DNA of 64,000 nt from an uncultured virus (IMG/VR IMGVR_UViG_3300037524_000956) (Duplodnaviria; Heunggongvirae; Uroviricota; Caudoviricetes). The notes below the pieces were generated by a model. That model made no database searches. It was not told where the DNA came from and worked only from the letters and a program-made list of their open reading frames with translations. Numbering within the stretch: the stretch's first letter is position 1; each line of letters opens with the position of its first letter. Below are positions 1 through 64,000 of the stretch, one piece after another. Location: the IMG/VR virus record IMGVR_UViG_3300037524_000956; one strand, written 5' to 3'. The position numbers and the translations under genes are program-made.

Positions 1-43
1 CCGCCCGCAAACCATTAAACCAAAATGACCCCATAAAAATAAA

Positions 44-71
44 TTGACAATACATTGCATTGTCATATAAT
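44..71 (+). promoter_or_regulatory. Sigma70-type early promoter with an overlapping palindrome
   Basis: TTGACA (44-49), 16-nt spacer, TATAAT (66-71), A-rich upstream; inverted repeat TGACAAT-N7-ATTGTCA at 45-65. Confidence 0.85.
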
Positions 72-235
72 ACCCGTATCGCCCGCATACCGCGAGCGTT
101 TAACGCGGAAAGATGCAGACTTGGAAAACCCGCCCGAAAGACTTTTCCCAACCTGTCAAGCACGGGCTTAAAGAATCATTCCGGCTAACCCCAGAAAACG
201 CCCAAGACTGGGTTGTTGCCCCTTAAAGGTGTCCC

Positions 236-475
236 ATGAAAGCCGAAACCATCCTGAGAAACAACCGAATCGTCAAGGTAAAGAATTGCCTTTGCCCTGA
301 CGGCTCCCGCCGGGTAGCGGACATAACCGGCTACGCTAATAGTTGGTTTTCTGTTCCAGCCCGCGTTCGAGTTCGGGGTGTGAGTGTGTCGGGATTCATA
401 ACTTGCTGTGATGAAGAAGATATAATGTTTATTCCCTACAGGTATCGAAAAAATCACAGGATGTTTGCTGAATAA
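236..475 (+). CDS. Hypothetical early protein
   Basis: 79-aa ORF downstream of the early promoter, AAAGGT RBS. Confidence 0.65.
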   Translation: MKAETILRNNRIVKVKNCLCPDGSRRVADITGYANSWFSVPARVRVRGVSVSGFITCCDEEDIMFIPYRYRKNHRMFAE

Positions 476-551
476 TAACGTATGGCCGAAACTGCCCCAT
501 AATTTCGGCCATATCATTCCCTCCCTCATCCTCCCCAGAGTATCTCACACA

Positions 552-800
552 ATGAGCCAAAAGTCTGCCCGTCTTTCCCCTGGCATCATCATCAGCCACA
601 ACGTGAAAGACTTATTCCCCCTCACCCTCACCCGCCCCGGAACCGCTGAGGTGTTTGAGTTTAAAACCGTTCAGGATTTACATTCCTATTTGGAATCCCT
701 CGCGGGATACTACAGCGTATACCGCAAAGGGCAAAGCGTAATTGTTGATAAGTATGTAATCAATACTGGCATGTATACCGTTTTCAGGAGCAACCCATGA
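552..800 (+). CDS. Hypothetical early protein
   Basis: ORF 465-800 with start moved to ATG 552; stop overlaps the next ATG (ATGA). Confidence 0.55.
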   Translation: MSQKSARLSPGIIISHNVKDLFPLTLTRPGTAEVFEFKTVQDLHSYLESLAGYYSVYRKGQSVIVDKYVINTGMYTVFRSNP

Positions 801-970
801 ACCATCAAGGCGTTTCCAAGGTCTTTTCTCTCCTCTCCCGCAACGAGGAGATTTCCCACCTAAGACAAGGAACTGTCCTTAGGGCCCTTAACATTCAAAA
901 GCGGGAATATTACCGCATTTTGAAAACCATCCGTTCCTTCGACAACAAGCCATTTCCCTCACAGAGGTAA
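797..970 (+). CDS. Hypothetical early protein (57 aa, not in ORF track)
   Basis: AGGAG RBS, ATGA overlap, MNHQGVSKVF...PSQR; fills the gap in the operon. Confidence 0.55.
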   Translation: MNHQGVSKVFSLLSRNEEISHLRQGTVLRALNIQKREYYRILKTIRSFDNKPFPSQR

Positions 971-975
971 TTAAA

Positions 976-1248
976 ATGTATCAAGCTCCTATTTGCAACT
1001 CCTACGTCCCTATGGACTATCCAGACGTATTTGAGTACGTTCCCGAGCCTCCCGTAGGGAGTCCCGCCCCACAAAAGCTGCCTATGTTGTTAGAGGGATA
1101 TGATGTAGAACCTTGCCCCGGCGGGACACTACTCGACAAAGATGATATAATCTTTTGGGCGAGGCACACCCTTGAGGAATGTACTGGTGAACCAAAAGCA
1201 ACCTTTCACCTAACACAACTAATTTCGTATTTAATCGCTGACGAGTGA
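976..1248 (+). CDS. Hypothetical early protein
   Basis: GAGG RBS, 90 aa. Confidence 0.65.
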   Translation: MYQAPICNSYVPMDYPDVFEYVPEPPVGSPAPQKLPMLLEGYDVEPCPGGTLLDKDDIIFWARHTLEECTGEPKATFHLTQLISYLIADE

Positions 1249-1253
1249 CTAAG

Positions 1254-1281
1254 TAATAGCCTCGCGCCTGCGAGGCTATTA
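1254..1281 (+). terminator. Intergenic hairpin (terminator or processing site)
   Basis: TAATAGCCTCGC-GCCT-GCGAGGCTATTA, 12-bp stem, weak U-tract. Confidence 0.5.
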
Positions 1282-1318
1282 GCGTGGCTACTTTCAGCCC
1301 GGAACCAGAGTACAAAAA

Positions 1319-1510
1319 ATGCAAATGTATAGCCTTTTCGATGTTGAGTCAATCACCTTATCCCCGGCCAGGGAGATTAGTGAAACACCTTACCCCACGT
1401 ATTACTGCAAAATCCAAGTAAAGCACAAGGACGGAACAGCCTTAATCACGTTCTACAGCAACGACAAAGCTTCCCTTGAAGTATACCACGATATTAAGGA
1501 GGCCAAATGA
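1319..1510 (+). CDS. Hypothetical protein
   Basis: First of a run of ATGA-coupled ORFs. Confidence 0.6.
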   Translation: MQMYSLFDVESITLSPAREISETPYPTYYCKIQVKHKDGTALITFYSNDKASLEVYHDIKEAK

Positions 1511-1740
1511 AAATTACTGTAAACACCTGTTACGTACTTAACCTGTCCGATGATATAGACATTGAAGGCGTAAATAACCTAGACGATATAAAGTCTTGGT
1601 TTGTAAAGTGGCATACCTTACACTATACTCTCGATGGGGATAATTGGTTAGAGGTTGATTTATCCCTTGACTACGAATTAGACACCAAGCGCCCTGACGC
1701 AGCAAGCATACATAAGGCTTACGTAGGAGAAAACGAATGA
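1507..1740 (+). CDS. Hypothetical protein
   Basis: AAGGAGG RBS, ATGA overlap. Confidence 0.7.
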   Translation: MKITVNTCYVLNLSDDIDIEGVNNLDDIKSWFVKWHTLHYTLDGDNWLEVDLSLDYELDTKRPDAASIHKAYVGENE

Positions 1741-1961
1741 AAAAGCCCTTCCCCTTCGCCCTTGCCGGGCTTTTAACCGCGAGCGGTAAATACTCCGCCG
1801 CGCAATGGACAGCACTTGCAAGAGTAAGCCCGCTGGACTACCCGGCGTACTTTAAAGAATCAAACGGGCTTGTTTACTGCACCTCCATCTTTAGGGCAGA
1901 CTACACACTGCTCATGCAACAGGCCAAGTACAACTGGAACGCCCTAGGAGTAAACACATGA
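1737..1961 (+). CDS. Hypothetical protein
   Basis: AGGAG RBS, ATGA overlap. Confidence 0.7.
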   Translation: MKKPFPFALAGLLTASGKYSAAQWTALARVSPLDYPAYFKESNGLVYCTSIFRADYTLLMQQAKYNWNALGVNT

Positions 1962-2176
1962 AAATAAAAAAAATAAGCGCTAATCTCGTAGCAATAACGC
2001 ACGACAACAGGACGTGGTATTTCTCATACGAGACGTGCATTGCTTATGAAGACGAGCTAGTATGCATTAGGCTAGATAAGTACTTTTCCTCTTCAACCAA
2101 AAAGCATATAAATCAAACGGACATAAAGAATTTCACGCCCGTCTCAGACATCGAGTTTCATTATCACGCTGCTTAA
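1958..2176 (+). CDS. Hypothetical phage protein
   Basis: AGGAG RBS; YFSYETCIA...SSSTKKHIN resembles a common small phage protein family. Confidence 0.7.
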   Translation: MKIKKISANLVAITHDNRTWYFSYETCIAYEDELVCIRLDKYFSSSTKKHINQTDIKNFTPVSDIEFHYHAA

Positions 2177-2182
2177 CCCGCC

Positions 2183-2214
2183 GGGCCAGCCCAGAGTAAT
2201 CCCTCGGCTGGCCC
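2183..2214 (+). terminator. Intergenic hairpin
   Basis: GGGCCAGCC-N14-GGCTGGCCC. Confidence 0.4.
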
Positions 2215-2239
2215 CACTTATCCCTTAAGGAAACCATTT

Positions 2240-3706
2240 ATGGATCTCACTCCCCAACAAATTGATTTCTTAGCCACAACTAAGTCATCCGACTCAATCG
2301 CCCTTCGCGCTCGCGCAGGTACAGGGAAAACCTTTTCCCTTCAGCGATGGGCGAACTCCAGTCCCAAAAGTGGAATCGCAACCAGCTTTAGCAAGTCAAC
2401 CGTAGAGGAACTTGTTAAAAAGATCGGCCCCAAGTTCCCCGCCAAGACCTTTCACGCCCTGGGCCTCCAAGCCCTTAAAGCCAGCGGCAAGACCATCAAA
2501 CTCGAAAAGGGTAAGATGTTTGAAACTGTTAAAGCCCTCGGAGAAGAAAACGAAATACCCTTCGAAACCCAAGCAGAAATACGTGCCCTGGCGACTATAG
2601 CCAAAGTATACGGCATCCAGCCCGACCCCGCCGGTCCCGAAGGTCTTACCCCGAACGAGACCCAAATTTGGGAAGAACTCGCCACACAGTACGATTTAGA
2701 ATTCTCCGACGAGATTCTTCATTGGAGCCGGACGGCAGTAAATCTTTCCAACTTGTCCTTCACAAAAGACGGCATAATCGACTTCGACGACATGCTTTAC
2801 TGTGCAACAGTATTCCCCCATCGCTTCACAAAAGTCCCCACAATCCTTGCAGATGAGGTACAAGACTTTAACCTGCTCCAGCACACCATGCTAAAGCGGT
2901 CTTTACTCCCCGGCGGGCGAGTCATCGCCGCTGGAGACGATAGGCAAGCAATTTACGGCTTTCGTGGGGCATTATCCAACTCCTACAAGTCCCTCGTTGA
3001 GACCTTCTCAATGCAGGAACTTCCCCTCACGGTCTCCTGGCGTTGCCCGGCGGAGGTCATAAAGGTAGCCCAGGGCTACGTACCAGACATCGAGGCAGCC
3101 TCTGGTTGCGCACAAGGCTCCGTTTTATACCCCTCCAGTCTAACCCTGCAAGAAGTCCCCAAAACTGTTCTTTGTCGCAACAACGCCCCTTTAATGCGCC
3201 TTGCCTTGCGGTTGCTCGTATCCGGGCGAACAGTCGAAATCGCCGGAAAAGACATCGGGCAAAACCTAATAAAACTCACCGAGCGTATCACCAAGAAAAA
3301 CCTGTCCACACAGGAATTTCTCGACCGCCTTGAGAAGTGGAAAGAGCGGGAGCTTGTTAAATACCCCCGCCGGAAATTCAGCATCACTGAAAAGGCTCTT
3401 GTCCTTCGCACCCTTGCCCAAGCGCACAAAGACCTCGACTCCATGCGCAAGCACCTTGGTAAGCTTTACCCTGACCCCAAAGACAAGGGCTACCGCCCGG
3501 CAGACGTACACCTCTCAACAATCCACAAAGCAAAGGGCCGAGAGTGGCCGAGTGTTTTATTCCTTGACTCCCATCTTTTAGGCCGAAACGCCTCCAGTGA
3601 GTGGGAACAAGAACAAGAACAAAATCTCGGTTACGTTGCAGTGACTCGTGCTATGCAAGAACTTACGTTTATAACGTCTAAACAGATCGACGGACTGGAG
3701 GAGTAA
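2240..3706 (+). CDS. Superfamily 1 (UvrD/Rep-like) DNA helicase
   Basis: ARAGTGKT, DEVQD, GDDRQAIYGFRGA, LTVSWRCP, STIHKAKGREW, YVAVTRA motifs. Confidence 0.92.
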   Translation: MDLTPQQIDFLATTKSSDSIALRARAGTGKTFSLQRWANSSPKSGIATSFSKSTVEELVKKIGPKFPAKTFHALGLQALKASGKTIKLEKGKMFETVKALGEENEIPFETQAEIRALATIAKVYGIQPDPAGPEGLTPNETQIWEELATQYDLEFSDEILHWSRTAVNLSNLSFTKDGIIDFDDMLYCATVFPHRFTKVPTILADEVQDFNLLQHTMLKRSLLPGGRVIAAGDDRQAIYGFRGALSNSYKSLVETFSMQELPLTVSWRCPAEVIKVAQGYVPDIEAASGCAQGSVLYPSSLTLQEVPKTVLCRNNAPLMRLALRLLVSGRTVEIAGKDIGQNLIKLTERITKKNLSTQEFLDRLEKWKERELVKYPRRKFSITEKALVLRTLAQAHKDLDSMRKHLGKLYPDPKDKGYRPADVHLSTIHKAKGREWPSVLFLDSHLLGRNASSEWEQEQEQNLGYVAVTRAMQELTFITSKQIDGLEE

Positions 3707-3707
3707 A

Positions 3708-4265
3708 ATGCCAAAGTACCTCAACAAGCCCGCTATCGTTCCAGGGCAAGAAGCCGAGATATTTCCCTTATTAGACGCAGCCTTATCCCTCCCATACGGA
3801 AAGGCTGTAGTCTATCAAACAACGGAAAAGCGGTCTAAGTATTTATATCGTATCATCCAAGGCGAGCGGTATCGCAACGCCGTTTATTCTTTAGCAACCT
3901 ACGCCCCGGAAGAGTACCTGTATGGCAAGGGTCTTTACTACCATATTGTACCAGAGGCACACCCAAAAGGCTTAATCGTAGCCAATTTGGAAAACCCGCC
4001 GGGCAGCGTAACATGGGATATTATTCGCTGCGTTGCAACTAAAAAGCCCGTTCCAATTATCGCCGGGATTCGCCAAGCGTTCTCCCGCCTTAACCAATTA
4101 AAGGCCAAGTTCCCTGCCGAACTCGGAGCCGTTTACGTTGACACAACACGAAGTATGTTTTGCTACGCAATCCCGTCAATCGAAGAGCTCGTGATTGTGG
4201 ATATTGACGTGAGTAAGAAATTGCCTGCCCCAACGGATGAGCAGAGAGCGAAAGTTCGCCAATAA
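3708..4265 (+). CDS. Hypothetical protein
   Basis: GGAGGAG RBS, 185 aa. Confidence 0.75.
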   Translation: MPKYLNKPAIVPGQEAEIFPLLDAALSLPYGKAVVYQTTEKRSKYLYRIIQGERYRNAVYSLATYAPEEYLYGKGLYYHIVPEAHPKGLIVANLENPPGSVTWDIIRCVATKKPVPIIAGIRQAFSRLNQLKAKFPAELGAVYVDTTRSMFCYAIPSIEELVIVDIDVSKKLPAPTDEQRAKVRQ

Positions 4266-4274
4266 TCCGCCCCG

Positions 4275-4314
4275 AAAAAACCGCGTCAATTAAATCCGAT
4301 TGACGCGGTTTTTT
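4275..4314. terminator. Bidirectional intrinsic terminator-like hairpin
   Basis: Perfect 16-bp inverted repeat AAAAAACCGCGTCAAT-N8-ATTGACGCGGTTTTTT. Confidence 0.75.
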
Positions 4315-4407
4315 ATGCGCACAATGTATTGTATATGTCCCCCAAACCATGTTATCATACACACGCGGTCAAAACCGCCCATTAACCAAACAATCAGGAA
4401 CATTCCC

Positions 4408-5052
4408 ATGTTAAAATCAGAAAACACTCCAGTTCGCCAGCGCACCATCTTAGAAGACGCTTACACTGCCGCCGGCCAAGAAGGTTTCCAATTCACTATC
4501 CCTCAACCGTTCACTGCTGAGATGGTTCAAGGCGTTTCGGAAGTCGGAGCGAGTGCCACCGGCGTAGCTAACCAGCTTAACCAGGTGCTGGCAGAAAACC
4601 TCGGCAACAACATAAGCGCTCGCATCAGGGCAGCTATTAAAGCTGGAACTACCCTACCTGGACAGTCGGCAATGGATGAATTATACACCACTTACGACTT
4701 CAGCGGCACCCGCGCCTCTCGTGGAGGCATCGCCGGGAATCTATTCGAACGCATCTTTACCAAACTCGCCGGGGCGTTTATTAAGAAGCTTTTAAAGAAA
4801 AAGGGTTATCAGTCCCTTCCCGCGCCAGTCGGTGTTGCTAAGAAAGACGAAGAGCCGAAGGGCGACCAGATCTCCTACGAGCAGTTTGAGTTTGAGGTTG
4901 ACCGGCTGGTCGCCGGCGAAGGCCCCTGGGCTGAAGTCACTGCCTTCATCGAAGTTCGTGACGGGCTAGTAGAAGATGCCGCCGCCGAAGAGGCTGCTGT
5001 TCGTGACCGTGAGGTTGCCGCCGAGAACAAGCTGTCTGCGTTAGGTCTTTAA
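4408..5052 (+). CDS. Hypothetical protein
   Basis: ORF 4300-5052 with start moved to ATG 4408 (AGGA RBS); possible extended -10 TGtTATCAT at 4350-4358. Confidence 0.7.
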   Translation: MLKSENTPVRQRTILEDAYTAAGQEGFQFTIPQPFTAEMVQGVSEVGASATGVANQLNQVLAENLGNNISARIRAAIKAGTTLPGQSAMDELYTTYDFSGTRASRGGIAGNLFERIFTKLAGAFIKKLLKKKGYQSLPAPVGVAKKDEEPKGDQISYEQFEFEVDRLVAGEGPWAEVTAFIEVRDGLVEDAAAEEAAVRDREVAAENKLSALGL

Positions 5053-5060
5053 TCCCCGCC

Positions 5061-5094
5061 GGGCAAGGGAGTTTAACCCTTGCCCATTTTTTTT
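5061..5094 (+). terminator. Rho-independent terminator
   Basis: GGGCAAGGG-N7-CCCTTGCCC followed by A and T8. Confidence 0.85.
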
Positions 5095-5133
5095 GTTCAA
5101 TGTGATTGCTACTTTACATACAGGTATACTCAA

Positions 5134-5382
5134 ATGGCTCGCAAGAAACTCAACGAAGTATCTCCTCGCACAATTCGGGTACATATTCCCACATACGACA
5201 AGATTTTGGAGTTCTTCTCAATGTCCCCATCCGGTATTCGTGGAAGCGACGCAATTCGCCAAGTTCTTTACCAGTTCGGGCTTTACTGTAAGGAGCAGAT
5301 GGAAACCGGGCGGGTTGCCTCAGCCCGCGATTTAAAAGAAGCTGAGGACATTATTTTTAAGACGTTCAAATCTGAACAGTAA
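5134..5382 (+). CDS. Putative ribbon-helix-helix DNA-binding protein
   Basis: RTIRVH strand, PTYDKILEFF helix, GSDAIRQVL helix; start moved to ATG 5134. Confidence 0.5.
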   Translation: MARKKLNEVSPRTIRVHIPTYDKILEFFSMSPSGIRGSDAIRQVLYQFGLYCKEQMETGRVASARDLKEAEDIIFKTFKSEQ

Positions 5383-5390
5383 AACGTATT

Positions 5391-5415
5391 GACGTAATTG
5401 TCAATCAGTTTCATA
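5391..5415. promoter_or_regulatory. Dispersed palindromic motif, copy 1
   Basis: GACGTAA-TTGTCAATCAG-TTTCATA, intergenic. Confidence 0.6.
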
Positions 5416-5435
5416 CATACAAAAGGCTCCCTCAA

Positions 5436-5636
5436 ATGCAAGAAGACTTCCGCCAAGTTCTCGACGATGGACAAGTTATCAAGGGCAAAATTGGTGATTT
5501 AACTCAGCACCAAGTTATTTCATTAGCCAACCAGTTAATGAGAGGCAAAAACGAAGCACACGCATACTTGCTAATGCAATACCAGCATAAAAAGTTTTGG
5601 CAAGAAGAAACCTCCTTACCCCCAAAGGCTGCGTAA
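5436..5636 (+). CDS. Hypothetical protein
   Basis: ORF in a tightly packed operon. Confidence 0.6.
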   Translation: MQEDFRQVLDDGQVIKGKIGDLTQHQVISLANQLMRGKNEAHAYLLMQYQHKKFWQEETSLPPKAA

Positions 5637-5637
5637 T

Positions 5638-5826
5638 ATGTCCTCAGTAAAAATAAACGGCAAAAAGTACAAGGCTCGCCGGTTATTGCCCAACGAGCTT
5701 ACAGTGTTAAACATTAACGAACCTGCTAAGCTCGTGACAACTTCCGCCGGCGAACGCCTCGCGGTAAAGCAAGATGATAAATGGATATTTTATGCACAAA
5801 AGCCAATAAACACTGTGAGGCTATAA
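5638..5826 (+). CDS. Hypothetical protein
   Basis: ORF in a tightly packed operon. Confidence 0.6.
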   Translation: MSSVKINGKKYKARRLLPNELTVLNINEPAKLVTTSAGERLAVKQDDKWIFYAQKPINTVRL

Positions 5827-6147
5827 ATGAGCAACGTAATAATTTACACTAAGTTCCTATCCGAAAGATTCCCCATCCTTGTCGAGTACGAACTCGAAAA
5901 CGAACAGCTTGAGGTATTATCAATTCGCCTCATTCGCAAAGTAGTTAATGGCGGGCAAGTGTACCACGGAAGCAAAATGGACTTAACCGGCCCGATTTAC
6001 GAGGCCGCTTGGATATTCGGCAAGCCCGGCGTGAAGCACATCTTAACCTCCCACCAATTATGCCTCATCGACGACCTTACAATGTTAGCTTTACATGGCC
6101 CTCACGACTCCGTACCTGAAGACCAAATCGTTTACGTAGAGGTGTAA
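5827..6147 (+). CDS. Hypothetical protein
   Basis: GAGG RBS, abuts its neighbours. Confidence 0.65.
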   Translation: MSNVIIYTKFLSERFPILVEYELENEQLEVLSIRLIRKVVNGGQVYHGSKMDLTGPIYEAAWIFGKPGVKHILTSHQLCLIDDLTMLALHGPHDSVPEDQIVYVEV

Positions 6148-6148
6148 A

Positions 6149-6352
6149 ATGCAAAACCTTGACACCCTGTTATCAAAGCCTGCACAAGAGTGGAACGAAG
6201 ATGACATCCTTCAACTAATTGAAGGACTTCGGGAACAGCGGGCCAGGTGGAACCAAGAGCAAGCTGCCGGGACTCGTACTCGTGTACCTGCAGCCAAGGT
6301 TGTCCTTAAAGAGCCTAAAAAGGACTTGGCGTTTGAAGGGCTTAAACTATAG
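6149..6352 (+). CDS. Hypothetical protein
   Basis: GAGGT RBS. Confidence 0.7.
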   Translation: MQNLDTLLSKPAQEWNEDDILQLIEGLREQRARWNQEQAAGTRTRVPAAKVVLKEPKKDLAFEGLKL

Positions 6353-6360
6353 AGGTTATT

Positions 6361-6525
6361 ATGGAAAAGTATCTTAAACTAATCTCATGCTGTGCGGTTT
6401 TAATTAGTAGTAACCTGCTTACAGCGGCTGCATTTTCCGATAACAATTCAATTATCGGTATATCCGCTCTTTTGCTCAGTAACTTTGCTTGCTTTATAAT
6501 TGGGCTTATTATTACAGAGGACTAA
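6361..6525 (+). CDS. Small membrane protein (54 aa, not in ORF track)
   Basis: GAGG RBS; MEKYLKLISCCAVLISSNLLTAAAF...ALLLSNFACFIIGLIITED, two hydrophobic segments. Confidence 0.55.
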   Translation: MEKYLKLISCCAVLISSNLLTAAAFSDNNSIIGISALLLSNFACFIIGLIITED

Positions 6526-6529
6526 GACT

Positions 6530-7528
6530 ATGTTATATTACAGTCCCTTCACCGACGAGTTTTTAGGCCACCCTTCGCCCAACTCCATTCCAATCGGCAT
6601 TATTGAGGAAGAGCAATCCGAAAACACTTCTTTCTCAAAAGGCATCCAGTTTTATTGGGATTCAACCTCCATTGGGTTATTCAAAACCTGCCCCCGAAAG
6701 TATTTCTATACAATAGTAAAGGGCTATGTCCCCAAGATCGTTCCGCCTGCGTTAGCCTTCGGTATCCACCTCCACACCCTTCTCCAAACCTGGCACCAGC
6801 TCGTTGAGTCAGGTATAGACAAACACACATCCTTAATGCGCGTCACACGCTTAGCCGGGCTTCTCGGTGAGACTCTTCCGCCGGGTGACAATGCTCGTAC
6901 CAAGGAAACTTTAGTCCGGTCTATCATTTGGTACTTGGACCAATTCTGGGAAGATAAAGCCACTACTATAAAGCGCTCCGACGGGAAAGCGGCTGTTGAG
7001 TATCACTTCAAACTCCCCTTCATGCTTTACGATTCCAAAAAAGTTTACATCTGTGGACACATAGACCGGTTAGTTGCTTGGCAGGGACAAACTTACGTTT
7101 GCGACTACAAAACCACCAAGTACACCCTCGACAGCAGGTTCTTTGAGCAATTCAAGCCTTCTACTCAAATGGCTTTATACACCACTGCTTGCCATTTAAT
7201 TGCTCACCAAACAAGCGAGTTACCTCCGGCGCATGGAGTTATTATTGACGGGATTCAGCTCGGTGTTAATTTCTCCCGCTTCGCCCGGCAAGTCGTACCG
7301 TTTTCCCTAGAGGAAATAAACGAGTACATCCAAGACTTACAAATCTGGATTGAACAGGCAATGGACGCTTGCAGGACAGGAGTATTCTTGCCCAACGAAA
7401 CAGCCTGTAATAATTACTCAGGTTGCCACTTTAGAGAGATCTGCGCCAAGCCGCCGGCCCGCCGGGAAATGTTCTTGGAAGGGAGCTTTAAAAAGCGTAC
7501 TTGGAACCCGTTAAGTCGTAGGAGTTAA
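6530..7528 (+). CDS. PD-(D/E)XK exonuclease (RecB/Cas4-like)
   Basis: FKTCPRKY, FGIHLH, VEYHF, GHIDRL, CDYKTT, QMALY and a C-terminal Cys cluster (C-x5-C-x5-C); start moved to ATG 6530. Confidence 0.85.
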   Translation: MLYYSPFTDEFLGHPSPNSIPIGIIEEEQSENTSFSKGIQFYWDSTSIGLFKTCPRKYFYTIVKGYVPKIVPPALAFGIHLHTLLQTWHQLVESGIDKHTSLMRVTRLAGLLGETLPPGDNARTKETLVRSIIWYLDQFWEDKATTIKRSDGKAAVEYHFKLPFMLYDSKKVYICGHIDRLVAWQGQTYVCDYKTTKYTLDSRFFEQFKPSTQMALYTTACHLIAHQTSELPPAHGVIIDGIQLGVNFSRFARQVVPFSLEEINEYIQDLQIWIEQAMDACRTGVFLPNETACNNYSGCHFREICAKPPARREMFLEGSFKKRTWNPLSRRS

Positions 7529-7532
7529 ATCA

Positions 7533-7802
7533 ATGAACCATAGAGAACAGATGGATGTATTACAAAAGGCTATTGATTTATCTGATTGTGTACTGAAAGT
7601 AATTATTGAGGATGAAAAGCGGTTAATTGAGATGGATAAACTACGATCTGATGCAAATCGTTATCTAAAACTACGTAAAATTGCTAATCCAGGATTTGAT
7701 ACTGGACCAGGAGGGTTAGAAGATTTCGTAGTGTCTAGATGCTTAGACCACCGTGGTAGCGAAGAGGACTTTGATCGTGCTGTTGATATGGCGGTGATTT
7801 AA
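7533..7802 (+). CDS. Hypothetical protein
   Basis: AGGAG RBS. Confidence 0.65.
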   Translation: MNHREQMDVLQKAIDLSDCVLKVIIEDEKRLIEMDKLRSDANRYLKLRKIANPGFDTGPGGLEDFVVSRCLDHRGSEEDFDRAVDMAVI

Positions 7803-7803
7803 A

Positions 7804-7992
7804 ATGAAAATCTGTGACCATTGTGAGCATTTGGATAGCCGGCTGGTGTTTTCAGACCACGGTGTTCCTTTATACTTCCAGCGGGTTTGTAAAGTAATAC
7901 TACCGGCTATCAAATCTTACAAAGGTCTTTCTATTATCGAAGCAGACTCTGCAAAGCCTCGCCCACGAACCTGCTTCCTACTCAAGAGATAA
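7804..7992 (+). CDS. Small Cys-rich hypothetical protein
   Basis: CDHCEH...C...C. Confidence 0.55.
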   Translation: MKICDHCEHLDSRLVFSDHGVPLYFQRVCKVILPAIKSYKGLSIIEADSAKPRPRTCFLLKR

Positions 7993-7997
7993 ATGTT

Positions 7998-8189
7998 ATG
8001 ATTAAGAACCCGAACGTATTTGTAACCTGCACTTCTGGCAATAACGCCTTTACTGATTGTTTAGTCCGTAAAGCCGGCGAAAACGTAGAGTTAGTTGGCT
8101 ATAGCCAAATGCAATTCACTAAAGCCGAAGCAAAATACTTAATTGAGTTAATCAAAAACACCATTGAGGAGATTGAGCAAAGTGAATAA
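7998..8189 (+). CDS. Hypothetical protein
   Basis: ORF in operon. Confidence 0.6.
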   Translation: MIKNPNVFVTCTSGNNAFTDCLVRKAGENVELVGYSQMQFTKAEAKYLIELIKNTIEEIEQSE

Positions 8190-9003
8190 AACTGATACAA
8201 TCTACACCTCCCTCCTCGAGCGAATTTCCCAATCCGGCGAGGAGGTTCAATCCCGAAACGGCCCCTCCCGCCGGCTGTTCACCCTCCCAACAGTAACCTT
8301 CGACGCAACACCCCTCGTAACTGTAAGACACACCGCATGGAAGAAAGCTATTCGTGAGATGGAGTGGTTTTTAAGTGGCAAACCTCGTTGCCCTTCCGAC
8401 CTTTTAGACTGGTGGGACGGGCAGCTAAATCCCAACGGACTTTACTTAAACGGATATGGTGAACAATTCCGGTCATTTAACTTCGACCAGATAAAGCACT
8501 TAATACACAACCTCCGCAATAACCCCTTCAGCCGTGAGCACGTAATTACTGCCTGGAACCCAGTAAAAATGGCGTTCATCAAAGAGGTAAACAACAACCC
8601 TCGAACGCCGGCGTGCTGTCATTCGACTGTAGTGCAATTTTTCGTGTCCAAAGACGGTGGGATTTCTATGCACTCTTACCAGCGGAGTGCGGACATGCTT
8701 TTAGGTGTTCCACACAACTGGATTCAGTCGTGGGCCTTTTTACTATGGGTTTGTACCCAAGCAGAGGGTGTCCCTGAGAAAATGTTATGGACTTTTGGAG
8801 ATGCACATACTTACATAGAACCTTCCCACACAGAGGCGATAAGGCAGATACTGAATTTTGGCTGTATGCCTGAAATTTCTTATCCCGCCCCGCCCCGGCT
8901 GATTTACAACGGGAGTGATAAAGATGCTTTTTTCGCAGAAGACTTCGAGATGATTGGAACTATCTCTCCACCGATAACTGCTGTTAAGCCGAAACTTTTA
9001 TAA
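8182..9003 (+). CDS. thyA: Thymidylate synthase ThyA
   Basis: EMEWFLSG, YGEQFR, SREHVITAWNP, catalytic PACCH, YQRSADMLLGVPHN, GDAHTY; start probably GTG 8182 (GAGGAG RBS). Confidence 0.92.
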   Translation: MNKTDTIYTSLLERISQSGEEVQSRNGPSRRLFTLPTVTFDATPLVTVRHTAWKKAIREMEWFLSGKPRCPSDLLDWWDGQLNPNGLYLNGYGEQFRSFNFDQIKHLIHNLRNNPFSREHVITAWNPVKMAFIKEVNNNPRTPACCHSTVVQFFVSKDGGISMHSYQRSADMLLGVPHNWIQSWAFLLWVCTQAEGVPEKMLWTFGDAHTYIEPSHTEAIRQILNFGCMPEISYPAPPRLIYNGSDKDAFFAEDFEMIGTISPPITAVKPKLL

Positions 9004-9012
9004 GGCGTATTT

Positions 9013-9225
9013 ATGACTATAACCCCTAAACACCGAATGATTCTAGCTCGCCTAATTGGAACCCGTAATCCTGTCGCCCCCGAAGCAGACGAATATCCCT
9101 TATTTGAAGAGCTGTTCAACGAAGGCTATCTTAATTACACCTACGGTACACATGCCGCCGGCTTTACTATTACGTGCTTAGGTATAGATGAGATAACGGT
9201 GCATAGGCAACGGGATAAATTGTAA
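9013..9225 (+). CDS. Hypothetical protein
   Basis: 70-aa ORF after thyA. Confidence 0.6.
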   Translation: MTITPKHRMILARLIGTRNPVAPEADEYPLFEELFNEGYLNYTYGTHAAGFTITCLGIDEITVHRQRDKL

Positions 9226-9241
9226 AGAATAACGTATTGCT

Positions 9242-9295
9242 GATTGCAACAATCCATAAAAAATTGTTGCAATCCCATTAAATCCGGGTTATCAT
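9242..9295 (+). promoter_or_regulatory. Sigma70-type promoter with an overlapping inverted repeat
   Basis: TTGCAA (9267-9272), 17-nt spacer, TATCAT (9290-9295); inverted repeat GATTGCAACAAT-N9-ATTGTTGCAATC at 9242-9274 covers the -35 box. Confidence 0.65.
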
Positions 9296-9346
9296 ATCCC
9301 CGTCAAATTAAACCATTATTCCCCCCACAGCCCGGAGCCTCATACC

Positions 9347-9517
9347 ATGTTAGTCCCACTGCGCGAAAAGAAAACTCAGCGCTCTATCATACTCCCTGAC
9401 AGGATTTGGGAGTTTGTTAAAGAGCATTTTGCCACCATAGGTGTAGACAAAGTATCATACACTGAGGGTGTTAGATACTTTCTGGAAGAAGCCTACCAAA
9501 GAAAGAACCAAAAATGA
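9347..9517 (+). CDS. Putative ribbon-helix-helix regulator (56 aa, not in ORF track)
   Basis: GGAG RBS; MLVPLREKKTQRSIILPDRIWEFVKEHF...SYTEGVRYFLEEAY; ATGA overlap with the next gene. Confidence 0.55.
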   Translation: MLVPLREKKTQRSIILPDRIWEFVKEHFATIGVDKVSYTEGVRYFLEEAYQRKNQK

Positions 9518-10395
9518 AACTATCTCCTACTGCCAAAGCCCCGTTAATAAAAATGCTCTTCATGGGGCAGTCCGGCGAAGGCAAAAGCACTTCAATCGTC
9601 CCCTTAGGTATCCCAGGGTATTTAGACAACCCTGGATACGAGCTGCGGGTGTTGGATTTCGACAGCAAGTTTGAAGAGGTCGTGCGTAGCACCCTCGCCC
9701 GGTTTGTTAAAGAAGGGTTAATAACTCAAGAGCAGCACGATAAAGCTCTTGTTGAGAATTACGACATTTGCCCCTGCAGCGAAGAGCAAAGCGTGGTGTC
9801 CGCCCGCGAAGGCAAACGCACAGTTAAAAAGCTCGGCATCAACACCGCAACTGCCTGGAGTACAGCGATTAAGCAGTTGGAAAAATGGTCTCCAACCCTT
9901 AACGAAAAGACCATTTTAGTTGTTGATTCTTTCACGCACGCTGTGCGGGCCATTATCAATTTCACCCAGGAATTAAACGGCAAGTTAAATCAGTCTCTTG
10001 AGTGGAGAGACTACCAAGACCCGCAGCACCTTGCTGAGTCTTTAATGTTTGCTTGTGCAGACTTCCCCTGCCATGTTATCGTAACCGGTCATGCTGATCC
10101 GATTGAGATTAACAAACCCACTACCCAAGTCAACGACAAAGGGGAAGTGGTGGATGAACTGGTAGACGTGCAGATGTGTCCTATCTCCGTCGGCAAAGCC
10201 GGGCGGGTTAAACTTCCCTCCCGCATGAATCATCTCCTCGTGGCGTCTTCCGAGGGTAAGGGCGCAGTATCCCGGCGGTACGTTTACACTACACCCCGCG
10301 TAGGGATTATTACCAAAACACCTTTCTACGGAATGTGTGAGTCACGCTACCCGTTGGATAAGGCACTTGTTGAGTACTTTAAATTGAGAGGATAA
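9514..10395 (+). CDS. Sak4-like / AAA_24 RecA-fold ATPase (putative recombinase)
   Basis: Walker A GQSGEGKST, VLDFD, Walker B LVVDSFT, HVIVTGH; next to an SSB-like gene. Confidence 0.7.
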   Translation: MKLSPTAKAPLIKMLFMGQSGEGKSTSIVPLGIPGYLDNPGYELRVLDFDSKFEEVVRSTLARFVKEGLITQEQHDKALVENYDICPCSEEQSVVSAREGKRTVKKLGINTATAWSTAIKQLEKWSPTLNEKTILVVDSFTHAVRAIINFTQELNGKLNQSLEWRDYQDPQHLAESLMFACADFPCHVIVTGHADPIEINKPTTQVNDKGEVVDELVDVQMCPISVGKAGRVKLPSRMNHLLVASSEGKGAVSRRYVYTTPRVGIITKTPFYGMCESRYPLDKALVEYFKLRG

Positions 10396-10402
10396 ACGAC
10401 AA

Positions 10403-10427
10403 TACAAAACAACCAGTCAGTTTCATA
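10403..10427. promoter_or_regulatory. Dispersed palindromic motif, copy 2
   Basis: TACAAAA-CAACCAGTCAG-TTTCATA, intergenic. Confidence 0.6.
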
Positions 10428-10462
10428 AATACGTTTCCATATCCAACAAACAGGTTATAACC

Positions 10463-11056
10463 ATGAAAATCGCTGATCTTTTGAAAACAAACGCTTCTTC
10501 TTTCAAAGCCCCCTCCCGCTTCCCTGAAGGCAACTACGTAGTCGTTATCACGTCTTATGACATGATTCCGTTCTTTTGGAAAAAGTCCGGCGTTCATGGA
10601 TTGGCTTACGTCCCTACAATTCGCCCCGTTTCCTGTATCGAAGCTGACGACGATTCCAACCCGGATTTACAGTCAGAGCAGCTTGCCAAGCTCAACGAGT
10701 TTGGTGACTGGACCGCCCGCGAGTTCCAGTTCGCCTACACCTCTCGTGACACGCAGCAGAAAATGGCCGGCGTTTCTGCAGTCAACTTCCCTATCATCGA
10801 GACTGACGAGCGTGGAGACGTAATCGGGATTCTTGACAAGCACGCCTGGCGGTTTTACTTGCGCTCTGACAACGGCGACCAGCAGGGCTTTGTTGTTGAC
10901 GTGCTTGGTCTTAACTACCCTGAAGGTGAAGAACTTGGGACTATTTTGGAAGACACCGTGGGTAAGAAGTTTATCGCCACGTTTGGGTATGAAGCTAACC
11001 CGAACGACCCGACTCGCCCGGCAAACCTTACGATTCAGTCCGTAACCCAGGCTTAA
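10463..11056 (+). CDS. Putative single-stranded DNA-binding protein
   Basis: PxGxY N-terminal motif (PEGNYVVVI) and position after the Sak4-like ATPase. Confidence 0.5.
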   Translation: MKIADLLKTNASSFKAPSRFPEGNYVVVITSYDMIPFFWKKSGVHGLAYVPTIRPVSCIEADDDSNPDLQSEQLAKLNEFGDWTAREFQFAYTSRDTQQKMAGVSAVNFPIIETDERGDVIGILDKHAWRFYLRSDNGDQQGFVVDVLGLNYPEGEELGTILEDTVGKKFIATFGYEANPNDPTRPANLTIQSVTQA

Positions 11057-11064
11057 CCCTTACG

Positions 11065-11091
11065 GGCCGGAGGTTTTTAACTCCTCCGGCC
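11065..11091 (+). terminator. Terminator-like hairpin
   Basis: GGCCGGAGG-N9-CCTCCGGCC followed by a pyrimidine run. Confidence 0.6.
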
Positions 11092-11115
11092 TTACTCTCT
11101 TAAAGGTACATAAAA

Positions 11116-12627
11116 GTGTTCAAAAACACCCTAGTCCAAGTCCTTGTCGATGACATTATTATAGACCGTAGTACTCGCCAACGGTCAGAACTCACATTCG
11201 ATTCCGTTTTATCCTTAGCCGTTTCCATCGGACGGTCTCAGTGGATTTCCCCCGTCCTTATCGACAAGGACACAAATTACTTAGTCGCCGGCGAACGTCG
11301 GCTAACTGCTGTTAAAGCCTTACGGGCAGCCACCGATGGTAACTACTCAGGCTTCAGCAATACCCTGGAGGCACGAGACGCCCTATTCCCTATTTGCACT
11401 TGTCAAGTAGACTCTTGGCAAGGCTGGAATAAAATCCCGGCGCAGCTCGGTTCTGACTTCACCTCCACCGACCTGGCAATGTTTGAATTTATAGAAAATG
11501 CTCAGCGTCAAGACTTACCCTGGCAAGACCGAGCCAAAGCCATTTACGACATTTATTGTAAGGGCTTATCCGAGTATAAAGACTGGACCGCTGTGCAAAC
11601 TGCTAACCTCATCGGTATTCACAAGGCAACCGTTACCGAGTCTTTACGAGTTTGGCGCTTGTTCGCAGACGAAGACGCTGAGGCTGACGTAAAGACAATT
11701 ATTAAAGAGGCCCCAACTTTAAAGTCCGCCGCGCAAACCCTCGAGCGATACACTTCCCGCCGTGGCCAGGACGTGACTCTTACTTCAATGGTGCCACGGC
11801 CTAAGGCGGATAAACCCCTTGTCAACAAGCCTGGACCCATGGCTGCAAAGCCACTTGGTGCAAAGTATTACACCAAACCTGGCGAAGTAATAGATTACGA
11901 AGAGTACGAAGAGCCTGAAGAAGAACTTTCACTATCCGACAAGCTTATTCTTAACCAAGACTTTACAACCTGGGCGCCCCTCTACACCGGCGAGCCGTTT
12001 AACTTTATCCACTGCGACTTCCCTTACGGCATTTCCTTCAACACCGGCGAGTTTACCTCCGGTGTAAGCAACACCATCCTCGGTGACTACGACGATTCAA
12101 GTGATGCGTATTGGAAGCTGTTAAATTGCCTTAGAGACAATAACCACATCATCGCCCCGCAAGCGCACATAATGTTTTGGTTTTCTCAGAATTTCCGCCG
12201 GGAAACTGAGGACTTTTTTAAAGCGATAGGTGGAACCGTTCAACCTTTTTTAATGATCTGGCATTGCGGCGATGGAATAGTCCCTGACCCTCAGCGCTAT
12301 GGCCGGCGTACTTACGAAACCGCAATGCTTGTTTCCTTCGGTGATCGTAAGATTGTAGCTCCTCGCGCACTTTCCATAGACGGCTCTCGTGAAGCAAACT
12401 CTCGCATCCATCGGAGTCAAAAGCCCATCCACATCCTTAATCATTTCTTCGAAATGTTTGTTGATAGTTCCTCTTCCGTCCTTGATCCAACTTGTGGCTC
12501 AGGTACAAGTTTAATAACTGCCCATCGGTTAAAGGCTAATCGTGTCGTGGGACTAGAAAAAGATGCAGGTATTTACGAAAATGCCTGTAATTACATTAAC
12601 TCTATGGATACCATTGTGGCACTTTAA
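11116..12627 (+). CDS. ParB-like (N-domain plus HTH) fused to a beta-class N6A/N4C DNA methyltransferase
   Basis: LVAGERRL, ENAQRQDL, HTH TAVQTANLIGIHKATVTESL; MTase motif IV HCDFPYG precedes HRSQKP and motif I VLDPTCGSGT. Confidence 0.85.
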   Translation: MFKNTLVQVLVDDIIIDRSTRQRSELTFDSVLSLAVSIGRSQWISPVLIDKDTNYLVAGERRLTAVKALRAATDGNYSGFSNTLEARDALFPICTCQVDSWQGWNKIPAQLGSDFTSTDLAMFEFIENAQRQDLPWQDRAKAIYDIYCKGLSEYKDWTAVQTANLIGIHKATVTESLRVWRLFADEDAEADVKTIIKEAPTLKSAAQTLERYTSRRGQDVTLTSMVPRPKADKPLVNKPGPMAAKPLGAKYYTKPGEVIDYEEYEEPEEELSLSDKLILNQDFTTWAPLYTGEPFNFIHCDFPYGISFNTGEFTSGVSNTILGDYDDSSDAYWKLLNCLRDNNHIIAPQAHIMFWFSQNFRRETEDFFKAIGGTVQPFLMIWHCGDGIVPDPQRYGRRTYETAMLVSFGDRKIVAPRALSIDGSREANSRIHRSQKPIHILNHFFEMFVDSSSSVLDPTCGSGTSLITAHRLKANRVVGLEKDAGIYENACNYINSMDTIVAL

Positions 12628-12630
12628 GGT

Positions 12631-12963
12631 ATGAACAAAATCCAATTACAGCAAAGGGCTGATAACAGGCAAGCTATAATAGACGCATTAAATGCAAACC
12701 CGGCGGGACTGCTGTCAGCAGAAATTGCTGAAATAACTGGAATTTCTGTGCTTACTGTTAAGCGTTTACTTGTCGGGCTTCGTGGCAAAGGATTGGTATT
12801 TAGTAAAGACTTACAGCAGCGAAGTCACACTCACCGTTGGAGTATTAGTAACTTGCCTCCTCCCCCTCCACCAGTCGTAACAACCGACATACCTTACCCC
12901 AACCTTGATAAAGACCATGAAGAATGGCTTAATACTAAAAAGCCTGTTTACAATCCAAGGTGA
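12631..12963 (+). CDS. Winged-helix DNA-binding protein
   Basis: GLLSAEIAEITGISVLTVKRLLVGLRGKGLV. Confidence 0.7.
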   Translation: MNKIQLQQRADNRQAIIDALNANPAGLLSAEIAEITGISVLTVKRLLVGLRGKGLVFSKDLQQRSHTHRWSISNLPPPPPPVVTTDIPYPNLDKDHEEWLNTKKPVYNPR

Positions 12964-13217
12964 AAACCATGAATATTGACAACATCCTTTACGCACCTGA
13001 CACCGACCCTATTAAAGTAAAATTCCAACTGGAAAAAATTTTAACCGGGGTTGAAGTAGAATACCGCTGGCCTCGCGAACCGCTGTTTCAGTTCAACATG
13101 CGTTGCTATAACGAGGCTGGAGACACACTTAAAGTTATCCGCTACGGATGGTGCGAAAAACAAAACAAGTGGTTTTTTGAAGACGTTACGCCGGAGGTGC
13201 AAAATGAAACGGTATAG
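12960..13217 (+). CDS. Hypothetical protein
   Basis: ORF in operon; start at 12960 or 12969. Confidence 0.6.
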   Translation: MKTMNIDNILYAPDTDPIKVKFQLEKILTGVEVEYRWPREPLFQFNMRCYNEAGDTLKVIRYGWCEKQNKWFFEDVTPEVQNETV

Positions 13218-13497
13218 GTTTGTAAAAGGTTTTGCACTCGGTCTTACCCTTGGTGTAAGCGGGACGTTTATTTATAACTGGGATGTGAGCGCCGGCACAT
13301 ACGCCAAGTACAAGCTCGGTGAGAAGGGTTCCGCCGGTGCTGTGGACACCCACGTAGTTCCGCCGGCGAAGCTTTTTCATATCACCTGCATCGGTTCGGA
13401 AAAAGACTGCGGGCGAGAGATACATTCTATTCCAGTCCCCGGAACGCTTTGGCTATTCGGGGCGGGACTGGTTGCGATTTGGAGAATTAAGTCATGA
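13204..13497 (+). CDS. Secreted protein with a PEP-CTERM/VPxP-CTERM sorting signal
   Basis: GGAGG RBS, N-terminal signal-like peptide, C-terminus IPVPGTLWLFGAGLVAIWRIKS. Confidence 0.75.
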   Translation: MKRYRFVKGFALGLTLGVSGTFIYNWDVSAGTYAKYKLGEKGSAGAVDTHVVPPAKLFHITCIGSEKDCGREIHSIPVPGTLWLFGAGLVAIWRIKS

Positions 13498-13748
13498 ATG
13501 AATTTAGTGTAACAATCGAAGGTTTTAACGATTTATCTCCTGCTGAGCAAGAGTCAATGCCACAAGTGGGCAAACAATACGCATCTTATATCCGGGTAAG
13601 GTGTTACGGCGAAACTGTTATGTTAAAGTCTGACGCCATTGAACCAGAGGACAAAACATTTTTCAGAGAATTATCCTGGATTAAAGAAGCTTTAGAACAT
13701 GCCTATGAAACAGGGTTTGAGGATGCTTCACAGGAATATTGGAATTAA
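13494..13748 (+). CDS. Hypothetical protein
   Basis: GGAG RBS, ATGA overlap. Confidence 0.7.
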   Translation: MNEFSVTIEGFNDLSPAEQESMPQVGKQYASYIRVRCYGETVMLKSDAIEPEDKTFFRELSWIKEALEHAYETGFEDASQEYWN

Positions 13749-14828
13749 ATGCCAACTAAAATAGCCTTTGTGGGTGAAGCTTGGGGTGAGCAAGAAGCCA
13801 GGCTTCAATCTCCATTCGTCGGAGCCGCTGGCCAAGAGCTTGCTCGAATATTATTTCACGCCGGCTATCCGTGCCAGTTCCTACCTTACAACTTTAGCTC
13901 CGCAGTTAGAATGTTGAGCTACTGGAACAAGTTTCCCTACCCGCTATTAAGCGTGTTCAACGCTCGCCCGCCGGAAAACAACGTGGAGTTCTTTTACGCA
14001 AAGCCTAACACTTGCGAGGTGTCTTCTTTACTCCCTTCCCGGCGGATTGATAACGCTATTCACCACCTTAAGCTGGAATACGAATCGCACGTTATTCAGT
14101 TGCACGAAACGCTTAAGGAATTAAAGCCTAATGTGATTGTTACGTTAGGTAATACAGCATTATGGGCCTTGGGACTGCCTCCAAGTATTTCTAAATTAAG
14201 GGGAAACGTAGTTGATACACCCTTCGGGAAGGTGCTTCCTACCTTTCACCCGGCAAGTGTGCTTCGGAACTGGAGCCAGCGAATCGTGACCGTGCTGGAT
14301 TTACATAAAGCCCTTCGTGAAAGCGAATACCCTGAAGTAAGAACACTGTCTAGGGAGATATGGACACAACCCTCAATCGAAGACCTTTACAAGTGGTGGG
14401 AGCTGTACGGTTCGCAGGCGGAGCTACTTGCCTTTGATATTGAGACAATACGTAATAGTCAAATATCAGAAATATCTTTCGCCGCCGACTCAACTCATGC
14501 CCTGCACGTTCCTTTCTTTTGGAAAGAATCAGGGAAATTTGTAAACTGGTGGCCGGATGCAAAGACTGAATTTGAAGCATGGAGGTTTGTAAAGATTGTA
14601 CTTGAATCTGATGTGCCTAAGATCGGGCAGAATTGTATGCAGTATGATTCCTACTGGTTAGCTAAGGAAATGAAAATCGGGGTTAAGAACATAACTCATG
14701 ACACCATGCAGATGAGTCATGCGTGGGCGCTTGAGTTAGAAAAGTCTTTAGGATTCTTAGGGAGTATTTTCCTTGACGAACGGAGTTGGAAAGGGATTCG
14801 TAATGAGACAAGTAAACAAAACGATTAA
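13749..14828 (+). CDS. Family-4-like uracil-DNA glycosylase fused to the N-terminal part of a DEDD 3'-5' exonuclease
   Basis: GEAWGEQE, PFVGAAG, VTLGNTA, PTFHPASVLR; ExoI AFDIET, ExoII GQNCMQYD, HDTM. Confidence 0.85.
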   Translation: MPTKIAFVGEAWGEQEARLQSPFVGAAGQELARILFHAGYPCQFLPYNFSSAVRMLSYWNKFPYPLLSVFNARPPENNVEFFYAKPNTCEVSSLLPSRRIDNAIHHLKLEYESHVIQLHETLKELKPNVIVTLGNTALWALGLPPSISKLRGNVVDTPFGKVLPTFHPASVLRNWSQRIVTVLDLHKALRESEYPEVRTLSREIWTQPSIEDLYKWWELYGSQAELLAFDIETIRNSQISEISFAADSTHALHVPFFWKESGKFVNWWPDAKTEFEAWRFVKIVLESDVPKIGQNCMQYDSYWLAKEMKIGVKNITHDTMQMSHAWALELEKSLGFLGSIFLDERSWKGIRNETSKQND

Positions 14829-14837
14829 GGTAAATTG

Positions 14838-15029
14838 ATGAAAATGCTACGAATATTAAAAGCTAAAGATAGCCACATGTGGTATTCAAAGCTTATCGGG
14901 AAGACTGTTCCTTATATAGGGCAATGGCCGGAAGCATATAAAAGCCGAGAGCCTGCTGGCTATGTAAATATTGTAGAGTTTGATGATGCTGAGATTATTG
15001 AAATAGATTCAAAATTTAACGAGCAATAA
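14838..15029 (+). CDS. Hypothetical protein inserted between the polymerase halves
   Basis: AAGG RBS, AT-rich 63-aa ORF. Confidence 0.6.
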   Translation: MKMLRILKAKDSHMWYSKLIGKTVPYIGQWPEAYKSREPAGYVNIVEFDDAEIIEIDSKFNEQ

Positions 15030-15032
15030 CTA

Positions 15033-16838
15033 ATGCAAATCCTCAACACCTCCACCTCCCTCCCTTCATCACCCTTCGACAAGCTTGCTTTATATTCCGG
15101 GCTGGATGTTTTAACTCTGTTCGAGATTAAAGACGGGTTATTACCACTCATGGACGAGCATCGCCTTTCCACTTACAACTTCGAGATGGAGTTGCAAGCG
15201 CCCCTTTTAAGCATGTCCTTCGCCGGCCTCCCTGTCGATGAGTCAGCCCGGCGGGAAATGGCTGTCCAGTTCTCTAAAGAACAAGTCCAATTAACAGCCG
15301 TTATTAACCAGATGCTTGAAGCCATTGGGTATTTTAATTATTATCGCAATATGGCTGTTTTAGAATTTTCACCTTACGCCCCTGGCATAGACTTACCAAC
15401 AACCTGGACCGAGTGGCTAGAGCTTCCTCTTCAAACCCGCCGGGCTTTAAAAGAGGCTGCGCCAGAGGCTTTAGTTACATTCCAAAAGGCTATTAAGGAA
15501 TTCTCCGAGCCATTCAATCCTAACTCCCCTGCCCAAAAGCTCCGACTGTTCTACCACTTCTTTGGCTCCCCTGCCAACACCACAGCCTTACCATACTTTA
15601 TCCCTCCTCCCTGGTTAAAAACTCACGGTATACCTGAGTACAAATCCCGAAACGTAAAGGGAGATTACACCCCTGCCGTTGATCGGGAAGCCCTTGAGAA
15701 AATAATTAAGTCTTCAGGGGAAGAGAAACTTGCCACCACCATAGCCGCACCTTTTGCACACGTTTGCCTTGCAATTAGCGACCTATCAAAGTCACTCGGG
15801 TTTCTCAACTGCAAATTAGAGCATGGACTTTTTAAATCATCTTTCGGTGCGGTTACAGAAACCGGGCGATTAGCTTCTCGCCAGAACGCTCAAGGATTCG
15901 GTTCAAACGGTCAGAATGTAACTCCTAAACTCCGGCACATTTTCGTAAGTCCGCCGAAAGAGAAGTTTATCGTATGCGACTATGCTCAAATCGAGTCCCG
16001 TATAGTCGCGGCAATTTGTTTTCGTTTATTCGGCCTTGAGAACTACATCGCCGGGACTGAGTCAGGAGACCTTCACTCCTTGGCTGCCTCAATGGTGTGG
16101 CCTGACCTGCCGTGGCCGGAAGATTTTAAGATCGAGTGGTGTATCAAACACGGATCCTTCCCAAAGGATTTACTCAAGGCTGCAAAGAAGCTTGCCTCCG
16201 CTCCGTTTTACCGAGGCAAGTCCCGCCGGGACGTGAGCAAGACTTTAGGCCACGGAACTTCTTACTGTGGCAAACCACCACAAATGAGCAAGCACTCCCA
16301 CATCGAGGTTAAGTTAATCGAGCATTATCAAGAAGTGTTTTTCGATGCGTTCCCTGAGATTGCTAAGTGGCATCGGTGGGTGGCTGAGCAAGTGCAAACC
16401 ACCGGTGAAATAACTACCATGCTTGGCAGAACTCGCCGGTTTTTCGGTCGCCCTAATGACGACGCTACAATTCGGGAAGCAGTTGCTTACGAGCCACAAT
16501 CTGTTGCGGCGGACTATTGTAACAGGGCGCTTTTACGTTTACATAGCATGGGCGATAAATTCCCTGGTGTAATCCGACTATCAAAGCACGACGAATTAGT
16601 TACTACTTGTGCGGAAAGCTTGGAAGAGCAGGTTATAAAAACAATGCACGAGCAGATGGAGGAGCATATTACCCTTACCTCCCCCGGCGGAAAGACACGA
16701 GACTGGTATGTACCTGCGGAGGCGGAAAGTGGATGGAACTTAGGGCGTAAGTCCGAAAGCAATCCCAACGGCATTAGTCACCCTTTAGACGGGCGAACGC
16801 GAGTGGTGGCCGGCGGGTGGCAAAGTTGGAAGTTGTAA
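15033..16838 (+). CDS. polA: Family A DNA polymerase (polymerase part, with ExoIII at its N-terminus)
   Basis: TETGRLAS, NGQNV, motif A CDYAQIESR, motif B RDVSKTLGHGTSY, PQSVAAD, motif C KHDEL; N-terminal YSGLD. Confidence 0.92.
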   Translation: MQILNTSTSLPSSPFDKLALYSGLDVLTLFEIKDGLLPLMDEHRLSTYNFEMELQAPLLSMSFAGLPVDESARREMAVQFSKEQVQLTAVINQMLEAIGYFNYYRNMAVLEFSPYAPGIDLPTTWTEWLELPLQTRRALKEAAPEALVTFQKAIKEFSEPFNPNSPAQKLRLFYHFFGSPANTTALPYFIPPPWLKTHGIPEYKSRNVKGDYTPAVDREALEKIIKSSGEEKLATTIAAPFAHVCLAISDLSKSLGFLNCKLEHGLFKSSFGAVTETGRLASRQNAQGFGSNGQNVTPKLRHIFVSPPKEKFIVCDYAQIESRIVAAICFRLFGLENYIAGTESGDLHSLAASMVWPDLPWPEDFKIEWCIKHGSFPKDLLKAAKKLASAPFYRGKSRRDVSKTLGHGTSYCGKPPQMSKHSHIEVKLIEHYQEVFFDAFPEIAKWHRWVAEQVQTTGEITTMLGRTRRFFGRPNDDATIREAVAYEPQSVAADYCNRALLRLHSMGDKFPGVIRLSKHDELVTTCAESLEEQVIKTMHEQMEEHITLTSPGGKTRDWYVPAEAESGWNLGRKSESNPNGISHPLDGRTRVVAGGWQSWKL

Positions 16839-16844
16839 CGTATG

Positions 16845-16869
16845 TATGAAACTATTAGGCTGTTTCGTG
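16845..16869. promoter_or_regulatory. Dispersed palindromic motif, copy 3
   Basis: TATGAAA-CTATTAGGCTG-TTTCGTG; AGTTTCATACATAC shared with copy 1 in the opposite orientation. Confidence 0.65.
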
Positions 16870-16909
16870 TTGCCTATAAACTAGCAAAACAACTAAAGGA
16901 AATTCCAAT

Positions 16910-18166
16910 GTGGTCAGTAAAATCCCCCAAAGCGTCAGAACAGCAGATAACCTTCTGGCCTCTTGGGATGAATACGTTAAGCCCTTACACGCACACAGTA
17001 TATTTAAAAAATGGGGAGGGTTATCTCTCATATCCGCCGCATTAACCCGGCGGGTTTGGTTCCAGACTAACCCTGTTATGCCGTTATTATTTCCTAACTT
17101 GTTTATTCTTTTATGTGGGGCACCAGGATCTGGAAAAGATTTAGTTATCAATACCATCCGGGATTTATTATCTTCAGCTACCGAGGAAATGGAGCAGCAG
17201 CAAGGTGTTAACATCGCCCCGGAATCTTTATCAACCAAAGGTCTTATTGACGCTCTGGCAGATGATGAATCAAGACTTGCGTTTACATTCAAGCACGGAG
17301 GGAAACCAGAGACAGTCCACTGTCACTCATTATACGTTGTTAATGGGGAGTTGGGTGCGTTCATGCCTGAGTACCAGACTCAAATGATCTCCATCATTAA
17401 CGACTTATATAATTGTAAAAACTCTTTCACCGAGCGAGTTCGGGGGCGGGGTGCTTCATCCACTGTTAAGATCGAAAACCCCCATTTAGCTATGCTTTTA
17501 GGAACTCAGCCGGCGGTGTTTGCCCGGATTGTACCAGAGGAAGCTTTCCAAATGGGCTTCACTGCCAGGTTAATTATTTGCAATGCGGGTGAATTAACAC
17601 GCAAACCCTTCTTTAACAACGAGACAGTGGATCAAACACTAAAAGGAAAAATTATCTCAGACATTCGCGCCCTTTCATTATTGGCAGGGGAGTACAAACT
17701 TAGTACACGGTTTAAAGAAAAGTTAAACGCTTTCCACGTTGACAATCCCGGCGCGATTGAACACTCCCGATTCATAGACTACAACGTCCGGCGGTCGTTG
17801 CACCTCAGCAAAATCGCCATATGCTGTGCCGCCGCCGAGTCAAACGAACTTATGCTGGAGGAAAAACATTTCGATCAAGCGCTAGAATATTTGCTTTTGT
17901 CTGAGAAAAATGTTACGGCACTGTTTGATGACTTAATAACGTCAAACGGCTTTCACCACTCAATCGAACAGGTATTACACAGCAAGACCAAAGCAAATTG
18001 TACAATAACTCACGCTGAACTGGAGAGAAAATTGCGTAAGACCCATAAGCCCCACGAGGTAGGGCAGATAATCCGATCAATGATTCAAGCCGGAGATATA
18101 ACCTTTGCAGAATATAAAGGAAGTATCCCCATTTATAACGTGTTAATTGAGGACTTTAAGAAATGA
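16910..18166 (+). CDS. DUF3987/YfjI-like P-loop ATPase (putative replicative helicase or helicase loader)
   Basis: PNLFILLCGAPGSGKD, ELGAF, LGTQP, GFTARL; follows the polymerase. Confidence 0.65.
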   Translation: MVSKIPQSVRTADNLLASWDEYVKPLHAHSIFKKWGGLSLISAALTRRVWFQTNPVMPLLFPNLFILLCGAPGSGKDLVINTIRDLLSSATEEMEQQQGVNIAPESLSTKGLIDALADDESRLAFTFKHGGKPETVHCHSLYVVNGELGAFMPEYQTQMISIINDLYNCKNSFTERVRGRGASSTVKIENPHLAMLLGTQPAVFARIVPEEAFQMGFTARLIICNAGELTRKPFFNNETVDQTLKGKIISDIRALSLLAGEYKLSTRFKEKLNAFHVDNPGAIEHSRFIDYNVRRSLHLSKIAICCAAAESNELMLEEKHFDQALEYLLLSEKNVTALFDDLITSNGFHHSIEQVLHSKTKANCTITHAELERKLRKTHKPHEVGQIIRSMIQAGDITFAEYKGSIPIYNVLIEDFKK

Positions 18167-18759
18167 GTTTAATCACCCACACCGAGTTACAGTTGTTAAT
18201 TTCCGCCGGGCTTCTAGTCGCCCCTGCTGACAACGACCACCCTTACAATAAAATCGACAGCTCCCAAATCAACGGAGCTTCTGTAGACTTACGCTTGGGT
18301 AGGACGTTTCTTCGTGAAACTCCGCCAGGGTCAGTTACGTTTCGCCCTTCGTATTACGTTTGTCTAAAAGGGAAAGAGGGACTGGTGATGAGTAAGGAAA
18401 TTCTTCCGTGGGGGTATCCGTTTTATTTAGCACCAGGGGAGTTTATTCTAGCACAAACTCTGGAGGTATTTAATCTCCCTAACTACATCGCCGCCGAATT
18501 TCGACTTAAGTCCTCAGTGGCGCGGGCAGGTTTGGATCAAGCATTGGCTGTATGGTGTGATCCTTCATGGAACAATTCAGTTCTAACAGTAGAACTCAGA
18601 AACAACACCCGATACCATACGCTTGTTTTAGAACCCGGACAAAAAATCGGGCAAGCAGTTTTCTTTAAAGGCGAGCCTGTTCCAGATGCTGCGTCGTATG
18701 CAATAAGGGGGCAGTATAATAACTTAAGTGAAGTAACTGGGAATAAAGGAGTTAGATAA
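18163..18759 (+). CDS. dcd: dCTP deaminase (trimeric dUTPase superfamily)
   Basis: QINGASVDLRLG, PGEFILAQTLE, KSSVARAG, DPSWN, LTVEL, KIGQ, GQYN. Confidence 0.9.
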   Translation: MSLITHTELQLLISAGLLVAPADNDHPYNKIDSSQINGASVDLRLGRTFLRETPPGSVTFRPSYYVCLKGKEGLVMSKEILPWGYPFYLAPGEFILAQTLEVFNLPNYIAAEFRLKSSVARAGLDQALAVWCDPSWNNSVLTVELRNNTRYHTLVLEPGQKIGQAVFFKGEPVPDAASYAIRGQYNNLSEVTGNKGVR

Positions 18760-19007
18760 TGAGTAATTCAAACTTCAACACTAGTGGGCGTAAGTATCTC
18801 CGCCCCGTTACCTGTATGGTTGATGACCAGATAGACGTGTACGCAGTTTTAGACACATTTAACGTCTGGTGCCCTGCCCGCGCTCATGCTATAAAGAAAC
18901 TTCTCTGCGCCGGCGAGCGTATGAAGAACAGCGAGCTTGACGATTTACGTGAGGCGCGTGACGCAATAGACCGGGCTATTCAAATGGAGCTTACCCGTTA
19001 TGAATAG
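18759..19007 (+). CDS. Conserved phage protein (DUF3310-like)
   Basis: DVYAVLDTF...HAIKKLLCAGER...DLREA pattern. Confidence 0.6.
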   Translation: MSNSNFNTSGRKYLRPVTCMVDDQIDVYAVLDTFNVWCPARAHAIKKLLCAGERMKNSELDDLREARDAIDRAIQMELTRYE

Positions 19008-19236
19008 GCACGAACGCTATCTCGGTGACTCCGTCTACGCTTGTATAGACGGTGATGTACTTTGCTTATACACTAAAAACGATGATGATTCTGAGAACAC
19101 CATCTACCTAGAGCCAGAAGTTATAGACGCTTTAAACGCTTACGTTGATTGGATTAACAGCATAACCGACGAAGAGATTGACGAATATAACTCGGCTATT
19201 AGGCAGTTGAACGATGAAAAAGAATTGCAGTTTTAA
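19000..19236 (+). CDS. Hypothetical phage protein
   Basis: YLGDSVY...IYLEPEV; last gene of the + arm, stop overlaps the stop of the giant gene. Confidence 0.7.
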   Translation: MNRHERYLGDSVYACIDGDVLCLYTKNDDDSENTIYLEPEVIDALNAYVDWINSITDEEIDEYNSAIRQLNDEKELQF

Positions 19237-22200
19237 CTCACCCGTTGCTTATACGCAGCGTTAAATCTCTCTTGCACAGCCTCTATACGCCCGCGAAGCT
19301 CCTTAACGCGGGCGTCATCCTTTCTATTCTCAGCGGCTCGTATCCGCACCCGTAAGCTTTTAATCTGCCTTTCAACATCTTGCGCTTGACTATACATTCT
19401 TAAGTCTTTACTCCTCGCTTGCCGTACCTCCTGCAATTTAACTAGGTCTCTTTCCGGTCCATCTCTATACATCTTTTCTAACTTGTGTGCTCCGTAAACT
19501 GCAGCGATGTTTGTATGATAAGTCTGTGACCGCATAGGGTTGTATGGTTCTGAGAAGAATTCCTTAACAATCGGAATTTCCTTCGGACCCTCAATACCCT
19601 TCTCTAAATTTTCTTGCAGCCCAAATGTTGCATCCGAAAGAAACCTACCCAAGCTGCCAGTTAGGAACTTCGCTAGCAGTTGGTAATCTCCGGGACGGAG
19701 GTCAATCGCCCCGGATTCAACAGCACTTCCGCCGGTTAACTCATTAACAAACCTCGCAACGCTTTGATAACCCTTCGGTGTGCTGCTCCAGAGCAATTCT
19801 GAATTGGCTTTGCTTCCTGCACCGGGGAAGCCTTCTGGCCCTATTGGATTCCCGGCGAAGTCTTTGTTCTCAAGAATCTGCACAAACGGATCGGCAGCTG
19901 TGGGAGAAATAGCCTGTGCAATACTCCCCGGTTTACCCAAAGGATTAAACGTAACTGCAGTAAGCGCTGCAAGATCCAATATCATGTTCTGTGGCTTACG
20001 TACACCTGCAAGTGTCTCACCAAACATTCCGCCGGTGCGCCAGAGTACGTTATACACCCAGGGTGCAGGAATCTTAACAAAGTCACCAGCCACCTTAATC
20101 GGTAAGATAATAAACCGTTCCTTATCCCACTCAGGTATTTCATCCCAATCATCAGCTACCGCTCGGCCAAGTAAGTCAAGCATTAAGGCGAACATAATAG
20201 TTCCACCTGCCCAGGCTTGTAATTTCTTAGACGCCATTAAGTTCCTTAAAACTTGATAATTCCCCTGCACCGCCGCGTTAAAGAACACCCACCAATTACC
20301 AAGCGCCTGTGTCTTATACCCCCGCCGGGTGAAGTTAGTTGTTAAGTCTTGAGCAATTCGCGCTGCCCGAGTCTTATCAACCCCCTTATCCATCAATACA
20401 TTAAAGGTACTCAACCGCATTACGTTCTCAAACAGCACGTTAAAGTTCTCAAGCCCATCAATCCATTTATCCTTGGCAGCCATTATTTGCTTCATGCCCC
20501 CTTGCCGCCGGGCGACCTGCGCATCAAAGCTCCTCCATGTATCATCAGACGGATTCAACTGCTCAATAAACGAGGTCCGGCCTCCAGCATTTTCAAATGC
20601 CTCAACCATTTTTACGTCTGCATCAGTCGGGTTTCGATTGCCATCGAGAAATACCTTTTTCAAAGCATTAAAAGATTTACCATAATTCGCAAATATTTCA
20701 CTCGTGTACGGTGCTGCTTCAGTCGCTTGCAAATTGTAAAGTGCAGTCCCCGGATCTCTAATCGCGTTCATCATCAGGAACGCCGGTGAGGCGGTAACAT
20801 TAACCCACCTTACGATGTTGTTAAAGAAATTAAGTACACTCATCGGCCCGCTAACAATCTGCGCGTCTAAGTTATTAGCTGCACGTACAAAGCCCATTGC
20901 TCTTTCATTGTGCATGTTAGGCCGGATGACTAATTTCTTTCCTTTATTAATCAGTGTAATGTCTGCACGGTTCGAGGCCGTAGCATTTCTTTCCTGCAAG
21001 AATCCATCCTCATCATGCGTTATGTACTTATCAGCATCAACAATAGCAAACCAGGGTTTCCAACTCTCTTTATCAGCATTAACTACCTCATACAATTCTT
21101 TATTCGCCAGATTCCTCTCCGCTGCTGCTGCGCTTGCTTCAAGTGCTGCGAGTGCGTTTTGTAGTACAAGTGTTGGCTCGGAAAGTGCAGTGGTTCCTGT
21201 ACGAACTCCGAGTTGCTTAGACCCACCTTGACCGGCGCGCTGGAAGAGTTGTTCAATTTCTCTATCAACATTATAAGACTCCCGGCGTAAAGGTGCGTAT
21301 GTAGTTTTATCAAGTAACAATCTGGCATGTTCTTCTGGAGTGATTAACTCCCCATCCTCACGGATTTGCAGCGCGTGTCGATTCATCGCATCGAATAAGT
21401 TAGCGATTTTATCAAACCGTGCTTGATCTTTACTCGTATCCGCAAGTACGTCGTCGATACTTCTTACAATCCCCTTACCAATTCCACCGTTAGAGAATCC
21501 CCCGGCGGCGTCCTTAAACACCTCCCACTCAAACCTCAACGCCTGCTTTCCGTCAGGGTTAAGTTGTTCAAACACAACATACTTATTCATCAAATCAAAC
21601 ATAAGCTTTTGCTTAGTTTTTTTTGACATTTTAGCCGGGGTACCGTTTATATCTAAGTAAACAGACCCGTCTGGCATTTTTCCGCCTTTAACATTCGAGC
21701 GGGCCTTCATTAACTCCTTTTTCTTTGACTCAGGCAACGCCTTTAAAAGCTCCTTAGTATAACTGTAACTCGACCTTTCGGCAAGCCGGGTGTTTACGTT
21801 ATCCACCTTAAGGTGTCGGGCAGCAAGCATGTCTCCGACTTCTTTTGAAGTCCACGGACCTTTAGCGATAAGATCCCGTAAAGGAAACATGTACTCCTGC
21901 CGGGCTTGCACTAGCCGGGCGGCCTTTTTATTTCTTAAAAGTGAATACGCATCGTAAACCCTTGTAGACTTCTTTTCCATTTCTGCGAAGAAGTCTATGA
22001 AATTTGCACGGAACTTTTGCAACAACCCTGGCTTGTTTACAAAGTCCTGCCGGGAATCTGTTGGGTCTGTCCAAAGGGTGTCTTTAAACTCTTGGAGGCC
22101 TATGCTGTAAAGGATATTAGAATCAGTAGATGAAAACAACCCTATGTTGGCTATGGCAGATTTAATTTGATTTGGATCATATACAACATACTCATCCGAG

Positions 22201-25200
22201 GCTTGTTTTGCTTTTCTTCCAAACAGTTCAACATTCTGAAATTCAGCCGGCAACTGTGGAGGTTTTACTATAACCCCATCATATCCAGATTGTTTCAAGT
22301 TTTCTCGAATATCTGGATCCGTAAAATCAACTTGTGCTTTAGCAGCTGGATTTTGCATATTAAGAAAAACTGGAATAACATTACCGCCGGAGTAATTTTT
22401 AGTATATACGCTAGCTAATTTTGGGTCAGATGTAAAATAAAAACCTTTACCATAAACACCGGAGTCAGTCCCTGTCCCAACTTTACCCAAATCAAACTCT
22501 GAAAAGTCAGATTGTGTGCCATGATAAACTACTAAGGGTTCACCATTGTCATCTAAAATTTTACTAGAGTTACCTTGATCGTTTTCCCAGTTACCAAACC
22601 AAGCCTTAAACTCAGGTGTTCTTACCTGCAGCCACTGCCGCTCGTTCAAATTGGTTGATTGCCCATTAGGCGCTTTCATCCATTGATCCGAGTTTTCATA
22701 TTGCTTACGAACTTTATCAATAGACTCTTCTGGGGTATCTTGTAGCGTAGTCTCTGGTGCAACACTATACTGCGCCTCAAGCGCCCGCCCTAATCTCACA
22801 CTCGGCGGCATCTCCTTCGCTTCAGCAATAACCAATTCCCTTGCCCTCGCGGCTTGTTGTGCCTCAGCCAAGCTGTTTCTCAAGCTCGCCTTCGCCCATT
22901 CAACAGCCATTGCCTCGTTTAACTCAAACCCAATCCCGGCTTGTTTAAGCGCTTGCCCAAGTTGCGTTTGTGCAAACCAAGCTTTAATTGCGTTTATTAA
23001 TCTCTTTAAAAATCCCGCCCCGTCTTTAGTTTCCGCAGCGTACTGAATAAAATACGCCAGCTTTTCTTCCGCTAATAGCCCTGGCCGGCGTTCCTCAATT
23101 AATGCCTGCACGTTTTTAAGGTCCGTCTTATTCCCACCCTGCATGAGATTATGCTTAATCCCAAGCACATCAGCCACAGCGATAGTTGCTTGCGCGATGG
23201 CGTTCCTGGCTGTTTCATTACCATTCTCAGCAAGGGTATCGAGGTCCTTTAAATATCCTTCCAGACTATCCCCAAGTATTTCGTTAAACGTAGGGGCATG
23301 GCTACCTTCATGCAACAGCACACCTAAAGGTGAACCGTCCGCCGGCATGGTTTGAGTGTATAATCTAAACTTGTCTCCCGCCCACGAGCCTGACTCGCCG
23401 CGTGTGCCAGCTCCGTCAATGACTTCGATAATCCCGGCGGCCTCCGCTTGCTGTATCCAGTTCTCACCCATTACAGAATTTACGTTAGCACGTAATTCGT
23501 CTGGAGTAACCGGACGAATTGGGGACCCTTGCTCAGCACTTAACGACTGTCCCCCTTGCATAACAACAATTTGCTCTTCGTCGGGGTATTCCTGCATGGA
23601 CTGCGGAGAGCGTTCCTTCCGTTCTTCCTCAGTCATGCCTTGCCGGGCTTGGGTTAGGCGAGCTTCGGTTTCGCCGGCGAGCTTTTTGTAAAACTCGTAA
23701 AGATTTGCTTCCGCACGAATAGCCTTTTCATTACCGGATCTTATCGCAGCGATTTTCTCGAGGATATCGGTGATCTCTACGTTAAGTTTAAATTTGTATT
23801 TTGTGATTTCTTTTTTTGAGTCATCCTTCTTTATGAAATCTATAAATTTACTTAAAACTGAAAAAGTTTTAAAAGGAAGACTACCTAACCCACGATCACT
23901 ACCCAATAAACCTGCAATAACTTTTTCCACATGACCCACATCATTCATCGCTTCCCTCCATACTTTTAATTTTTCTTGGCGGGTTTTATTTTCACGAGGA
24001 AGATTCTCATAAACCATGTATTCAGCATACGCCTTATCACGAATACTAATTGCGTTATCATAATCTATAATAAAATCAATATTTTTCTCTAAAAAAACAG
24101 CGGTTTCGATAGCTTCTTTTAATTGATAAATTTGTTCATTCAGTTTTTCCATCACCCCTTTAGCAACATTCTCTTTCGTTTCTACAGGCAGCGATTCCCA
24201 AACCGAATTCTCATTACCACCCTTAGCAAATCCCTCATACATTTGAATAGCATGTTGAATCTCATGGAGTATAGTTGACAGTGGATCTTTTGCGTAAGGG
24301 GTAACAACAATCTCCAGTTTATCGTCGCTAAAATACCCTTGAGTTCTTTGGTCAATATCAAAAAGTGCTTTTCTTTTTATTAACTTAATTGCTTCCAAAA
24401 AGGGATAAGCTGCAAACAACTTAGGATGATCAATAACTTCGCTTAACGGAATTGCTTTTTCATCTTTAAAAAATTCTGATTCAGGAATAGAATCAAACGA
24501 TTGTTTCCACTTCATATCCTTATCAGAGATTTCAAATCTCCATTTCTTATCAGCTCCTTGATGCCAGCCGGTTTGTTGACGCACAACTTCAGGATTGTCT
24601 CCTTTTTCTATACGATTTTGTGCAGTCTCTAAAGACATTAAATCAGCAGTAGCAGCTCGTGGCCCGGCGAAGCTAAATAACGGTTGCCCCTGCATCACCG
24701 ACTCTTTCATCGCCAGGGTTATGTCTACGCTGTGGACAGCGGTAGACTGTTTATCACCTACTTTTATTTGTGTAGTTCCAACCTCTGCTCCCCACTTCTT
24801 AACGTATTTGTTAATCTCCTTCGGTAACTGGCGATCATAAAGGTTTATTAAATAATCACGTCCTGCTTGCTCGTATCTTTCTGCCTGCTGTTTTCCAGTC
24901 GTCCATCCAACCCTATCATAACCATTTTCCGCCGCGTAACGTAGCATACGTTTAAAGCCTAACCCTGCCCAACCTGACAGAGTGCTTGAAGACCCAGAGA
25001 TGGTTTGCTGAAAAGGTGCAATAGGTACTTTCCCATTGGCATATTTATTTAGACTTTTTACTGCTTTTTCAATAGCTTGTTCTTTTGTATCTCCTGCAGC
25101 AATAAGAGCACCATCTTCCTTTTCTCGAACAAACCACTCAGTTTCTCCTTCAAAGGTTTCAGGTGCTATCGTAAAATTTTTATCATCTAATAATTTTTGT

Positions 25201-28200
25201 GCAGTCCACTCTTTAATATATCCTTGTTTACTTCCCTCTTGGTGGCGTTTACTTTGTATCTCTTCAATAAACAACAACTTCTTTCCATCTTCGTCAGTAC
25301 GGTCATTAAACCTTATCCACGCTATTGCACGACCTTCTTTAATGTCGCCGTAATGTATCTTATCTTCAGTGTTATATGGCTGAATATTAGGACTTGTTAT
25401 AACTATCTCCCGGTGATTTTTTCCACCAGCTAGTGTCCATTTTTTATTTCTAGTCTTATCTATATATTGAGTATTTAAAAAATCAAGTGGTTTTAAAACA
25501 GTTTCTATTTCATCACCAAATCTTTTTGCTTCCTTATCCGAGCTATCTTTTATATTATCTACTGTTCCAATTAACTTTCCAGACAGATCATATACTTCCC
25601 ATTTATTAGTTTCATCATTTAATGTAATCTTTGGCTCACCTGCGCCCAACAATGTTTCAGTTACTTTAACTTCATTATCCTTAACAAATTTCAAAACATC
25701 TTCTTTACTCACAACACCTTGTTCTTTCAACCACTCATCAACTCCCATCCAGTCAAGTTCTTCTTTTTTAATCTGCCCCTTACTAACCATGTTATTCAAC
25801 ATAGAAGCCCATTGTGTACCAGAAGCTTTTTTCTGTGATAACCCCTCAACAGCACGAGAAAGTCCGGAGTAAAATCTCCCTTTCGGCATCGAGTACCTAA
25901 AATCCTCCGAGTCTGTAGGCTTCTCATTCGTAACAAACTTCACCTGTTTACTATCAAACGCAATAACATAAGGCTTAGCTCCCGGTGCTTTCACAATCGC
26001 CCCGTCATAGCCTTTAGCCATAAGCTTTTTACGGAGCTTGGCTGCATCTTCTTTAGTCTCAATACTCGTTAAGTCAGCGTCGGTTAATTCGTAAGGATTT
26101 TGAATCTTAGCATGTAACGCCATAAGGTTGTTGCCATATCTTGCAGCCGCCCCCTTATCAGCGGTCATGAAGAATCCTAACCCGCTGGTCGGGTGGGAGC
26201 TGGCTTCGCCGGCGCGACTCGAATCCCACTCATTAAACACCGGGTTGTTAGTACCGTGGTATAAAGTAATGGGTGTCCCGGCGGAGTCTGCCGTTACGCC
26301 GGGAGTCCCTTTACCGAACCAGTTTTTAAATGGGGTTTCCTGCGCTTGGCGCTCTTGAAACTGCTTCCGAACAGCCTCAAATTCCTCCATTGTGGCTTCG
26401 GTGGCTTGCCGGCGGGGCTTAGACTTTTTAATTTGTTTAGGATCGAATACTACAATTTCTAAAGGTTCTCCATTATAATTAGCAGTAATACTATCATATC
26501 CTGCCTGTTTAGCCATATCAGATAATTTAGTAGGTGCATCGTTTACTTCAAGTGGACCTACTGCTTCTTTATACACATCCATAAAGGTTAAAAGTAATTC
26601 ACCACCCATTCCTGTTGTCTTAAACTCATTTAATTTAGCCTTAGCTATATTTTTTTGTTCTATAGATAATTCTGGATTATTATCAAATACTGATCCTAAC
26701 GCATTAAAGTTTACATCTGCTGCAGCTAAAAATTCTTCATCACTTGCCTCATTACCTTCGTATGCTGCAAAGTCTTCAGTAATAAGTGGATTATTTAGTT
26801 CAAGAGATGCACTAATTACATTCTTACCATAGCTTGAAGCTGTCTCTTTATCGGGTGTAAAATAAAAACCTGCTCCATTTAATCCTGTATTTCCAGAATT
26901 CTTACCTGACTCTTTAGCATCAAATTCAGCGAATGTATCATCAGGCGTTCCATGATAAGCTTTAATAGTATATTTTGTTCCTTTTCGGCGAGGCATTGAG
27001 AACCGGGTGTTTACCGGGGCTTCGGTTTGGGTTTGCACTTCTTCGGCATTTGGAATTACCTCTGGTTTAGTTGGACGTTCTCCCAACAACTGCTGCAGCT
27101 TAGCTTTTTCTTCCTCAGTAGGAATAACTCTTGTTTCAGGTTGACCCGGCGGGGTAAGTATAACCTCTTCCCCACGCTTTAACTGAACAGTCTCGCCGGG
27201 CCGAGGTAGGACTGGGGGCTGCGTAACGGGAGGTATATTAGGACTTACAACTGGTACTTGCTCCTCGACTGGCGGAATATCCAGCGGAGTTTCCTGCACC
27301 GGCGGGGTTATCTCTTGAGTCGGAGGTATAGTTTGGATAACGGGAGGAATTTCAACAGGAGCTTCTTGCACAGGAGCCACTTGTCCCGGTGTTTCTTGAA
27401 CAGGCGTTTCCACACCCAACTCACTATCAAACCGCGCCCTTATCTGTTGCAGTTCTTCCACCCCCGCCGTATTCCCGGCGGCCTGTGCTTCTGCCAAAGC
27501 CGCATCTATCCTACTCCGCATAGCCTCAAGGTCTTGCGTTCTGGTTTGATCAGTTGGTGGTGTTACAGGCAGAGTTCCAGTTTGTGCAGGCGGAGTCCCG
27601 GCAGGAGGTGGAGCAGTTTCTTGTGCTTGTAGCCCGCCAACAGTAGCCCCTGCACCCATCGCAGCTCCACCGACCAGCGCACCAGCCGCCGCTGCGTTCT
27701 TAATCCGTCCCCAATCTTCAGGAGTTAAATCAGCAAACAGCGGCTCATTCTCCGCCCACCGGAGGCCGGCGATAGAGACAAGCTCTTGCAACCCTTCTGT
27801 AATACCCTCCGCCCCGGCACCAACGGCTGCACCTTTAGCGGCTCGGCCACCAATTTCCTTAGCCAAGCCAATGGCACGTTTTGAAAGTTCAGGGTTATCT
27901 GCAATAACTTTGGCAATACTCTTTTTAGCATACGACCCCATCCCAATGCTCTTCGCCGCCGAGTAAAACGGCAAGAACTCCAGCGCCCCGTTAATACCAC
28001 CCACTGCAATAGCGCTTTTAACAGCGTCAGCCGGGTTTACCCCTTCAGCAACTTGTTCACCAAACGCAAGTCCACCTTCCAGCCCAAAGCTCCCTGTAAA
28101 TCCGCCGGCGATAGCGCCCTTAGAAAACGTATCCCTTAAGGCGGTAGCTGCAGCCTGTTTCATAGCCTGCGTTACAACTTGTCCCTCAGCCGCTTGTATA

Positions 28201-28700
28201 GCCTTAGTAGCAACAGTCTTTTTAACTAGGTCTCCAACAGCACTCTTTGCAAGTGCTTTAACTCCTTGATTTGCACCAATCCGAGCAACTGCCCCACCAA
28301 TACCACCGCTTAACGCCAATGTACCAAGCATCGGAATACCTTTACCTAATTGGTATCCAGCCCAGTCCATAGCGTCTGAAGCGTTTTTAATATCTTCCAC
28401 CCTCGCAATGCTCGGTGCATTTAATCCACTTTGACTTTCTTGTATAGCCTTATTATACCCTTCAATACCCCAATCTGTAAGCCCGCTGGTTACAGCATTT
28501 TCCCCAATAAGATTCTCTACCCCTTGCGCACCTAAGCCCACAAGTCCATAGCCTGTTGCCTGCATCTCTTTCCCGAAGGCACCCAATCCCCTCCGCCACT
28601 CAGGGAGTTTATTATCAATCTCCACTGGAGTGTTTAACGCACGAAGATCACGGGTTTTCCAGATTTGCTCATACGGGTTAATGATGTTAGACGCAGCCAT
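19233..28700 (-). CDS. Giant polyvalent protein, probably virion-ejected: Gly/Ala-rich N-terminus, three ART-like domains, LPD23-like domain, two zincin motifs, LPD38-like C-terminus
   Basis: 3155-aa ORF; three YHGT...G(F)(Y/F)(F/M)T units; TGWHQGADKKWRFEISD; HEIQH and HEGSH; C-terminal DEIPEWDKERFIILP...QILENKDFAGNPI. Confidence 0.85.
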   Translation of the reverse strand: MAASNIINPYEQIWKTRDLRALNTPVEIDNKLPEWRRGLGAFGKEMQATGYGLVGLGAQGVENLIGENAVTSGLTDWGIEGYNKAIQESQSGLNAPSIARVEDIKNASDAMDWAGYQLGKGIPMLGTLALSGGIGGAVARIGANQGVKALAKSAVGDLVKKTVATKAIQAAEGQVVTQAMKQAAATALRDTFSKGAIAGGFTGSFGLEGGLAFGEQVAEGVNPADAVKSAIAVGGINGALEFLPFYSAAKSIGMGSYAKKSIAKVIADNPELSKRAIGLAKEIGGRAAKGAAVGAGAEGITEGLQELVSIAGLRWAENEPLFADLTPEDWGRIKNAAAAGALVGGAAMGAGATVGGLQAQETAPPPAGTPPAQTGTLPVTPPTDQTRTQDLEAMRSRIDAALAEAQAAGNTAGVEELQQIRARFDSELGVETPVQETPGQVAPVQEAPVEIPPVIQTIPPTQEITPPVQETPLDIPPVEEQVPVVSPNIPPVTQPPVLPRPGETVQLKRGEEVILTPPGQPETRVIPTEEEKAKLQQLLGERPTKPEVIPNAEEVQTQTEAPVNTRFSMPRRKGTKYTIKAYHGTPDDTFAEFDAKESGKNSGNTGLNGAGFYFTPDKETASSYGKNVISASLELNNPLITEDFAAYEGNEASDEEFLAAADVNFNALGSVFDNNPELSIEQKNIAKAKLNEFKTTGMGGELLLTFMDVYKEAVGPLEVNDAPTKLSDMAKQAGYDSITANYNGEPLEIVVFDPKQIKKSKPRRQATEATMEEFEAVRKQFQERQAQETPFKNWFGKGTPGVTADSAGTPITLYHGTNNPVFNEWDSSRAGEASSHPTSGLGFFMTADKGAAARYGNNLMALHAKIQNPYELTDADLTSIETKEDAAKLRKKLMAKGYDGAIVKAPGAKPYVIAFDSKQVKFVTNEKPTDSEDFRYSMPKGRFYSGLSRAVEGLSQKKASGTQWASMLNNMVSKGQIKKEELDWMGVDEWLKEQGVVSKEDVLKFVKDNEVKVTETLLGAGEPKITLNDETNKWEVYDLSGKLIGTVDNIKDSSDKEAKRFGDEIETVLKPLDFLNTQYIDKTRNKKWTLAGGKNHREIVITSPNIQPYNTEDKIHYGDIKEGRAIAWIRFNDRTDEDGKKLLFIEEIQSKRHQEGSKQGYIKEWTAQKLLDDKNFTIAPETFEGETEWFVREKEDGALIAAGDTKEQAIEKAVKSLNKYANGKVPIAPFQQTISGSSSTLSGWAGLGFKRMLRYAAENGYDRVGWTTGKQQAERYEQAGRDYLINLYDRQLPKEINKYVKKWGAEVGTTQIKVGDKQSTAVHSVDITLAMKESVMQGQPLFSFAGPRAATADLMSLETAQNRIEKGDNPEVVRQQTGWHQGADKKWRFEISDKDMKWKQSFDSIPESEFFKDEKAIPLSEVIDHPKLFAAYPFLEAIKLIKRKALFDIDQRTQGYFSDDKLEIVVTPYAKDPLSTILHEIQHAIQMYEGFAKGGNENSVWESLPVETKENVAKGVMEKLNEQIYQLKEAIETAVFLEKNIDFIIDYDNAISIRDKAYAEYMVYENLPRENKTRQEKLKVWREAMNDVGHVEKVIAGLLGSDRGLGSLPFKTFSVLSKFIDFIKKDDSKKEITKYKFKLNVEITDILEKIAAIRSGNEKAIRAEANLYEFYKKLAGETEARLTQARQGMTEEERKERSPQSMQEYPDEEQIVVMQGGQSLSAEQGSPIRPVTPDELRANVNSVMGENWIQQAEAAGIIEVIDGAGTRGESGSWAGDKFRLYTQTMPADGSPLGVLLHEGSHAPTFNEILGDSLEGYLKDLDTLAENGNETARNAIAQATIAVADVLGIKHNLMQGGNKTDLKNVQALIEERRPGLLAEEKLAYFIQYAAETKDGAGFLKRLINAIKAWFAQTQLGQALKQAGIGFELNEAMAVEWAKASLRNSLAEAQQAARARELVIAEAKEMPPSVRLGRALEAQYSVAPETTLQDTPEESIDKVRKQYENSDQWMKAPNGQSTNLNERQWLQVRTPEFKAWFGNWENDQGNSSKILDDNGEPLVVYHGTQSDFSEFDLGKVGTGTDSGVYGKGFYFTSDPKLASVYTKNYSGGNVIPVFLNMQNPAAKAQVDFTDPDIRENLKQSGYDGVIVKPPQLPAEFQNVELFGRKAKQASDEYVVYDPNQIKSAIANIGLFSSTDSNILYSIGLQEFKDTLWTDPTDSRQDFVNKPGLLQKFRANFIDFFAEMEKKSTRVYDAYSLLRNKKAARLVQARQEYMFPLRDLIAKGPWTSKEVGDMLAARHLKVDNVNTRLAERSSYSYTKELLKALPESKKKELMKARSNVKGGKMPDGSVYLDINGTPAKMSKKTKQKLMFDLMNKYVVFEQLNPDGKQALRFEWEVFKDAAGGFSNGGIGKGIVRSIDDVLADTSKDQARFDKIANLFDAMNRHALQIREDGELITPEEHARLLLDKTTYAPLRRESYNVDREIEQLFQRAGQGGSKQLGVRTGTTALSEPTLVLQNALAALEASAAAAERNLANKELYEVVNADKESWKPWFAIVDADKYITHDEDGFLQERNATASNRADITLINKGKKLVIRPNMHNERAMGFVRAANNLDAQIVSGPMSVLNFFNNIVRWVNVTASPAFLMMNAIRDPGTALYNLQATEAAPYTSEIFANYGKSFNALKKVFLDGNRNPTDADVKMVEAFENAGGRTSFIEQLNPSDDTWRSFDAQVARRQGGMKQIMAAKDKWIDGLENFNVLFENVMRLSTFNVLMDKGVDKTRAARIAQDLTTNFTRRGYKTQALGNWWVFFNAAVQGNYQVLRNLMASKKLQAWAGGTIMFALMLDLLGRAVADDWDEIPEWDKERFIILPIKVAGDFVKIPAPWVYNVLWRTGGMFGETLAGVRKPQNMILDLAALTAVTFNPLGKPGSIAQAISPTAADPFVQILENKDFAGNPIGPEGFPGAGSKANSELLWSSTPKGYQSVARFVNELTGGSAVESGAIDLRPGDYQLLAKFLTGSLGRFLSDATFGLQENLEKGIEGPKEIPIVKEFFSEPYNPMRSQTYHTNIAAVYGAHKLEKMYRDGPERDLVKLQEVRQARSKDLRMYSQAQDVERQIKSLRVRIRAAENRKDDARVKELRGRIEAVQERFNAAYKQRVS

Positions 28701-28717
28701 GTTATCACCTGTGTATG

Positions 28718-28742
28718 TACGAAATTGACAAACAGTTTCGTA
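28718..28742. promoter_or_regulatory. Dispersed palindromic motif, copy 4
   Basis: TACGAAA-TTGACAAACAG-TTTCGTA with perfect arms, immediately upstream of the giant gene. Confidence 0.7.
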
Positions 28743-28748
28743 TTTATG

Positions 28749-28946
28749 TTACCGTTTATTTTGTAATTCTTTTAAGGGTCTTGTCTGTGCAACCTTCCCT
28801 GGTTTGTATCTATCAATCGCTTGCCCCTTGGCAATAGCAGAAGTATTAAGCGCCTCCGCTGTCATTCGCCCGTCGCCGCCGGTAGGGAGGCGGGACTGCT
28901 TGTTGAGATTATCAATTAGCGCTCGAAGCTTTTCGTGTGGACTCAT
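28749..28946 (-). CDS. Hypothetical protein
   Basis: ORF with start moved to MSPHEKL (AAGGA RBS). Confidence 0.5.
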   Translation of the reverse strand: MSPHEKLRALIDNLNKQSRLPTGGDGRMTAEALNTSAIAKGQAIDRYKPGKVAQTRPLKELQNKR

Positions 28947-28950
28947 TTCA

Positions 28951-29115
28951 TCAGTCCTTCTTAAGTGACTTCGCTCGCTGGCTGCGGGCCTTTTTGGTTT
29001 TACCCTGCCCGACAAAAATAGCCGCCGCCTGAGACTGCGCCTTGTCATAAGCCGGGCTATCTTTCTTAGCGCCCTTGGCGATTTTATCTCGTACTGCCTC
29101 GTATTGTTTGGGCAT
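28951..29115 (-). CDS. Small basic protein (54 aa, not in ORF track)
   Basis: AAGGA RBS; MPKQYEAVRDKIAKGAKKDSPAYDKAQSQAAAIF...KSLKKD. Confidence 0.55.
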   Translation of the reverse strand: MPKQYEAVRDKIAKGAKKDSPAYDKAQSQAAAIFVGQGKTKKARSQRAKSLKKD

Positions 29116-29119
29116 TTTA

Positions 29120-30343
29120 TTATCCTTTGTGATCTCTGGTTATTTGAGCCGTTATATTCTCAAGGTACTTAGTCATGTTTGCAGGTGGCCCATTCTTCCA
29201 GTCAAAATCTGATCGCTGCATATACCCTTGTACAATCTCCGCCGGAACACCAGTTGCTTTAGATATTTCCCAAGCACCCGTAGCTAATTCTTTATCTGGA
29301 GCACCTTCTTTACCAATTGAGAAATTTTCAGTAAAAACACTTTTCGCCTCAATGTCTTGTTTCTTTTCTTCCAAGCTTGTCTTTGCAGTTTGATTCTGCA
29401 AATTACCTTTATCAATAAGCAAGCGCTCTCTATCAACACCTTGCCTTGCAGCGTTATTTTGCATATCAACCAAAAGTCGTTTTTCATCCAAAGGATTTAC
29501 CGTCGGCGCTTGCGCTACAGGCCTCTGCATAGCCTGCTGGTTTGCATCCCACATTTGCTGCGCGGCGATAGTATTAGCCTGCGCCCGTCTCTTCGCCCCA
29601 CCGAGCGACCCAGGAGCTGCTTGGAACTGCCGTAAGAATCTATCCCGATCTAAAATCTCATCCCCGAATTGTCCACCCTCTTGCGGGGCAGCAGTCCCAG
29701 AACCGGCTACTCTACCTTCACGTATATCTAATTGACTACGCGGTATTCCCATACGTTCCGCTCGGAGGTCTCTTAATGCCTCGGTGGAGCGGTCAAAACT
29801 TGCAGCCATTTTGTTTGCATTTGCATCCTGCTCAAAACGAGATTGTAAATTACGGTCAGCTTGTTCTTGGGTAGATATTCCTTGCACCTGCCCTGTGCGC
29901 ATATTACCACCAACTACATCAGCCCCGTAAGGATTTTCAGGAGAGATACGGCCTTTAATTCCGGCTATTCGTGCCCTTTCAGCTTGCTGCATGTTTGTGA
30001 TAGGTGCTTCAACTACTTCCGTACCCCGCTGTATATTCGCAACACCTTCGGGGCGAGCGATGGTATTAACAGGCATACGCGACCGACGGACTGCATCTTC
30101 TGCTGAAGAAGGTGTAAGAACATTATTTGCTAAAGTAGTAGGTACAGTAGGTTTAGGTTGTGGAGATCTCAATGCTACTCGGCGATTTTCTACAAAATCT
30201 TTAACGGTGCTTAAAGGTGTTGGGGCACTTTCATACGCTTTATTTTGTGGACGAACACCAAGCATGTTTGGTTTATTAGCCGCACGAGTAGCTGCTAAGC
30301 CTTCCTCACGCATTTTAGCAAACCTATCAAAAAACGTAGCCAT
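29120..30343 (-). CDS. Putative internal virion/ejection protein
   Basis: 407 aa, Gln/Ala/Arg-rich, upstream of the giant gene. Confidence 0.55.
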   Translation of the reverse strand: MATFFDRFAKMREEGLAATRAANKPNMLGVRPQNKAYESAPTPLSTVKDFVENRRVALRSPQPKPTVPTTLANNVLTPSSAEDAVRRSRMPVNTIARPEGVANIQRGTEVVEAPITNMQQAERARIAGIKGRISPENPYGADVVGGNMRTGQVQGISTQEQADRNLQSRFEQDANANKMAASFDRSTEALRDLRAERMGIPRSQLDIREGRVAGSGTAAPQEGGQFGDEILDRDRFLRQFQAAPGSLGGAKRRAQANTIAAQQMWDANQQAMQRPVAQAPTVNPLDEKRLLVDMQNNAARQGVDRERLLIDKGNLQNQTAKTSLEEKKQDIEAKSVFTENFSIGKEGAPDKELATGAWEISKATGVPAEIVQGYMQRSDFDWKNGPPANMTKYLENITAQITRDHKG

Positions 30344-30367
30344 AGCAATACCTCGCAGTTATGTGAT

Positions 30368-30390
30368 AGCCAGTACTCCATGTACTGGCT
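30368..30390 (-). terminator. Intergenic hairpin
   Basis: AGCCAGTAC-N5-GTACTGGCT. Confidence 0.4.
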
Positions 30391-30398
30391 GTTATCAA

Positions 30399-30635
30399 TT
30401 AAAGCTCATCCAGCATCTTCTTCCGTTTCGCCATAGCCCCTCGCACCACGTCCCGCCCCGGAACCTTTAACGTATCAGCAGCGACATTCGCTCTTGATTG
30501 GTTAGTAACTTTCGGTGGTGGAGGGGCAGAAGCTCTTTGCCTCCCTGGCACAGGGATTTCAGGGTCTGGCCCTTTTCCTTTTGGCATTGCATCGTACATC
30601 TTTTTACCAGCTTTAATAAGTTGCTCTAAAGGCAT
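30399..30635 (-). CDS. Hypothetical basic protein
   Basis: GGAG RBS, 78 aa. Confidence 0.6.
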   Translation of the reverse strand: MPLEQLIKAGKKMYDAMPKGKGPDPEIPVPGRQRASAPPPPKVTNQSRANVAADTLKVPGRDVVRGAMAKRKKMLDEL

Positions 30636-30655
30636 AACACTTCTCCGGTTGTAGT

Positions 30656-32578
30656 TTAACTCTCATCAAAAATAACATTAGCAATTCCATTCGCAGCAGA
30701 CATAGCCCCACCTGCCATTTGGGCCATGATTTGCGCACCTTCCCCATTCACTTTTGCAAGCGATTCAAGAATCTGCAATTTCTTTTGGGCTATTGTAATT
30801 GCTTGCTCACGAGTAACTTTGTACGCCTCGAAAAGCCCCTTCTGTTCTTCTTGCCGCCATTCATCATCCAGCTTGGCTTTTTCCAAAGTGGCCCGAGCGT
30901 CTACCAAATAATCCTTAGCCGCTGTTTCATACGCGGCTAGATCATACTTTGCTTGAGATGTGGAAATTTCTACTGGGGCCATTGCCGCTTTTACCTTGGC
31001 TTTAAGTTCCTCCAGCACCGCGTCATTCCGCTGCTTTTGTGACTGAATAATCGCCCGGCTGGCATTGACTTGGGCAATGAAAGCATCCGCTTGTGCTTCA
31101 TACCCTTTTATCTTTGCTGTTTCCGCTTCAATCAGTGCCGTGTTTCCACTAATTTCCGCTACCAGGGCATTGACTTGGGCTTCATACGCATTGACCCTAG
31201 AACCAAAAGAACGAATCTGCGCTTCGAAGACTTCTACCGGCAACGACTTCAATTCCAGTTCAGTCCTTGCCATCGCCACCTGCGAAGCCAATACGCGGTT
31301 CTCTGCCTCCAACCGTTGCAGTTCAGTCTGGTATTGCTGCACCAGCATCCCGTCTTGTTCCTGCTTGGCCTTCTCAACTTCTAATTGTGCAAACACCACT
31401 TCGTATTGAATCAACTGAACTTTCAGTTCTTCTTCAAACAGCCTCAGTTTAAACTCCGCTTCTTTAAATTCCAGGTCGTAAATCTGATAGTTCTCTACAG
31501 TAAACGCAGTCAACAAAGCGTCTGTTACTTGTTGAGCATATTTAATAGATTGCCGGTGTGCTTCCAAGACCATTTCCAGTTCTTTGGTTTTTAGCTCCTG
31601 GATAGCCCGCCGAAGTTTTTCATAAAGCGTAGCTGACAACTCAAACAAATCTTGCGCTTGTTCCCATTGATTCGTTTCTTGTTGTGACTGCGCCTGAGCA
31701 GTCCAGGCGCTAATCGACTGTTCCATTGTGGTGCTAAGAGCGTTTCGTACTAGCGCTGGTAAGTCCCACCCTGAACGATCCTGGAAAGCCGCTCGTACTC
31801 GATTGGCTTCTTCCTCAATCGCTGTATTCAGCCCTTGCTGAATTTTGGTTTCGGTAGAAGTCAGCCGGCTTTGGTAACGATCCGTTAATTGCGCCCCGAT
31901 TAAATCAATGAAGTCAGTAAAAATCGGCCCAAAAGATTGATCAGACATCGCAGAAAGTTCTTCGATCAACTCATCCAGCCCACGAATCCCTTGATTCCCA
32001 CCGAAAATCGACCCGGAGAATTTGTTAAGCTGGGCATCAAAAAATCCTGGATCGAAATTCAAATCAACATCAAGCGGCTCAAATTCAGTAGGCGGAACAT
32101 TTATCTGCACCGCAGGTAATGCTGTTAAACTTTGCAACGTCGGGGATGCAGGCAACGCCGTGTCAGGGGTGGCTGGTAAAGTTACGCTGGAACTTACTGA
32201 CGGGTCTGCCAGTGAAAATTTAGGAGCGTTGCCAAACGAAGCATATTGGAATGTCGGAAACTGCAATGCCGCCAATGTCGCATCAAACTCTGTATCAATA
32301 TCATCAACAGTCGTCAGTGATGGAAGCGGCGGAAGGGTTACAGTAGGGAAAATAGGAAGCCCTGGCTTTGAAGGTCCAGTTTGAGATGGGGAAAATTTTA
32401 ACTCATCGAAATTTGTCAGGCCTTTCGCTTGAATAACTCTAGGTATTTCAGGAATACGAACTGGCTCACTAATAACCCCAACCGCCTGATTGACCAGCGA
32501 CTGCGCCGATTCAGTTAAGCTATTCGCATTTGTAATTGCATGGCTTAAAATAGCCGCCATTTGGCTTTCAGCAGACAT
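30656..32578 (-). CDS. Coiled-coil virion protein, paralog A
   Basis: Pro-rich N-terminus and long heptad region; architecture matches the next gene. Confidence 0.7.
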   Translation of the reverse strand: MSAESQMAAILSHAITNANSLTESAQSLVNQAVGVISEPVRIPEIPRVIQAKGLTNFDELKFSPSQTGPSKPGLPIFPTVTLPPLPSLTTVDDIDTEFDATLAALQFPTFQYASFGNAPKFSLADPSVSSSVTLPATPDTALPASPTLQSLTALPAVQINVPPTEFEPLDVDLNFDPGFFDAQLNKFSGSIFGGNQGIRGLDELIEELSAMSDQSFGPIFTDFIDLIGAQLTDRYQSRLTSTETKIQQGLNTAIEEEANRVRAAFQDRSGWDLPALVRNALSTTMEQSISAWTAQAQSQQETNQWEQAQDLFELSATLYEKLRRAIQELKTKELEMVLEAHRQSIKYAQQVTDALLTAFTVENYQIYDLEFKEAEFKLRLFEEELKVQLIQYEVVFAQLEVEKAKQEQDGMLVQQYQTELQRLEAENRVLASQVAMARTELELKSLPVEVFEAQIRSFGSRVNAYEAQVNALVAEISGNTALIEAETAKIKGYEAQADAFIAQVNASRAIIQSQKQRNDAVLEELKAKVKAAMAPVEISTSQAKYDLAAYETAAKDYLVDARATLEKAKLDDEWRQEEQKGLFEAYKVTREQAITIAQKKLQILESLAKVNGEGAQIMAQMAGGAMSAANGIANVIFDES

Positions 32579-34464
32579 TATGCACTCTCCATAATTTCTA
32601 ATGCCCCTACGCCGTTCAACCCGGCGAACGATTGCGTGGCTAAACTTCCTACCGTACCTGCTCCCTGATTAATAACTGCGCCTTCCGCCTGCCGTTGAGC
32701 AAACAATATTCCATATTCTTCAATAGCCAAAATAGTTTCCGTGTGGTCTTTTTGCATTTCACGTAGGGCATTATCTAACACAACTCGATCTTCTAAATCC
32801 TGTCCTTGCAGTTCTAAAGACATTTCCGCCGCCTCCGCCTCATATCCTTGCAGCATAGCCATTACCGCCAAGCGTAGCACCGTATCAAACGACTGGAGCT
32901 CCAAAAGCTTTCCGTCAAGAAGCGCGTTGTATTCTTCCAACAGTGCGTTATTTTGTGCAGCTTGCGCAGTCACGGTTGCAGACATTCCGGCCACTTCGGC
33001 CTCGAATGCCTTAACTTGTGCTTGGTACTGGCGAACCTTAACCAGTTCCCCGTCCATTCTGGCGACATCCCCTTTAATCCGGGCAGTCAATGATTGCTGT
33101 TCGGCAGCAAACGCCTTCACATTGGCATCAAACGCCTTCACGCGGGCTTCGTAAATCCGCAATTTTAATAATTCCAATTTCTGTTGCGTTGCAAGATATT
33201 CGGTTTCCGTTTGGTACTTCCGAGTACGCTGTTCAACAATCGCCATCGCCCCTTGATACACTTGAAGTTGGTGTTGATTAAAGGTGTTTTTTAATTGATT
33301 AGACTCTAACACTGTTTTCATTTCAGTGAGCTTGGTTTGCTCCAACTTTAGCCGAAGCTCCGTGCGGCGAGACTGCGTTTCGTTGTACTGAATAAAAAAG
33401 CCAATTTCCTTATCCTTGGTCTCTAGGACTTTTATAGCTAGCGCCAGCGCTTGCGAAGCCCCATCAAGCGCCAATTGCGCCCCTTTCATTCGCCAACCAA
33501 CTTCTTGCGCCTTTAACATCAACGCAGCTTCAATCCATTGCGAACACAACTGCATAGCCCATTGCAGATGTTTTACTTCTTTATTTCGCCGTTCCAACGC
33601 GACTTTAGAAGCTGATTGTGTAGTACCTTGGAGGGTTTTCAGTTCCAAATCAAGCCGCGCCCATAACCGTTGACCTGTAGGCAACCCGGTTAATGAAGAA
33701 GGTGCGTCGTCCAACGTGGTTAAAGCAGATTGCCGTTCGCTTCGTAAATCCTGTATAGCTTGTGTATGGCGTTGCGTACTCCAGTCATCTGGCACGGCAG
33801 TTTCTGTCCCACGCAAAATACCTTGCATCCGTGCAGTAAAAACTGTATCCAGCCGAACAACAACATCTTGATAAAGTTGGCTTAACCATTGCGAAAATGA
33901 CTCCATATCCGGGGCCATAATCCTAAGACCGGCTTCATACTCTTCAAAAAAATCCCCATCGAATTTTTCAAACTTTGGTTTCGGTACATTAGGCGGATCG
34001 CCGGACAAAGGGTTAATTCTAAATTCACCAGGGATTGTAAGCGTCGGTGATACTGGCTCCTGCTCCGCCAGTGAAAAATCAGGAGTTGTCGTTAAACTTG
34101 GTGTGCGCGGCGCAGACTTACTAAAAGAAGGCAAACCCGACAACAAAGTAGTTACTGTACCAGGCAAAGAAATTTTAAGCGGCTTAGCCGTAAATTTATC
34201 TTTAAACGGCGTAATATCTTGAAGTCCGCTAAACTCAGGATTTTCAAATTGTACAATATCACTCAAGTTCGGCGGCTGTGGCACTCGTACACTATCTGTA
34301 GTGGTGCGCTCGACTTCAAACAGCACTGGGTTTAGTTTAGGAGGGGTGACTCCATTAAAGGTAGCCCCCGCCTGATTTACTAAGTTAGTCGCCTGCCCGC
34401 GAGTGCTGCCTGATATAGATTTCAAACTTGCAATTAAGCTATTAATGGCGCTTTCTACACTCAT
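32578..34464 (-). CDS. Coiled-coil virion protein, paralog B
   Basis: Same layout as 30656-32578 (YEARVKAF vs FEAQIRSF, similar termini). Confidence 0.7.
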   Translation of the reverse strand: MSVESAINSLIASLKSISGSTRGQATNLVNQAGATFNGVTPPKLNPVLFEVERTTTDSVRVPQPPNLSDIVQFENPEFSGLQDITPFKDKFTAKPLKISLPGTVTTLLSGLPSFSKSAPRTPSLTTTPDFSLAEQEPVSPTLTIPGEFRINPLSGDPPNVPKPKFEKFDGDFFEEYEAGLRIMAPDMESFSQWLSQLYQDVVVRLDTVFTARMQGILRGTETAVPDDWSTQRHTQAIQDLRSERQSALTTLDDAPSSLTGLPTGQRLWARLDLELKTLQGTTQSASKVALERRNKEVKHLQWAMQLCSQWIEAALMLKAQEVGWRMKGAQLALDGASQALALAIKVLETKDKEIGFFIQYNETQSRRTELRLKLEQTKLTEMKTVLESNQLKNTFNQHQLQVYQGAMAIVEQRTRKYQTETEYLATQQKLELLKLRIYEARVKAFDANVKAFAAEQQSLTARIKGDVARMDGELVKVRQYQAQVKAFEAEVAGMSATVTAQAAQNNALLEEYNALLDGKLLELQSFDTVLRLAVMAMLQGYEAEAAEMSLELQGQDLEDRVVLDNALREMQKDHTETILAIEEYGILFAQRQAEGAVINQGAGTVGSLATQSFAGLNGVGALEIMESA

Positions 34465-36986
34465 GTTTTTGACCTCCGCGAGAGCGGATCTACAATTAGT
34501 TCCATCCCCCCTACATCCATACGACCCCCGTTGCGGTTGTACAGCATAATTCCAGCCGTATGAAACTTGATCCCTCTCCCCACCTTCATCTTATGGGTGC
34601 CGTAGGCAGGGGCGTTATCCGTGGACGTTTGGTAGCGCCAAGTCGTTTTTTCGTCAGAAATCACTTCCAGCGTCAGCCCGTCATCTTCCCGAGTACTGAG
34701 ATACACTGTAGAAAGCCGCTTCGCCCGATTGGTGTTGAAGGTCTGAGGTGCAAACCGCACGGTCGCCTGGATTGTGGCGGAACCATCCAAATCGCCGTCC
34801 AGGCGGATGAGTTCTCCCGAACGAAGTCCGTACAACCGGCCATGTGCGGTAATCAGTTTATCCAGCCCCCCTAACAGCAGGGTCGTTACGGCCCCCGTTG
34901 TTAGGTTCACGGTATAGGTGGTTTCCGTCGCTACCGTTGTTGCGGTCAGTCCTACCCCAGGACTGACTTGAGCGCTTGCTGTCAGGATAGGTGCAGGGAC
35001 AATTAGTATAACTTGTGCAATCGCACCGACAATTCCGGTAGCGGTCAGAATCGGTGCAGGAACCTCCAGCACCACACTTGCCACACTACCGACCGTTCCT
35101 GTCGCTGTTAATTCAGGAGCGGGAACCGTCAGTTCAATTTGAGCGATCCCTTCAACCCTTCCTGTTGCGGTCAGGATCGGGGCCAGCACTTCCAGACTGG
35201 CATACGCCCCGGTAGCCGCAGTAAGGATAGGCGCGGGAACTTCAAGCTCTACAGACGCCAGAATCGAGTTGGTTGCTGTGGCCGTCAATTCCGGCGCAGG
35301 GACCTCCAGTTCAGCCCGAGCGACAGCTTGCACCGTCCCCGTAGAAGTCAACACCGGAGCGGGAACTGTCAACGGAGCAACGGCACCCGTATAAGCGGTA
35401 AGAATCGGAGCCGGCACAATCACTGACAACCGGATATTGTCGTCGTGGTTAGCTGTAGCGGTCAGGATCGGCGCGGGAACCTGTAAATCTGCAAACGCAT
35501 TGAAGAGCAGTTGCCGGTTATCCATCAACCAAGGGGGCCACTCAGCCAATAAATACTGGCGATAATTTGAGTACCCACCGGCAAACAAGGGGCCAATTTC
35601 AACACCCCCAAAAGCAACATCCCCCTCACTACCTATTGCATCTAACGGCCCCAGTCCCGCCGTACCGTAGCAAACATCAATAACCCCTTCGTAGCCATAG
35701 GCAGCTACCGGGCTTAAGTAAGCGTCTCCGGCGTTGTACTCAGGCAGCAACAGGTCTTCTTGCCCCCAAACACTCAGCGGCCCTACCGACACTGCGCCCC
35801 AGCTAGGATCACCCTCCGCCCCGGTTACACCAACTGGACCTATAGAAATAGACCCCCGGTTAATGTCCGCTTCCGTGCCAGCGGCTTGAACTGGACCAAT
35901 CCCAATAAATCCTAAGTTAATCGGTTCCTCAGAACCAATCGCCCCCACCGGACCGACAAGCGCAACCCCTACCGATACATCATATAGTAAAGCTTCGTCA
36001 CCTAATTCAATTAAATCAAGGATTGCTTCAATCAAAAGCAAAACAGTAGGTGAGTCTTCTGAACCGATTAACAAAAAGTAGTTGACTTGATCTACTAAAG
36101 AATTAAGCGCTTCAATAAAAGTAGAATCCGGGTTTTGTTCTTCTAATTCGCTTATGTAATCTGTTATCCCATCCCATAGGCTTACAGTCTCATCAATGAT
36201 CGCTTGTTCTGCTTGACTAATTAAATCAATGATTTCTTGAATTAGCTCAAGAATGTCATCAACGTCTGATGTGTCCAACCCCCCATTTATAATATCTTCT
36301 ACTTGAAGAATTAGACTATACAGCGTGTCTATTAAATAAAAATTATCATAGTTCGTTTTTAATGAGGTAATGATAGCGACAATGCTATCCCAGATAATAT
36401 CTACCCCAGTTAAAACAACTGGGTCACTGGTTAAAAGTGTCTGAACATCTTCAACCAACGCAAGAATTTGTTGTAGATCGTAATCTATTTCCCCTAGTAT
36501 TCTTTCCCCATTCTCTAATAAATTTTTTACTGTTTGTATTTGAGCGATTACAGAATCAGGAACATCAGTGCCAATAGTATCATAATTTAAAATACAGGCA
36601 TCAATAACTGTATCTAAATATGCATATAACGAACAATCACCAAAAACTGTTCCGGCTGACGGGGTTGAGCTAGTGTAAATAAGAATTTCATCAACAAAAT
36701 ACCGAATAACCTCATCCAGTCGTTCTATTTTATAAACAGCACCAGAGACAACAGGATATTTACTTGTTTTTATTTCCCCACTTTCAATAATTTGATAATA
36801 CTGAGGATCAATAAAAAATGCGTAATCTAGCTCAAAATAGTTGGCGCTATTGTTAGCATTGTTCAGACCACATGCGACTCCTATAGGGTTTTCTACCCTA
36901 AAGGTGAACGCCCCGTCGTTAGAGAATGACTCGACAGTTCGAGCGTCAGCGTCCCACCCTGGGGTATTTCTATAGATAAGAGTCAT
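34461..36986 (-). CDS. Repeat-rich tail/virion protein
   Basis: 841 aa; acidic helical insert, IGPV repeats, tandem VPAPxLTAT repeats. Confidence 0.7.
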   Translation of the reverse strand: MTLIYRNTPGWDADARTVESFSNDGAFTFRVENPIGVACGLNNANNSANYFELDYAFFIDPQYYQIIESGEIKTSKYPVVSGAVYKIERLDEVIRYFVDEILIYTSSTPSAGTVFGDCSLYAYLDTVIDACILNYDTIGTDVPDSVIAQIQTVKNLLENGERILGEIDYDLQQILALVEDVQTLLTSDPVVLTGVDIIWDSIVAIITSLKTNYDNFYLIDTLYSLILQVEDIINGGLDTSDVDDILELIQEIIDLISQAEQAIIDETVSLWDGITDYISELEEQNPDSTFIEALNSLVDQVNYFLLIGSEDSPTVLLLIEAILDLIELGDEALLYDVSVGVALVGPVGAIGSEEPINLGFIGIGPVQAAGTEADINRGSISIGPVGVTGAEGDPSWGAVSVGPLSVWGQEDLLLPEYNAGDAYLSPVAAYGYEGVIDVCYGTAGLGPLDAIGSEGDVAFGGVEIGPLFAGGYSNYRQYLLAEWPPWLMDNRQLLFNAFADLQVPAPILTATANHDDNIRLSVIVPAPILTAYTGAVAPLTVPAPVLTSTGTVQAVARAELEVPAPELTATATNSILASVELEVPAPILTAATGAYASLEVLAPILTATGRVEGIAQIELTVPAPELTATGTVGSVASVVLEVPAPILTATGIVGAIAQVILIVPAPILTASAQVSPGVGLTATTVATETTYTVNLTTGAVTTLLLGGLDKLITAHGRLYGLRSGELIRLDGDLDGSATIQATVRFAPQTFNTNRAKRLSTVYLSTREDDGLTLEVISDEKTTWRYQTSTDNAPAYGTHKMKVGRGIKFHTAGIMLYNRNGGRMDVGGMELIVDPLSRRSKT

Positions 36987-36998
36987 GGTTAATCTCTA

Positions 36999-37286
36999 TC
37001 ATGGGGGAGAAGGGATAGAAATCCCATCAAACCCTGAATTTATTACAGGAACTCTTACATACTCCCCTCTATCAAGTCCTATCCCTCCTACCTGTACCCA
37101 CTCCCATTCACTATTAACATCGGGTGGAATGGAAACAGGAACAGGGATGTTAATTCTTGGGACGGGAATCGGAATTGTTAGATTAGAATAAAAAGTCGTG
37201 GGGGATAGCGGTAAAATAGGCGGAGGAAGAATTACTTCTTCTAAAGTTCTTCCAGTGATTTTGTAAAGCAAACTTCCAGAAGCCAT
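36999..37286 (-). CDS. Hypothetical Pro-rich protein
   Basis: ORF in the late operon. Confidence 0.5.
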   Translation of the reverse strand: MASGSLLYKITGRTLEEVILPPPILPLSPTTFYSNLTIPIPVPRINIPVPVSIPPDVNSEWEWVQVGGIGLDRGEYVRVPVINSGFDGISIPSPP

Positions 37287-37288
37287 TG

Positions 37289-37741
37289 CTAAACTCCCAT
37301 AGATAGAGCGAACGCGAATTGCTCAATTTCAACATTGGTACTTGCAGTGATGTTCGTCAACGCTAAAACCAATTCTGTCCCTACTAGCCCGTCAACCCGT
37401 GGGTAATAGGTGCTTTCATCCAACGGATCTAAATCAGCCCAACACCAGCGCCACCAGGTCGGTATTCCATTGGCGCTACCTTTCAGCCGCCAGTCCCCGT
37501 TGTTGACCAGCACCCCAGGAGATTCAAGGGCGATTAGCAAGCCCGCCGTAGAGTTCGGGTCTCCAGGAACAAAAACCTGCCCCCCGGTTGTGATTTGCCC
37601 TAGTTCAGTTGTTCCTGGAGGCAAATCAGGGGAGGATGGCCGCTCATCGCCATAGATGCGAATCACCCCGCCATTCATTAACAGCCCCAGGCCATACTGA
37701 GCCGCTACGGCATTTCGCAATCCAGTCGAGAAGCGCGCCAT
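37289..37741 (-). CDS. Tail-associated protein, STGL paralog 1
   Basis: MARFSTGLRN...IRIYG...RVDG. Confidence 0.7.
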   Translation of the reverse strand: MARFSTGLRNAVAAQYGLGLLMNGGVIRIYGDERPSSPDLPPGTTELGQITTGGQVFVPGDPNSTAGLLIALESPGVLVNNGDWRLKGSANGIPTWWRWCWADLDPLDESTYYPRVDGLVGTELVLALTNITASTNVEIEQFAFALSMGV

Positions 37742-37751
37742 GAGCTTACCC

Positions 37752-38213
37752 TCAGTTAGTTAATACAGAAACAGAGAAGGCATCCAATACCTTAGCGTCG
37801 AGCGCAGCGTCAGTGGACAACGTAGGGGTAGTCAAGTAAACATCGACACCCGCCGTATTACCACAGGTTCCTTGAATCCTAGAAAGCACTGTAGAAATTC
37901 CCCCAATGCTCCCGGCTTTTTCTGTCGCGTCAATAAACCGCCAATAGTTCGGCGTTCCGGCGGTAGTCGCCCCCTGCCATGCCTCCGTTGTTGTTTTTAC
38001 AGCAGCCGTAGCGACAGCGGCGGCCTCAAAAGTCAACCCGGTACCATCCCCATCTACGGTCACTGTCCAGCGAAGCGACCCTGCTACAGCCGCATCAGCG
38101 GTCGCGGGTTCTGTTCCCTCGTAAAACATCAGTTGCCCACCATCCAGCGCATCTTTCACACTGCCCGTCACTGCCAAATGGGTACGTAACCCGGTCGAAG
38201 TCTTAATTGCCAT
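37752..38213 (-). CDS. Tail-associated protein, STGL paralog 2
   Basis: MAIKTSTGLR...PATADAA...RIQG. Confidence 0.7.
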   Translation of the reverse strand: MAIKTSTGLRTHLAVTGSVKDALDGGQLMFYEGTEPATADAAVAGSLRWTVTVDGDGTGLTFEAAAVATAAVKTTTEAWQGATTAGTPNYWRFIDATEKAGSIGGISTVLSRIQGTCGNTAGVDVYLTTPTLSTDAALDAKVLDAFSVSVLTN

Positions 38214-38217
38214 AATA

Positions 38218-38403
38218 TCACCATTTGCCCAAAGGGCATTGTTTGGAAAATAGAACCTTGGACGCTATCGGGCATCCGCAGACTTTGCAACGATCATACC
38301 CAGTTAAACGCATTAGGGGATACACCCGCTCAACCTCCGAACACTCTTGACAGATTCGCCGGCGTTGTTCTTTGCGAGGCGGTGTAATTCTTGTAGATAC
38401 CAT
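38218..38403 (-). CDS. Small Cys-rich (zinc-binding-like) protein
   Basis: RRRICQEC...CKVCGC...CPLGKW. Confidence 0.65.
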   Translation of the reverse strand: MVSTRITPPRKEQRRRICQECSEVERVYPLMRLTGYDRCKVCGCPIASKVLFSKQCPLGKW

Positions 38404-38415
38404 TTCCTCTATTTG

Positions 38416-38952
38416 TTAAAAAGGCGCTTCTTGGAACATCTCCATAAGTTGCGGGTCTTTAGTTGGAGAAGAAATCCCACCTAATGAAGACCGCACATCA
38501 TAAATATAAAACGAGTCTAATTTATCGCCAGAGGCCGGAGGTGCTGTTATCTCATAAAATATTAAATTTTCTGCCTCTAGCGGAATAATAAACGTCCATT
38601 CGTATTTATCACCAACTAATAATGGGGTTATGTCTGTATTATAAAGAGAAATATATCCAGTAAAAAGCAACTTTAATTGTATACGTTTGATAGGGTTGTC
38701 AGCAAAATACTCTTTATCAGTAACTACAGTAATTTCATCGCCCGCAGAAAAAGTAAACCACTCTGCATTATAACTCGGGTCTGTGTCAACCACAGTCAGT
38801 ACGCTTTCTCCATAAAGCGGGTTTGGTGGTTCATAATAACTAGAAAATCCATACAACCAAACTCCATCTATAAAAATACTATTACCTTCTTGGATATCGC
38901 AAACCTCTTCCGTTCCACGATAAGAATTCCATGCAGGGCAAGAACATGTCAT
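38416..38952 (-). CDS. Hypothetical protein
   Basis: GAGG RBS, AT-rich. Confidence 0.6.
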   Translation of the reverse strand: MTCSCPAWNSYRGTEEVCDIQEGNSIFIDGVWLYGFSSYYEPPNPLYGESVLTVVDTDPSYNAEWFTFSAGDEITVVTDKEYFADNPIKRIQLKLLFTGYISLYNTDITPLLVGDKYEWTFIIPLEAENLIFYEITAPPASGDKLDSFYIYDVRSSLGGISSPTKDPQLMEMFQEAPF

Positions 38953-38970
38953 CTTAAACCTCTCTAGTCA

Positions 38971-41900
38971 TCAAACGGTCCCCAAAGGATAAAGGTCTTT
39001 TACCGTATCCTCTGGGAATACCAGCGCATCCAGATCAAAATTTGCGTATGTTATCACTTGTTCTTCTTCGGGAAGTTCAATATCCCATGAATCACCTTTC
39101 CAGCGAATACGCAACACCACTCGATCTTGATAACGTGCGAATTGACAGTAAACATCATCAATTATATCAGTTGCACGATAAATGTCATTATGAACTATTG
39201 GCAACCCGGCGTTGTAGCCTACCCCGATCCAAGAGACATTGTCTTTTGTCGTAGTCAATAAAAAGTCATTTCTCATAGACCGAAACCCTAATAAAGAATT
39301 CTGTACCCCCTTTAAAGCACGGCCTTGAGTAAATCCAATACTGCCCGCAGCATCGTAAGAAGATTCAACAACCGGGGTTGCCACTTCTGGTAAAACCCGG
39401 CTGTCCGATCCTGATATATTAATTCGCGTACTTAAATAAAGGTACACATTCTTTAGCGCGTACTGATCTACATCAAGTTCTTCAATTATAGGGGGTCTTG
39501 GAAGCCATCGGTCGTATTTATAAGTAGGTCCAGGAGCAATCCAAAACCGCTGTACGGGAATATTCTCATTCACTAAAGTTTTAATCAGTGTTGAGTTGTG
39601 GTAAATTTCCAGAGTATTCCCAAAAATCCCGTCAGTGCTGTCAAGAGATGAGGATTTTGTCAGCAACAATTTTGCATAGGCACAATCTTCGGCCCGTGGG
39701 TCAAGATAAATGATCTGAGTTAAGTAGCTATCTTCACTTAAATCAGCGTGTTCTTCTTCCCCAATATCATTTCTGACTACACCTACATCGAACAATCCAA
39801 CTCTATTTAGCGAAGGGTACACTATTTCATGTGCCGTAAAATAGTATGAAGCACCTGCTGATAAAACACGATTATTAATGTCTTGCTTTAGGTAGACTTT
39901 TAAATACACCAACTCATCTTCTATATCGTAATAAGGAAAAACGGATTGGGTATCTTCCCCAATTTGTGTATAGGAAATTGCTTGATTATCCCCATCAACA
40001 GTAAGTGTGTATTCAATCTCCGGCCCAACACCGTAATTAACATCTAATTCCAATATTCCATCTATAATATGTACCCAACCAATTACTATTTGCATCGGTT
40101 GTGCATCCGTTGCAAAAGCTTGAAAATAGAAGGCATCCTCTGGAAAACTACGTTGTTCTTTGATAAACGAAAAGACCCCTGCACTTCCATCCTTCTTAAA
40201 AAACACCATCGAATGTATAAGTGGGATACGGCTAAACCCATAAACAGAAGCCATGTCTTGAAGATAAGCCGTTCCGCCGCTTTCTATTACCCAATCGACA
40301 TGATTCCCATGAACAGGCCTACTATAAACCATCACATTTTTATCGGTGTATGGTGTTTTCGTATAATACACCACAGTACGAAACATAGGAATTTCGTCTT
40401 TATAATAAGCCACGGCACCAATGATCCAGACTAGATTTCCGGCGATAATAAGGTCGGTTGCTGGATTACATTCAATCAATCGCCCTTGGTAAGTAAAATA
40501 ATTGATGGCCCGCAAAGAACTAATAGGAATCTCCCCCGCACGATTCAACCACGACTCATCGTCTCGATAACTAGTAGGAAACCCAATAGGGCTTTGATAA
40601 GCGAACAATCCACAACGGCCAGCAGTTCCTTCTTGAGTCACATGCCCACCGTAAACCCATGCTTCGCGCTGACAAAAAACTTCTGACCAAGCATATCCAG
40701 CAACAGGAGGATCAAAAGAACTAACCGCCCCTCCACTTTGCTGATCAACCCCATATTCTGTTATAGAAACTCCAGCATTTCCAGCAACATCTAAAGAGGT
40801 TGACCCTGGAATATCCCAGTTGTCTGAAATAATATTAGCATAATGATAGGGAGAGTTTTTCCACCAAATAGCTGCTCTCGCCCCGGCAAGAACATCTACA
40901 CCTGAAAGACTGGAAAAATATAGATTTTCACCTACCGTCCAGTTATTGGCCCCTCCATTCATTGAACGATCTTCCGTTCGGTAATACCCTTCTCGATAAT
41001 TCGTCGAATGATGATACATAATTTTAGCGCGCTGCATTTCGCTAATCACCATACGAGACAGCCCTACATATCCACGAATCTCACGGCAGAGAGAACTTTT
41101 ACCAACATCTGAACGATATTTATTCGTCAGCAGGAAAATAGCTTCTTGCGCGTCATTTAAGTAAAGCAGTTCTTCTGGCCAATGACAGAACCAATTTTCT
41201 GATTCTTCTTCATAAATCAGTGAAACCCCGGTTTCGTCAAACTGCCTCAGCGGAATCTCGCCGATAATCGCCCCTTCATCATCCAACTCTGGCATCTTTT
41301 TTGGTTTAAATTTCTTACTTACACGGCCTAAATTGTAGCCAGGTTCATCAATCCAGTTAATACGATTCTCATCTAGCTCCCAAAAACTATTATCAATATC
41401 GGCAGGCGTATAAAACAACGGTGCATAAACAACGGGCAACCTACTAGGGGCGCTATCCTCGATTCGTTCACGAAGACGGGGGTTTTCTTCTGGCAATTTC
41501 TTGTCTATTTTTTCCTGTTCATCAGCATCAAATCCTTTGATAAATCCTTTTTTATCAAGATACTTATTGTTCTCGAACCGATTGATAAGTACTTGACTTA
41601 CACATTCGTTTTCCTTACTTTCGATTCGTGTACCAAATGGGGGGTTAATCTTTTCACCTCCCACAAAGTACTGCACGTTGTTTTCTTCCTCCAATGTCCC
41701 CGGTTCACGTTTTGGAAACCCGTAGCCAAATTCAGCAGACGCACTTCGCGGAGTTAATGCAATCCCTTCAGGAATCCAAGCCAACAGCAAAAAATTACCT
41801 TCCGATGCAGTAATCCACACTTTACAAATTTTTGACTTTATATTATTAACCACACGAATTTGTACTTCGTTACTCACCCTCCAAACTTTTGAGATGATCC

Positions 41901-41997
41901 CCGCCGCGAACGTCGAGCGTCCGAAATCTTTAGCCATCCCTACGTACTTGTACGCTTCCGTAGGGTTGCCTTCAAAGAGGATACGGGGGGATATCAT
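38971..41997 (-). CDS. Large tail-region protein containing a CAP/SCP-like domain
   Basis: TNKYRSDVG...MYHHS...VGENLY...WWKNSPYHYANII. Confidence 0.7.
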   Translation of the reverse strand: MISPRILFEGNPTEAYKYVGMAKDFGRSTFAAGIISKVWRVSNEVQIRVVNNIKSKICKVWITASEGNFLLLAWIPEGIALTPRSASAEFGYGFPKREPGTLEEENNVQYFVGGEKINPPFGTRIESKENECVSQVLINRFENNKYLDKKGFIKGFDADEQEKIDKKLPEENPRLRERIEDSAPSRLPVVYAPLFYTPADIDNSFWELDENRINWIDEPGYNLGRVSKKFKPKKMPELDDEGAIIGEIPLRQFDETGVSLIYEEESENWFCHWPEELLYLNDAQEAIFLLTNKYRSDVGKSSLCREIRGYVGLSRMVISEMQRAKIMYHHSTNYREGYYRTEDRSMNGGANNWTVGENLYFSSLSGVDVLAGARAAIWWKNSPYHYANIISDNWDIPGSTSLDVAGNAGVSITEYGVDQQSGGAVSSFDPPVAGYAWSEVFCQREAWVYGGHVTQEGTAGRCGLFAYQSPIGFPTSYRDDESWLNRAGEIPISSLRAINYFTYQGRLIECNPATDLIIAGNLVWIIGAVAYYKDEIPMFRTVVYYTKTPYTDKNVMVYSRPVHGNHVDWVIESGGTAYLQDMASVYGFSRIPLIHSMVFFKKDGSAGVFSFIKEQRSFPEDAFYFQAFATDAQPMQIVIGWVHIIDGILELDVNYGVGPEIEYTLTVDGDNQAISYTQIGEDTQSVFPYYDIEDELVYLKVYLKQDINNRVLSAGASYYFTAHEIVYPSLNRVGLFDVGVVRNDIGEEEHADLSEDSYLTQIIYLDPRAEDCAYAKLLLTKSSSLDSTDGIFGNTLEIYHNSTLIKTLVNENIPVQRFWIAPGPTYKYDRWLPRPPIIEELDVDQYALKNVYLYLSTRINISGSDSRVLPEVATPVVESSYDAAGSIGFTQGRALKGVQNSLLGFRSMRNDFLLTTTKDNVSWIGVGYNAGLPIVHNDIYRATDIIDDVYCQFARYQDRVVLRIRWKGDSWDIELPEEEQVITYANFDLDALVFPEDTVKDLYPLGTV

Positions 41998-42001
41998 TGG
42001 T

Positions 42002-42490
42002 TTACAGCGTAGACGGCCAGGACAACTGGTAAGTGTCTACCGTGGTGGACGCACCCTCAACAATCGTGAGATTGCTAAGACTCATTTCCGCACCGCTGGT
42101 ACTAATCCGCCCGTCAATGCGCGGGAGGGTGGTGGATATCCCTTGATTGTCCGCTGGATTACCACTGTGCCTAAACCAGCCCGCCGTGGTTCCCGTGCCT
42201 GCTGCAGCTAGGCCGACTCCGCTCCAAACCTCTCCCGAATCTTTAGTCATCACTCCCGCAGCCGGAGCTGCGAAGTCCAATCCGTTTGTCGCTGTTCCAT
42301 GAACAAACGCACCAGAAGCCACCGTTACAATCATCAACAGGGTTCCGGTCGCAGCGGCGTCAGCGGTTGCTGGCTGGCTTCCCGAGTAAATGTAAATTAC
42401 CCCATGCTCCAAGCTAGAAGTCGTTGTTACGGCTCCTTTAATAGCACCAAACAATTGATTTTTCAGGCCCGTAGAAAATTTTAAAGCCAT
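42002..42490 (-). CDS. Tail-associated protein, STGL paralog 3
   Basis: MALKFSTGLKN...IYSGSQPATADAA...RIDG. Confidence 0.7.
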   Translation of the reverse strand: MALKFSTGLKNQLFGAIKGAVTTTSSLEHGVIYIYSGSQPATADAAATGTLLMIVTVASGAFVHGTATNGLDFAAPAAGVMTKDSGEVWSGVGLAAAGTGTTAGWFRHSGNPADNQGISTTLPRIDGRISTSGAEMSLSNLTIVEGASTTVDTYQLSWPSTL

Positions 42491-42511
42491 GATAGGACTC
42501 CGGTAAAAGAA

Positions 42512-43483
42512 TTAAATACTTATCCCTTGTGGGTAAGTCGCTGAAATGAAATAAGGCGTGTAAGGACGAGTCAATTGCTTAGGCACAACCTTCCCGTATT
42601 GATGTACCACAACGTAAGTACTACCTTGGTAAGGTAAAACCCCCGCCGTGACCTGCTCCCGCTGTTGTACAGTCAAAACCTTATCCGTCATATTCTCAAA
42701 TGGGAAAGCCCGACACAGCCCTCGTTCCGTCCAGAAATGCACCCGGTTAAGGTCGTCGTGTGCCATTGCCCCAACAGGTACTCCGTAATCCGCCACGCGC
42801 TGCAAGGGGCTGCCTATCGGGTCCAGGAAAATAGCCCGGTCGGTGCCGATTACTAATCCTTGCGCCAAACTAGACAGCATCGTGACTCGCCCCGGAACCA
42901 GGACAAAATCCTTCTCCAGCCGGAACTCATGCGGGAAGTCTGGACGGCTGAAATACAGCACACTCCGATCCCGTTCTGGCTCCCAAACACTCACAACCAT
43001 TTGGCTTCTCCGCGAGCAAATCACTTCGCCCACCGGAGGGGGATAGCTAATCGGGTCAGAAAGTGGATAAGCGGCGACTGGTGGCGCTGGACAGAGCGAA
43101 CCCCAGGTAATAACCTGGTGAGGATACACGGCCCAGGAAGCGGCCTTGGATTGCAAGAAAAAGGCATAGCCTAATTCAGCCCACTGAAACGGTCCGCCCG
43201 TGACTCCGGTATGTAGCGGGAGAGTCTCCCCCTCTTCGGTAAGTTCCACCAGCGCATTGCCAGTCGTAATCGCCAACAATCGTCCGTTGCGCGTCCCGTA
43301 CACGTCCGTAAAGCCTGATAAAAACGCTTCAACCCCCGGTCGGCGGGTAAGATACCCGGCATCATCACACAGGACGTTTTCCGCAGTCAGTTGCCACTCC
43401 AAGCCCAAACGAGTAGGATCAATGCGGTTGTTCAACCCTTTAAACCCCTGCACGATATTCGGAGAAGCGCCAGACTCAGCCAT
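42512..43483 (-). CDS. Putative tail nozzle/stabilisation protein
   Basis: FKGLNN...AENV..DDAG.L.RRPG N-terminal motif, beta-rich. Confidence 0.55.
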   Translation of the reverse strand: MAESGASPNIVQGFKGLNNRIDPTRLGLEWQLTAENVLCDDAGYLTRRPGVEAFLSGFTDVYGTRNGRLLAITTGNALVELTEEGETLPLHTGVTGGPFQWAELGYAFFLQSKAASWAVYPHQVITWGSLCPAPPVAAYPLSDPISYPPPVGEVICSRRSQMVVSVWEPERDRSVLYFSRPDFPHEFRLEKDFVLVPGRVTMLSSLAQGLVIGTDRAIFLDPIGSPLQRVADYGVPVGAMAHDDLNRVHFWTERGLCRAFPFENMTDKVLTVQQREQVTAGVLPYQGSTYVVVHQYGKVVPKQLTRPYTPYFISATYPQGISI

Positions 43484-43683
43484 TATTCGTACTCACAAGG
43501 TTTAGGATTCGTTTCCAACGCTTGCACACGCAGACAGAGTTCCTGCCCATGATGAGCGGTAAAGCGATTGCCTGCATTACGAAATTTGAGATAGTCAACG
43601 ATTTGGTAGCTCGCCAATATAAGCACAAACAACCATCCTAGTATTCCTAAAATTAATAGCACTGCTGTTCTTTTATCTTTCAT
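43483..43683 (-). CDS. Small membrane protein
   Basis: N-terminal transmembrane segment, C-terminal Cys pair. Confidence 0.55.
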   Translation of the reverse strand: MKDKRTAVLLILGILGWLFVLILASYQIVDYLKFRNAGNRFTAHHGQELCLRVQALETNPKPCEYE

Positions 43684-43689
43684 AGTAGT

Positions 43690-43980
43690 TCACTTTTTAT
43701 TCCCCTGATACCAATTCCACGTATAAGGTTTCGGTTTAGGGCGCTTTAGTAAAGATTCTGTAGACTCGTACACCTTTTGCTCCTTGAAATCATATCGCCA
43801 AGTAGGGCCGAACCAAATGATTTTTAGCTGTGGCGTCTCAAAGTTCATTCCACGGTATCCATTCGAGTAATCGCCCGTCCCGATCCCGAAACGGCGCAGG
43901 AAGAACGCAGCCGGTTTTCGGGTCAATCGTCGCCTGCAAGCCCGAGGGTTCAATCGGTGGCGGGACTTTTTTCGGCTCAC
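43690..43980 (-). CDS. Hypothetical basic protein
   Basis: GTGA overlap with the upstream gene. Confidence 0.4.
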   Translation of the reverse strand: MSRKKSRHRLNPRACRRRLTRKPAAFFLRRFGIGTGDYSNGYRGMNFETPQLKIIWFGPTWRYDFKEQKVYESTESLLKRPKPKPYTWNWYQGNKK

Positions 43981-44480
43981 TGACTTTGGTCATAGCGTAA
44001 TACCTGAAACTGAATGGGCGTACTCGCCACCAGTCGTGGCTTTGCCACCAAGTCCAGCGGATTACAAACAAACCGGCCAATGACCTGAAACCCACACGGC
44101 CCCGGAATCGCCTCGGGAGGGATTTGAACGGCGTAGGTCAACCGTCCGTGCCAAGGAGCCGGTAGCCAAGAAGGCGATTCACTGATCACGAATAGCCCAC
44201 AATCACCCACCAGCACTCTTCTCACCACACCCCAACAGTTTCTTTCCTTGCGAATGGGCTGATAGAAAATCAACACTTCATTCGGACGTCCAGTACTTGG
44301 AGTGACTTCACCCAAATCAAAAATCACCACCGGCGAAGTATCTTCTACCCAATACAACACCAGATACCCACCGTAGATTGACAGTCCCAGGATCAACAAC
44401 CGCAAACCTACGGAAATAAGGCGATCAATCCAGTGACAAAACCGGCAGGTGTTTATCCACCAGTGCTTTAGCGAAACCAC
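43977..44480 (-). CDS. Membrane-anchored protein
   Basis: Single transmembrane segment followed by a Cys-containing beta domain. Confidence 0.55.
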   Translation of the reverse strand: MVSLKHWWINTCRFCHWIDRLISVGLRLLILGLSIYGGYLVLYWVEDTSPVVIFDLGEVTPSTGRPNEVLIFYQPIRKERNCWGVVRRVLVGDCGLFVISESPSWLPAPWHGRLTYAVQIPPEAIPGPCGFQVIGRFVCNPLDLVAKPRLVASTPIQFQVLRYDQSQ

Positions 44481-44866
44481 GCTTTAAACGCCTCCAGACT
44501 CGCCGCAATCCCGCCAATCGCTGCCGTGACACCAATGAGAATCATGATGGTAAACTTGAGGGCGGTTCCTGCATGAACAATAATCTTCGCCGCTTGCAGG
44601 GTCTCTTCCTTGTCCCTCTGCCATTCCCGAATCATCGCTAACTCTGCTTTGAGTTCGGCAATCTGCGCATCCTTGCAGGTTTCCTCATCCCGCAACTGCC
44701 GAATCTCCGCCCGGTATTCCCGCTCAATATCAAGACGCGCCAGGGAATTGGAACTCACCCCGAGACGACGATCAGTCCCGGAACGGCGGTCTTTATGTAA
44801 GTTGACCATCAGTTCTTCGGGGTCATCGTCGTCTTCGTCTTCATGGAGTCGAGTGATACCGTCCAT
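44468..44866 (-). CDS. Coiled-coil protein with a C-terminal transmembrane segment
   Basis: Heptad region then FTIMILIGVTAAIGGIAA. Confidence 0.6.
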   Translation of the reverse strand: MDGITRLHEDEDDDDPEELMVNLHKDRRSGTDRRLGVSSNSLARLDIEREYRAEIRQLRDEETCKDAQIAELKAELAMIREWQRDKEETLQAAKIIVHAGTALKFTIMILIGVTAAIGGIAASLEAFKAWFR

Positions 44867-44872
44867 CTTGGC

Positions 44873-45142
44873 TCAATCGTCAGTCGTCAGCGTCGCGTCA
44901 ATGAAATCTAGCAATCCTGCGTAATTACCAGCAGCAATACTCGCCCACCGATCCGAAAACGCCTGCCCATTTTCTGCAACGCCGAAAGTGCTCTCAAAGG
45001 TCGGTAGACTGGTTCCAATCGTCTGAGCGCGCATCCCATCATATTTTTCAAAGACTGCCAGCCCATCCCGAATCTGCGCAAGCGCAAATAAAAGCTGATT
45101 GCCGACGCGATGCCCGTTGTTGATCTTGACTAAAACTGCCAT
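44873..45142 (-). CDS. Hypothetical protein
   Basis: GGAGG RBS. Confidence 0.7.
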   Translation of the reverse strand: MAVLVKINNGHRVGNQLLFALAQIRDGLAVFEKYDGMRAQTIGTSLPTFESTFGVAENGQAFSDRWASIAAGNYAGLLDFIDATLTTDD

Positions 45143-45160
45143 AAAACCTCCCGATAAAGA

Positions 45161-46174
45161 TTAAGCCGCGCCTTTGATCAGGCCGGTGTTGAGTAACGCA
45201 GTCCGTAAGGAATGCACCAAAGTCGATAACGCTCGCACGTCGTCTGCGAGTTCTTCGCACTTGTCCCGCAATGCCTGACATTCGCCTTGCGTCGGGCTGG
45301 CAGAAAAGGTCAGGTCGCTAATTTCACTGTTCGCATTACCGAGAGTGACCACCGCCTGATCGGCGCTGGCTTGCTGAACCACCGGGGTCACGCCGTAAAA
45401 ACCGACCAGACTGGTGACGGCTTCGCCAATCTTTAGCCCACGTAGGGTGCCAGTGCCTAATGCTTCGGTAGTAATCGTGCAGACATTAGACCCCCACTTA
45501 AGCGCCAATCGCTCGTAGTTACTGGCGTTGGTGTAGGTGTTGTAAAGGCGATAGGTTTGAGGGTTGGTAGTTCTTCGTTGGGCAAGGACATCGTTATCGT
45601 CATTTATTAGGACCAGAATTTGATCACCTGTTGCGTTAGTATTTCCCCACCCCAGTGCGACGCCACCCCCTAGCAATACCTTTCCGTCGGCCCTGACACC
45701 AAAATGCGCGGATGTTGCAAAATAAATTCCAGTGGCGCCTTTTAGTACAAGCCAGTCATTAACATGTTGGATAGTATGAGATGTATTTATAATATTAACT
45801 ATTCCTTCTTTATTGACAAAGACTTTGCTTGTCCCTCCAACCTGCAAATCCAGCAGTTTACTCGCCTCCGCACTGGCGGTACTGGTAATATTGGCCTTAA
45901 TCCCGGTGAACGTGACTGCGGCATTATTCCACGTCTGCGAAACATCGATAATCGGTTGCGAAGTGGTGACGGTGCCGCCACTGCCAGTAATCTGGTTCCC
46001 ATTCAGGTCGAGATCGCCGCCGAGTTGCGGGGTGGTATCATCCACGAGATCGCCGCCACCGCCAGAAGCATACAACTCAGTGAAATTATCATTCGCTTTA
46101 TCAAAGGCATCCCGCAGCGTATCGCCCGTGCCGTCATTGGCAGTCGTACCGATGCTAATTGTTTGCTGTGCCAT
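45161..46174 (-). CDS. Tail fibre-like protein
   Basis: N-terminal IGTTANDGTGDTLRDAFDKANDNF and DTTPQLGGDLDLNG motifs, C-terminal coiled coil. Confidence 0.7.
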   Translation of the reverse strand: MAQQTISIGTTANDGTGDTLRDAFDKANDNFTELYASGGGGDLVDDTTPQLGGDLDLNGNQITGSGGTVTTSQPIIDVSQTWNNAAVTFTGIKANITSTASAEASKLLDLQVGGTSKVFVNKEGIVNIINTSHTIQHVNDWLVLKGATGIYFATSAHFGVRADGKVLLGGGVALGWGNTNATGDQILVLINDDNDVLAQRRTTNPQTYRLYNTYTNASNYERLALKWGSNVCTITTEALGTGTLRGLKIGEAVTSLVGFYGVTPVVQQASADQAVVTLGNANSEISDLTFSASPTQGECQALRDKCEELADDVRALSTLVHSLRTALLNTGLIKGAA

Positions 46175-46176
46175 AC

Positions 46177-46380
46177 CTAATCCTTCGCATACGGGTCAAA
46201 AAAACTGCGCTTGAGATGCACTTCACGCAGTGGATGATGAATCTCATGAGGTACGCACCCCATGATCGTTTCGCCATCAGGAGCCGCCAGCCGAACAATC
46301 TGATTCGGATACCGATCAAACACATGCGCGCAAATGGTATAATCGTACTCATCAGTAATCCGGTATCGCGAATCAGTCAT
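46177..46380 (-). CDS. Hypothetical protein
   Basis: ORF in the late operon. Confidence 0.55.
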   Translation of the reverse strand: MTDSRYRITDEYDYTICAHVFDRYPNQIVRLAAPDGETIMGCVPHEIHHPLREVHLKRSFFDPYAKD

Positions 46381-46388
46381 GGCGATTC

Positions 46389-46829
46389 TCAGGTGTAAGT
46401 GAAGGTGACAATCCCTGCCGCGTCCCAGGTGATATTGAATGGGGTTCCCGTATTCGCCGTTTTCGCTTCCCCAAACGCGATATAGGCCACAGGAGGATCG
46501 TCGGCATCCGTATCGTTGTAGATCAACGCATAACTAGCCGGGCCAATATCGCCGCCCGAAGCCGTCCAACTGACATCCGTTGCATCAAACTTGGCATCGT
46601 TGGTAGTGACAACACTTACGGCAACATCGGCCAGCGCTTTGTCATCCTGCGTATAGCCATTAGCCGTCGATAGCTGCGTAGCTCCCCCTTCCGCCAAGGC
46701 TTTAGTAGTATCGGCGGCGTCAAAATCAAACACTGAATACAGATTGATTTTGTAGGTATCGCCGACCGCATTCGCGCCAGAGGCGAAACGGGAAACGGTG
46801 TGGTTGTACAGGGTAATCGTGACAGCCAT
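46389..46829 (-). CDS. Minor tail protein
   Basis: NGYT...FDATDVSWTASGG...FNITWDAAGI pattern seen in phage tail proteins. Confidence 0.65.
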   Translation of the reverse strand: MAVTITLYNHTVSRFASGANAVGDTYKINLYSVFDFDAADTTKALAEGGATQLSTANGYTQDDKALADVAVSVVTTNDAKFDATDVSWTASGGDIGPASYALIYNDTDADDPPVAYIAFGEAKTANTGTPFNITWDAAGIVTFTYT

Positions 46830-46840
46830 GATTTAAATCC

Positions 46841-47200
46841 TCACACTTGATCGCAGACGCGAATCAGTAATTTATCAGGGGTGCAAGTAGGATTTACCCA
46901 CACCATACCTTCGGGCCATTGCGCGGAATACACCGTGAGAATGGCGGTCGTATAATTAAAAGCGGTCGAGAGTAATAACCCGAGTCGCAATTCCAACACC
47001 GAAGTCGTCTCATCCCAATCAAACGCTTCGGGATTCGTATCCGAATCAATCTCAATCTCAGGGACAGTATTGATCGTGAGTACCCACCTTGTAGGATCAA
47101 CATCTGGATAAGCGGTATGAAAGTCAACACCATCTTCATTCAGGATCAGCCGAATAGCATTATTTCGCCCAACATAGACGGTTTCTTTTAAACTACTCAT
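46841..47200 (-). CDS. Hypothetical virion protein
   Basis: ATGA overlap, beta-rich. Confidence 0.6.
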   Translation of the reverse strand: MSSLKETVYVGRNNAIRLILNEDGVDFHTAYPDVDPTRWVLTINTVPEIEIDSDTNPEAFDWDETTSVLELRLGLLLSTAFNYTTAILTVYSAQWPEGMVWVNPTCTPDKLLIRVCDQV

Positions 47201-48435
47201 GCGGCTCTCCGAAGAAGGTTGCGGGGTGAGGCTTGCAAGACGGTCAAGCGTTTCGTCGCCGATTGCAGTCCTGACAAAGCGGTATCGGATTGCAGTCCTG
47301 GACGATCCACACCAAGAGGGAATTCACCCATATACACGGCAGGTTTCCGAGCAAAGATCAGGATCGTGGCGCTTGGAACTGTCAGCGATGCGCCAGTCAA
47401 TACTGCTGGAACCAGAGACGCCACGGCGACTGAGGCGGGGAACGGGAGAATCGTGGCCGTGTTGACCGTTGGAGCCGACGAAGCCACTTCAACCGAGGCC
47501 GCAGGGACTTGAACCACCGCAGCTTGCCCGACATTTGGCGCTACTGCTGATACCGTAACGGCGGACGAAGGAATCGCTACCACTGCTGCGGTTGAAATCT
47601 GAGGAGCCGACGAAGCGACTTGAACCGTTGCTGCCGGAACATTTACGGCGGTTGCTACAGTAATCGTCGGAGCCGTACTCGCGACCGCGACTCCTGCCGC
47701 AGGCACACTGAGCGAGGTGCCCGTATTAATCGCCGGGGGCGCTATATCTAGATTGACGGCTACAGCGGGAACCGTCACCGTAACGCCTTGGCCCAACGAA
47801 GGCACAATCGCTGCAATAGTCACTGCGACTGGCAACAGCCCGACATTCGCAAATGGCGAACAGGTATGGTCTACGGTAAGCGAAGTTTCATCAGCGGTAA
47901 CATCGGTTTCGTCCGCCGTGCGCCAGTAGCCATTCACGCAGGGACGAAGGGCGCTGACAGTGATTGCGGCGGCGGGAACTACTACTTCAGTAATTGATGT
48001 GGTTGTAATCAGCGGGGCAGCGGTATCGATAGAGACTACCGCACTCGGAACAGCGAAACTAACCCCGGTCGCCAGCGAAGGAGGACTTCCTACTACTGCA
48101 ACATTTGCTGCCTGAGAAACAAAACTAACACCGGATTGAATTGTAGGGGTTAATCCAGCAATAACTACCGCAACCGATGGAACAATTATCGACGATCCTT
48201 GGCCTAACGATGGGGCAATGGCCGAAACAGTAATCGCGCCAATTGGAGAAACTACTGCGCTGCCTGTTTGAATCGTTGGAGTAGAAGCAGCAACAACAAT
48301 TCCCGCTGTAGGAACAGTAACGCTTGCACCAGAACCTGTGCTCGTCGTTTCCTGCACCCAGCCAAAGGGCGTGACCCGCGAAAGCGTTCCGGTTTCTTCT
48401 AACCAGCCGGAGGGCGTAACGCGGTTGATCGCCAT
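47197..48435 (-). CDS. Repeat-rich tail protein
   Basis: Tandem ~23-aa VPxAxVxVAxxAPxI repeats. Confidence 0.7.
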   Translation of the reverse strand: MAINRVTPSGWLEETGTLSRVTPFGWVQETTSTGSGASVTVPTAGIVVAASTPTIQTGSAVVSPIGAITVSAIAPSLGQGSSIIVPSVAVVIAGLTPTIQSGVSFVSQAANVAVVGSPPSLATGVSFAVPSAVVSIDTAAPLITTTSITEVVVPAAAITVSALRPCVNGYWRTADETDVTADETSLTVDHTCSPFANVGLLPVAVTIAAIVPSLGQGVTVTVPAVAVNLDIAPPAINTGTSLSVPAAGVAVASTAPTITVATAVNVPAATVQVASSAPQISTAAVVAIPSSAVTVSAVAPNVGQAAVVQVPAASVEVASSAPTVNTATILPFPASVAVASLVPAVLTGASLTVPSATILIFARKPAVYMGEFPLGVDRPGLQSDTALSGLQSATKRLTVLQASPRNLLRRAA

Positions 48436-48438
48436 CGA

Positions 48439-49776
48439 CTAACTCCGGCCTCGAATAGTCGGGTCTACGTGCACGGTGATCGACGGTTCGCCTACCACCA
48501 CACGGGCGCGCAGGTGGCCAATTTCCGCCGGGGTAATCGCCGAGGTCGGGTTCAGTTTACCGAACCAGGAGGTCGCGTTTTCGCCGGTCCAACCACTCGC
48601 ATCCAGCGCCCCGGTGGTCTGATCCGCCGCTGCGGCGAGCAGGGCTTTTCGATCAGAGACAATCGTGGCGAGCGGAAAGCCGGACGTACCCTGATAACTG
48701 AATTCACCCCACACTTCATCGTTCTGATACGCCGTAGCACTCCCTGAACGGACAATTTCCAGCGAGGGCGTAATCGCCGAAGTTCCGGAGTGATAGCAAT
48801 CAATCCACGGACTCACATAAGGCGTGGTGTAACTGCAATTCGCCGTGGTGACGATTTTCCAGCTACAGCGATTCGTGCCGTCATAGCTCGCGCCATTATT
48901 CGCATAGATGCCGGTATCAATGACGGTCGAGCCAAAGGCGTCGTGATATTGCAGGTTATAGTGCTCATCGCCTGCCGAGCAGTTGTACAGCCAAGCGTGC
49001 GCCGAGCTTTTATTAGCGGGCGTTTGTGATGCTAAAATAGCGACGCCAGAACCGAGTTTGCAATGAATAAACTGGAATTCTGTCGCTCGATTGGTTTGCG
49101 ATGCGATCAGTGTTCCAGTAACCACCGATAAATCACATCCCACACATTGAATCAAACATCCCGAACTTGAAGCTTTTAGCAAGACGCTTGGTGTGGAACC
49201 ATCAGATGAAATAACGCAACCTAAAAAACTAGAATTTGAATGATTCGTTATTCCATGTCCGGTAGCGCCGAACCGAAATGTTGTATTGGAAAGATTAATA
49301 TAATTATTGCTCGAAGAAGCCGAACCTCCAATAATTATATTGCCGGTGCCAGTAGTACCCAGCCACAAATAACAATTTTCTAATTCAAGATGTGCTCCAT
49401 CAGAAGAGCCGATGGTCATTGATGCAGAGCTTGATCCTGCTATTCTAAAAGTCAATCCCGATATAAAAACACGATACGCTCCATTAACATCAATAGTGCG
49501 AGTGGACGAGTCATGCCCAATCCAGTTATTAACCCCCATCGTCCCTAGCGTTTGTGGCGGCTCGTTGCTTTTATCATTACTGCAAATAACGTTGACGTTA
49601 TTACCAAAGGTATACGTCGCAGCCGCCGACAACGTATCAGTGAACCCCTGATCGACGTAAATGGTATCGCCATCGCCGGTCGCTGCCGTGACGGCCCCGG
49701 CGAACGTGGTAAACGCTTTCGCCCAGGTCAACCCATCGGAGTTATCGCCATCACTGGCGACATAATACAGCGTCAT
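48439..49776 (-). CDS. Tail fibre/spike-like protein
   Basis: YYVASDGDNSDGLTWAKAFTT N-terminus, beta-helix-like Ser/Gly/Thr-rich body. Confidence 0.6.
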   Translation of the reverse strand: MTLYYVASDGDNSDGLTWAKAFTTFAGAVTAATGDGDTIYVDQGFTDTLSAAATYTFGNNVNVICSNDKSNEPPQTLGTMGVNNWIGHDSSTRTIDVNGAYRVFISGLTFRIAGSSSASMTIGSSDGAHLELENCYLWLGTTGTGNIIIGGSASSSNNYINLSNTTFRFGATGHGITNHSNSSFLGCVISSDGSTPSVLLKASSSGCLIQCVGCDLSVVTGTLIASQTNRATEFQFIHCKLGSGVAILASQTPANKSSAHAWLYNCSAGDEHYNLQYHDAFGSTVIDTGIYANNGASYDGTNRCSWKIVTTANCSYTTPYVSPWIDCYHSGTSAITPSLEIVRSGSATAYQNDEVWGEFSYQGTSGFPLATIVSDRKALLAAAADQTTGALDASGWTGENATSWFGKLNPTSAITPAEIGHLRARVVVGEPSITVHVDPTIRGRS

Positions 49777-49991
49777 GATTCCGCCCCAACTAACGCTTCA
49801 AATTCCTGATCCGCCAACTGCACGTCCATCTCCGCAATGCGATTCGTGATGATCGTATTGACATCCACGCCCACCGCAGCGAAGAACGAGATCATGTATT
49901 CCCGCCCGTCCTGATCGTACATGCGCAGCACCACATGCTTGCTGCCATTCGCCTGCACGGACTCTTCTTTCAAGTGTGAAGTAATGGGCAT
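49773..49991 (-). CDS. Hypothetical protein
   Basis: Start moved to MPITSH (AGGAG RBS). Confidence 0.6.
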   Translation of the reverse strand: MPITSHLKEESVQANGSKHVVLRMYDQDGREYMISFFAAVGVDVNTIITNRIAEMDVQLADQEFEALVGAES

Positions 49992-49993
49992 GA

Positions 49994-50248
49994 CTATTCT
50001 CCTACAGCCGCTTGCAGGTCGTTGTGCGCGGTAATCCATTTGTTCATTTTCGTCTTGAGATTATTCCACTGCGTCACCGTCAAGCCGAAGGCGTTGCGAA
50101 CCTGGGCATCGGTTAAATCACCCGCCTGAATTCTGGAGATCACGAACTTCGCCAGTTGCACGCAGCGCTCGCGTTCGGCGTTGCGATACGCTTCCCGAAA
50201 GCGGGAAACGAATTGCGCAGCGGTTTGATGCTTGAGCAGTAGAGCCAT
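49994..50248 (-). CDS. Hypothetical protein
   Basis: AAGGTG RBS. Confidence 0.65.
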   Translation of the reverse strand: MALLLKHQTAAQFVSRFREAYRNAERERCVQLAKFVISRIQAGDLTDAQVRNAFGLTVTQWNNLKTKMNKWITAHNDLQAAVGE

Positions 50249-50249
50249 G

Positions 50250-50360
50250 TTATTTCACCTTCAAACTATTCACGGCAATCTCAATCGCCAGATTCAGCAA
50301 CGCCGCACCTACCGAGACCGCAATCTGTTGACAAGACTCAATACCAGACGGGACGGGCAT
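50250..50360 (-). pseudogene. Short ORF resembling the C-terminus of the upstream gene (possible remnant)
   Basis: IAVSVGAALLNLAIEIAV vs VAEAIGRDLLSIAVKTAV. Confidence 0.35.
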
Positions 50361-50363
50361 GGG

Positions 50364-50609
50364 TTACTTACCACTTCTCATCATCAAAACTGCCGTTTTG
50401 ACCGCGATACTCAACAAATCACGACCTATCGCTTCGGCAACATACGCAAACTCGCTCAGAACAATCTGCTTTTTATCCGTTCCAGATATATCAGCATCAC
50501 TCAGTCTGATTACCGCAAGTTTTATCCTTTCGTAATCCAGCGATCCGACTAGCATCTTGATGATCGTTTGCAGCGCTAACAACCAGATGTTACCGCTAAA
50601 GGTTTTCAT
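50364..50609 (-). CDS. Hypothetical protein
   Basis: Start moved to MKTFSGN. Confidence 0.6.
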   Translation of the reverse strand: MKTFSGNIWLLALQTIIKMLVGSLDYERIKLAVIRLSDADISGTDKKQIVLSEFAYVAEAIGRDLLSIAVKTAVLMMRSGK

Positions 50610-50610
50610 G

Positions 50611-50817
50611 TTATTCACTGGGCGTGGGATTGGCTGCGTTGAGCATCGCATAACCGAGTTGATTCAGTTCAGCCAGCGCTCCAATCAATTTCTTCTCAAT
50701 GTCGAGAACGTAGGCATAAGGCATGTCTTCCCACGTCACCACTGAAGAGGAAAAAGGCTTTTCGTTGTCAGTAATGACCAACGATACTTTTACATCTAAC
50801 CGCTTATCAGGATTCAT
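50611..50817 (-). CDS. Hypothetical protein
   Basis: GGAGG RBS. Confidence 0.65.
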   Translation of the reverse strand: MNPDKRLDVKVSLVITDNEKPFSSSVVTWEDMPYAYVLDIEKKLIGALAELNQLGYAMLNAANPTPSE

Positions 50818-50831
50818 ACCAGCCTCCGCAA

Positions 50832-50853
50832 AGCGAGCCGGTGAAGGCTCGCT
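50832..50853 (-). terminator. Intergenic hairpin
   Basis: AGCGAGCC-N6-GGCTCGCT. Confidence 0.4.
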
Positions 50854-50860
50854 GCGCCTA

Positions 50861-51424
50861 TCACTTGTCGTTGAAACCTGCCGAAGTAGGATTGGTTAAT
50901 TCCGACCCTGGAACGCTCGTTTCCGGCAAATCCAGCACCGGCCTGCTCGTCATTTCTTTCAACAGCTTCCGCATCACGCCGATATTGCTGATCGCCCGCT
51001 TGTAGTCATGCTCGGTCAACGACCCGGCCATACTTGCGGACTGCGACTGAGATAGTTCCACGGCGGTCAGCATCCAATACTGGGCCAGCAATTCCGTCTG
51101 CTCATTCAACGGAACATTCTCGCCGTTAATGTCCTCTACGAACATATCGTAGGGTTCGGCCAGATTGATGTTAAAGCCGGTCGGATGCGTCGCGGGTAGG
51201 TCGGGAATCGGCTTCGCATGAATCGCCTCAACGAGAGTAGTCATGTAGTCCAGATATGAATTCTGGCGGCCAATCGACCACTCGTGCATCCCGGAACCCA
51301 GAGCGGCATCGGCTTCTTGAGCGACGGTCTTACCAAACTCGTAAGCCGACTTCGCCACGGCTCTCAGTTCGGCATTGCGATTGGGGTATTTTTTGAACAG
51401 ATCAGCAAAATCAGCGTTCGCCAT
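50861..51424 (-). CDS. Hypothetical protein
   Basis: GGAG RBS, 187 aa. Confidence 0.7.
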   Translation of the reverse strand: MANADFADLFKKYPNRNAELRAVAKSAYEFGKTVAQEADAALGSGMHEWSIGRQNSYLDYMTTLVEAIHAKPIPDLPATHPTGFNINLAEPYDMFVEDINGENVPLNEQTELLAQYWMLTAVELSQSQSASMAGSLTEHDYKRAISNIGVMRKLLKEMTSRPVLDLPETSVPGSELTNPTSAGFNDK

Positions 51425-51449
51425 TGTTACTACTCCAAAATATTAAAGA

Positions 51450-51830
51450 TCATTCACCATTCAGAAATGCAAACCGCGCCAGTAAGTCAATTCGCTGCTG
51501 CAAATCCTGACGCGCCCACTCGCCCAAGTTCGGGCAATATTCACTGATGCACTGGTTTGAGATACCAGCGACTTTCAAACCATTCGGAAGAGTCGCTACT
51601 AATACTGCAAATCCATCGACAACATAGCCAGTAACGGGAGCCAAACCGCGAGACGAACCATCTGGCTTGGAGCCGAGCCAAATATCTCGATTATGTCCCT
51701 CCAGCGGAATCCATGTGGGAGCCACAATAACCGGACAGGGTTCGGCGCTGTAATCCGGGCCAAACGCGGCATCGCCACAGGCGATAGACAGCGCTGGAGC
51801 AAACAACAAACCGAGAAAAAGCTTTTTCAT
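51450..51830 (-). CDS. Secreted or lipoprotein-like hypothetical protein
   Basis: MKKLFLGLLFAPALSIAC signal peptide. Confidence 0.6.
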   Translation of the reverse strand: MKKLFLGLLFAPALSIACGDAAFGPDYSAEPCPVIVAPTWIPLEGHNRDIWLGSKPDGSSRGLAPVTGYVVDGFAVLVATLPNGLKVAGISNQCISEYCPNLGEWARQDLQQRIDLLARFAFLNGE

Positions 51831-52064
51831 TTTATTGCCTCAAAATAGTAAATCGGAATCCAGACAGCCCAACGAATCCAGAATCAACTCTTCGTTTCGT
51901 GTCTCACACAAAATATAGGTATAGAAACAAAATCCGGGATTGGGCCGCAGGAGAAACCCCGGCAATAATCGCGCTCGTTCCGTCATCGCATAGCGCAAAA
52001 TCCAGTCAAAGTGCGCACAATACAAGCGACGCTGTTGAATGTGCAAAGCCGTAGAGCGCAACAC

Positions 52065-52331
52065 TTAAAACATCCCCCGACACTGCATCCCGACCGACTC
52101 AACCATTGTAGCCACCGCCATCCTGCCGCAGAGTGGATCCGGGGTCTTGATGCTCATCGTTGGGTTGCAGTGAAGCAGTGCGCACCCGGATAATAGGTGG
52201 ATCAAAAGACTGAGGATCGCCACCAGAAACAGAAAGTGAATGGCTTTCTTGCACAGATTCGCTGCGTCCCACCAAATTGATCTCGGATATATCGGTTTCA
52301 CGAGTACGGGTCTCCGGCGAACGAATTTCAT
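52065..52331 (-). CDS. Putative lipoprotein (o-spanin candidate) overlapping the holin-like gene
   Basis: Hydrophobic stretch then lipobox LSGC; short Cys/Pro-containing mature part. Confidence 0.45.
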   Translation of the reverse strand: MKFVRRRPVLVKPIYPRSIWWDAANLCKKAIHFLFLVAILSLLIHLLSGCALLHCNPTMSIKTPDPLCGRMAVATMVESVGMQCRGMF

Positions 52332-52488
52332 CACGTACAAACACTCCAATCAGGCCCGCCAGCGCCATCCCGGCTAGCACAATCGCTTCAATCTGATCAG
52401 GTCGTAAAGCGACACCGGAAACAGTTAACAGCCAAACCAATCCACGCCATGTAGAAGCTTCCCGCAAGCGATTGATTATCCAGTTCAC
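52099..52488 (-). CDS. Holin-like membrane protein
   Basis: RLREASTWRGLVWLLT...LAGLIGVF, two transmembrane segments, directly after the endolysin. Confidence 0.6.
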   Translation of the reverse strand: MNWIINRLREASTWRGLVWLLTVSGVALRPDQIEAIVLAGMALAGLIGVFVRDEIRSPETRTRETDISEINLVGRSESVQESHSLSVSGGDPQSFDPPIIRVRTASLQPNDEHQDPGSTLRQDGGGYNG

Positions 52489-53060
52489 AATTTATATTCC
52501 CCTACCAAAAAAGCATCCTTTTTAACTCTTTGAAGTACGTACATTAATTCCTGCCGAGACACTAGCGCCTTATTCCCATGCACATCCTTATCATAATAAG
52601 ACCTTCCAGTCCTATACGGAAGCGAAGCCCACTCCATTGATAAAGAATCAGCAAAAGACTCATCCCCACCGTGCATCCTCCCAACCAGCCATTTATCTAA
52701 ACCCCGCCGGCGAAGCAGCTGCAGCCCAAGCATGTCTTGTGTACTTGCATCAAATACATCACTCATTTTCCACCAAGAATCAACAAGACCCTGTAACGTG
52801 GAGTTAATAATTTGATAGCGGCCTACAGCACTGTATCCAATTCTTGAATTATGTTTTTCTTTATACCGTCTAATTGCTTCATCTTGCCAGTCCAGTACCT
52901 CAGCAACTATTAAAGTTGTTAAAGGCTTTAACGGGGGGTATACTTTAAACGCTTGCCAAACCACCACATCATAACCAGACTCAACACCCTGTGCTTCAGC
53001 AGCACTTTCACTCTCATGCCTGGCGATAAGATCAAGAAGTGGCTTGACTCGATTAATCAT
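52485..53060 (-). CDS. Endolysin (lysozyme-like muramidase)
   Basis: LLDLIARHES, SAVGRYQI, FDASTQD, EWASLP. Confidence 0.85.
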   Translation of the reverse strand: MINRVKPLLDLIARHESESAAEAQGVESGYDVVVWQAFKVYPPLKPLTTLIVAEVLDWQDEAIRRYKEKHNSRIGYSAVGRYQIINSTLQGLVDSWWKMSDVFDASTQDMLGLQLLRRRGLDKWLVGRMHGGDESFADSLSMEWASLPYRTGRSYYDKDVHGNKALVSRQELMYVLQRVKKDAFLVGEYKL

Positions 53061-53692
53061 GCAACAGTCTCAACAACACGTAAAGTAGCTGTACCGCTTG
53101 CAAAACTAGTAATCTTTAACCGAGCCAATGGCCAAGGAATAGTTAATGCTAAAGAATCACTGGCAGTTTTTGCTGTTAATGTTCCATCAGCCTTAGCCAA
53201 AATGGCTGTTTCAGCTTCAGCATTACTTGTCATATTACGAGTTCCATACTGAACTTCATACGTTAAGCTCGCACCGGTGGAAAGCACCACAGAAACACCC
53301 TTTAACGGGTATTCATCATTAAGCATAATCCATGGAGTTTCTAACGCATTACTATTACCTACAGTTACATTTGACCCAACTGCACCACTCGCTGCAATTC
53401 GTGTAACAGTCTTAAAACATGCCGTTGTCGTAACAGTAGAATTATTAGGTCCAGTAATGGCTTCTGAAATAGAGTTACCAAAAGTCGTAGTGCCGTATAT
53501 TGTAAAAGTTAATGCAGATAAATTTCCAGCGCTATATATTGTTACTTTCTGTTGCTCACCAAACGTAGCAACTCCGCAGGCGGCAAGCGCACCTGCGATA
53601 ATCAAGTTGCCTGCTTCAGCTAATTGCTGTGCAGCGCAAACCCCATCGGCATCTAAAGCTGTAGGTGCAGCAGTATATGAAACAGTTGACAT
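53057..53692 (-). CDS. Virion structural protein
   Basis: Beta-rich, E.ITGP...FKTVT.I pattern. Confidence 0.6.
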   Translation of the reverse strand: MSTVSYTAAPTALDADGVCAAQQLAEAGNLIIAGALAACGVATFGEQQKVTIYSAGNLSALTFTIYGTTTFGNSISEAITGPNNSTVTTTACFKTVTRIAASGAVGSNVTVGNSNALETPWIMLNDEYPLKGVSVVLSTGASLTYEVQYGTRNMTSNAEAETAILAKADGTLTAKTASDSLALTIPWPLARLKITSFASGTATLRVVETVA

Positions 53693-53707
53693 TACATGTT
53701 CCTCTTA

Positions 53708-54451
53708 TCAAGCGGCTGATTGTTCACTATTTTCCTGCTTTACACCTAAGGAATCAAAAACAAACCCCCTCGGCAGCTCCATCAATCTCACCTGCCGGCG
53801 AAGGCTTGTACGCAAATTGTTTTGCGCCTCAGCTATCCCTTGATACCATACCGTACTATAAAGTTGTGCCTTGCCTTGATTAAACGTGTCAATATCTGTT
53901 TGCATGTTTAATCGGAACAAAGTACCAATTACTAACAATTCATGGTACGCTTCTGGAATTTGTGGATCAACACCAACAGGAGGTATTCCTGTAGGGAGTG
54001 CTAAACTTAACGAAGTTACATATCCTTCTATATCCACTTCACAATCAGCATTTGGATATGGCACAAATCGAACTTTGTCAGGATACATATCAGTAACTAC
54101 AAACTTCGGTGTTCCTGTCGCTGCACGCCAGTTAGCAAATCGCTGAGAATTCTCTTTACTACTAAATGTAAAATACCCAAAGTCTAATTCACTAACAGTA
54201 ATCGGGCGTAATTGGTTTCCGTTAAGTATAACAGTCTTTACCACAAACATATTACTTGGTATTTCCAACCAGAGATCACCAGCCTCTACGTCATCTACTG
54301 TTGAGACATCATAAAGAGCCAGCGTGCTTTTAGCAAATTCTGATTCCGCCAGCGAAGCTTGCGCTAAAATAGTTGCATCAGAAACTAAATACGGCGTAGC
54401 TATGTCATCAAAGCGGACACGAACGGCTGCAATTAATTCTGCCGCAGTCAT
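53708..54451 (-). CDS. Head-tail adaptor-like protein
   Basis: MTAAELIAAVR...GTP...PYP...PQIPEAYHELLV. Confidence 0.6.
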   Translation of the reverse strand: MTAAELIAAVRVRFDDIATPYLVSDATILAQASLAESEFAKSTLALYDVSTVDDVEAGDLWLEIPSNMFVVKTVILNGNQLRPITVSELDFGYFTFSSKENSQRFANWRAATGTPKFVVTDMYPDKVRFVPYPNADCEVDIEGYVTSLSLALPTGIPPVGVDPQIPEAYHELLVIGTLFRLNMQTDIDTFNQGKAQLYSTVWYQGIAEAQNNLRTSLRRQVRLMELPRGFVFDSLGVKQENSEQSAA

Positions 54452-55095
54452 AACATCGCCCTCGCACTACCCTTTGATTCTAAATACTCGTAGTTAAACG
54501 CCCTACGCATGGGCACTAAATTAACTGTAAGATTAGCTTGCATCCGTTGTGTTTTCTTATTATCCGGCCATTCCAGCGAGGCAACCTTTAAAGCTTCCCA
54601 AACAACCAGCGAGTGAAACTTCTCATCCCAAATCGGCTCATCGCCTAAACTATCAAAGCCCGCTGGCTTGTACCACACATCACCCCAAATCTGCCACGCT
54701 TCCGTAGGGTCAGGTTCTATCCGATAATTACCATTTGGTAAAGATATGAAATAGCGTGGAGTACCTTGCATTTGCAAATTAACTTGTTCCTCTGCAACCC
54801 AGTTATCGTATTCCCAAAAGTACATAGGAAATCTTGCCGATTCCCCTACTTTGTTACAATATACCGAGTCTTTAGAAATTTCTTTAACATTATAAACTTC
54901 ATACTCAGCCTTCCCGGCTACCGTGGTTAATATCAAACCCCGGCTGTGGAAAAACTTCCATTGATCATACTCTATTTGAATACGCAAATACGCATCAGAA
55001 AGCCATTCGAAAATGGTTTGGGTAGAAACCATATAAGGCTCTACCTCATCGCCCATTGCAAGTCTTAACTTTGCAACCATTTCCGAAGCGGTCAT
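54448..55095 (-). CDS. Head-tail adaptor-like protein (paralog)
   Basis: MTASEMVAKLR...GTPRY...PDP...DEPIWDEKFHSLVV. Confidence 0.6.
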   Translation of the reverse strand: MTASEMVAKLRLAMGDEVEPYMVSTQTIFEWLSDAYLRIQIEYDQWKFFHSRGLILTTVAGKAEYEVYNVKEISKDSVYCNKVGESARFPMYFWEYDNWVAEEQVNLQMQGTPRYFISLPNGNYRIEPDPTEAWQIWGDVWYKPAGFDSLGDEPIWDEKFHSLVVWEALKVASLEWPDNKKTQRMQANLTVNLVPMRRAFNYEYLESKGSARAML

Positions 55096-55105
55096 TGCAA
55101 CACCT

Positions 55106-55564
55106 TTAAACTACTTGGTCTTTAATAGAGTCATACCACGCTTGCCCCTTAGGATTCTTGTCCCGATAGTGGTGCGGGTATCTTAAAATATTGTACGAAT
55201 TAGAGGTTTCAAACGTACTTCCATCGGCGGCCTTGCGATAGCCAAATTGCCAGCTTTCCCGTTTAGCCCGCACGATAATCTCAAGGACAAAACGCGGAAC
55301 AACTTGCCATTCGCCACGAAGCATATAATAGCTCTTGCCGTTTACGGAAATACTTACCAAACGAGTTGAATCGTTTTTGTCGTGCGAGGGTAAAATCATT
55401 ACCTCAACCGGTTCAGCCATAAAAGCCAAATCATGAGCGTATGAGCTTAATGCCTCGTTTTCAACAATCTGAATAGGACTTGTAAAAGAGTCATCTTCAG
55501 GTTGTTCCATATAACCTGTTAAGAGGGGGTCAGTATTCTCGGATTTTTTAGTATATGTTGCCAT
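55106..55564 (-). CDS. Conserved head-region protein
   Basis: AFMAEPVEV...VNGKSY...RG....VPR. Confidence 0.65.
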   Translation of the reverse strand: MATYTKKSENTDPLLTGYMEQPEDDSFTSPIQIVENEALSSYAHDLAFMAEPVEVMILPSHDKNDSTRLVSISVNGKSYYMLRGEWQVVPRFVLEIIVRAKRESWQFGYRKAADGSTFETSNSYNILRYPHHYRDKNPKGQAWYDSIKDQVV

Positions 55565-55569
55565 TGTGT

Positions 55570-55594
55570 AAAAGCGGGAGGGTTACTCCCGCTT
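55570..55594 (-). terminator. Rho-independent terminator
   Basis: AAGCGGGAG-N5-CTCCCGCTT with a T-run on the - strand. Confidence 0.7.
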
Positions 55595-55613
55595 CCTTTA
55601 AGGTTTGCGTAAA

Positions 55614-55638
55614 TACGAAACAATCGACCAGTTACGTA
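55614..55638. promoter_or_regulatory. Dispersed palindromic motif, copy 5
   Basis: TACGAAA-CAATCGACCAG-TTACGTA, intergenic. Confidence 0.65.
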
Positions 55639-55644
55639 TTGCCA

Positions 55645-56028
55645 TCAGCCCCACGCTTCAAAAAACGTATCGTCGTCATCGGTTTCAAGCGTCTTAACTG
55701 AAACATCAACAGTAAACCCAAGACCGTCGCTGGTTAGTGAAATGCCCGCAGCCTCATAAGTACGAGTACCATTAGCAATCGTTAACAAAGACTTCGCATT
55801 CGCACCAGCATCCAATCCGTAAGTTGTAGTACCTGTAGCCGCACCTGGGTCAACGTAGTGAGTAGCCTCAATCTTATCAGTCAGATTAACAACACGAATA
55901 ACTTGAGGTTTAAAACCCAATGTAATCGTGAAATCCGCCGCAGTACGAACACCAGTACGGATGCCGTAAGCATAACGACGACCCTCTTGGAGCAGATCGT
56001 ATTTTTCAGTATACAAGCCATTAGCCAT
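55645..56028 (-). CDS. Putative capsid-associated protein
   Basis: Follows the major capsid gene; LGFKPQVIRVVN. Confidence 0.6.
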   Translation of the reverse strand: MANGLYTEKYDLLQEGRRYAYGIRTGVRTAADFTITLGFKPQVIRVVNLTDKIEATHYVDPGAATGTTTYGLDAGANAKSLLTIANGTRTYEAAGISLTSDGLGFTVDVSVKTLETDDDDTFFEAWG

Positions 56029-56039
56029 TTCAAATCACC

Positions 56040-56606
56040 TTATCCGTTAAGCAAGAGCTTAGTGTATTCAAGCCAGACGCTATAAATGTACGTCGCGTCT
56101 CCGTCGTTAGTACCGCCGAGGGTAAGTACGACAGACAGTCCGCCTTTAGTAAACAGCGCAGGTACACCACAGCTAAACGTCAGTTCTGAAACTGCCGCGA
56201 CAATAGCAGTAGCTGCTGTTTGCTGAATATCCGAATTACCAACATCACCAGCCCCTGTTGGATAAACTTCACAATCCAGCGTAAGCTCATCATTATCGGC
56301 AGCTTTACCTACCAAAACATGAACTTCCACAGGATAATTGGGATCCATGTTAATAGGAACTGGTACAGTAAAGCCTAATGCTTCGCCGGCAGAACAATTA
56401 ACCGGAATGTTGATAACTGTTTCTTTATCAGCTAGTTGTGCATAACCAGCTACCGTAGTTGCTTGCTTAAGCAGTGCTGTGCCATCTTCTTGCGTAATGG
56501 CACCTAAAGGAACCGGAATAAAACCCTTTTCACTTAAAAGAGCTTTAACTGCGTCGGCACCAGGGGCACTGATAAAGCGAGCCAATTCATTAAGACCACC
56601 GCTCAT
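56040..56606 (-). CDS. Putative capsid decoration protein
   Basis: GGAGG RBS, directly after the major capsid gene. Confidence 0.6.
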   Translation of the reverse strand: MSGGLNELARFISAPGADAVKALLSEKGFIPVPLGAITQEDGTALLKQATTVAGYAQLADKETVINIPVNCSAGEALGFTVPVPINMDPNYPVEVHVLVGKAADNDELTLDCEVYPTGAGDVGNSDIQQTAATAIVAAVSELTFSCGVPALFTKGGLSVVLTLGGTNDGDATYIYSVWLEYTKLLLNG

Positions 56607-56617
56607 TTATTACCTCC

Positions 56618-56654
56618 AAAAAGGCAGGACACAAGAGTTAGCATTGTGTCCTGC
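56618..56654 (-). terminator. Terminator after the major capsid gene
   Basis: GCAGGACACAA-N9-TTGTGTCCTGC then T5 on the - strand. Confidence 0.75.
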
Positions 56655-56670
56655 AAGTCCCCTACCACCA

Positions 56671-57747
56671 TTACGCTTCCGTTCCGACCCAGGCGATGGC
56701 CATCCAATCGTCGTTTAAGATCGCTTGTGCTTGCCAGGTCATTGCACTTACATACCCCCGCTGCCCGAGCGGATCTACCTTCGACTTATCCGACGGTGGG
56801 AAGTGATTAGCGTCAACACTATCAAACCCACGCAGCGGAACCTGCCCAAACGCATCACCACCACTATTACCACGGCCCATGATAATCAGCGGATAAACGT
56901 CAATGTTAGTGCCACCGTTGGACTTGGGAGTAAACCCAGCGACCGCCGCACCTACCAACGCCCCGACACCGGGGCGGTAAGTAAGAATAGGATTCACAAT
57001 AATCCGAAAGCGACCAAGCGCACCAATTTCAAACTCAGGATCAAGCAACTGATTCGAGCCGTAATCCTGAACCTTAGTAAACCCAGGAATGTTCTCAAAG
57101 GTCTTTTCCATATCGGTATGACAGTACACCGGCCAAGAAGCATTAACCGATTGCATACCAAAATCAGGACCAGACTTTAACATCTTGTTGATGGTTGTAG
57201 CGTGCTTGCCAAGTAACGCCCGCGAAATGTTTTGGAACATAGCCTTAGTCGGCGGACCATTAACCGTACCAACTGTCGTACCCGTGCCACCGAAGAAATC
57301 ATTAGTACAGGATTTTAGTTCCCCATACACCATCATTTCCCGGCAAAGCGCGATACGAGTAGCCGCTTGATCTTCCATTTCCCGAGGGATAGTAACACCC
57401 TCTTCATGCAAGTACCGCAGCTTGTTAGAGTAACTATACAAGCAGCCAATTTCTTGCAACGTGGTGGAAGTTGTTGTCCACGCAATCGAGTCCGGCGAGG
57501 GAGTTACACCCTCTTGAATAACGTGCTTGGCGATAAAGGCAGTATCACCACCCGCAGCCATCCACTCGTTATCAACGCCGCCGTAAGGCAAAAACCGCAT
57601 CCACTCAATAGTCTGCGATACGTTTTGCGGAAATGGCTCCATCGCGCCGAGCTTTGTAAGCATTTCCTTCGTTTGTGCTTTAGCAAGGATTCGCCCTTTA
57701 TATTTTTCAAGGCGACCAACTTGCGTACTATAATTCATGCCAGCCAT
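56671..57747 (-). CDS. Major capsid protein, N4-gp56-like family
   Basis: EGVTP, EIGALGRFRI, DVYP, DPLGQRGYV...ILNDDWM. Confidence 0.88.
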   Translation of the reverse strand: MAGMNYSTQVGRLEKYKGRILAKAQTKEMLTKLGAMEPFPQNVSQTIEWMRFLPYGGVDNEWMAAGGDTAFIAKHVIQEGVTPSPDSIAWTTTSTTLQEIGCLYSYSNKLRYLHEEGVTIPREMEDQAATRIALCREMMVYGELKSCTNDFFGGTGTTVGTVNGPPTKAMFQNISRALLGKHATTINKMLKSGPDFGMQSVNASWPVYCHTDMEKTFENIPGFTKVQDYGSNQLLDPEFEIGALGRFRIIVNPILTYRPGVGALVGAAVAGFTPKSNGGTNIDVYPLIIMGRGNSGGDAFGQVPLRGFDSVDANHFPPSDKSKVDPLGQRGYVSAMTWQAQAILNDDWMAIAWVGTEA

Positions 57748-57749
57748 TG

Positions 57750-58529
57750 TTATCTACCCTCTGAGGCAACTTCTTCGAATGCAGCCAAGAACGCATCTTG
57801 TGAAGATTGCGCTCCAGCATCTCTAGTACGTCGAGATTGGCTTGCCGGGACTTGCCCCTGAGCCAGACGAGAAGTTTTATCACTAGCACTTTTCGTCTTT
57901 TCCTGTTTTCTACCCTGCTCCCACGCCTCGAATTTTCTAAGCGCGTTGACGTATGGAGCTCCAAAGCTCAAAAGAGACTGTTGGGTTTGATACCCCTGTT
58001 GGGAATACCATTCGATAAAATCTTTGTGCCGCTGTCCCTCGGGCGCAAATTTCCCGTTTTGTACTGGAGGTATAATTTCCTCTAGCGCTTCGGGAGGGTA
58101 AACCGACAAAACTAACTGCTGCCCGTAAGCCTCAGTTATTTTGGATAGTGCAGGGTCGAGATAAGGCCGAAGAGCCGCTTCGTCTAAAGGTGAAGTTTGA
58201 ATCGCCTCGGACAAAGCCGGGATAAGAATTTCAGCCAATTTCGGGTCGTAATCTTCTAAAACCTTTTTGAGTTTATCGGAATTAAAAGATGTTCTTGACC
58301 CTAAAGATTTCTCCAACCCAAGTAGCCGTTCCTGTAGCTGAGAAAGATTCCCATTAAACCTAGACTCCACACCACTAATATGTTCGGGGAAGTCTGATAC
58401 ACGTTGAAGCCTAGAATACACATCATCTTCGGAGAGATCCCGTAAAAACGGAGTTACTTCCTCCGCCCCGGAATCGTCGGGAGTTGAGTTTACATCTTCG
58501 TATTCCAGTTCGTTGGACTGTTCAGTCAT
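57750..58529 (-). CDS. Capsid scaffolding protein
   Basis: Acidic helical protein between portal and capsid genes. Confidence 0.6.
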   Translation of the reverse strand: MTEQSNELEYEDVNSTPDDSGAEEVTPFLRDLSEDDVYSRLQRVSDFPEHISGVESRFNGNLSQLQERLLGLEKSLGSRTSFNSDKLKKVLEDYDPKLAEILIPALSEAIQTSPLDEAALRPYLDPALSKITEAYGQQLVLSVYPPEALEEIIPPVQNGKFAPEGQRHKDFIEWYSQQGYQTQQSLLSFGAPYVNALRKFEAWEQGRKQEKTKSASDKTSRLAQGQVPASQSRRTRDAGAQSSQDAFLAAFEEVASEGR

Positions 58530-58726
58530 TTTGTATTTTCCGTTAATTGTTGTATCAGGGTTTTTAACTCTGCGTAGTGGCCCCGGAGAGCCTCTGTAGT
58601 TGCGTGGTCAGTACCTGGTACAGCAATACGTTCTATGACGAGATTAGCACGTTCTACTAAAAATTGCAAAAAACGCATAGGGTCAATATACCAAGTACCA
58701 TACACTTGCACTAACGCATCTTTCAT
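58526..58726 (-). CDS. Hypothetical head-region protein
   Basis: TEALRG motif, ATGA overlaps. Confidence 0.65.
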   Translation of the reverse strand: MKDALVQVYGTWYIDPMRFLQFLVERANLVIERIAVPGTDHATTEALRGHYAELKTLIQQLTENTK

Positions 58727-60840
58727 TGTAACCCCAATGTGTTAAGCGCTGCTGCAACATCTATCTCAGGTGTCTCAGCCTTCGCCGGGGTAAGTGGTTT
58801 CGCGCCGGGAAGTTCTTCGGCACGTTTTTGCTCAACGTCCATGTCCTTTTGGGCTATCGCTGTATCCGATTTAATTTGTGCCTCAGCTTGCGCTTGCTGT
58901 AGCGACAGCCGTTTAAACTGCGCCTCGAGTGCCAATTTAAGCGTATCAACCTCTTTCCTAAGATCCGCTTTATACACTTCAGTTTGAGCTTCAATTTGTG
59001 CCGCCGTCACCTTTGGATCAGGTTGTTGCTCCGCCGCCTCCAGCCGTTGCCGTTCCTCATCAGTAAGCGCCAGGGATTCAATATCAATTTGGAACCCCTC
59101 AAGGTAAACCTGCATCCACTTCCGGGGCGAAATCCCATAAACTGGCTGAAGAACCTGTTGGGCAATTTGCAACAGGGCTTGCTGCTGTAACTCCTTCACG
59201 ATAAGTGTTGTAGAGCCTAAAGGCTCTACCACCGCATCTCCTTGCGCCTCCTCCGGTCCGTATAACTGTACCCACTCGTAAAAGTTTTCCAGCAACGGTT
59301 TACAAGTTTTATCATCCCATTCCTTAACAATAAGCCGAAGATTTGTCGTGGAATTGTTCATTAACTGCTGTGACACTCCAACAGCGTCAGTAACAGCTTG
59401 TCCCTGCAATAGCAAGCTTAACCCGGTGGTGTCCTCTGCCATTTTTAACCAGTATTGAATAACTGGCATAATATCGTTTAAGTAATTAGGAAACTCTAAA
59501 AACGCCATTGCATTTTTAGCTTCCGTCATCGCGTCGATTCCTGGCAAGCCGGATTTCACCCGCCACCGCTTGTATGGCCGAAGTTTGGTGTCCTCACCGT
59601 CAATGGGTTCTATAAGGCCGTCCATTTCCAGCACCTGTGGTCCGACAGAATACCCCATATTATCCATCAAGGCACGAACAGACGCAGTAAGCCCTCGTTG
59701 TGGAGTCTCCATTTGCTCTGGGATTCCGATTCCCGCCCAAGAGTTATCTCTTGGCTCCCAGCAAACCAGATGATACGGGAACTTTTCAGTTTCCAGCGGA
59801 AACGGGGCGATTTTAATAATCCGATCATTAAGCATCGTTATTACGCCAAAACCCAGCGAACGCTCCTCGTTTTTATCCTTCCACTCAATCACCCCGGTTC
59901 TGACCCAAAGGGCGTAAGGCTTTTTGGAGTCTTTTCTTTTAGCCATATTATCATCTTGCGGCCCCTCATCCAACGCCAGTTTAATAGCATCGGCGAAGTA
60001 ATTGGGGTCTTTCGCCATGTCCTGCAACTGCCGCTTTGTTACCTCAGGTATTTTCTCAAAGAAGAACTTACCATTTTGAATATCAGTACCACAATCCGGG
60101 TCAGGGTAACAGTTTTCCACCTTAATACACTCAATTTGCGGAGTGTAAAATAGCATAGTTTCTAGTTCTTTTAAAAGCATTTCCGCCGTGAATTCATCCG
60201 TACTAGCTGGGATGAACTCCAGGATTTTTGTAGTGTCACTACTTAGCCGGCGTTCCTTCGGAAACGGGCCTTTAATCACCCCAGTGCCAACTATCCCCGA
60301 TTCTACCAACTGCCGCCTTACTACGCCGGCCCACCCAGACTCCTTAAGCCAATCTTTAATAATCGTCTCAGCGACTTGTATCGCGGCAGCGGCAGAATTC
60401 TCATCCTGTATCTTGCGAGCAATGTCTGGCAGAAAAACAGGAATTTGCTGCATAATATTTGGGTATTTTGCAAGAATCCCGAAAACCGTTTGCAAGTCAC
60501 TTACAGGTGTGGCTTTTAACGCCCAGGGCATCTTTCCCGTAGGAAGCAAAATATCTGCAACCCGAGCTGTGCCAGCGTTTGTATAAGGGCGAGTGATGTT
60601 GACCAGGACGGTAGAGCGGTCGTTTTCGAGTCTTTCACGGAGGGGAGTTACTGAGGAATTTAATGTCTCACCCTTTTCATACTCGGTTGTTGTTCGGTTA
60701 AGAGCATCGACACCCTTGTATTGGTTCCGGGCGGACTGCCAAATACGGTCAAGCTCCTTTCTCCCGGAAATGGCTCGCTTGCGCTCGTCGCAAAGGGTTG
60801 CAACTAAGCACTCAAGACTTTCGTTCTCAGGCAATTCCAT
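58723..60840 (-). CDS. Portal protein (P22/podovirus-like)
   Basis: GTGVIKGP, CYPDP, GIGIPE, AEDTTG, Gln-rich C-terminal coil; start moved to MELPEN. Confidence 0.82.
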   Translation of the reverse strand: MELPENESLECLVATLCDERKRAISGRKELDRIWQSARNQYKGVDALNRTTTEYEKGETLNSSVTPLRERLENDRSTVLVNITRPYTNAGTARVADILLPTGKMPWALKATPVSDLQTVFGILAKYPNIMQQIPVFLPDIARKIQDENSAAAAIQVAETIIKDWLKESGWAGVVRRQLVESGIVGTGVIKGPFPKERRLSSDTTKILEFIPASTDEFTAEMLLKELETMLFYTPQIECIKVENCYPDPDCGTDIQNGKFFFEKIPEVTKRQLQDMAKDPNYFADAIKLALDEGPQDDNMAKRKDSKKPYALWVRTGVIEWKDKNEERSLGFGVITMLNDRIIKIAPFPLETEKFPYHLVCWEPRDNSWAGIGIPEQMETPQRGLTASVRALMDNMGYSVGPQVLEMDGLIEPIDGEDTKLRPYKRWRVKSGLPGIDAMTEAKNAMAFLEFPNYLNDIMPVIQYWLKMAEDTTGLSLLLQGQAVTDAVGVSQQLMNNSTTNLRLIVKEWDDKTCKPLLENFYEWVQLYGPEEAQGDAVVEPLGSTTLIVKELQQQALLQIAQQVLQPVYGISPRKWMQVYLEGFQIDIESLALTDEERQRLEAAEQQPDPKVTAAQIEAQTEVYKADLRKEVDTLKLALEAQFKRLSLQQAQAEAQIKSDTAIAQKDMDVEQKRAEELPGAKPLTPAKAETPEIDVAAALNTLGLQ

Positions 60841-60978
60841 AAAACCCCCTAATAAACTCCACAAAAAATCGAATAAGTTTTCCCGATAACAAAAGTATCG
60901 CGGTGCCTATATAAACTAAAGCAACAAGCATAAACCAGTCAGCTATTACTTTATTACGACCTGTTAATCTATAACGAA

Positions 60979-61197
60979 TCATGCAGCCTCCCACATTGGC
61001 TCAATCGCTTCCGGGGTAGGTCCGATCTTGGTTATTTCCTCCTTCGCCGGCGGAGGGGTTAATTCTTTAAGCATTTCAGGCTCAAGTAACGCATATAACC
61101 TTTTAACTTCTTTCGCAAGTGTAAAGCAAATGTTTTCACCATTGCAATTTATCGGGGCACATGTTTCTGCTCTCTGTAAGGCTTCTTTAATGTTCAT
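60979..61197 (-). CDS. Hypothetical protein
   Basis: ATGA-coupled to the dfrB-like gene. Confidence 0.55.
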
Positions 61198-61421
61198 TCA
61201 ATTCTCTTTAAGGCTGTCGCCGGGTAAATTTGTACAGAACCAGTTTCAGAAGAACTCTCAACAGCGTATCCTTCGGGGGTTAAATTTGTAGAGTACCAGC
61301 CGACTATTTTACCCTGCCAGCAGGAACCCTTAATCTTTTTAACAACATCTCCGTATTTAAAAGTTGGGTGACTAATAGTAGGCCAGGGAAATAAACAGTA
61401 AGTTACTGAAAAGTCATTCAT
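61194..61421 (-). CDS. dfrB: Type B (R67-like) dihydrofolate reductase homolog
   Basis: [33 protein letters not shown]...GSVQIYP matches the R67/DfrB core, including the VQIY motif. Confidence 0.9.
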
Positions 61422-61422
61422 T

Positions 61423-63036
61423 TTAATATCCCATTACCGCGTCTAAGGGTCGCCAACCAGCCTTTGTACTCTTAAATTCCATCCCAGTATTTACTCCTTT
61501 TATCGGCCTCGCCCGCGTGGGTACAAACGTAAGCACAAACGCATCCCAGTGATCAGGGCTTCGCGAGGCGTTTTTCTGCGACCGAGTACGGCCTAAAGCG
61601 AATCTCGCCCGGTAATCGTCTTTGGACTCAATTAATAAAAGCCCACCTTTGTACTCGAATTGAATTGCGGTAGCTTGTGCTACAAACGTAGGGTTGTCCG
61701 GGAGGGAAATTTCCAAATCTTCAATATAATCCACCGCCTGCGAGTGCAAGTACGCCCGCAAGTTATAATTCTTCCCATCTGAAAGTTTCGCCCCGGTATG
61801 CACAGCCAACGTGATAGAGCTAAATGGGCCGTATTTTAACTGATCAGCGGCGGAGCCACCAGGCCCGTCCCGCTCAATCGCAATGAGTTCCACTGGGCCG
61901 GTGTTTAATAGCTTTTTAACCTTGTACTCGATAATCGTAGCAAGTTGAACTCCGTCGAGTTTCCTATACGTTTCAGGTTCGATAGACAACCGACCCCGCC
62001 TCGCCCAAATTACAATCTCATCATTACCCATTCCGGCGGCGTCTACCCCGATCCGCCAGGGAGTCGTGTCAGGTTGCTCGATAGACCCTGGCCGGCGGGA
62101 GATTGCTGCCTGGATTTTGTTGTGATCTACTAAAGTGTTTGAAACAGACGCCGCATAATTCCGATCTACCTGGGAGGCCAGCGTAGTGGGTAACAACTCA
62201 AGCTTTTGCTTTTTATACCAGGGTTCTTCCTCAGGCTCAAGATCAAGGTTTTGCCGTTTTCTTGGATCCTCTTTCCAGTCGAATATAAAAATTTGTTCTT
62301 TAGGCAAAAACTGTCGCAGTATATAAAACAGGTTCCCAATCCCATTCACCGTTGAGATATAAATCCGGCAGTTTGTCGTAGCCGATAGGGAAGACTCCGC
62401 CATATCTGGATGTTCTAAATGCGCGAACTCATCCACAAAGTATAAACCCGCCCGGCCACCACGCCCAATCTCATCACCGATTTCACCCTTAATCACCGAG
62501 TTGTTTAACAAATTCGGAACGGTTCCCCACTTCCGCCCCGCAGTGTGTTCAGAGTGGAGGAACTCCGCCGGAAGGTTGTCGATAAAGGCTCGTACTTTCC
62601 AAAAGATAGAATCCGGGTCGTGCTCGCCGTTATCTACAAGCTCTTTCTTACGGCTTCCAAACCCAACGACTGAGGAAGGATAAAACAGCCAAACGCAAAC
62701 TGCACACGCAGCGCATAACCAGGTAAAGCCTACGTCACGAGATTTTTCCCCAAGTCCCCGACGGGAGTTAATGTAAGAATCGTATACCCAATTAACGAAT
62801 TCCACTTGTCTTGGGAAGAGAATAAACGGAAAGTACTTGTCTTTCGGCTCACGAGGATCAAAAGTCATTCCCCAGTCGTTTATGAAATCCGCCCAGTGGG
62901 TTGAATAATAGTCCATTAATTTACTTAACGCGGCGGGATTCTTTCTCAGCCGGGAAAGAGCATCCAATCGGAACTCAAAGACACTTTTGTAATCCGGATT
63001 TACCCAGTTGAATTTGGACGGATCAAACTCATTCAT
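61423..63036 (-). CDS. terL: Terminase large subunit
   Basis: [46 protein letters not shown]. Confidence 0.92.
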
Positions 63037-63625
63037 CTTCCCATCCCTCTGTTATGATGGTTAAAGCCCGCCGGGTGGGGGGTTGTTGCACAGGCTTTTT
63101 AATCACCGTCGGCTCCTGCTCTTCCCCAGGGATATACCCTCGCCGCTTTAACAACCTTACGTATGTTTCGATTGGATCTTCGTTGTCAAACTCAGCATCG
63201 GAGCGAGCTGCACCGTGTACGTTCGTTTGTAATAGGATTTCCTTTCGATCATTGAAGAACTGTACCGCCGGCGCACCTACAGGCTCGTCAGGGTCGAAAT
63301 CGGGGATGTTCTTAAGCATGAAAATCGGCCCGGTGGCATTGCCATATCCAATTAACTCCTCATACCCGGAGGCAATAGCAATCATACACCTGCTTATCAC
63401 GTAACGAAGTTCAGGAATACGCTGGCCGAGCCGCAAAAGTGACGTGGGGCCGGGGAGGCCGACGGAGAGTGCATACCCGGTTACTGTCGGTCGGTTGCCC
63501 GTGTCAGCGCACTCGTTGAAGTATATGTTGGAGCGGGCGATAAAATCCTCCACCCCCGCCGGAGGACTTACGGTGGCCGGATTGCGCTTCCATTCGGGGA
63601 CGAAGGTGGCGGGGGCGGAAGACAT
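63029..63625 (-). CDS. Terminase small subunit
   Basis: YF.EC...PTVTGYALSVG...IFMLKN pattern, directly upstream of terL. Confidence 0.7.
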   Translation of the reverse strand: MSSAPATFVPEWKRNPATVSPPAGVEDFIARSNIYFNECADTGNRPTVTGYALSVGLPGPTSLLRLGQRIPELRYVISRCMIAIASGYEELIGYGNATGPIFMLKNIPDFDPDEPVGAPAVQFFNDRKEILLQTNVHGAARSDAEFDNEDPIETYVRLLKRRGYIPGEEQEPTVIKKPVQQPPTRRALTIITEGWEDE

Positions 63626-63627
63626 TT

Positions 63628-63849
63628 TTATTTAGCTTCCCACCGCTTTCCGCTCATTCCACATTTAGCGAAGAACTTACGTTTTCGTTCATCGTGACAA
63701 TCCGTTCCACGTCCAGTCACCTTAGACGCTAAAGCATAAGGATCATTACCGTTCACCACCGGATGAATGCAGTGTAAGCTCCATGAACTATTTTCATCAG
63801 GTTCACTATACTTACACTCTCTACATAAAGCAGGAAATGGTTTATTCAT
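63628..63849 (-). CDS. Small Cys-rich hypothetical protein
   Basis: AAGGA RBS; CRECKY...C...C...CG. Confidence 0.6.
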   Translation of the reverse strand: MNKPFPALCRECKYSEPDENSSWSLHCIHPVVNGNDPYALASKVTGRGTDCHDERKRKFFAKCGMSGKRWEAK

Positions 63850-64000
63850 GTTATTTCCTTATTCCACCATCTAATATTACTCTTAATACTCGGCCCCATT
63901 GCCTCAATCATACGACAAAGCATTTCGGCCAAGATAAAATCTGGCATATCTATCTTATTTTCAATACTATGCTTATTGATAAGTTGTGTTAATTCTTTCT

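Follow-up and report, generated by a model that had tools for sequence, protein, structure and literature searches.

Dihydrofolate reductases (DHFRs) of the DfrB type reduce dihydrofolate as homotetramers by proximity catalysis. In R67 (DfrB1), the tunnel is built from four SH3-like protomers and has V66-Q67-I68-Y69 as its lining, and K32 anchors NADPH and dihydrofolate. When thymidylate synthase ThyA acts, methylene-tetrahydrofolate is oxidised to dihydrofolate, and a DHFR is needed to recycle this product. The frd-td pair of phage T4 is a case of a FolA-type DHFR gene beside thyA.

Phages are known to carry DfrB as well. A river virome study of 2020 (PMC7265639) lists DfrB-like phage genes, and in 2023 two such homologues from phages were cloned (PMC9835603); the latter source reports that DfrB-H4, from a Vibrio phage, confers trimethoprim resistance on E. 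coli up to 600 ug/ml. The passages cited here from Lemay-St-Denis et al. (Mol Biol Evol 2025, PMC12486381) describe 20 viral homologues, 10 of them in cluster I, the cluster to which the VQIY motif is restricted, with ThyA in 3 of those 10, and set out the pattern of ThyA without FolA for viral DfrB. A sequence-only reading of the DNA analysed here pointed out the present gene. In view of these reports, phage-borne DfrB is no new idea, and the gene is one more example of an already published phage DfrB.

The gene lies in a stretch of 64,000 nucleotides from an uncultured wetland virus, which we call the window. It resembles the viral cluster-I genes of PMC12486381 in having VQIY and K32, in belonging to a tailed phage without FolA, and in having ThyA within 20 kb, counted on the phage circle. 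It differs from them, as they appear in the passages cited, in its slot between the terminase (terL) and portal genes, in its uncultured lineage, and in lying on the strand opposite thyA. With the phage FolA-type genes (dfrA, frd) found beside thyA it shares a proposed job, the recycling of dihydrofolate from phage ThyA, but the DfrB fold is unrelated, and dfrA is far commoner (1953 dfrA against 8 dfrB candidates in lytic phages; PMC12466917).

The gene and the genome that carries it

The window is from a tailed phage. Its minus strand carries genes for terL, portal, an N4-gp56-type capsid protein, adaptors and endolysin, and its plus strand those for a helicase, a nuclease, ThyA, a methylase, a UDG-like protein, Pol A and dCTP deaminase. 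The features that bear on dfrB are as follows.

8164..9003, plus strand: ThyA-type thymidylate synthase (PF00303, 133 bits)
18163..18759, plus strand: dCTP deaminase-like gene (PF22769, 90 bits; TIGR02274, 82.6 bits, under the 92.8 cut-off)
58723..60864, minus strand: portal protein, SU10 type (PF23899, PHROG 1216 and 332)
60979..61197, minus strand: 72-aa accessory ORF whose start overlaps the stop of dfrB, also found in the closest relatives without dfrB
61194..61421, minus strand: DfrB/R67-type dihydrofolate reductase homologue, 75 aa, 228 nt, cluster I (VQIY), Glu at 62
61423..63036, minus strand: terminase large subunit, 537 aa (PHROG 2, E 6.6e-20)
63029..63625, minus strand: 198-aa gene directly before terL in relatives, a small terminase by position (synteny) only, with no Pfam or PHROG match

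The 75-aa ORF is almost certainly a DfrB/R67 homologue. It matches Pfam PF06442 (DHFR_2) with 92.8 bits (E 1.2e-26; curated cut-off 25) and aligns to PDB 1vie over residues 17-74 without a gap (E 5.7e-22). Its 58-residue core is 67% identical to DfrB1. On the 1vie alignment, in which we take the 62-residue chain to begin at R67 residue 17, K32, W38, W45 and V66-Q67-I68-Y69 are retained, the last as V63-Q64-I65-Y66 of the ORF, while H62 is changed to Glu and K33 to Ile. The profile and 1vie matches bear out the DfrB domain seen in the sequence-only reading, as well as its list of kept residues and its Glu at 62. The residues named as key to DfrB in the cited part of PMC9774602 are K32, W38, W45 and VQIY, with H62 not among them. 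Every column that is invariant across 96 ungapped cores is kept in the phage protein, which is very probably catalytically competent.

The ungapped SH3-like core with K32, W38, W45 and VQIY is shared with R67 and clinical DfrB2-B10 (PDB 1vie, 2rk1). Unlike these, the phage protein has H62E, K33I and a different N-terminus, and it scores 96.4 bits against NCBIfam NF000331 (trim_DfrB, the clinical or numbered alleles), under the cut-off of 137. Among the 40 of 98 plasmid records listed, identity to DfrB1, B2, B3, B4, B6 and B10 is 63-68%, and the weakest rows are rhizobial homologues at 52-63%. The gene is a member of the DfrB-homologue family and not a numbered clinical allele. Nor does it have the attC site, integron or plasmid of the clinical cassettes: the attC core pair was absent from 60500-62200 on both strands in a scan that was positive behind dfrB in 4/5 bacterial control loci, and no tyrosine integrase (PF00589) was found in either record that closes the genome. 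The first impression that there is no attC or integrase here, and that the gene is resident in the phage rather than carried as an integron cassette, holds.

The ATG of dfrB lies 1 nt past the terL stop, as first noted, with both genes on the minus strand, and the dfrB stop overlaps the start of the 72-aa ORF (ATGA). A plus-strand reading of 61194-61421 was rejected, with stops throughout the frame. The GC content of dfrB is 0.40 and its GC3 0.34, against 0.48 and 0.51 for terL, and nearby small ORFs are similar to dfrB. Between 60500 and 64000, 3 promoter-like sites were found against 4.6 expected, none of them before dfrB, and no minus-strand terminator between terL and portal. Repeats around dfrB are short, chance-level pairs, with no att-like duplication, and Rfam gave 0 matches within the window.

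Two IMG/VR records, G001 (54,209 bases) and G071 (12,651 bases), match the window at about 100%. They overlap by 127 bases at a join outside the window, and the same overlap inside the window is consistent with their lengths; the genome closes to a circle of about 66.6 kb, and 64 kb of this lies in the window. DfrB is missing from G001, which stops short of the gene. Across the circle join, thyA and dfrB are about 13.3 kb apart on opposite strands. FolA (PF00186) and ThyX (PF02511) were found in neither record, and the control matches for these profiles appeared in 10/14 and 5/14 genomes. The catalytic-Cys, YQRSAD, Asn and DxH motifs of the phage ThyA line up with solved ThyA. Among GenBank cultured phages, the closest terL is about 40% identical.

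Some other features of the genome are recorded here. G001 has 84 extra bases relative to the window at 104/105. A 3155-aa polyvalent protein (19233-28700, minus) has three ART-PolyVal ADP-ribosyltransferase-like stretches, LPD23 and LPD38, and is probably an ejected virion protein. In a 503-aa protein (11116-12627, plus), an N6/N4 DNA methylase domain is fused to a ParB-like one. A family-4 UDG-like gene with a C-terminal extension (13749-14828, plus) stands directly before the 601-aa Pol A (15033-16838, plus), possibly a split polymerase arrangement.

The dfrB stretch recurs without a single difference on a 1117-base contig from a second wetland run, and a 733-base contig from a soil run, about 92-95% alike, spans the terL end, dfrB and the 72-aa ORF. 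This contiguity shows that the stretch is no assembly artefact. In the soil strain (5-8% divergent), both changes within dfrB among the differences listed are synonymous, as are 11 of the 14 listed for the 72-aa ORF. Two wetland metatranscriptomes contain contigs of 151-186 bases, at a depth of 2-2.5, identical to parts of dfrB, but DNA carry-over is possible and we do not count them as expression.

The slot between terL and portal

Of 24 other terL loci taken, 21 show both terL and portal, and dfrB lies between the two in 0/21. Three of these have terL 92-93% identical to that of the window, yet no dfrB in the slot: L082 and L083 have an unrelated 66-72-aa ORF and then the same 72-aa ORF, and in L097 the slot is empty before that ORF. 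The slot ORF of L083 starts 1 nt past the terL stop, exactly as dfrB does in the window phage. A stand-alone TSCPD-domain gene (PF12637) fills the slot in L090 (3603-4187), L091 (4294-4878) and L100 (4078-4695), so that genes of nucleotide metabolism have entered this slot on more than one occasion; the TSCPD domain resembles the C-terminal part of a class II ribonucleotide reductase. Other relatives have assorted other small genes here. The slot is a variable accessory site, and synteny shows that dfrB arrived in it by a gene-for-gene swap. The position in the packaging operon, to which meaning had been attached at first, is incidental. Among the 79 other viral dfrB loci, none has a terL of this type beside dfrB, and the GenBank phage copies have methylases, polymerases and helicases as neighbours. 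A search of the open-access literature found nothing on dfrB adjoining terL. As a separate observation, the slot of L098 (7618-8268) holds a 216-aa ORF that by eye resembles a phage DNA-cytosine methyltransferase and has no Pfam match.

A sister phage (G007; terL 82%, ThyA 64%) has DfrB elsewhere, 745 nt behind the orthologous thyA and co-oriented with it. In a weak tree, its DfrB falls in a fork (SH-aLRT 99%) that leaves the window gene out. This hints that the lineage may have acquired DfrB twice at different places, on a tree that is weak and has a long window branch. A complete relative, G012, has ThyA and neither DfrB nor FolA, showing that dfrB is dispensable in the lineage. The canonical ThyA of G012 (L120, 1866-3077) is only 29% identical to that of the window and lies at a different place, after Pol A, and G013 is without ThyA, a pattern that makes ThyA itself mobile in the lineage. 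None of the 7 records with a close ThyA, most of them fragments, carries DfrB.

Glutamate at position 62 and the viral family

IMG/VR contains relatives of the gene in 186 stretches, of which the best 80 were analysed. In DfrB1, His-62 lies at the dimer-dimer interface, which is a trait of that enzyme rather than of the family at large. Among the 64 distinct viral ORFs from these 80, 38 have Glu and 26 have His at this residue. A core set was made from the viral loci, 80 bacterial loci and five GenBank phages, and 114 of its 117 distinct cores were used, with 3 dropped as mis-cut. Residue 62 is His in 66 and Glu in 47 of these, one or the other in 113/114. Glu-62 is found in 34/57 viral cores against 13/57 bacterial cores, counts that the ranking of relatives by likeness to a Glu-62 query may inflate. 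The ungapped Glu-62 cores, whose rows are related, have K or R at 63 in 25/37, K at 34 in 17/37 and few acids at 37, and the likewise related ungapped His-62 cores have E or D at 37 in 23/59. The median dN/dS of viral Glu-62 cores is 0.041 (129 non-independent pairs), and the window core compared with 41 others gives pN 0.19 and pS 0.82; by these measures, Glu-62 cores are under strong purifying selection.

The protein of Vibrio phage 1.030.O (AUR82941.1) has Glu-62, and 34/51 of its core residues are identical to those of the window DfrB. From its host, length range and distance to a methylase, AUR82941.1 is probably DfrB-H4 (PMC9835603), in which case the phage-borne enzyme that confers resistance shares Glu-62 with the window protein. 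The candidate differs in being a 218-aa multi-domain protein, in lying 1.9 kb from a DNA methylase gene and in coming from a phage without ThyA. In the passages cited from PMC12486381, 114/123 homologues predicted to be tetramers are active, and the interface residues are not conserved. Because Glu-62 is common and constrained by purifying selection, the Vibrio phage protein fits DfrB-H4, and the interface varies among active homologues, H62E is unlikely to block function. The earlier worry that H62E is a defect does not stand against these data; Glu-62 is a normal state of the DfrB family. We found nothing on H62E in the open-access literature.

A quick tree of the 114 cores (52 columns) leaves 76/111 inner branches open and is used as a hint only. 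The end branch of the window DfrB is 0.55. An all-bacterial fork of 27 rows, mostly Burkholderiales (SH-aLRT 82), takes in the bacterial copies with attC-like cores. The cited part of PMC11662351 places the origin of clinical-type dfrB in Burkholderiales chromosomes and does not mention phage there. The sequence-only reading had also suggested that phages are a reservoir of DfrB. The many phage homologues agree with this, as already published, but a phage reservoir of clinical dfrB is unsupported, since clinical-type alleles group with the Burkholderiales chromosomal copies.

Two forms of viral DfrB stand out. Mosaic proteins of 120-490 aa, similar to that of Pseudomonas phage PS-1, have the DfrB domain (His-62) at the end, several of them in proviruses without ThyA (L027, L032, L044, L048-L050, L054, L059, L063, L065, L068, L072-L074, L076-L080). 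A group of stand-alone Glu-62 DfrBs of 60-70 aa occurs on contigs of 20-117 kb with CheckV completeness of 6-34% (L016-L021, L028-L031, L033, L034, L036, L038, L040, L043, L045-L047, L051-L053, L055); such low completeness at this length makes these probably jumbo phages. In L008 (5419-6063) and L010 (4111-4791), DfrB is followed by a C-terminal domain that by eye resembles a MazG-type NTP pyrophosphohydrolase, with no Pfam match there; a DfrB-MazG-type fusion is reported in PMC12486381.

Proposed folate recycling and the alternatives

We propose that the gene encodes a working R67/DfrB-type DHFR that was swapped into a variable slot and serves the phage ThyA as an accessory enzyme of folate recycling (probability about 0.6). 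The phage would make dTMP with its own dCTP deaminase, acting earlier in the route, and ThyA, and the latter would be the likely source of dihydrofolate. With 67% identity to DfrB1, the phage protein should form a similar tunnel of four protomers with the K32 anchor. As a compact accessory, the 228-nt dfrB would supplement the tetrahydrofolate supply of the infected cell, having taken over the start position coupled to the terL stop ahead of the 72-aa ORF. It would be helpful rather than essential, because the host FolA can do the job; it would have no part in packaging, and trimethoprim insensitivity would be a by-product. Folate recycling as the main role of the gene is probable: ThyA is present while FolA and ThyX are absent from both records that close the genome, and the sister phage has its dfrB close behind thyA. 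Opposed to this are the place of dfrB in a late, oppositely oriented head operon far from thyA, and the occurrence of ThyA without DfrB or FolA in G012 and without DfrB in the other records with a close ThyA.

A general link of DfrB to ThyA is opposed by the wider survey. ThyA, ThyX and FolA were searched for in the longer contigs, 44 of the 79 other viral dfrB records, and in 6 related records. A ThyA-family match was found in 5/44, two of them weak and partial, and in 2/5 of the DfrB phages checked among 26 GenBank records with a match. ThyA was found in none of the 14 DfrB-bearing virus records with a completeness of 90% or more, and ThyX and FolA in none of the 50 records. Because roughly half of these 14 belong to a single family of long PS-1-like fusions, they are not independent.

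These counts speak for a competent DfrB tetramer kept for some job apart from ThyA, such as dinucleotide or folate binding or partner oligomerisation in host manipulation or counter-defence, with dihydrofolate reduction as a side activity. Many viral copies are fused to unrelated domains, the slot in relatives takes assorted accessory genes, and another primary function is proposed in the cited part of PMC12486381. However, the window phage does have ThyA without FolA, a second member of its lineage has DfrB beside thyA, about half of the near-complete records come from one fusion family, and faster turnover of host folate would aid a phage even without its own ThyA. We regard such a job as possible, with the odds clearly against it. 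In a narrower version, which we consider rather improbable, the Glu-62 DfrBs form a sub-family, enriched in phages, whose dimer-dimer interface has been rewired (Glu-62 accompanied by a basic side chain at 34 or 63, with the acid at 37 lost) and is probably insensitive to pH. Phages would keep them mainly for some task other than serving ThyA, for example to bind dinucleotides or folates during host takeover or counter-defence.

It is quite unlikely that dfrB is a neutral passenger, recently swapped in, poorly expressed or inactive (for example through H62E or K33I) and on its way to being lost. Its absence from the slot in all 21 related loci, its GC below that of core genes, its long end branch and the weak RNA evidence would suit a passenger, but the ORF is intact, translationally coupled at both ends and complete in its invariant columns, it is retained in the divergent soil strain with only synonymous changes among those listed, and Glu-62 is both common and under purifying selection. 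A DNA-packaging or head-assembly role, as an SH3-like accessory of terminase or portal, is very improbable, since, against the coupled position between terL and portal, dfrB is absent from the same slot in all 21 related loci, and other phage copies keep different company. Selection by antibiotics, or a direct source pool of clinical dfrB cassettes, is the least credible of all, as the likeness to the named alleles and a predicted insensitivity to trimethoprim are set against a gene without attC or integrase, a score below the clinical cut-off, an all-bacterial, mostly Burkholderiales fork for the copies with attC-like cores, and clinical-type copies that trace to Burkholderiales.

The view of where clinical trimethoprim resistance arose is unchanged by this gene. 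That most complete DfrB-carrying phages are without ThyA is a count that specialists may want to follow. Were the Glu-62 sub-family real, it would explain the 14/14 near-complete records without thymidylate synthase and the insertion in an accessory slot, and it would give a lead on what the DfrB fold originally did. If the folate-recycling DfrB proposed here is active, it would add a stand-alone, compact enzyme from a phage whose closed genome has ThyA but lacks FolA, and its lineage, with seemingly two pickups of DfrB at different places, would be a small natural test of the published folate-recycling idea.
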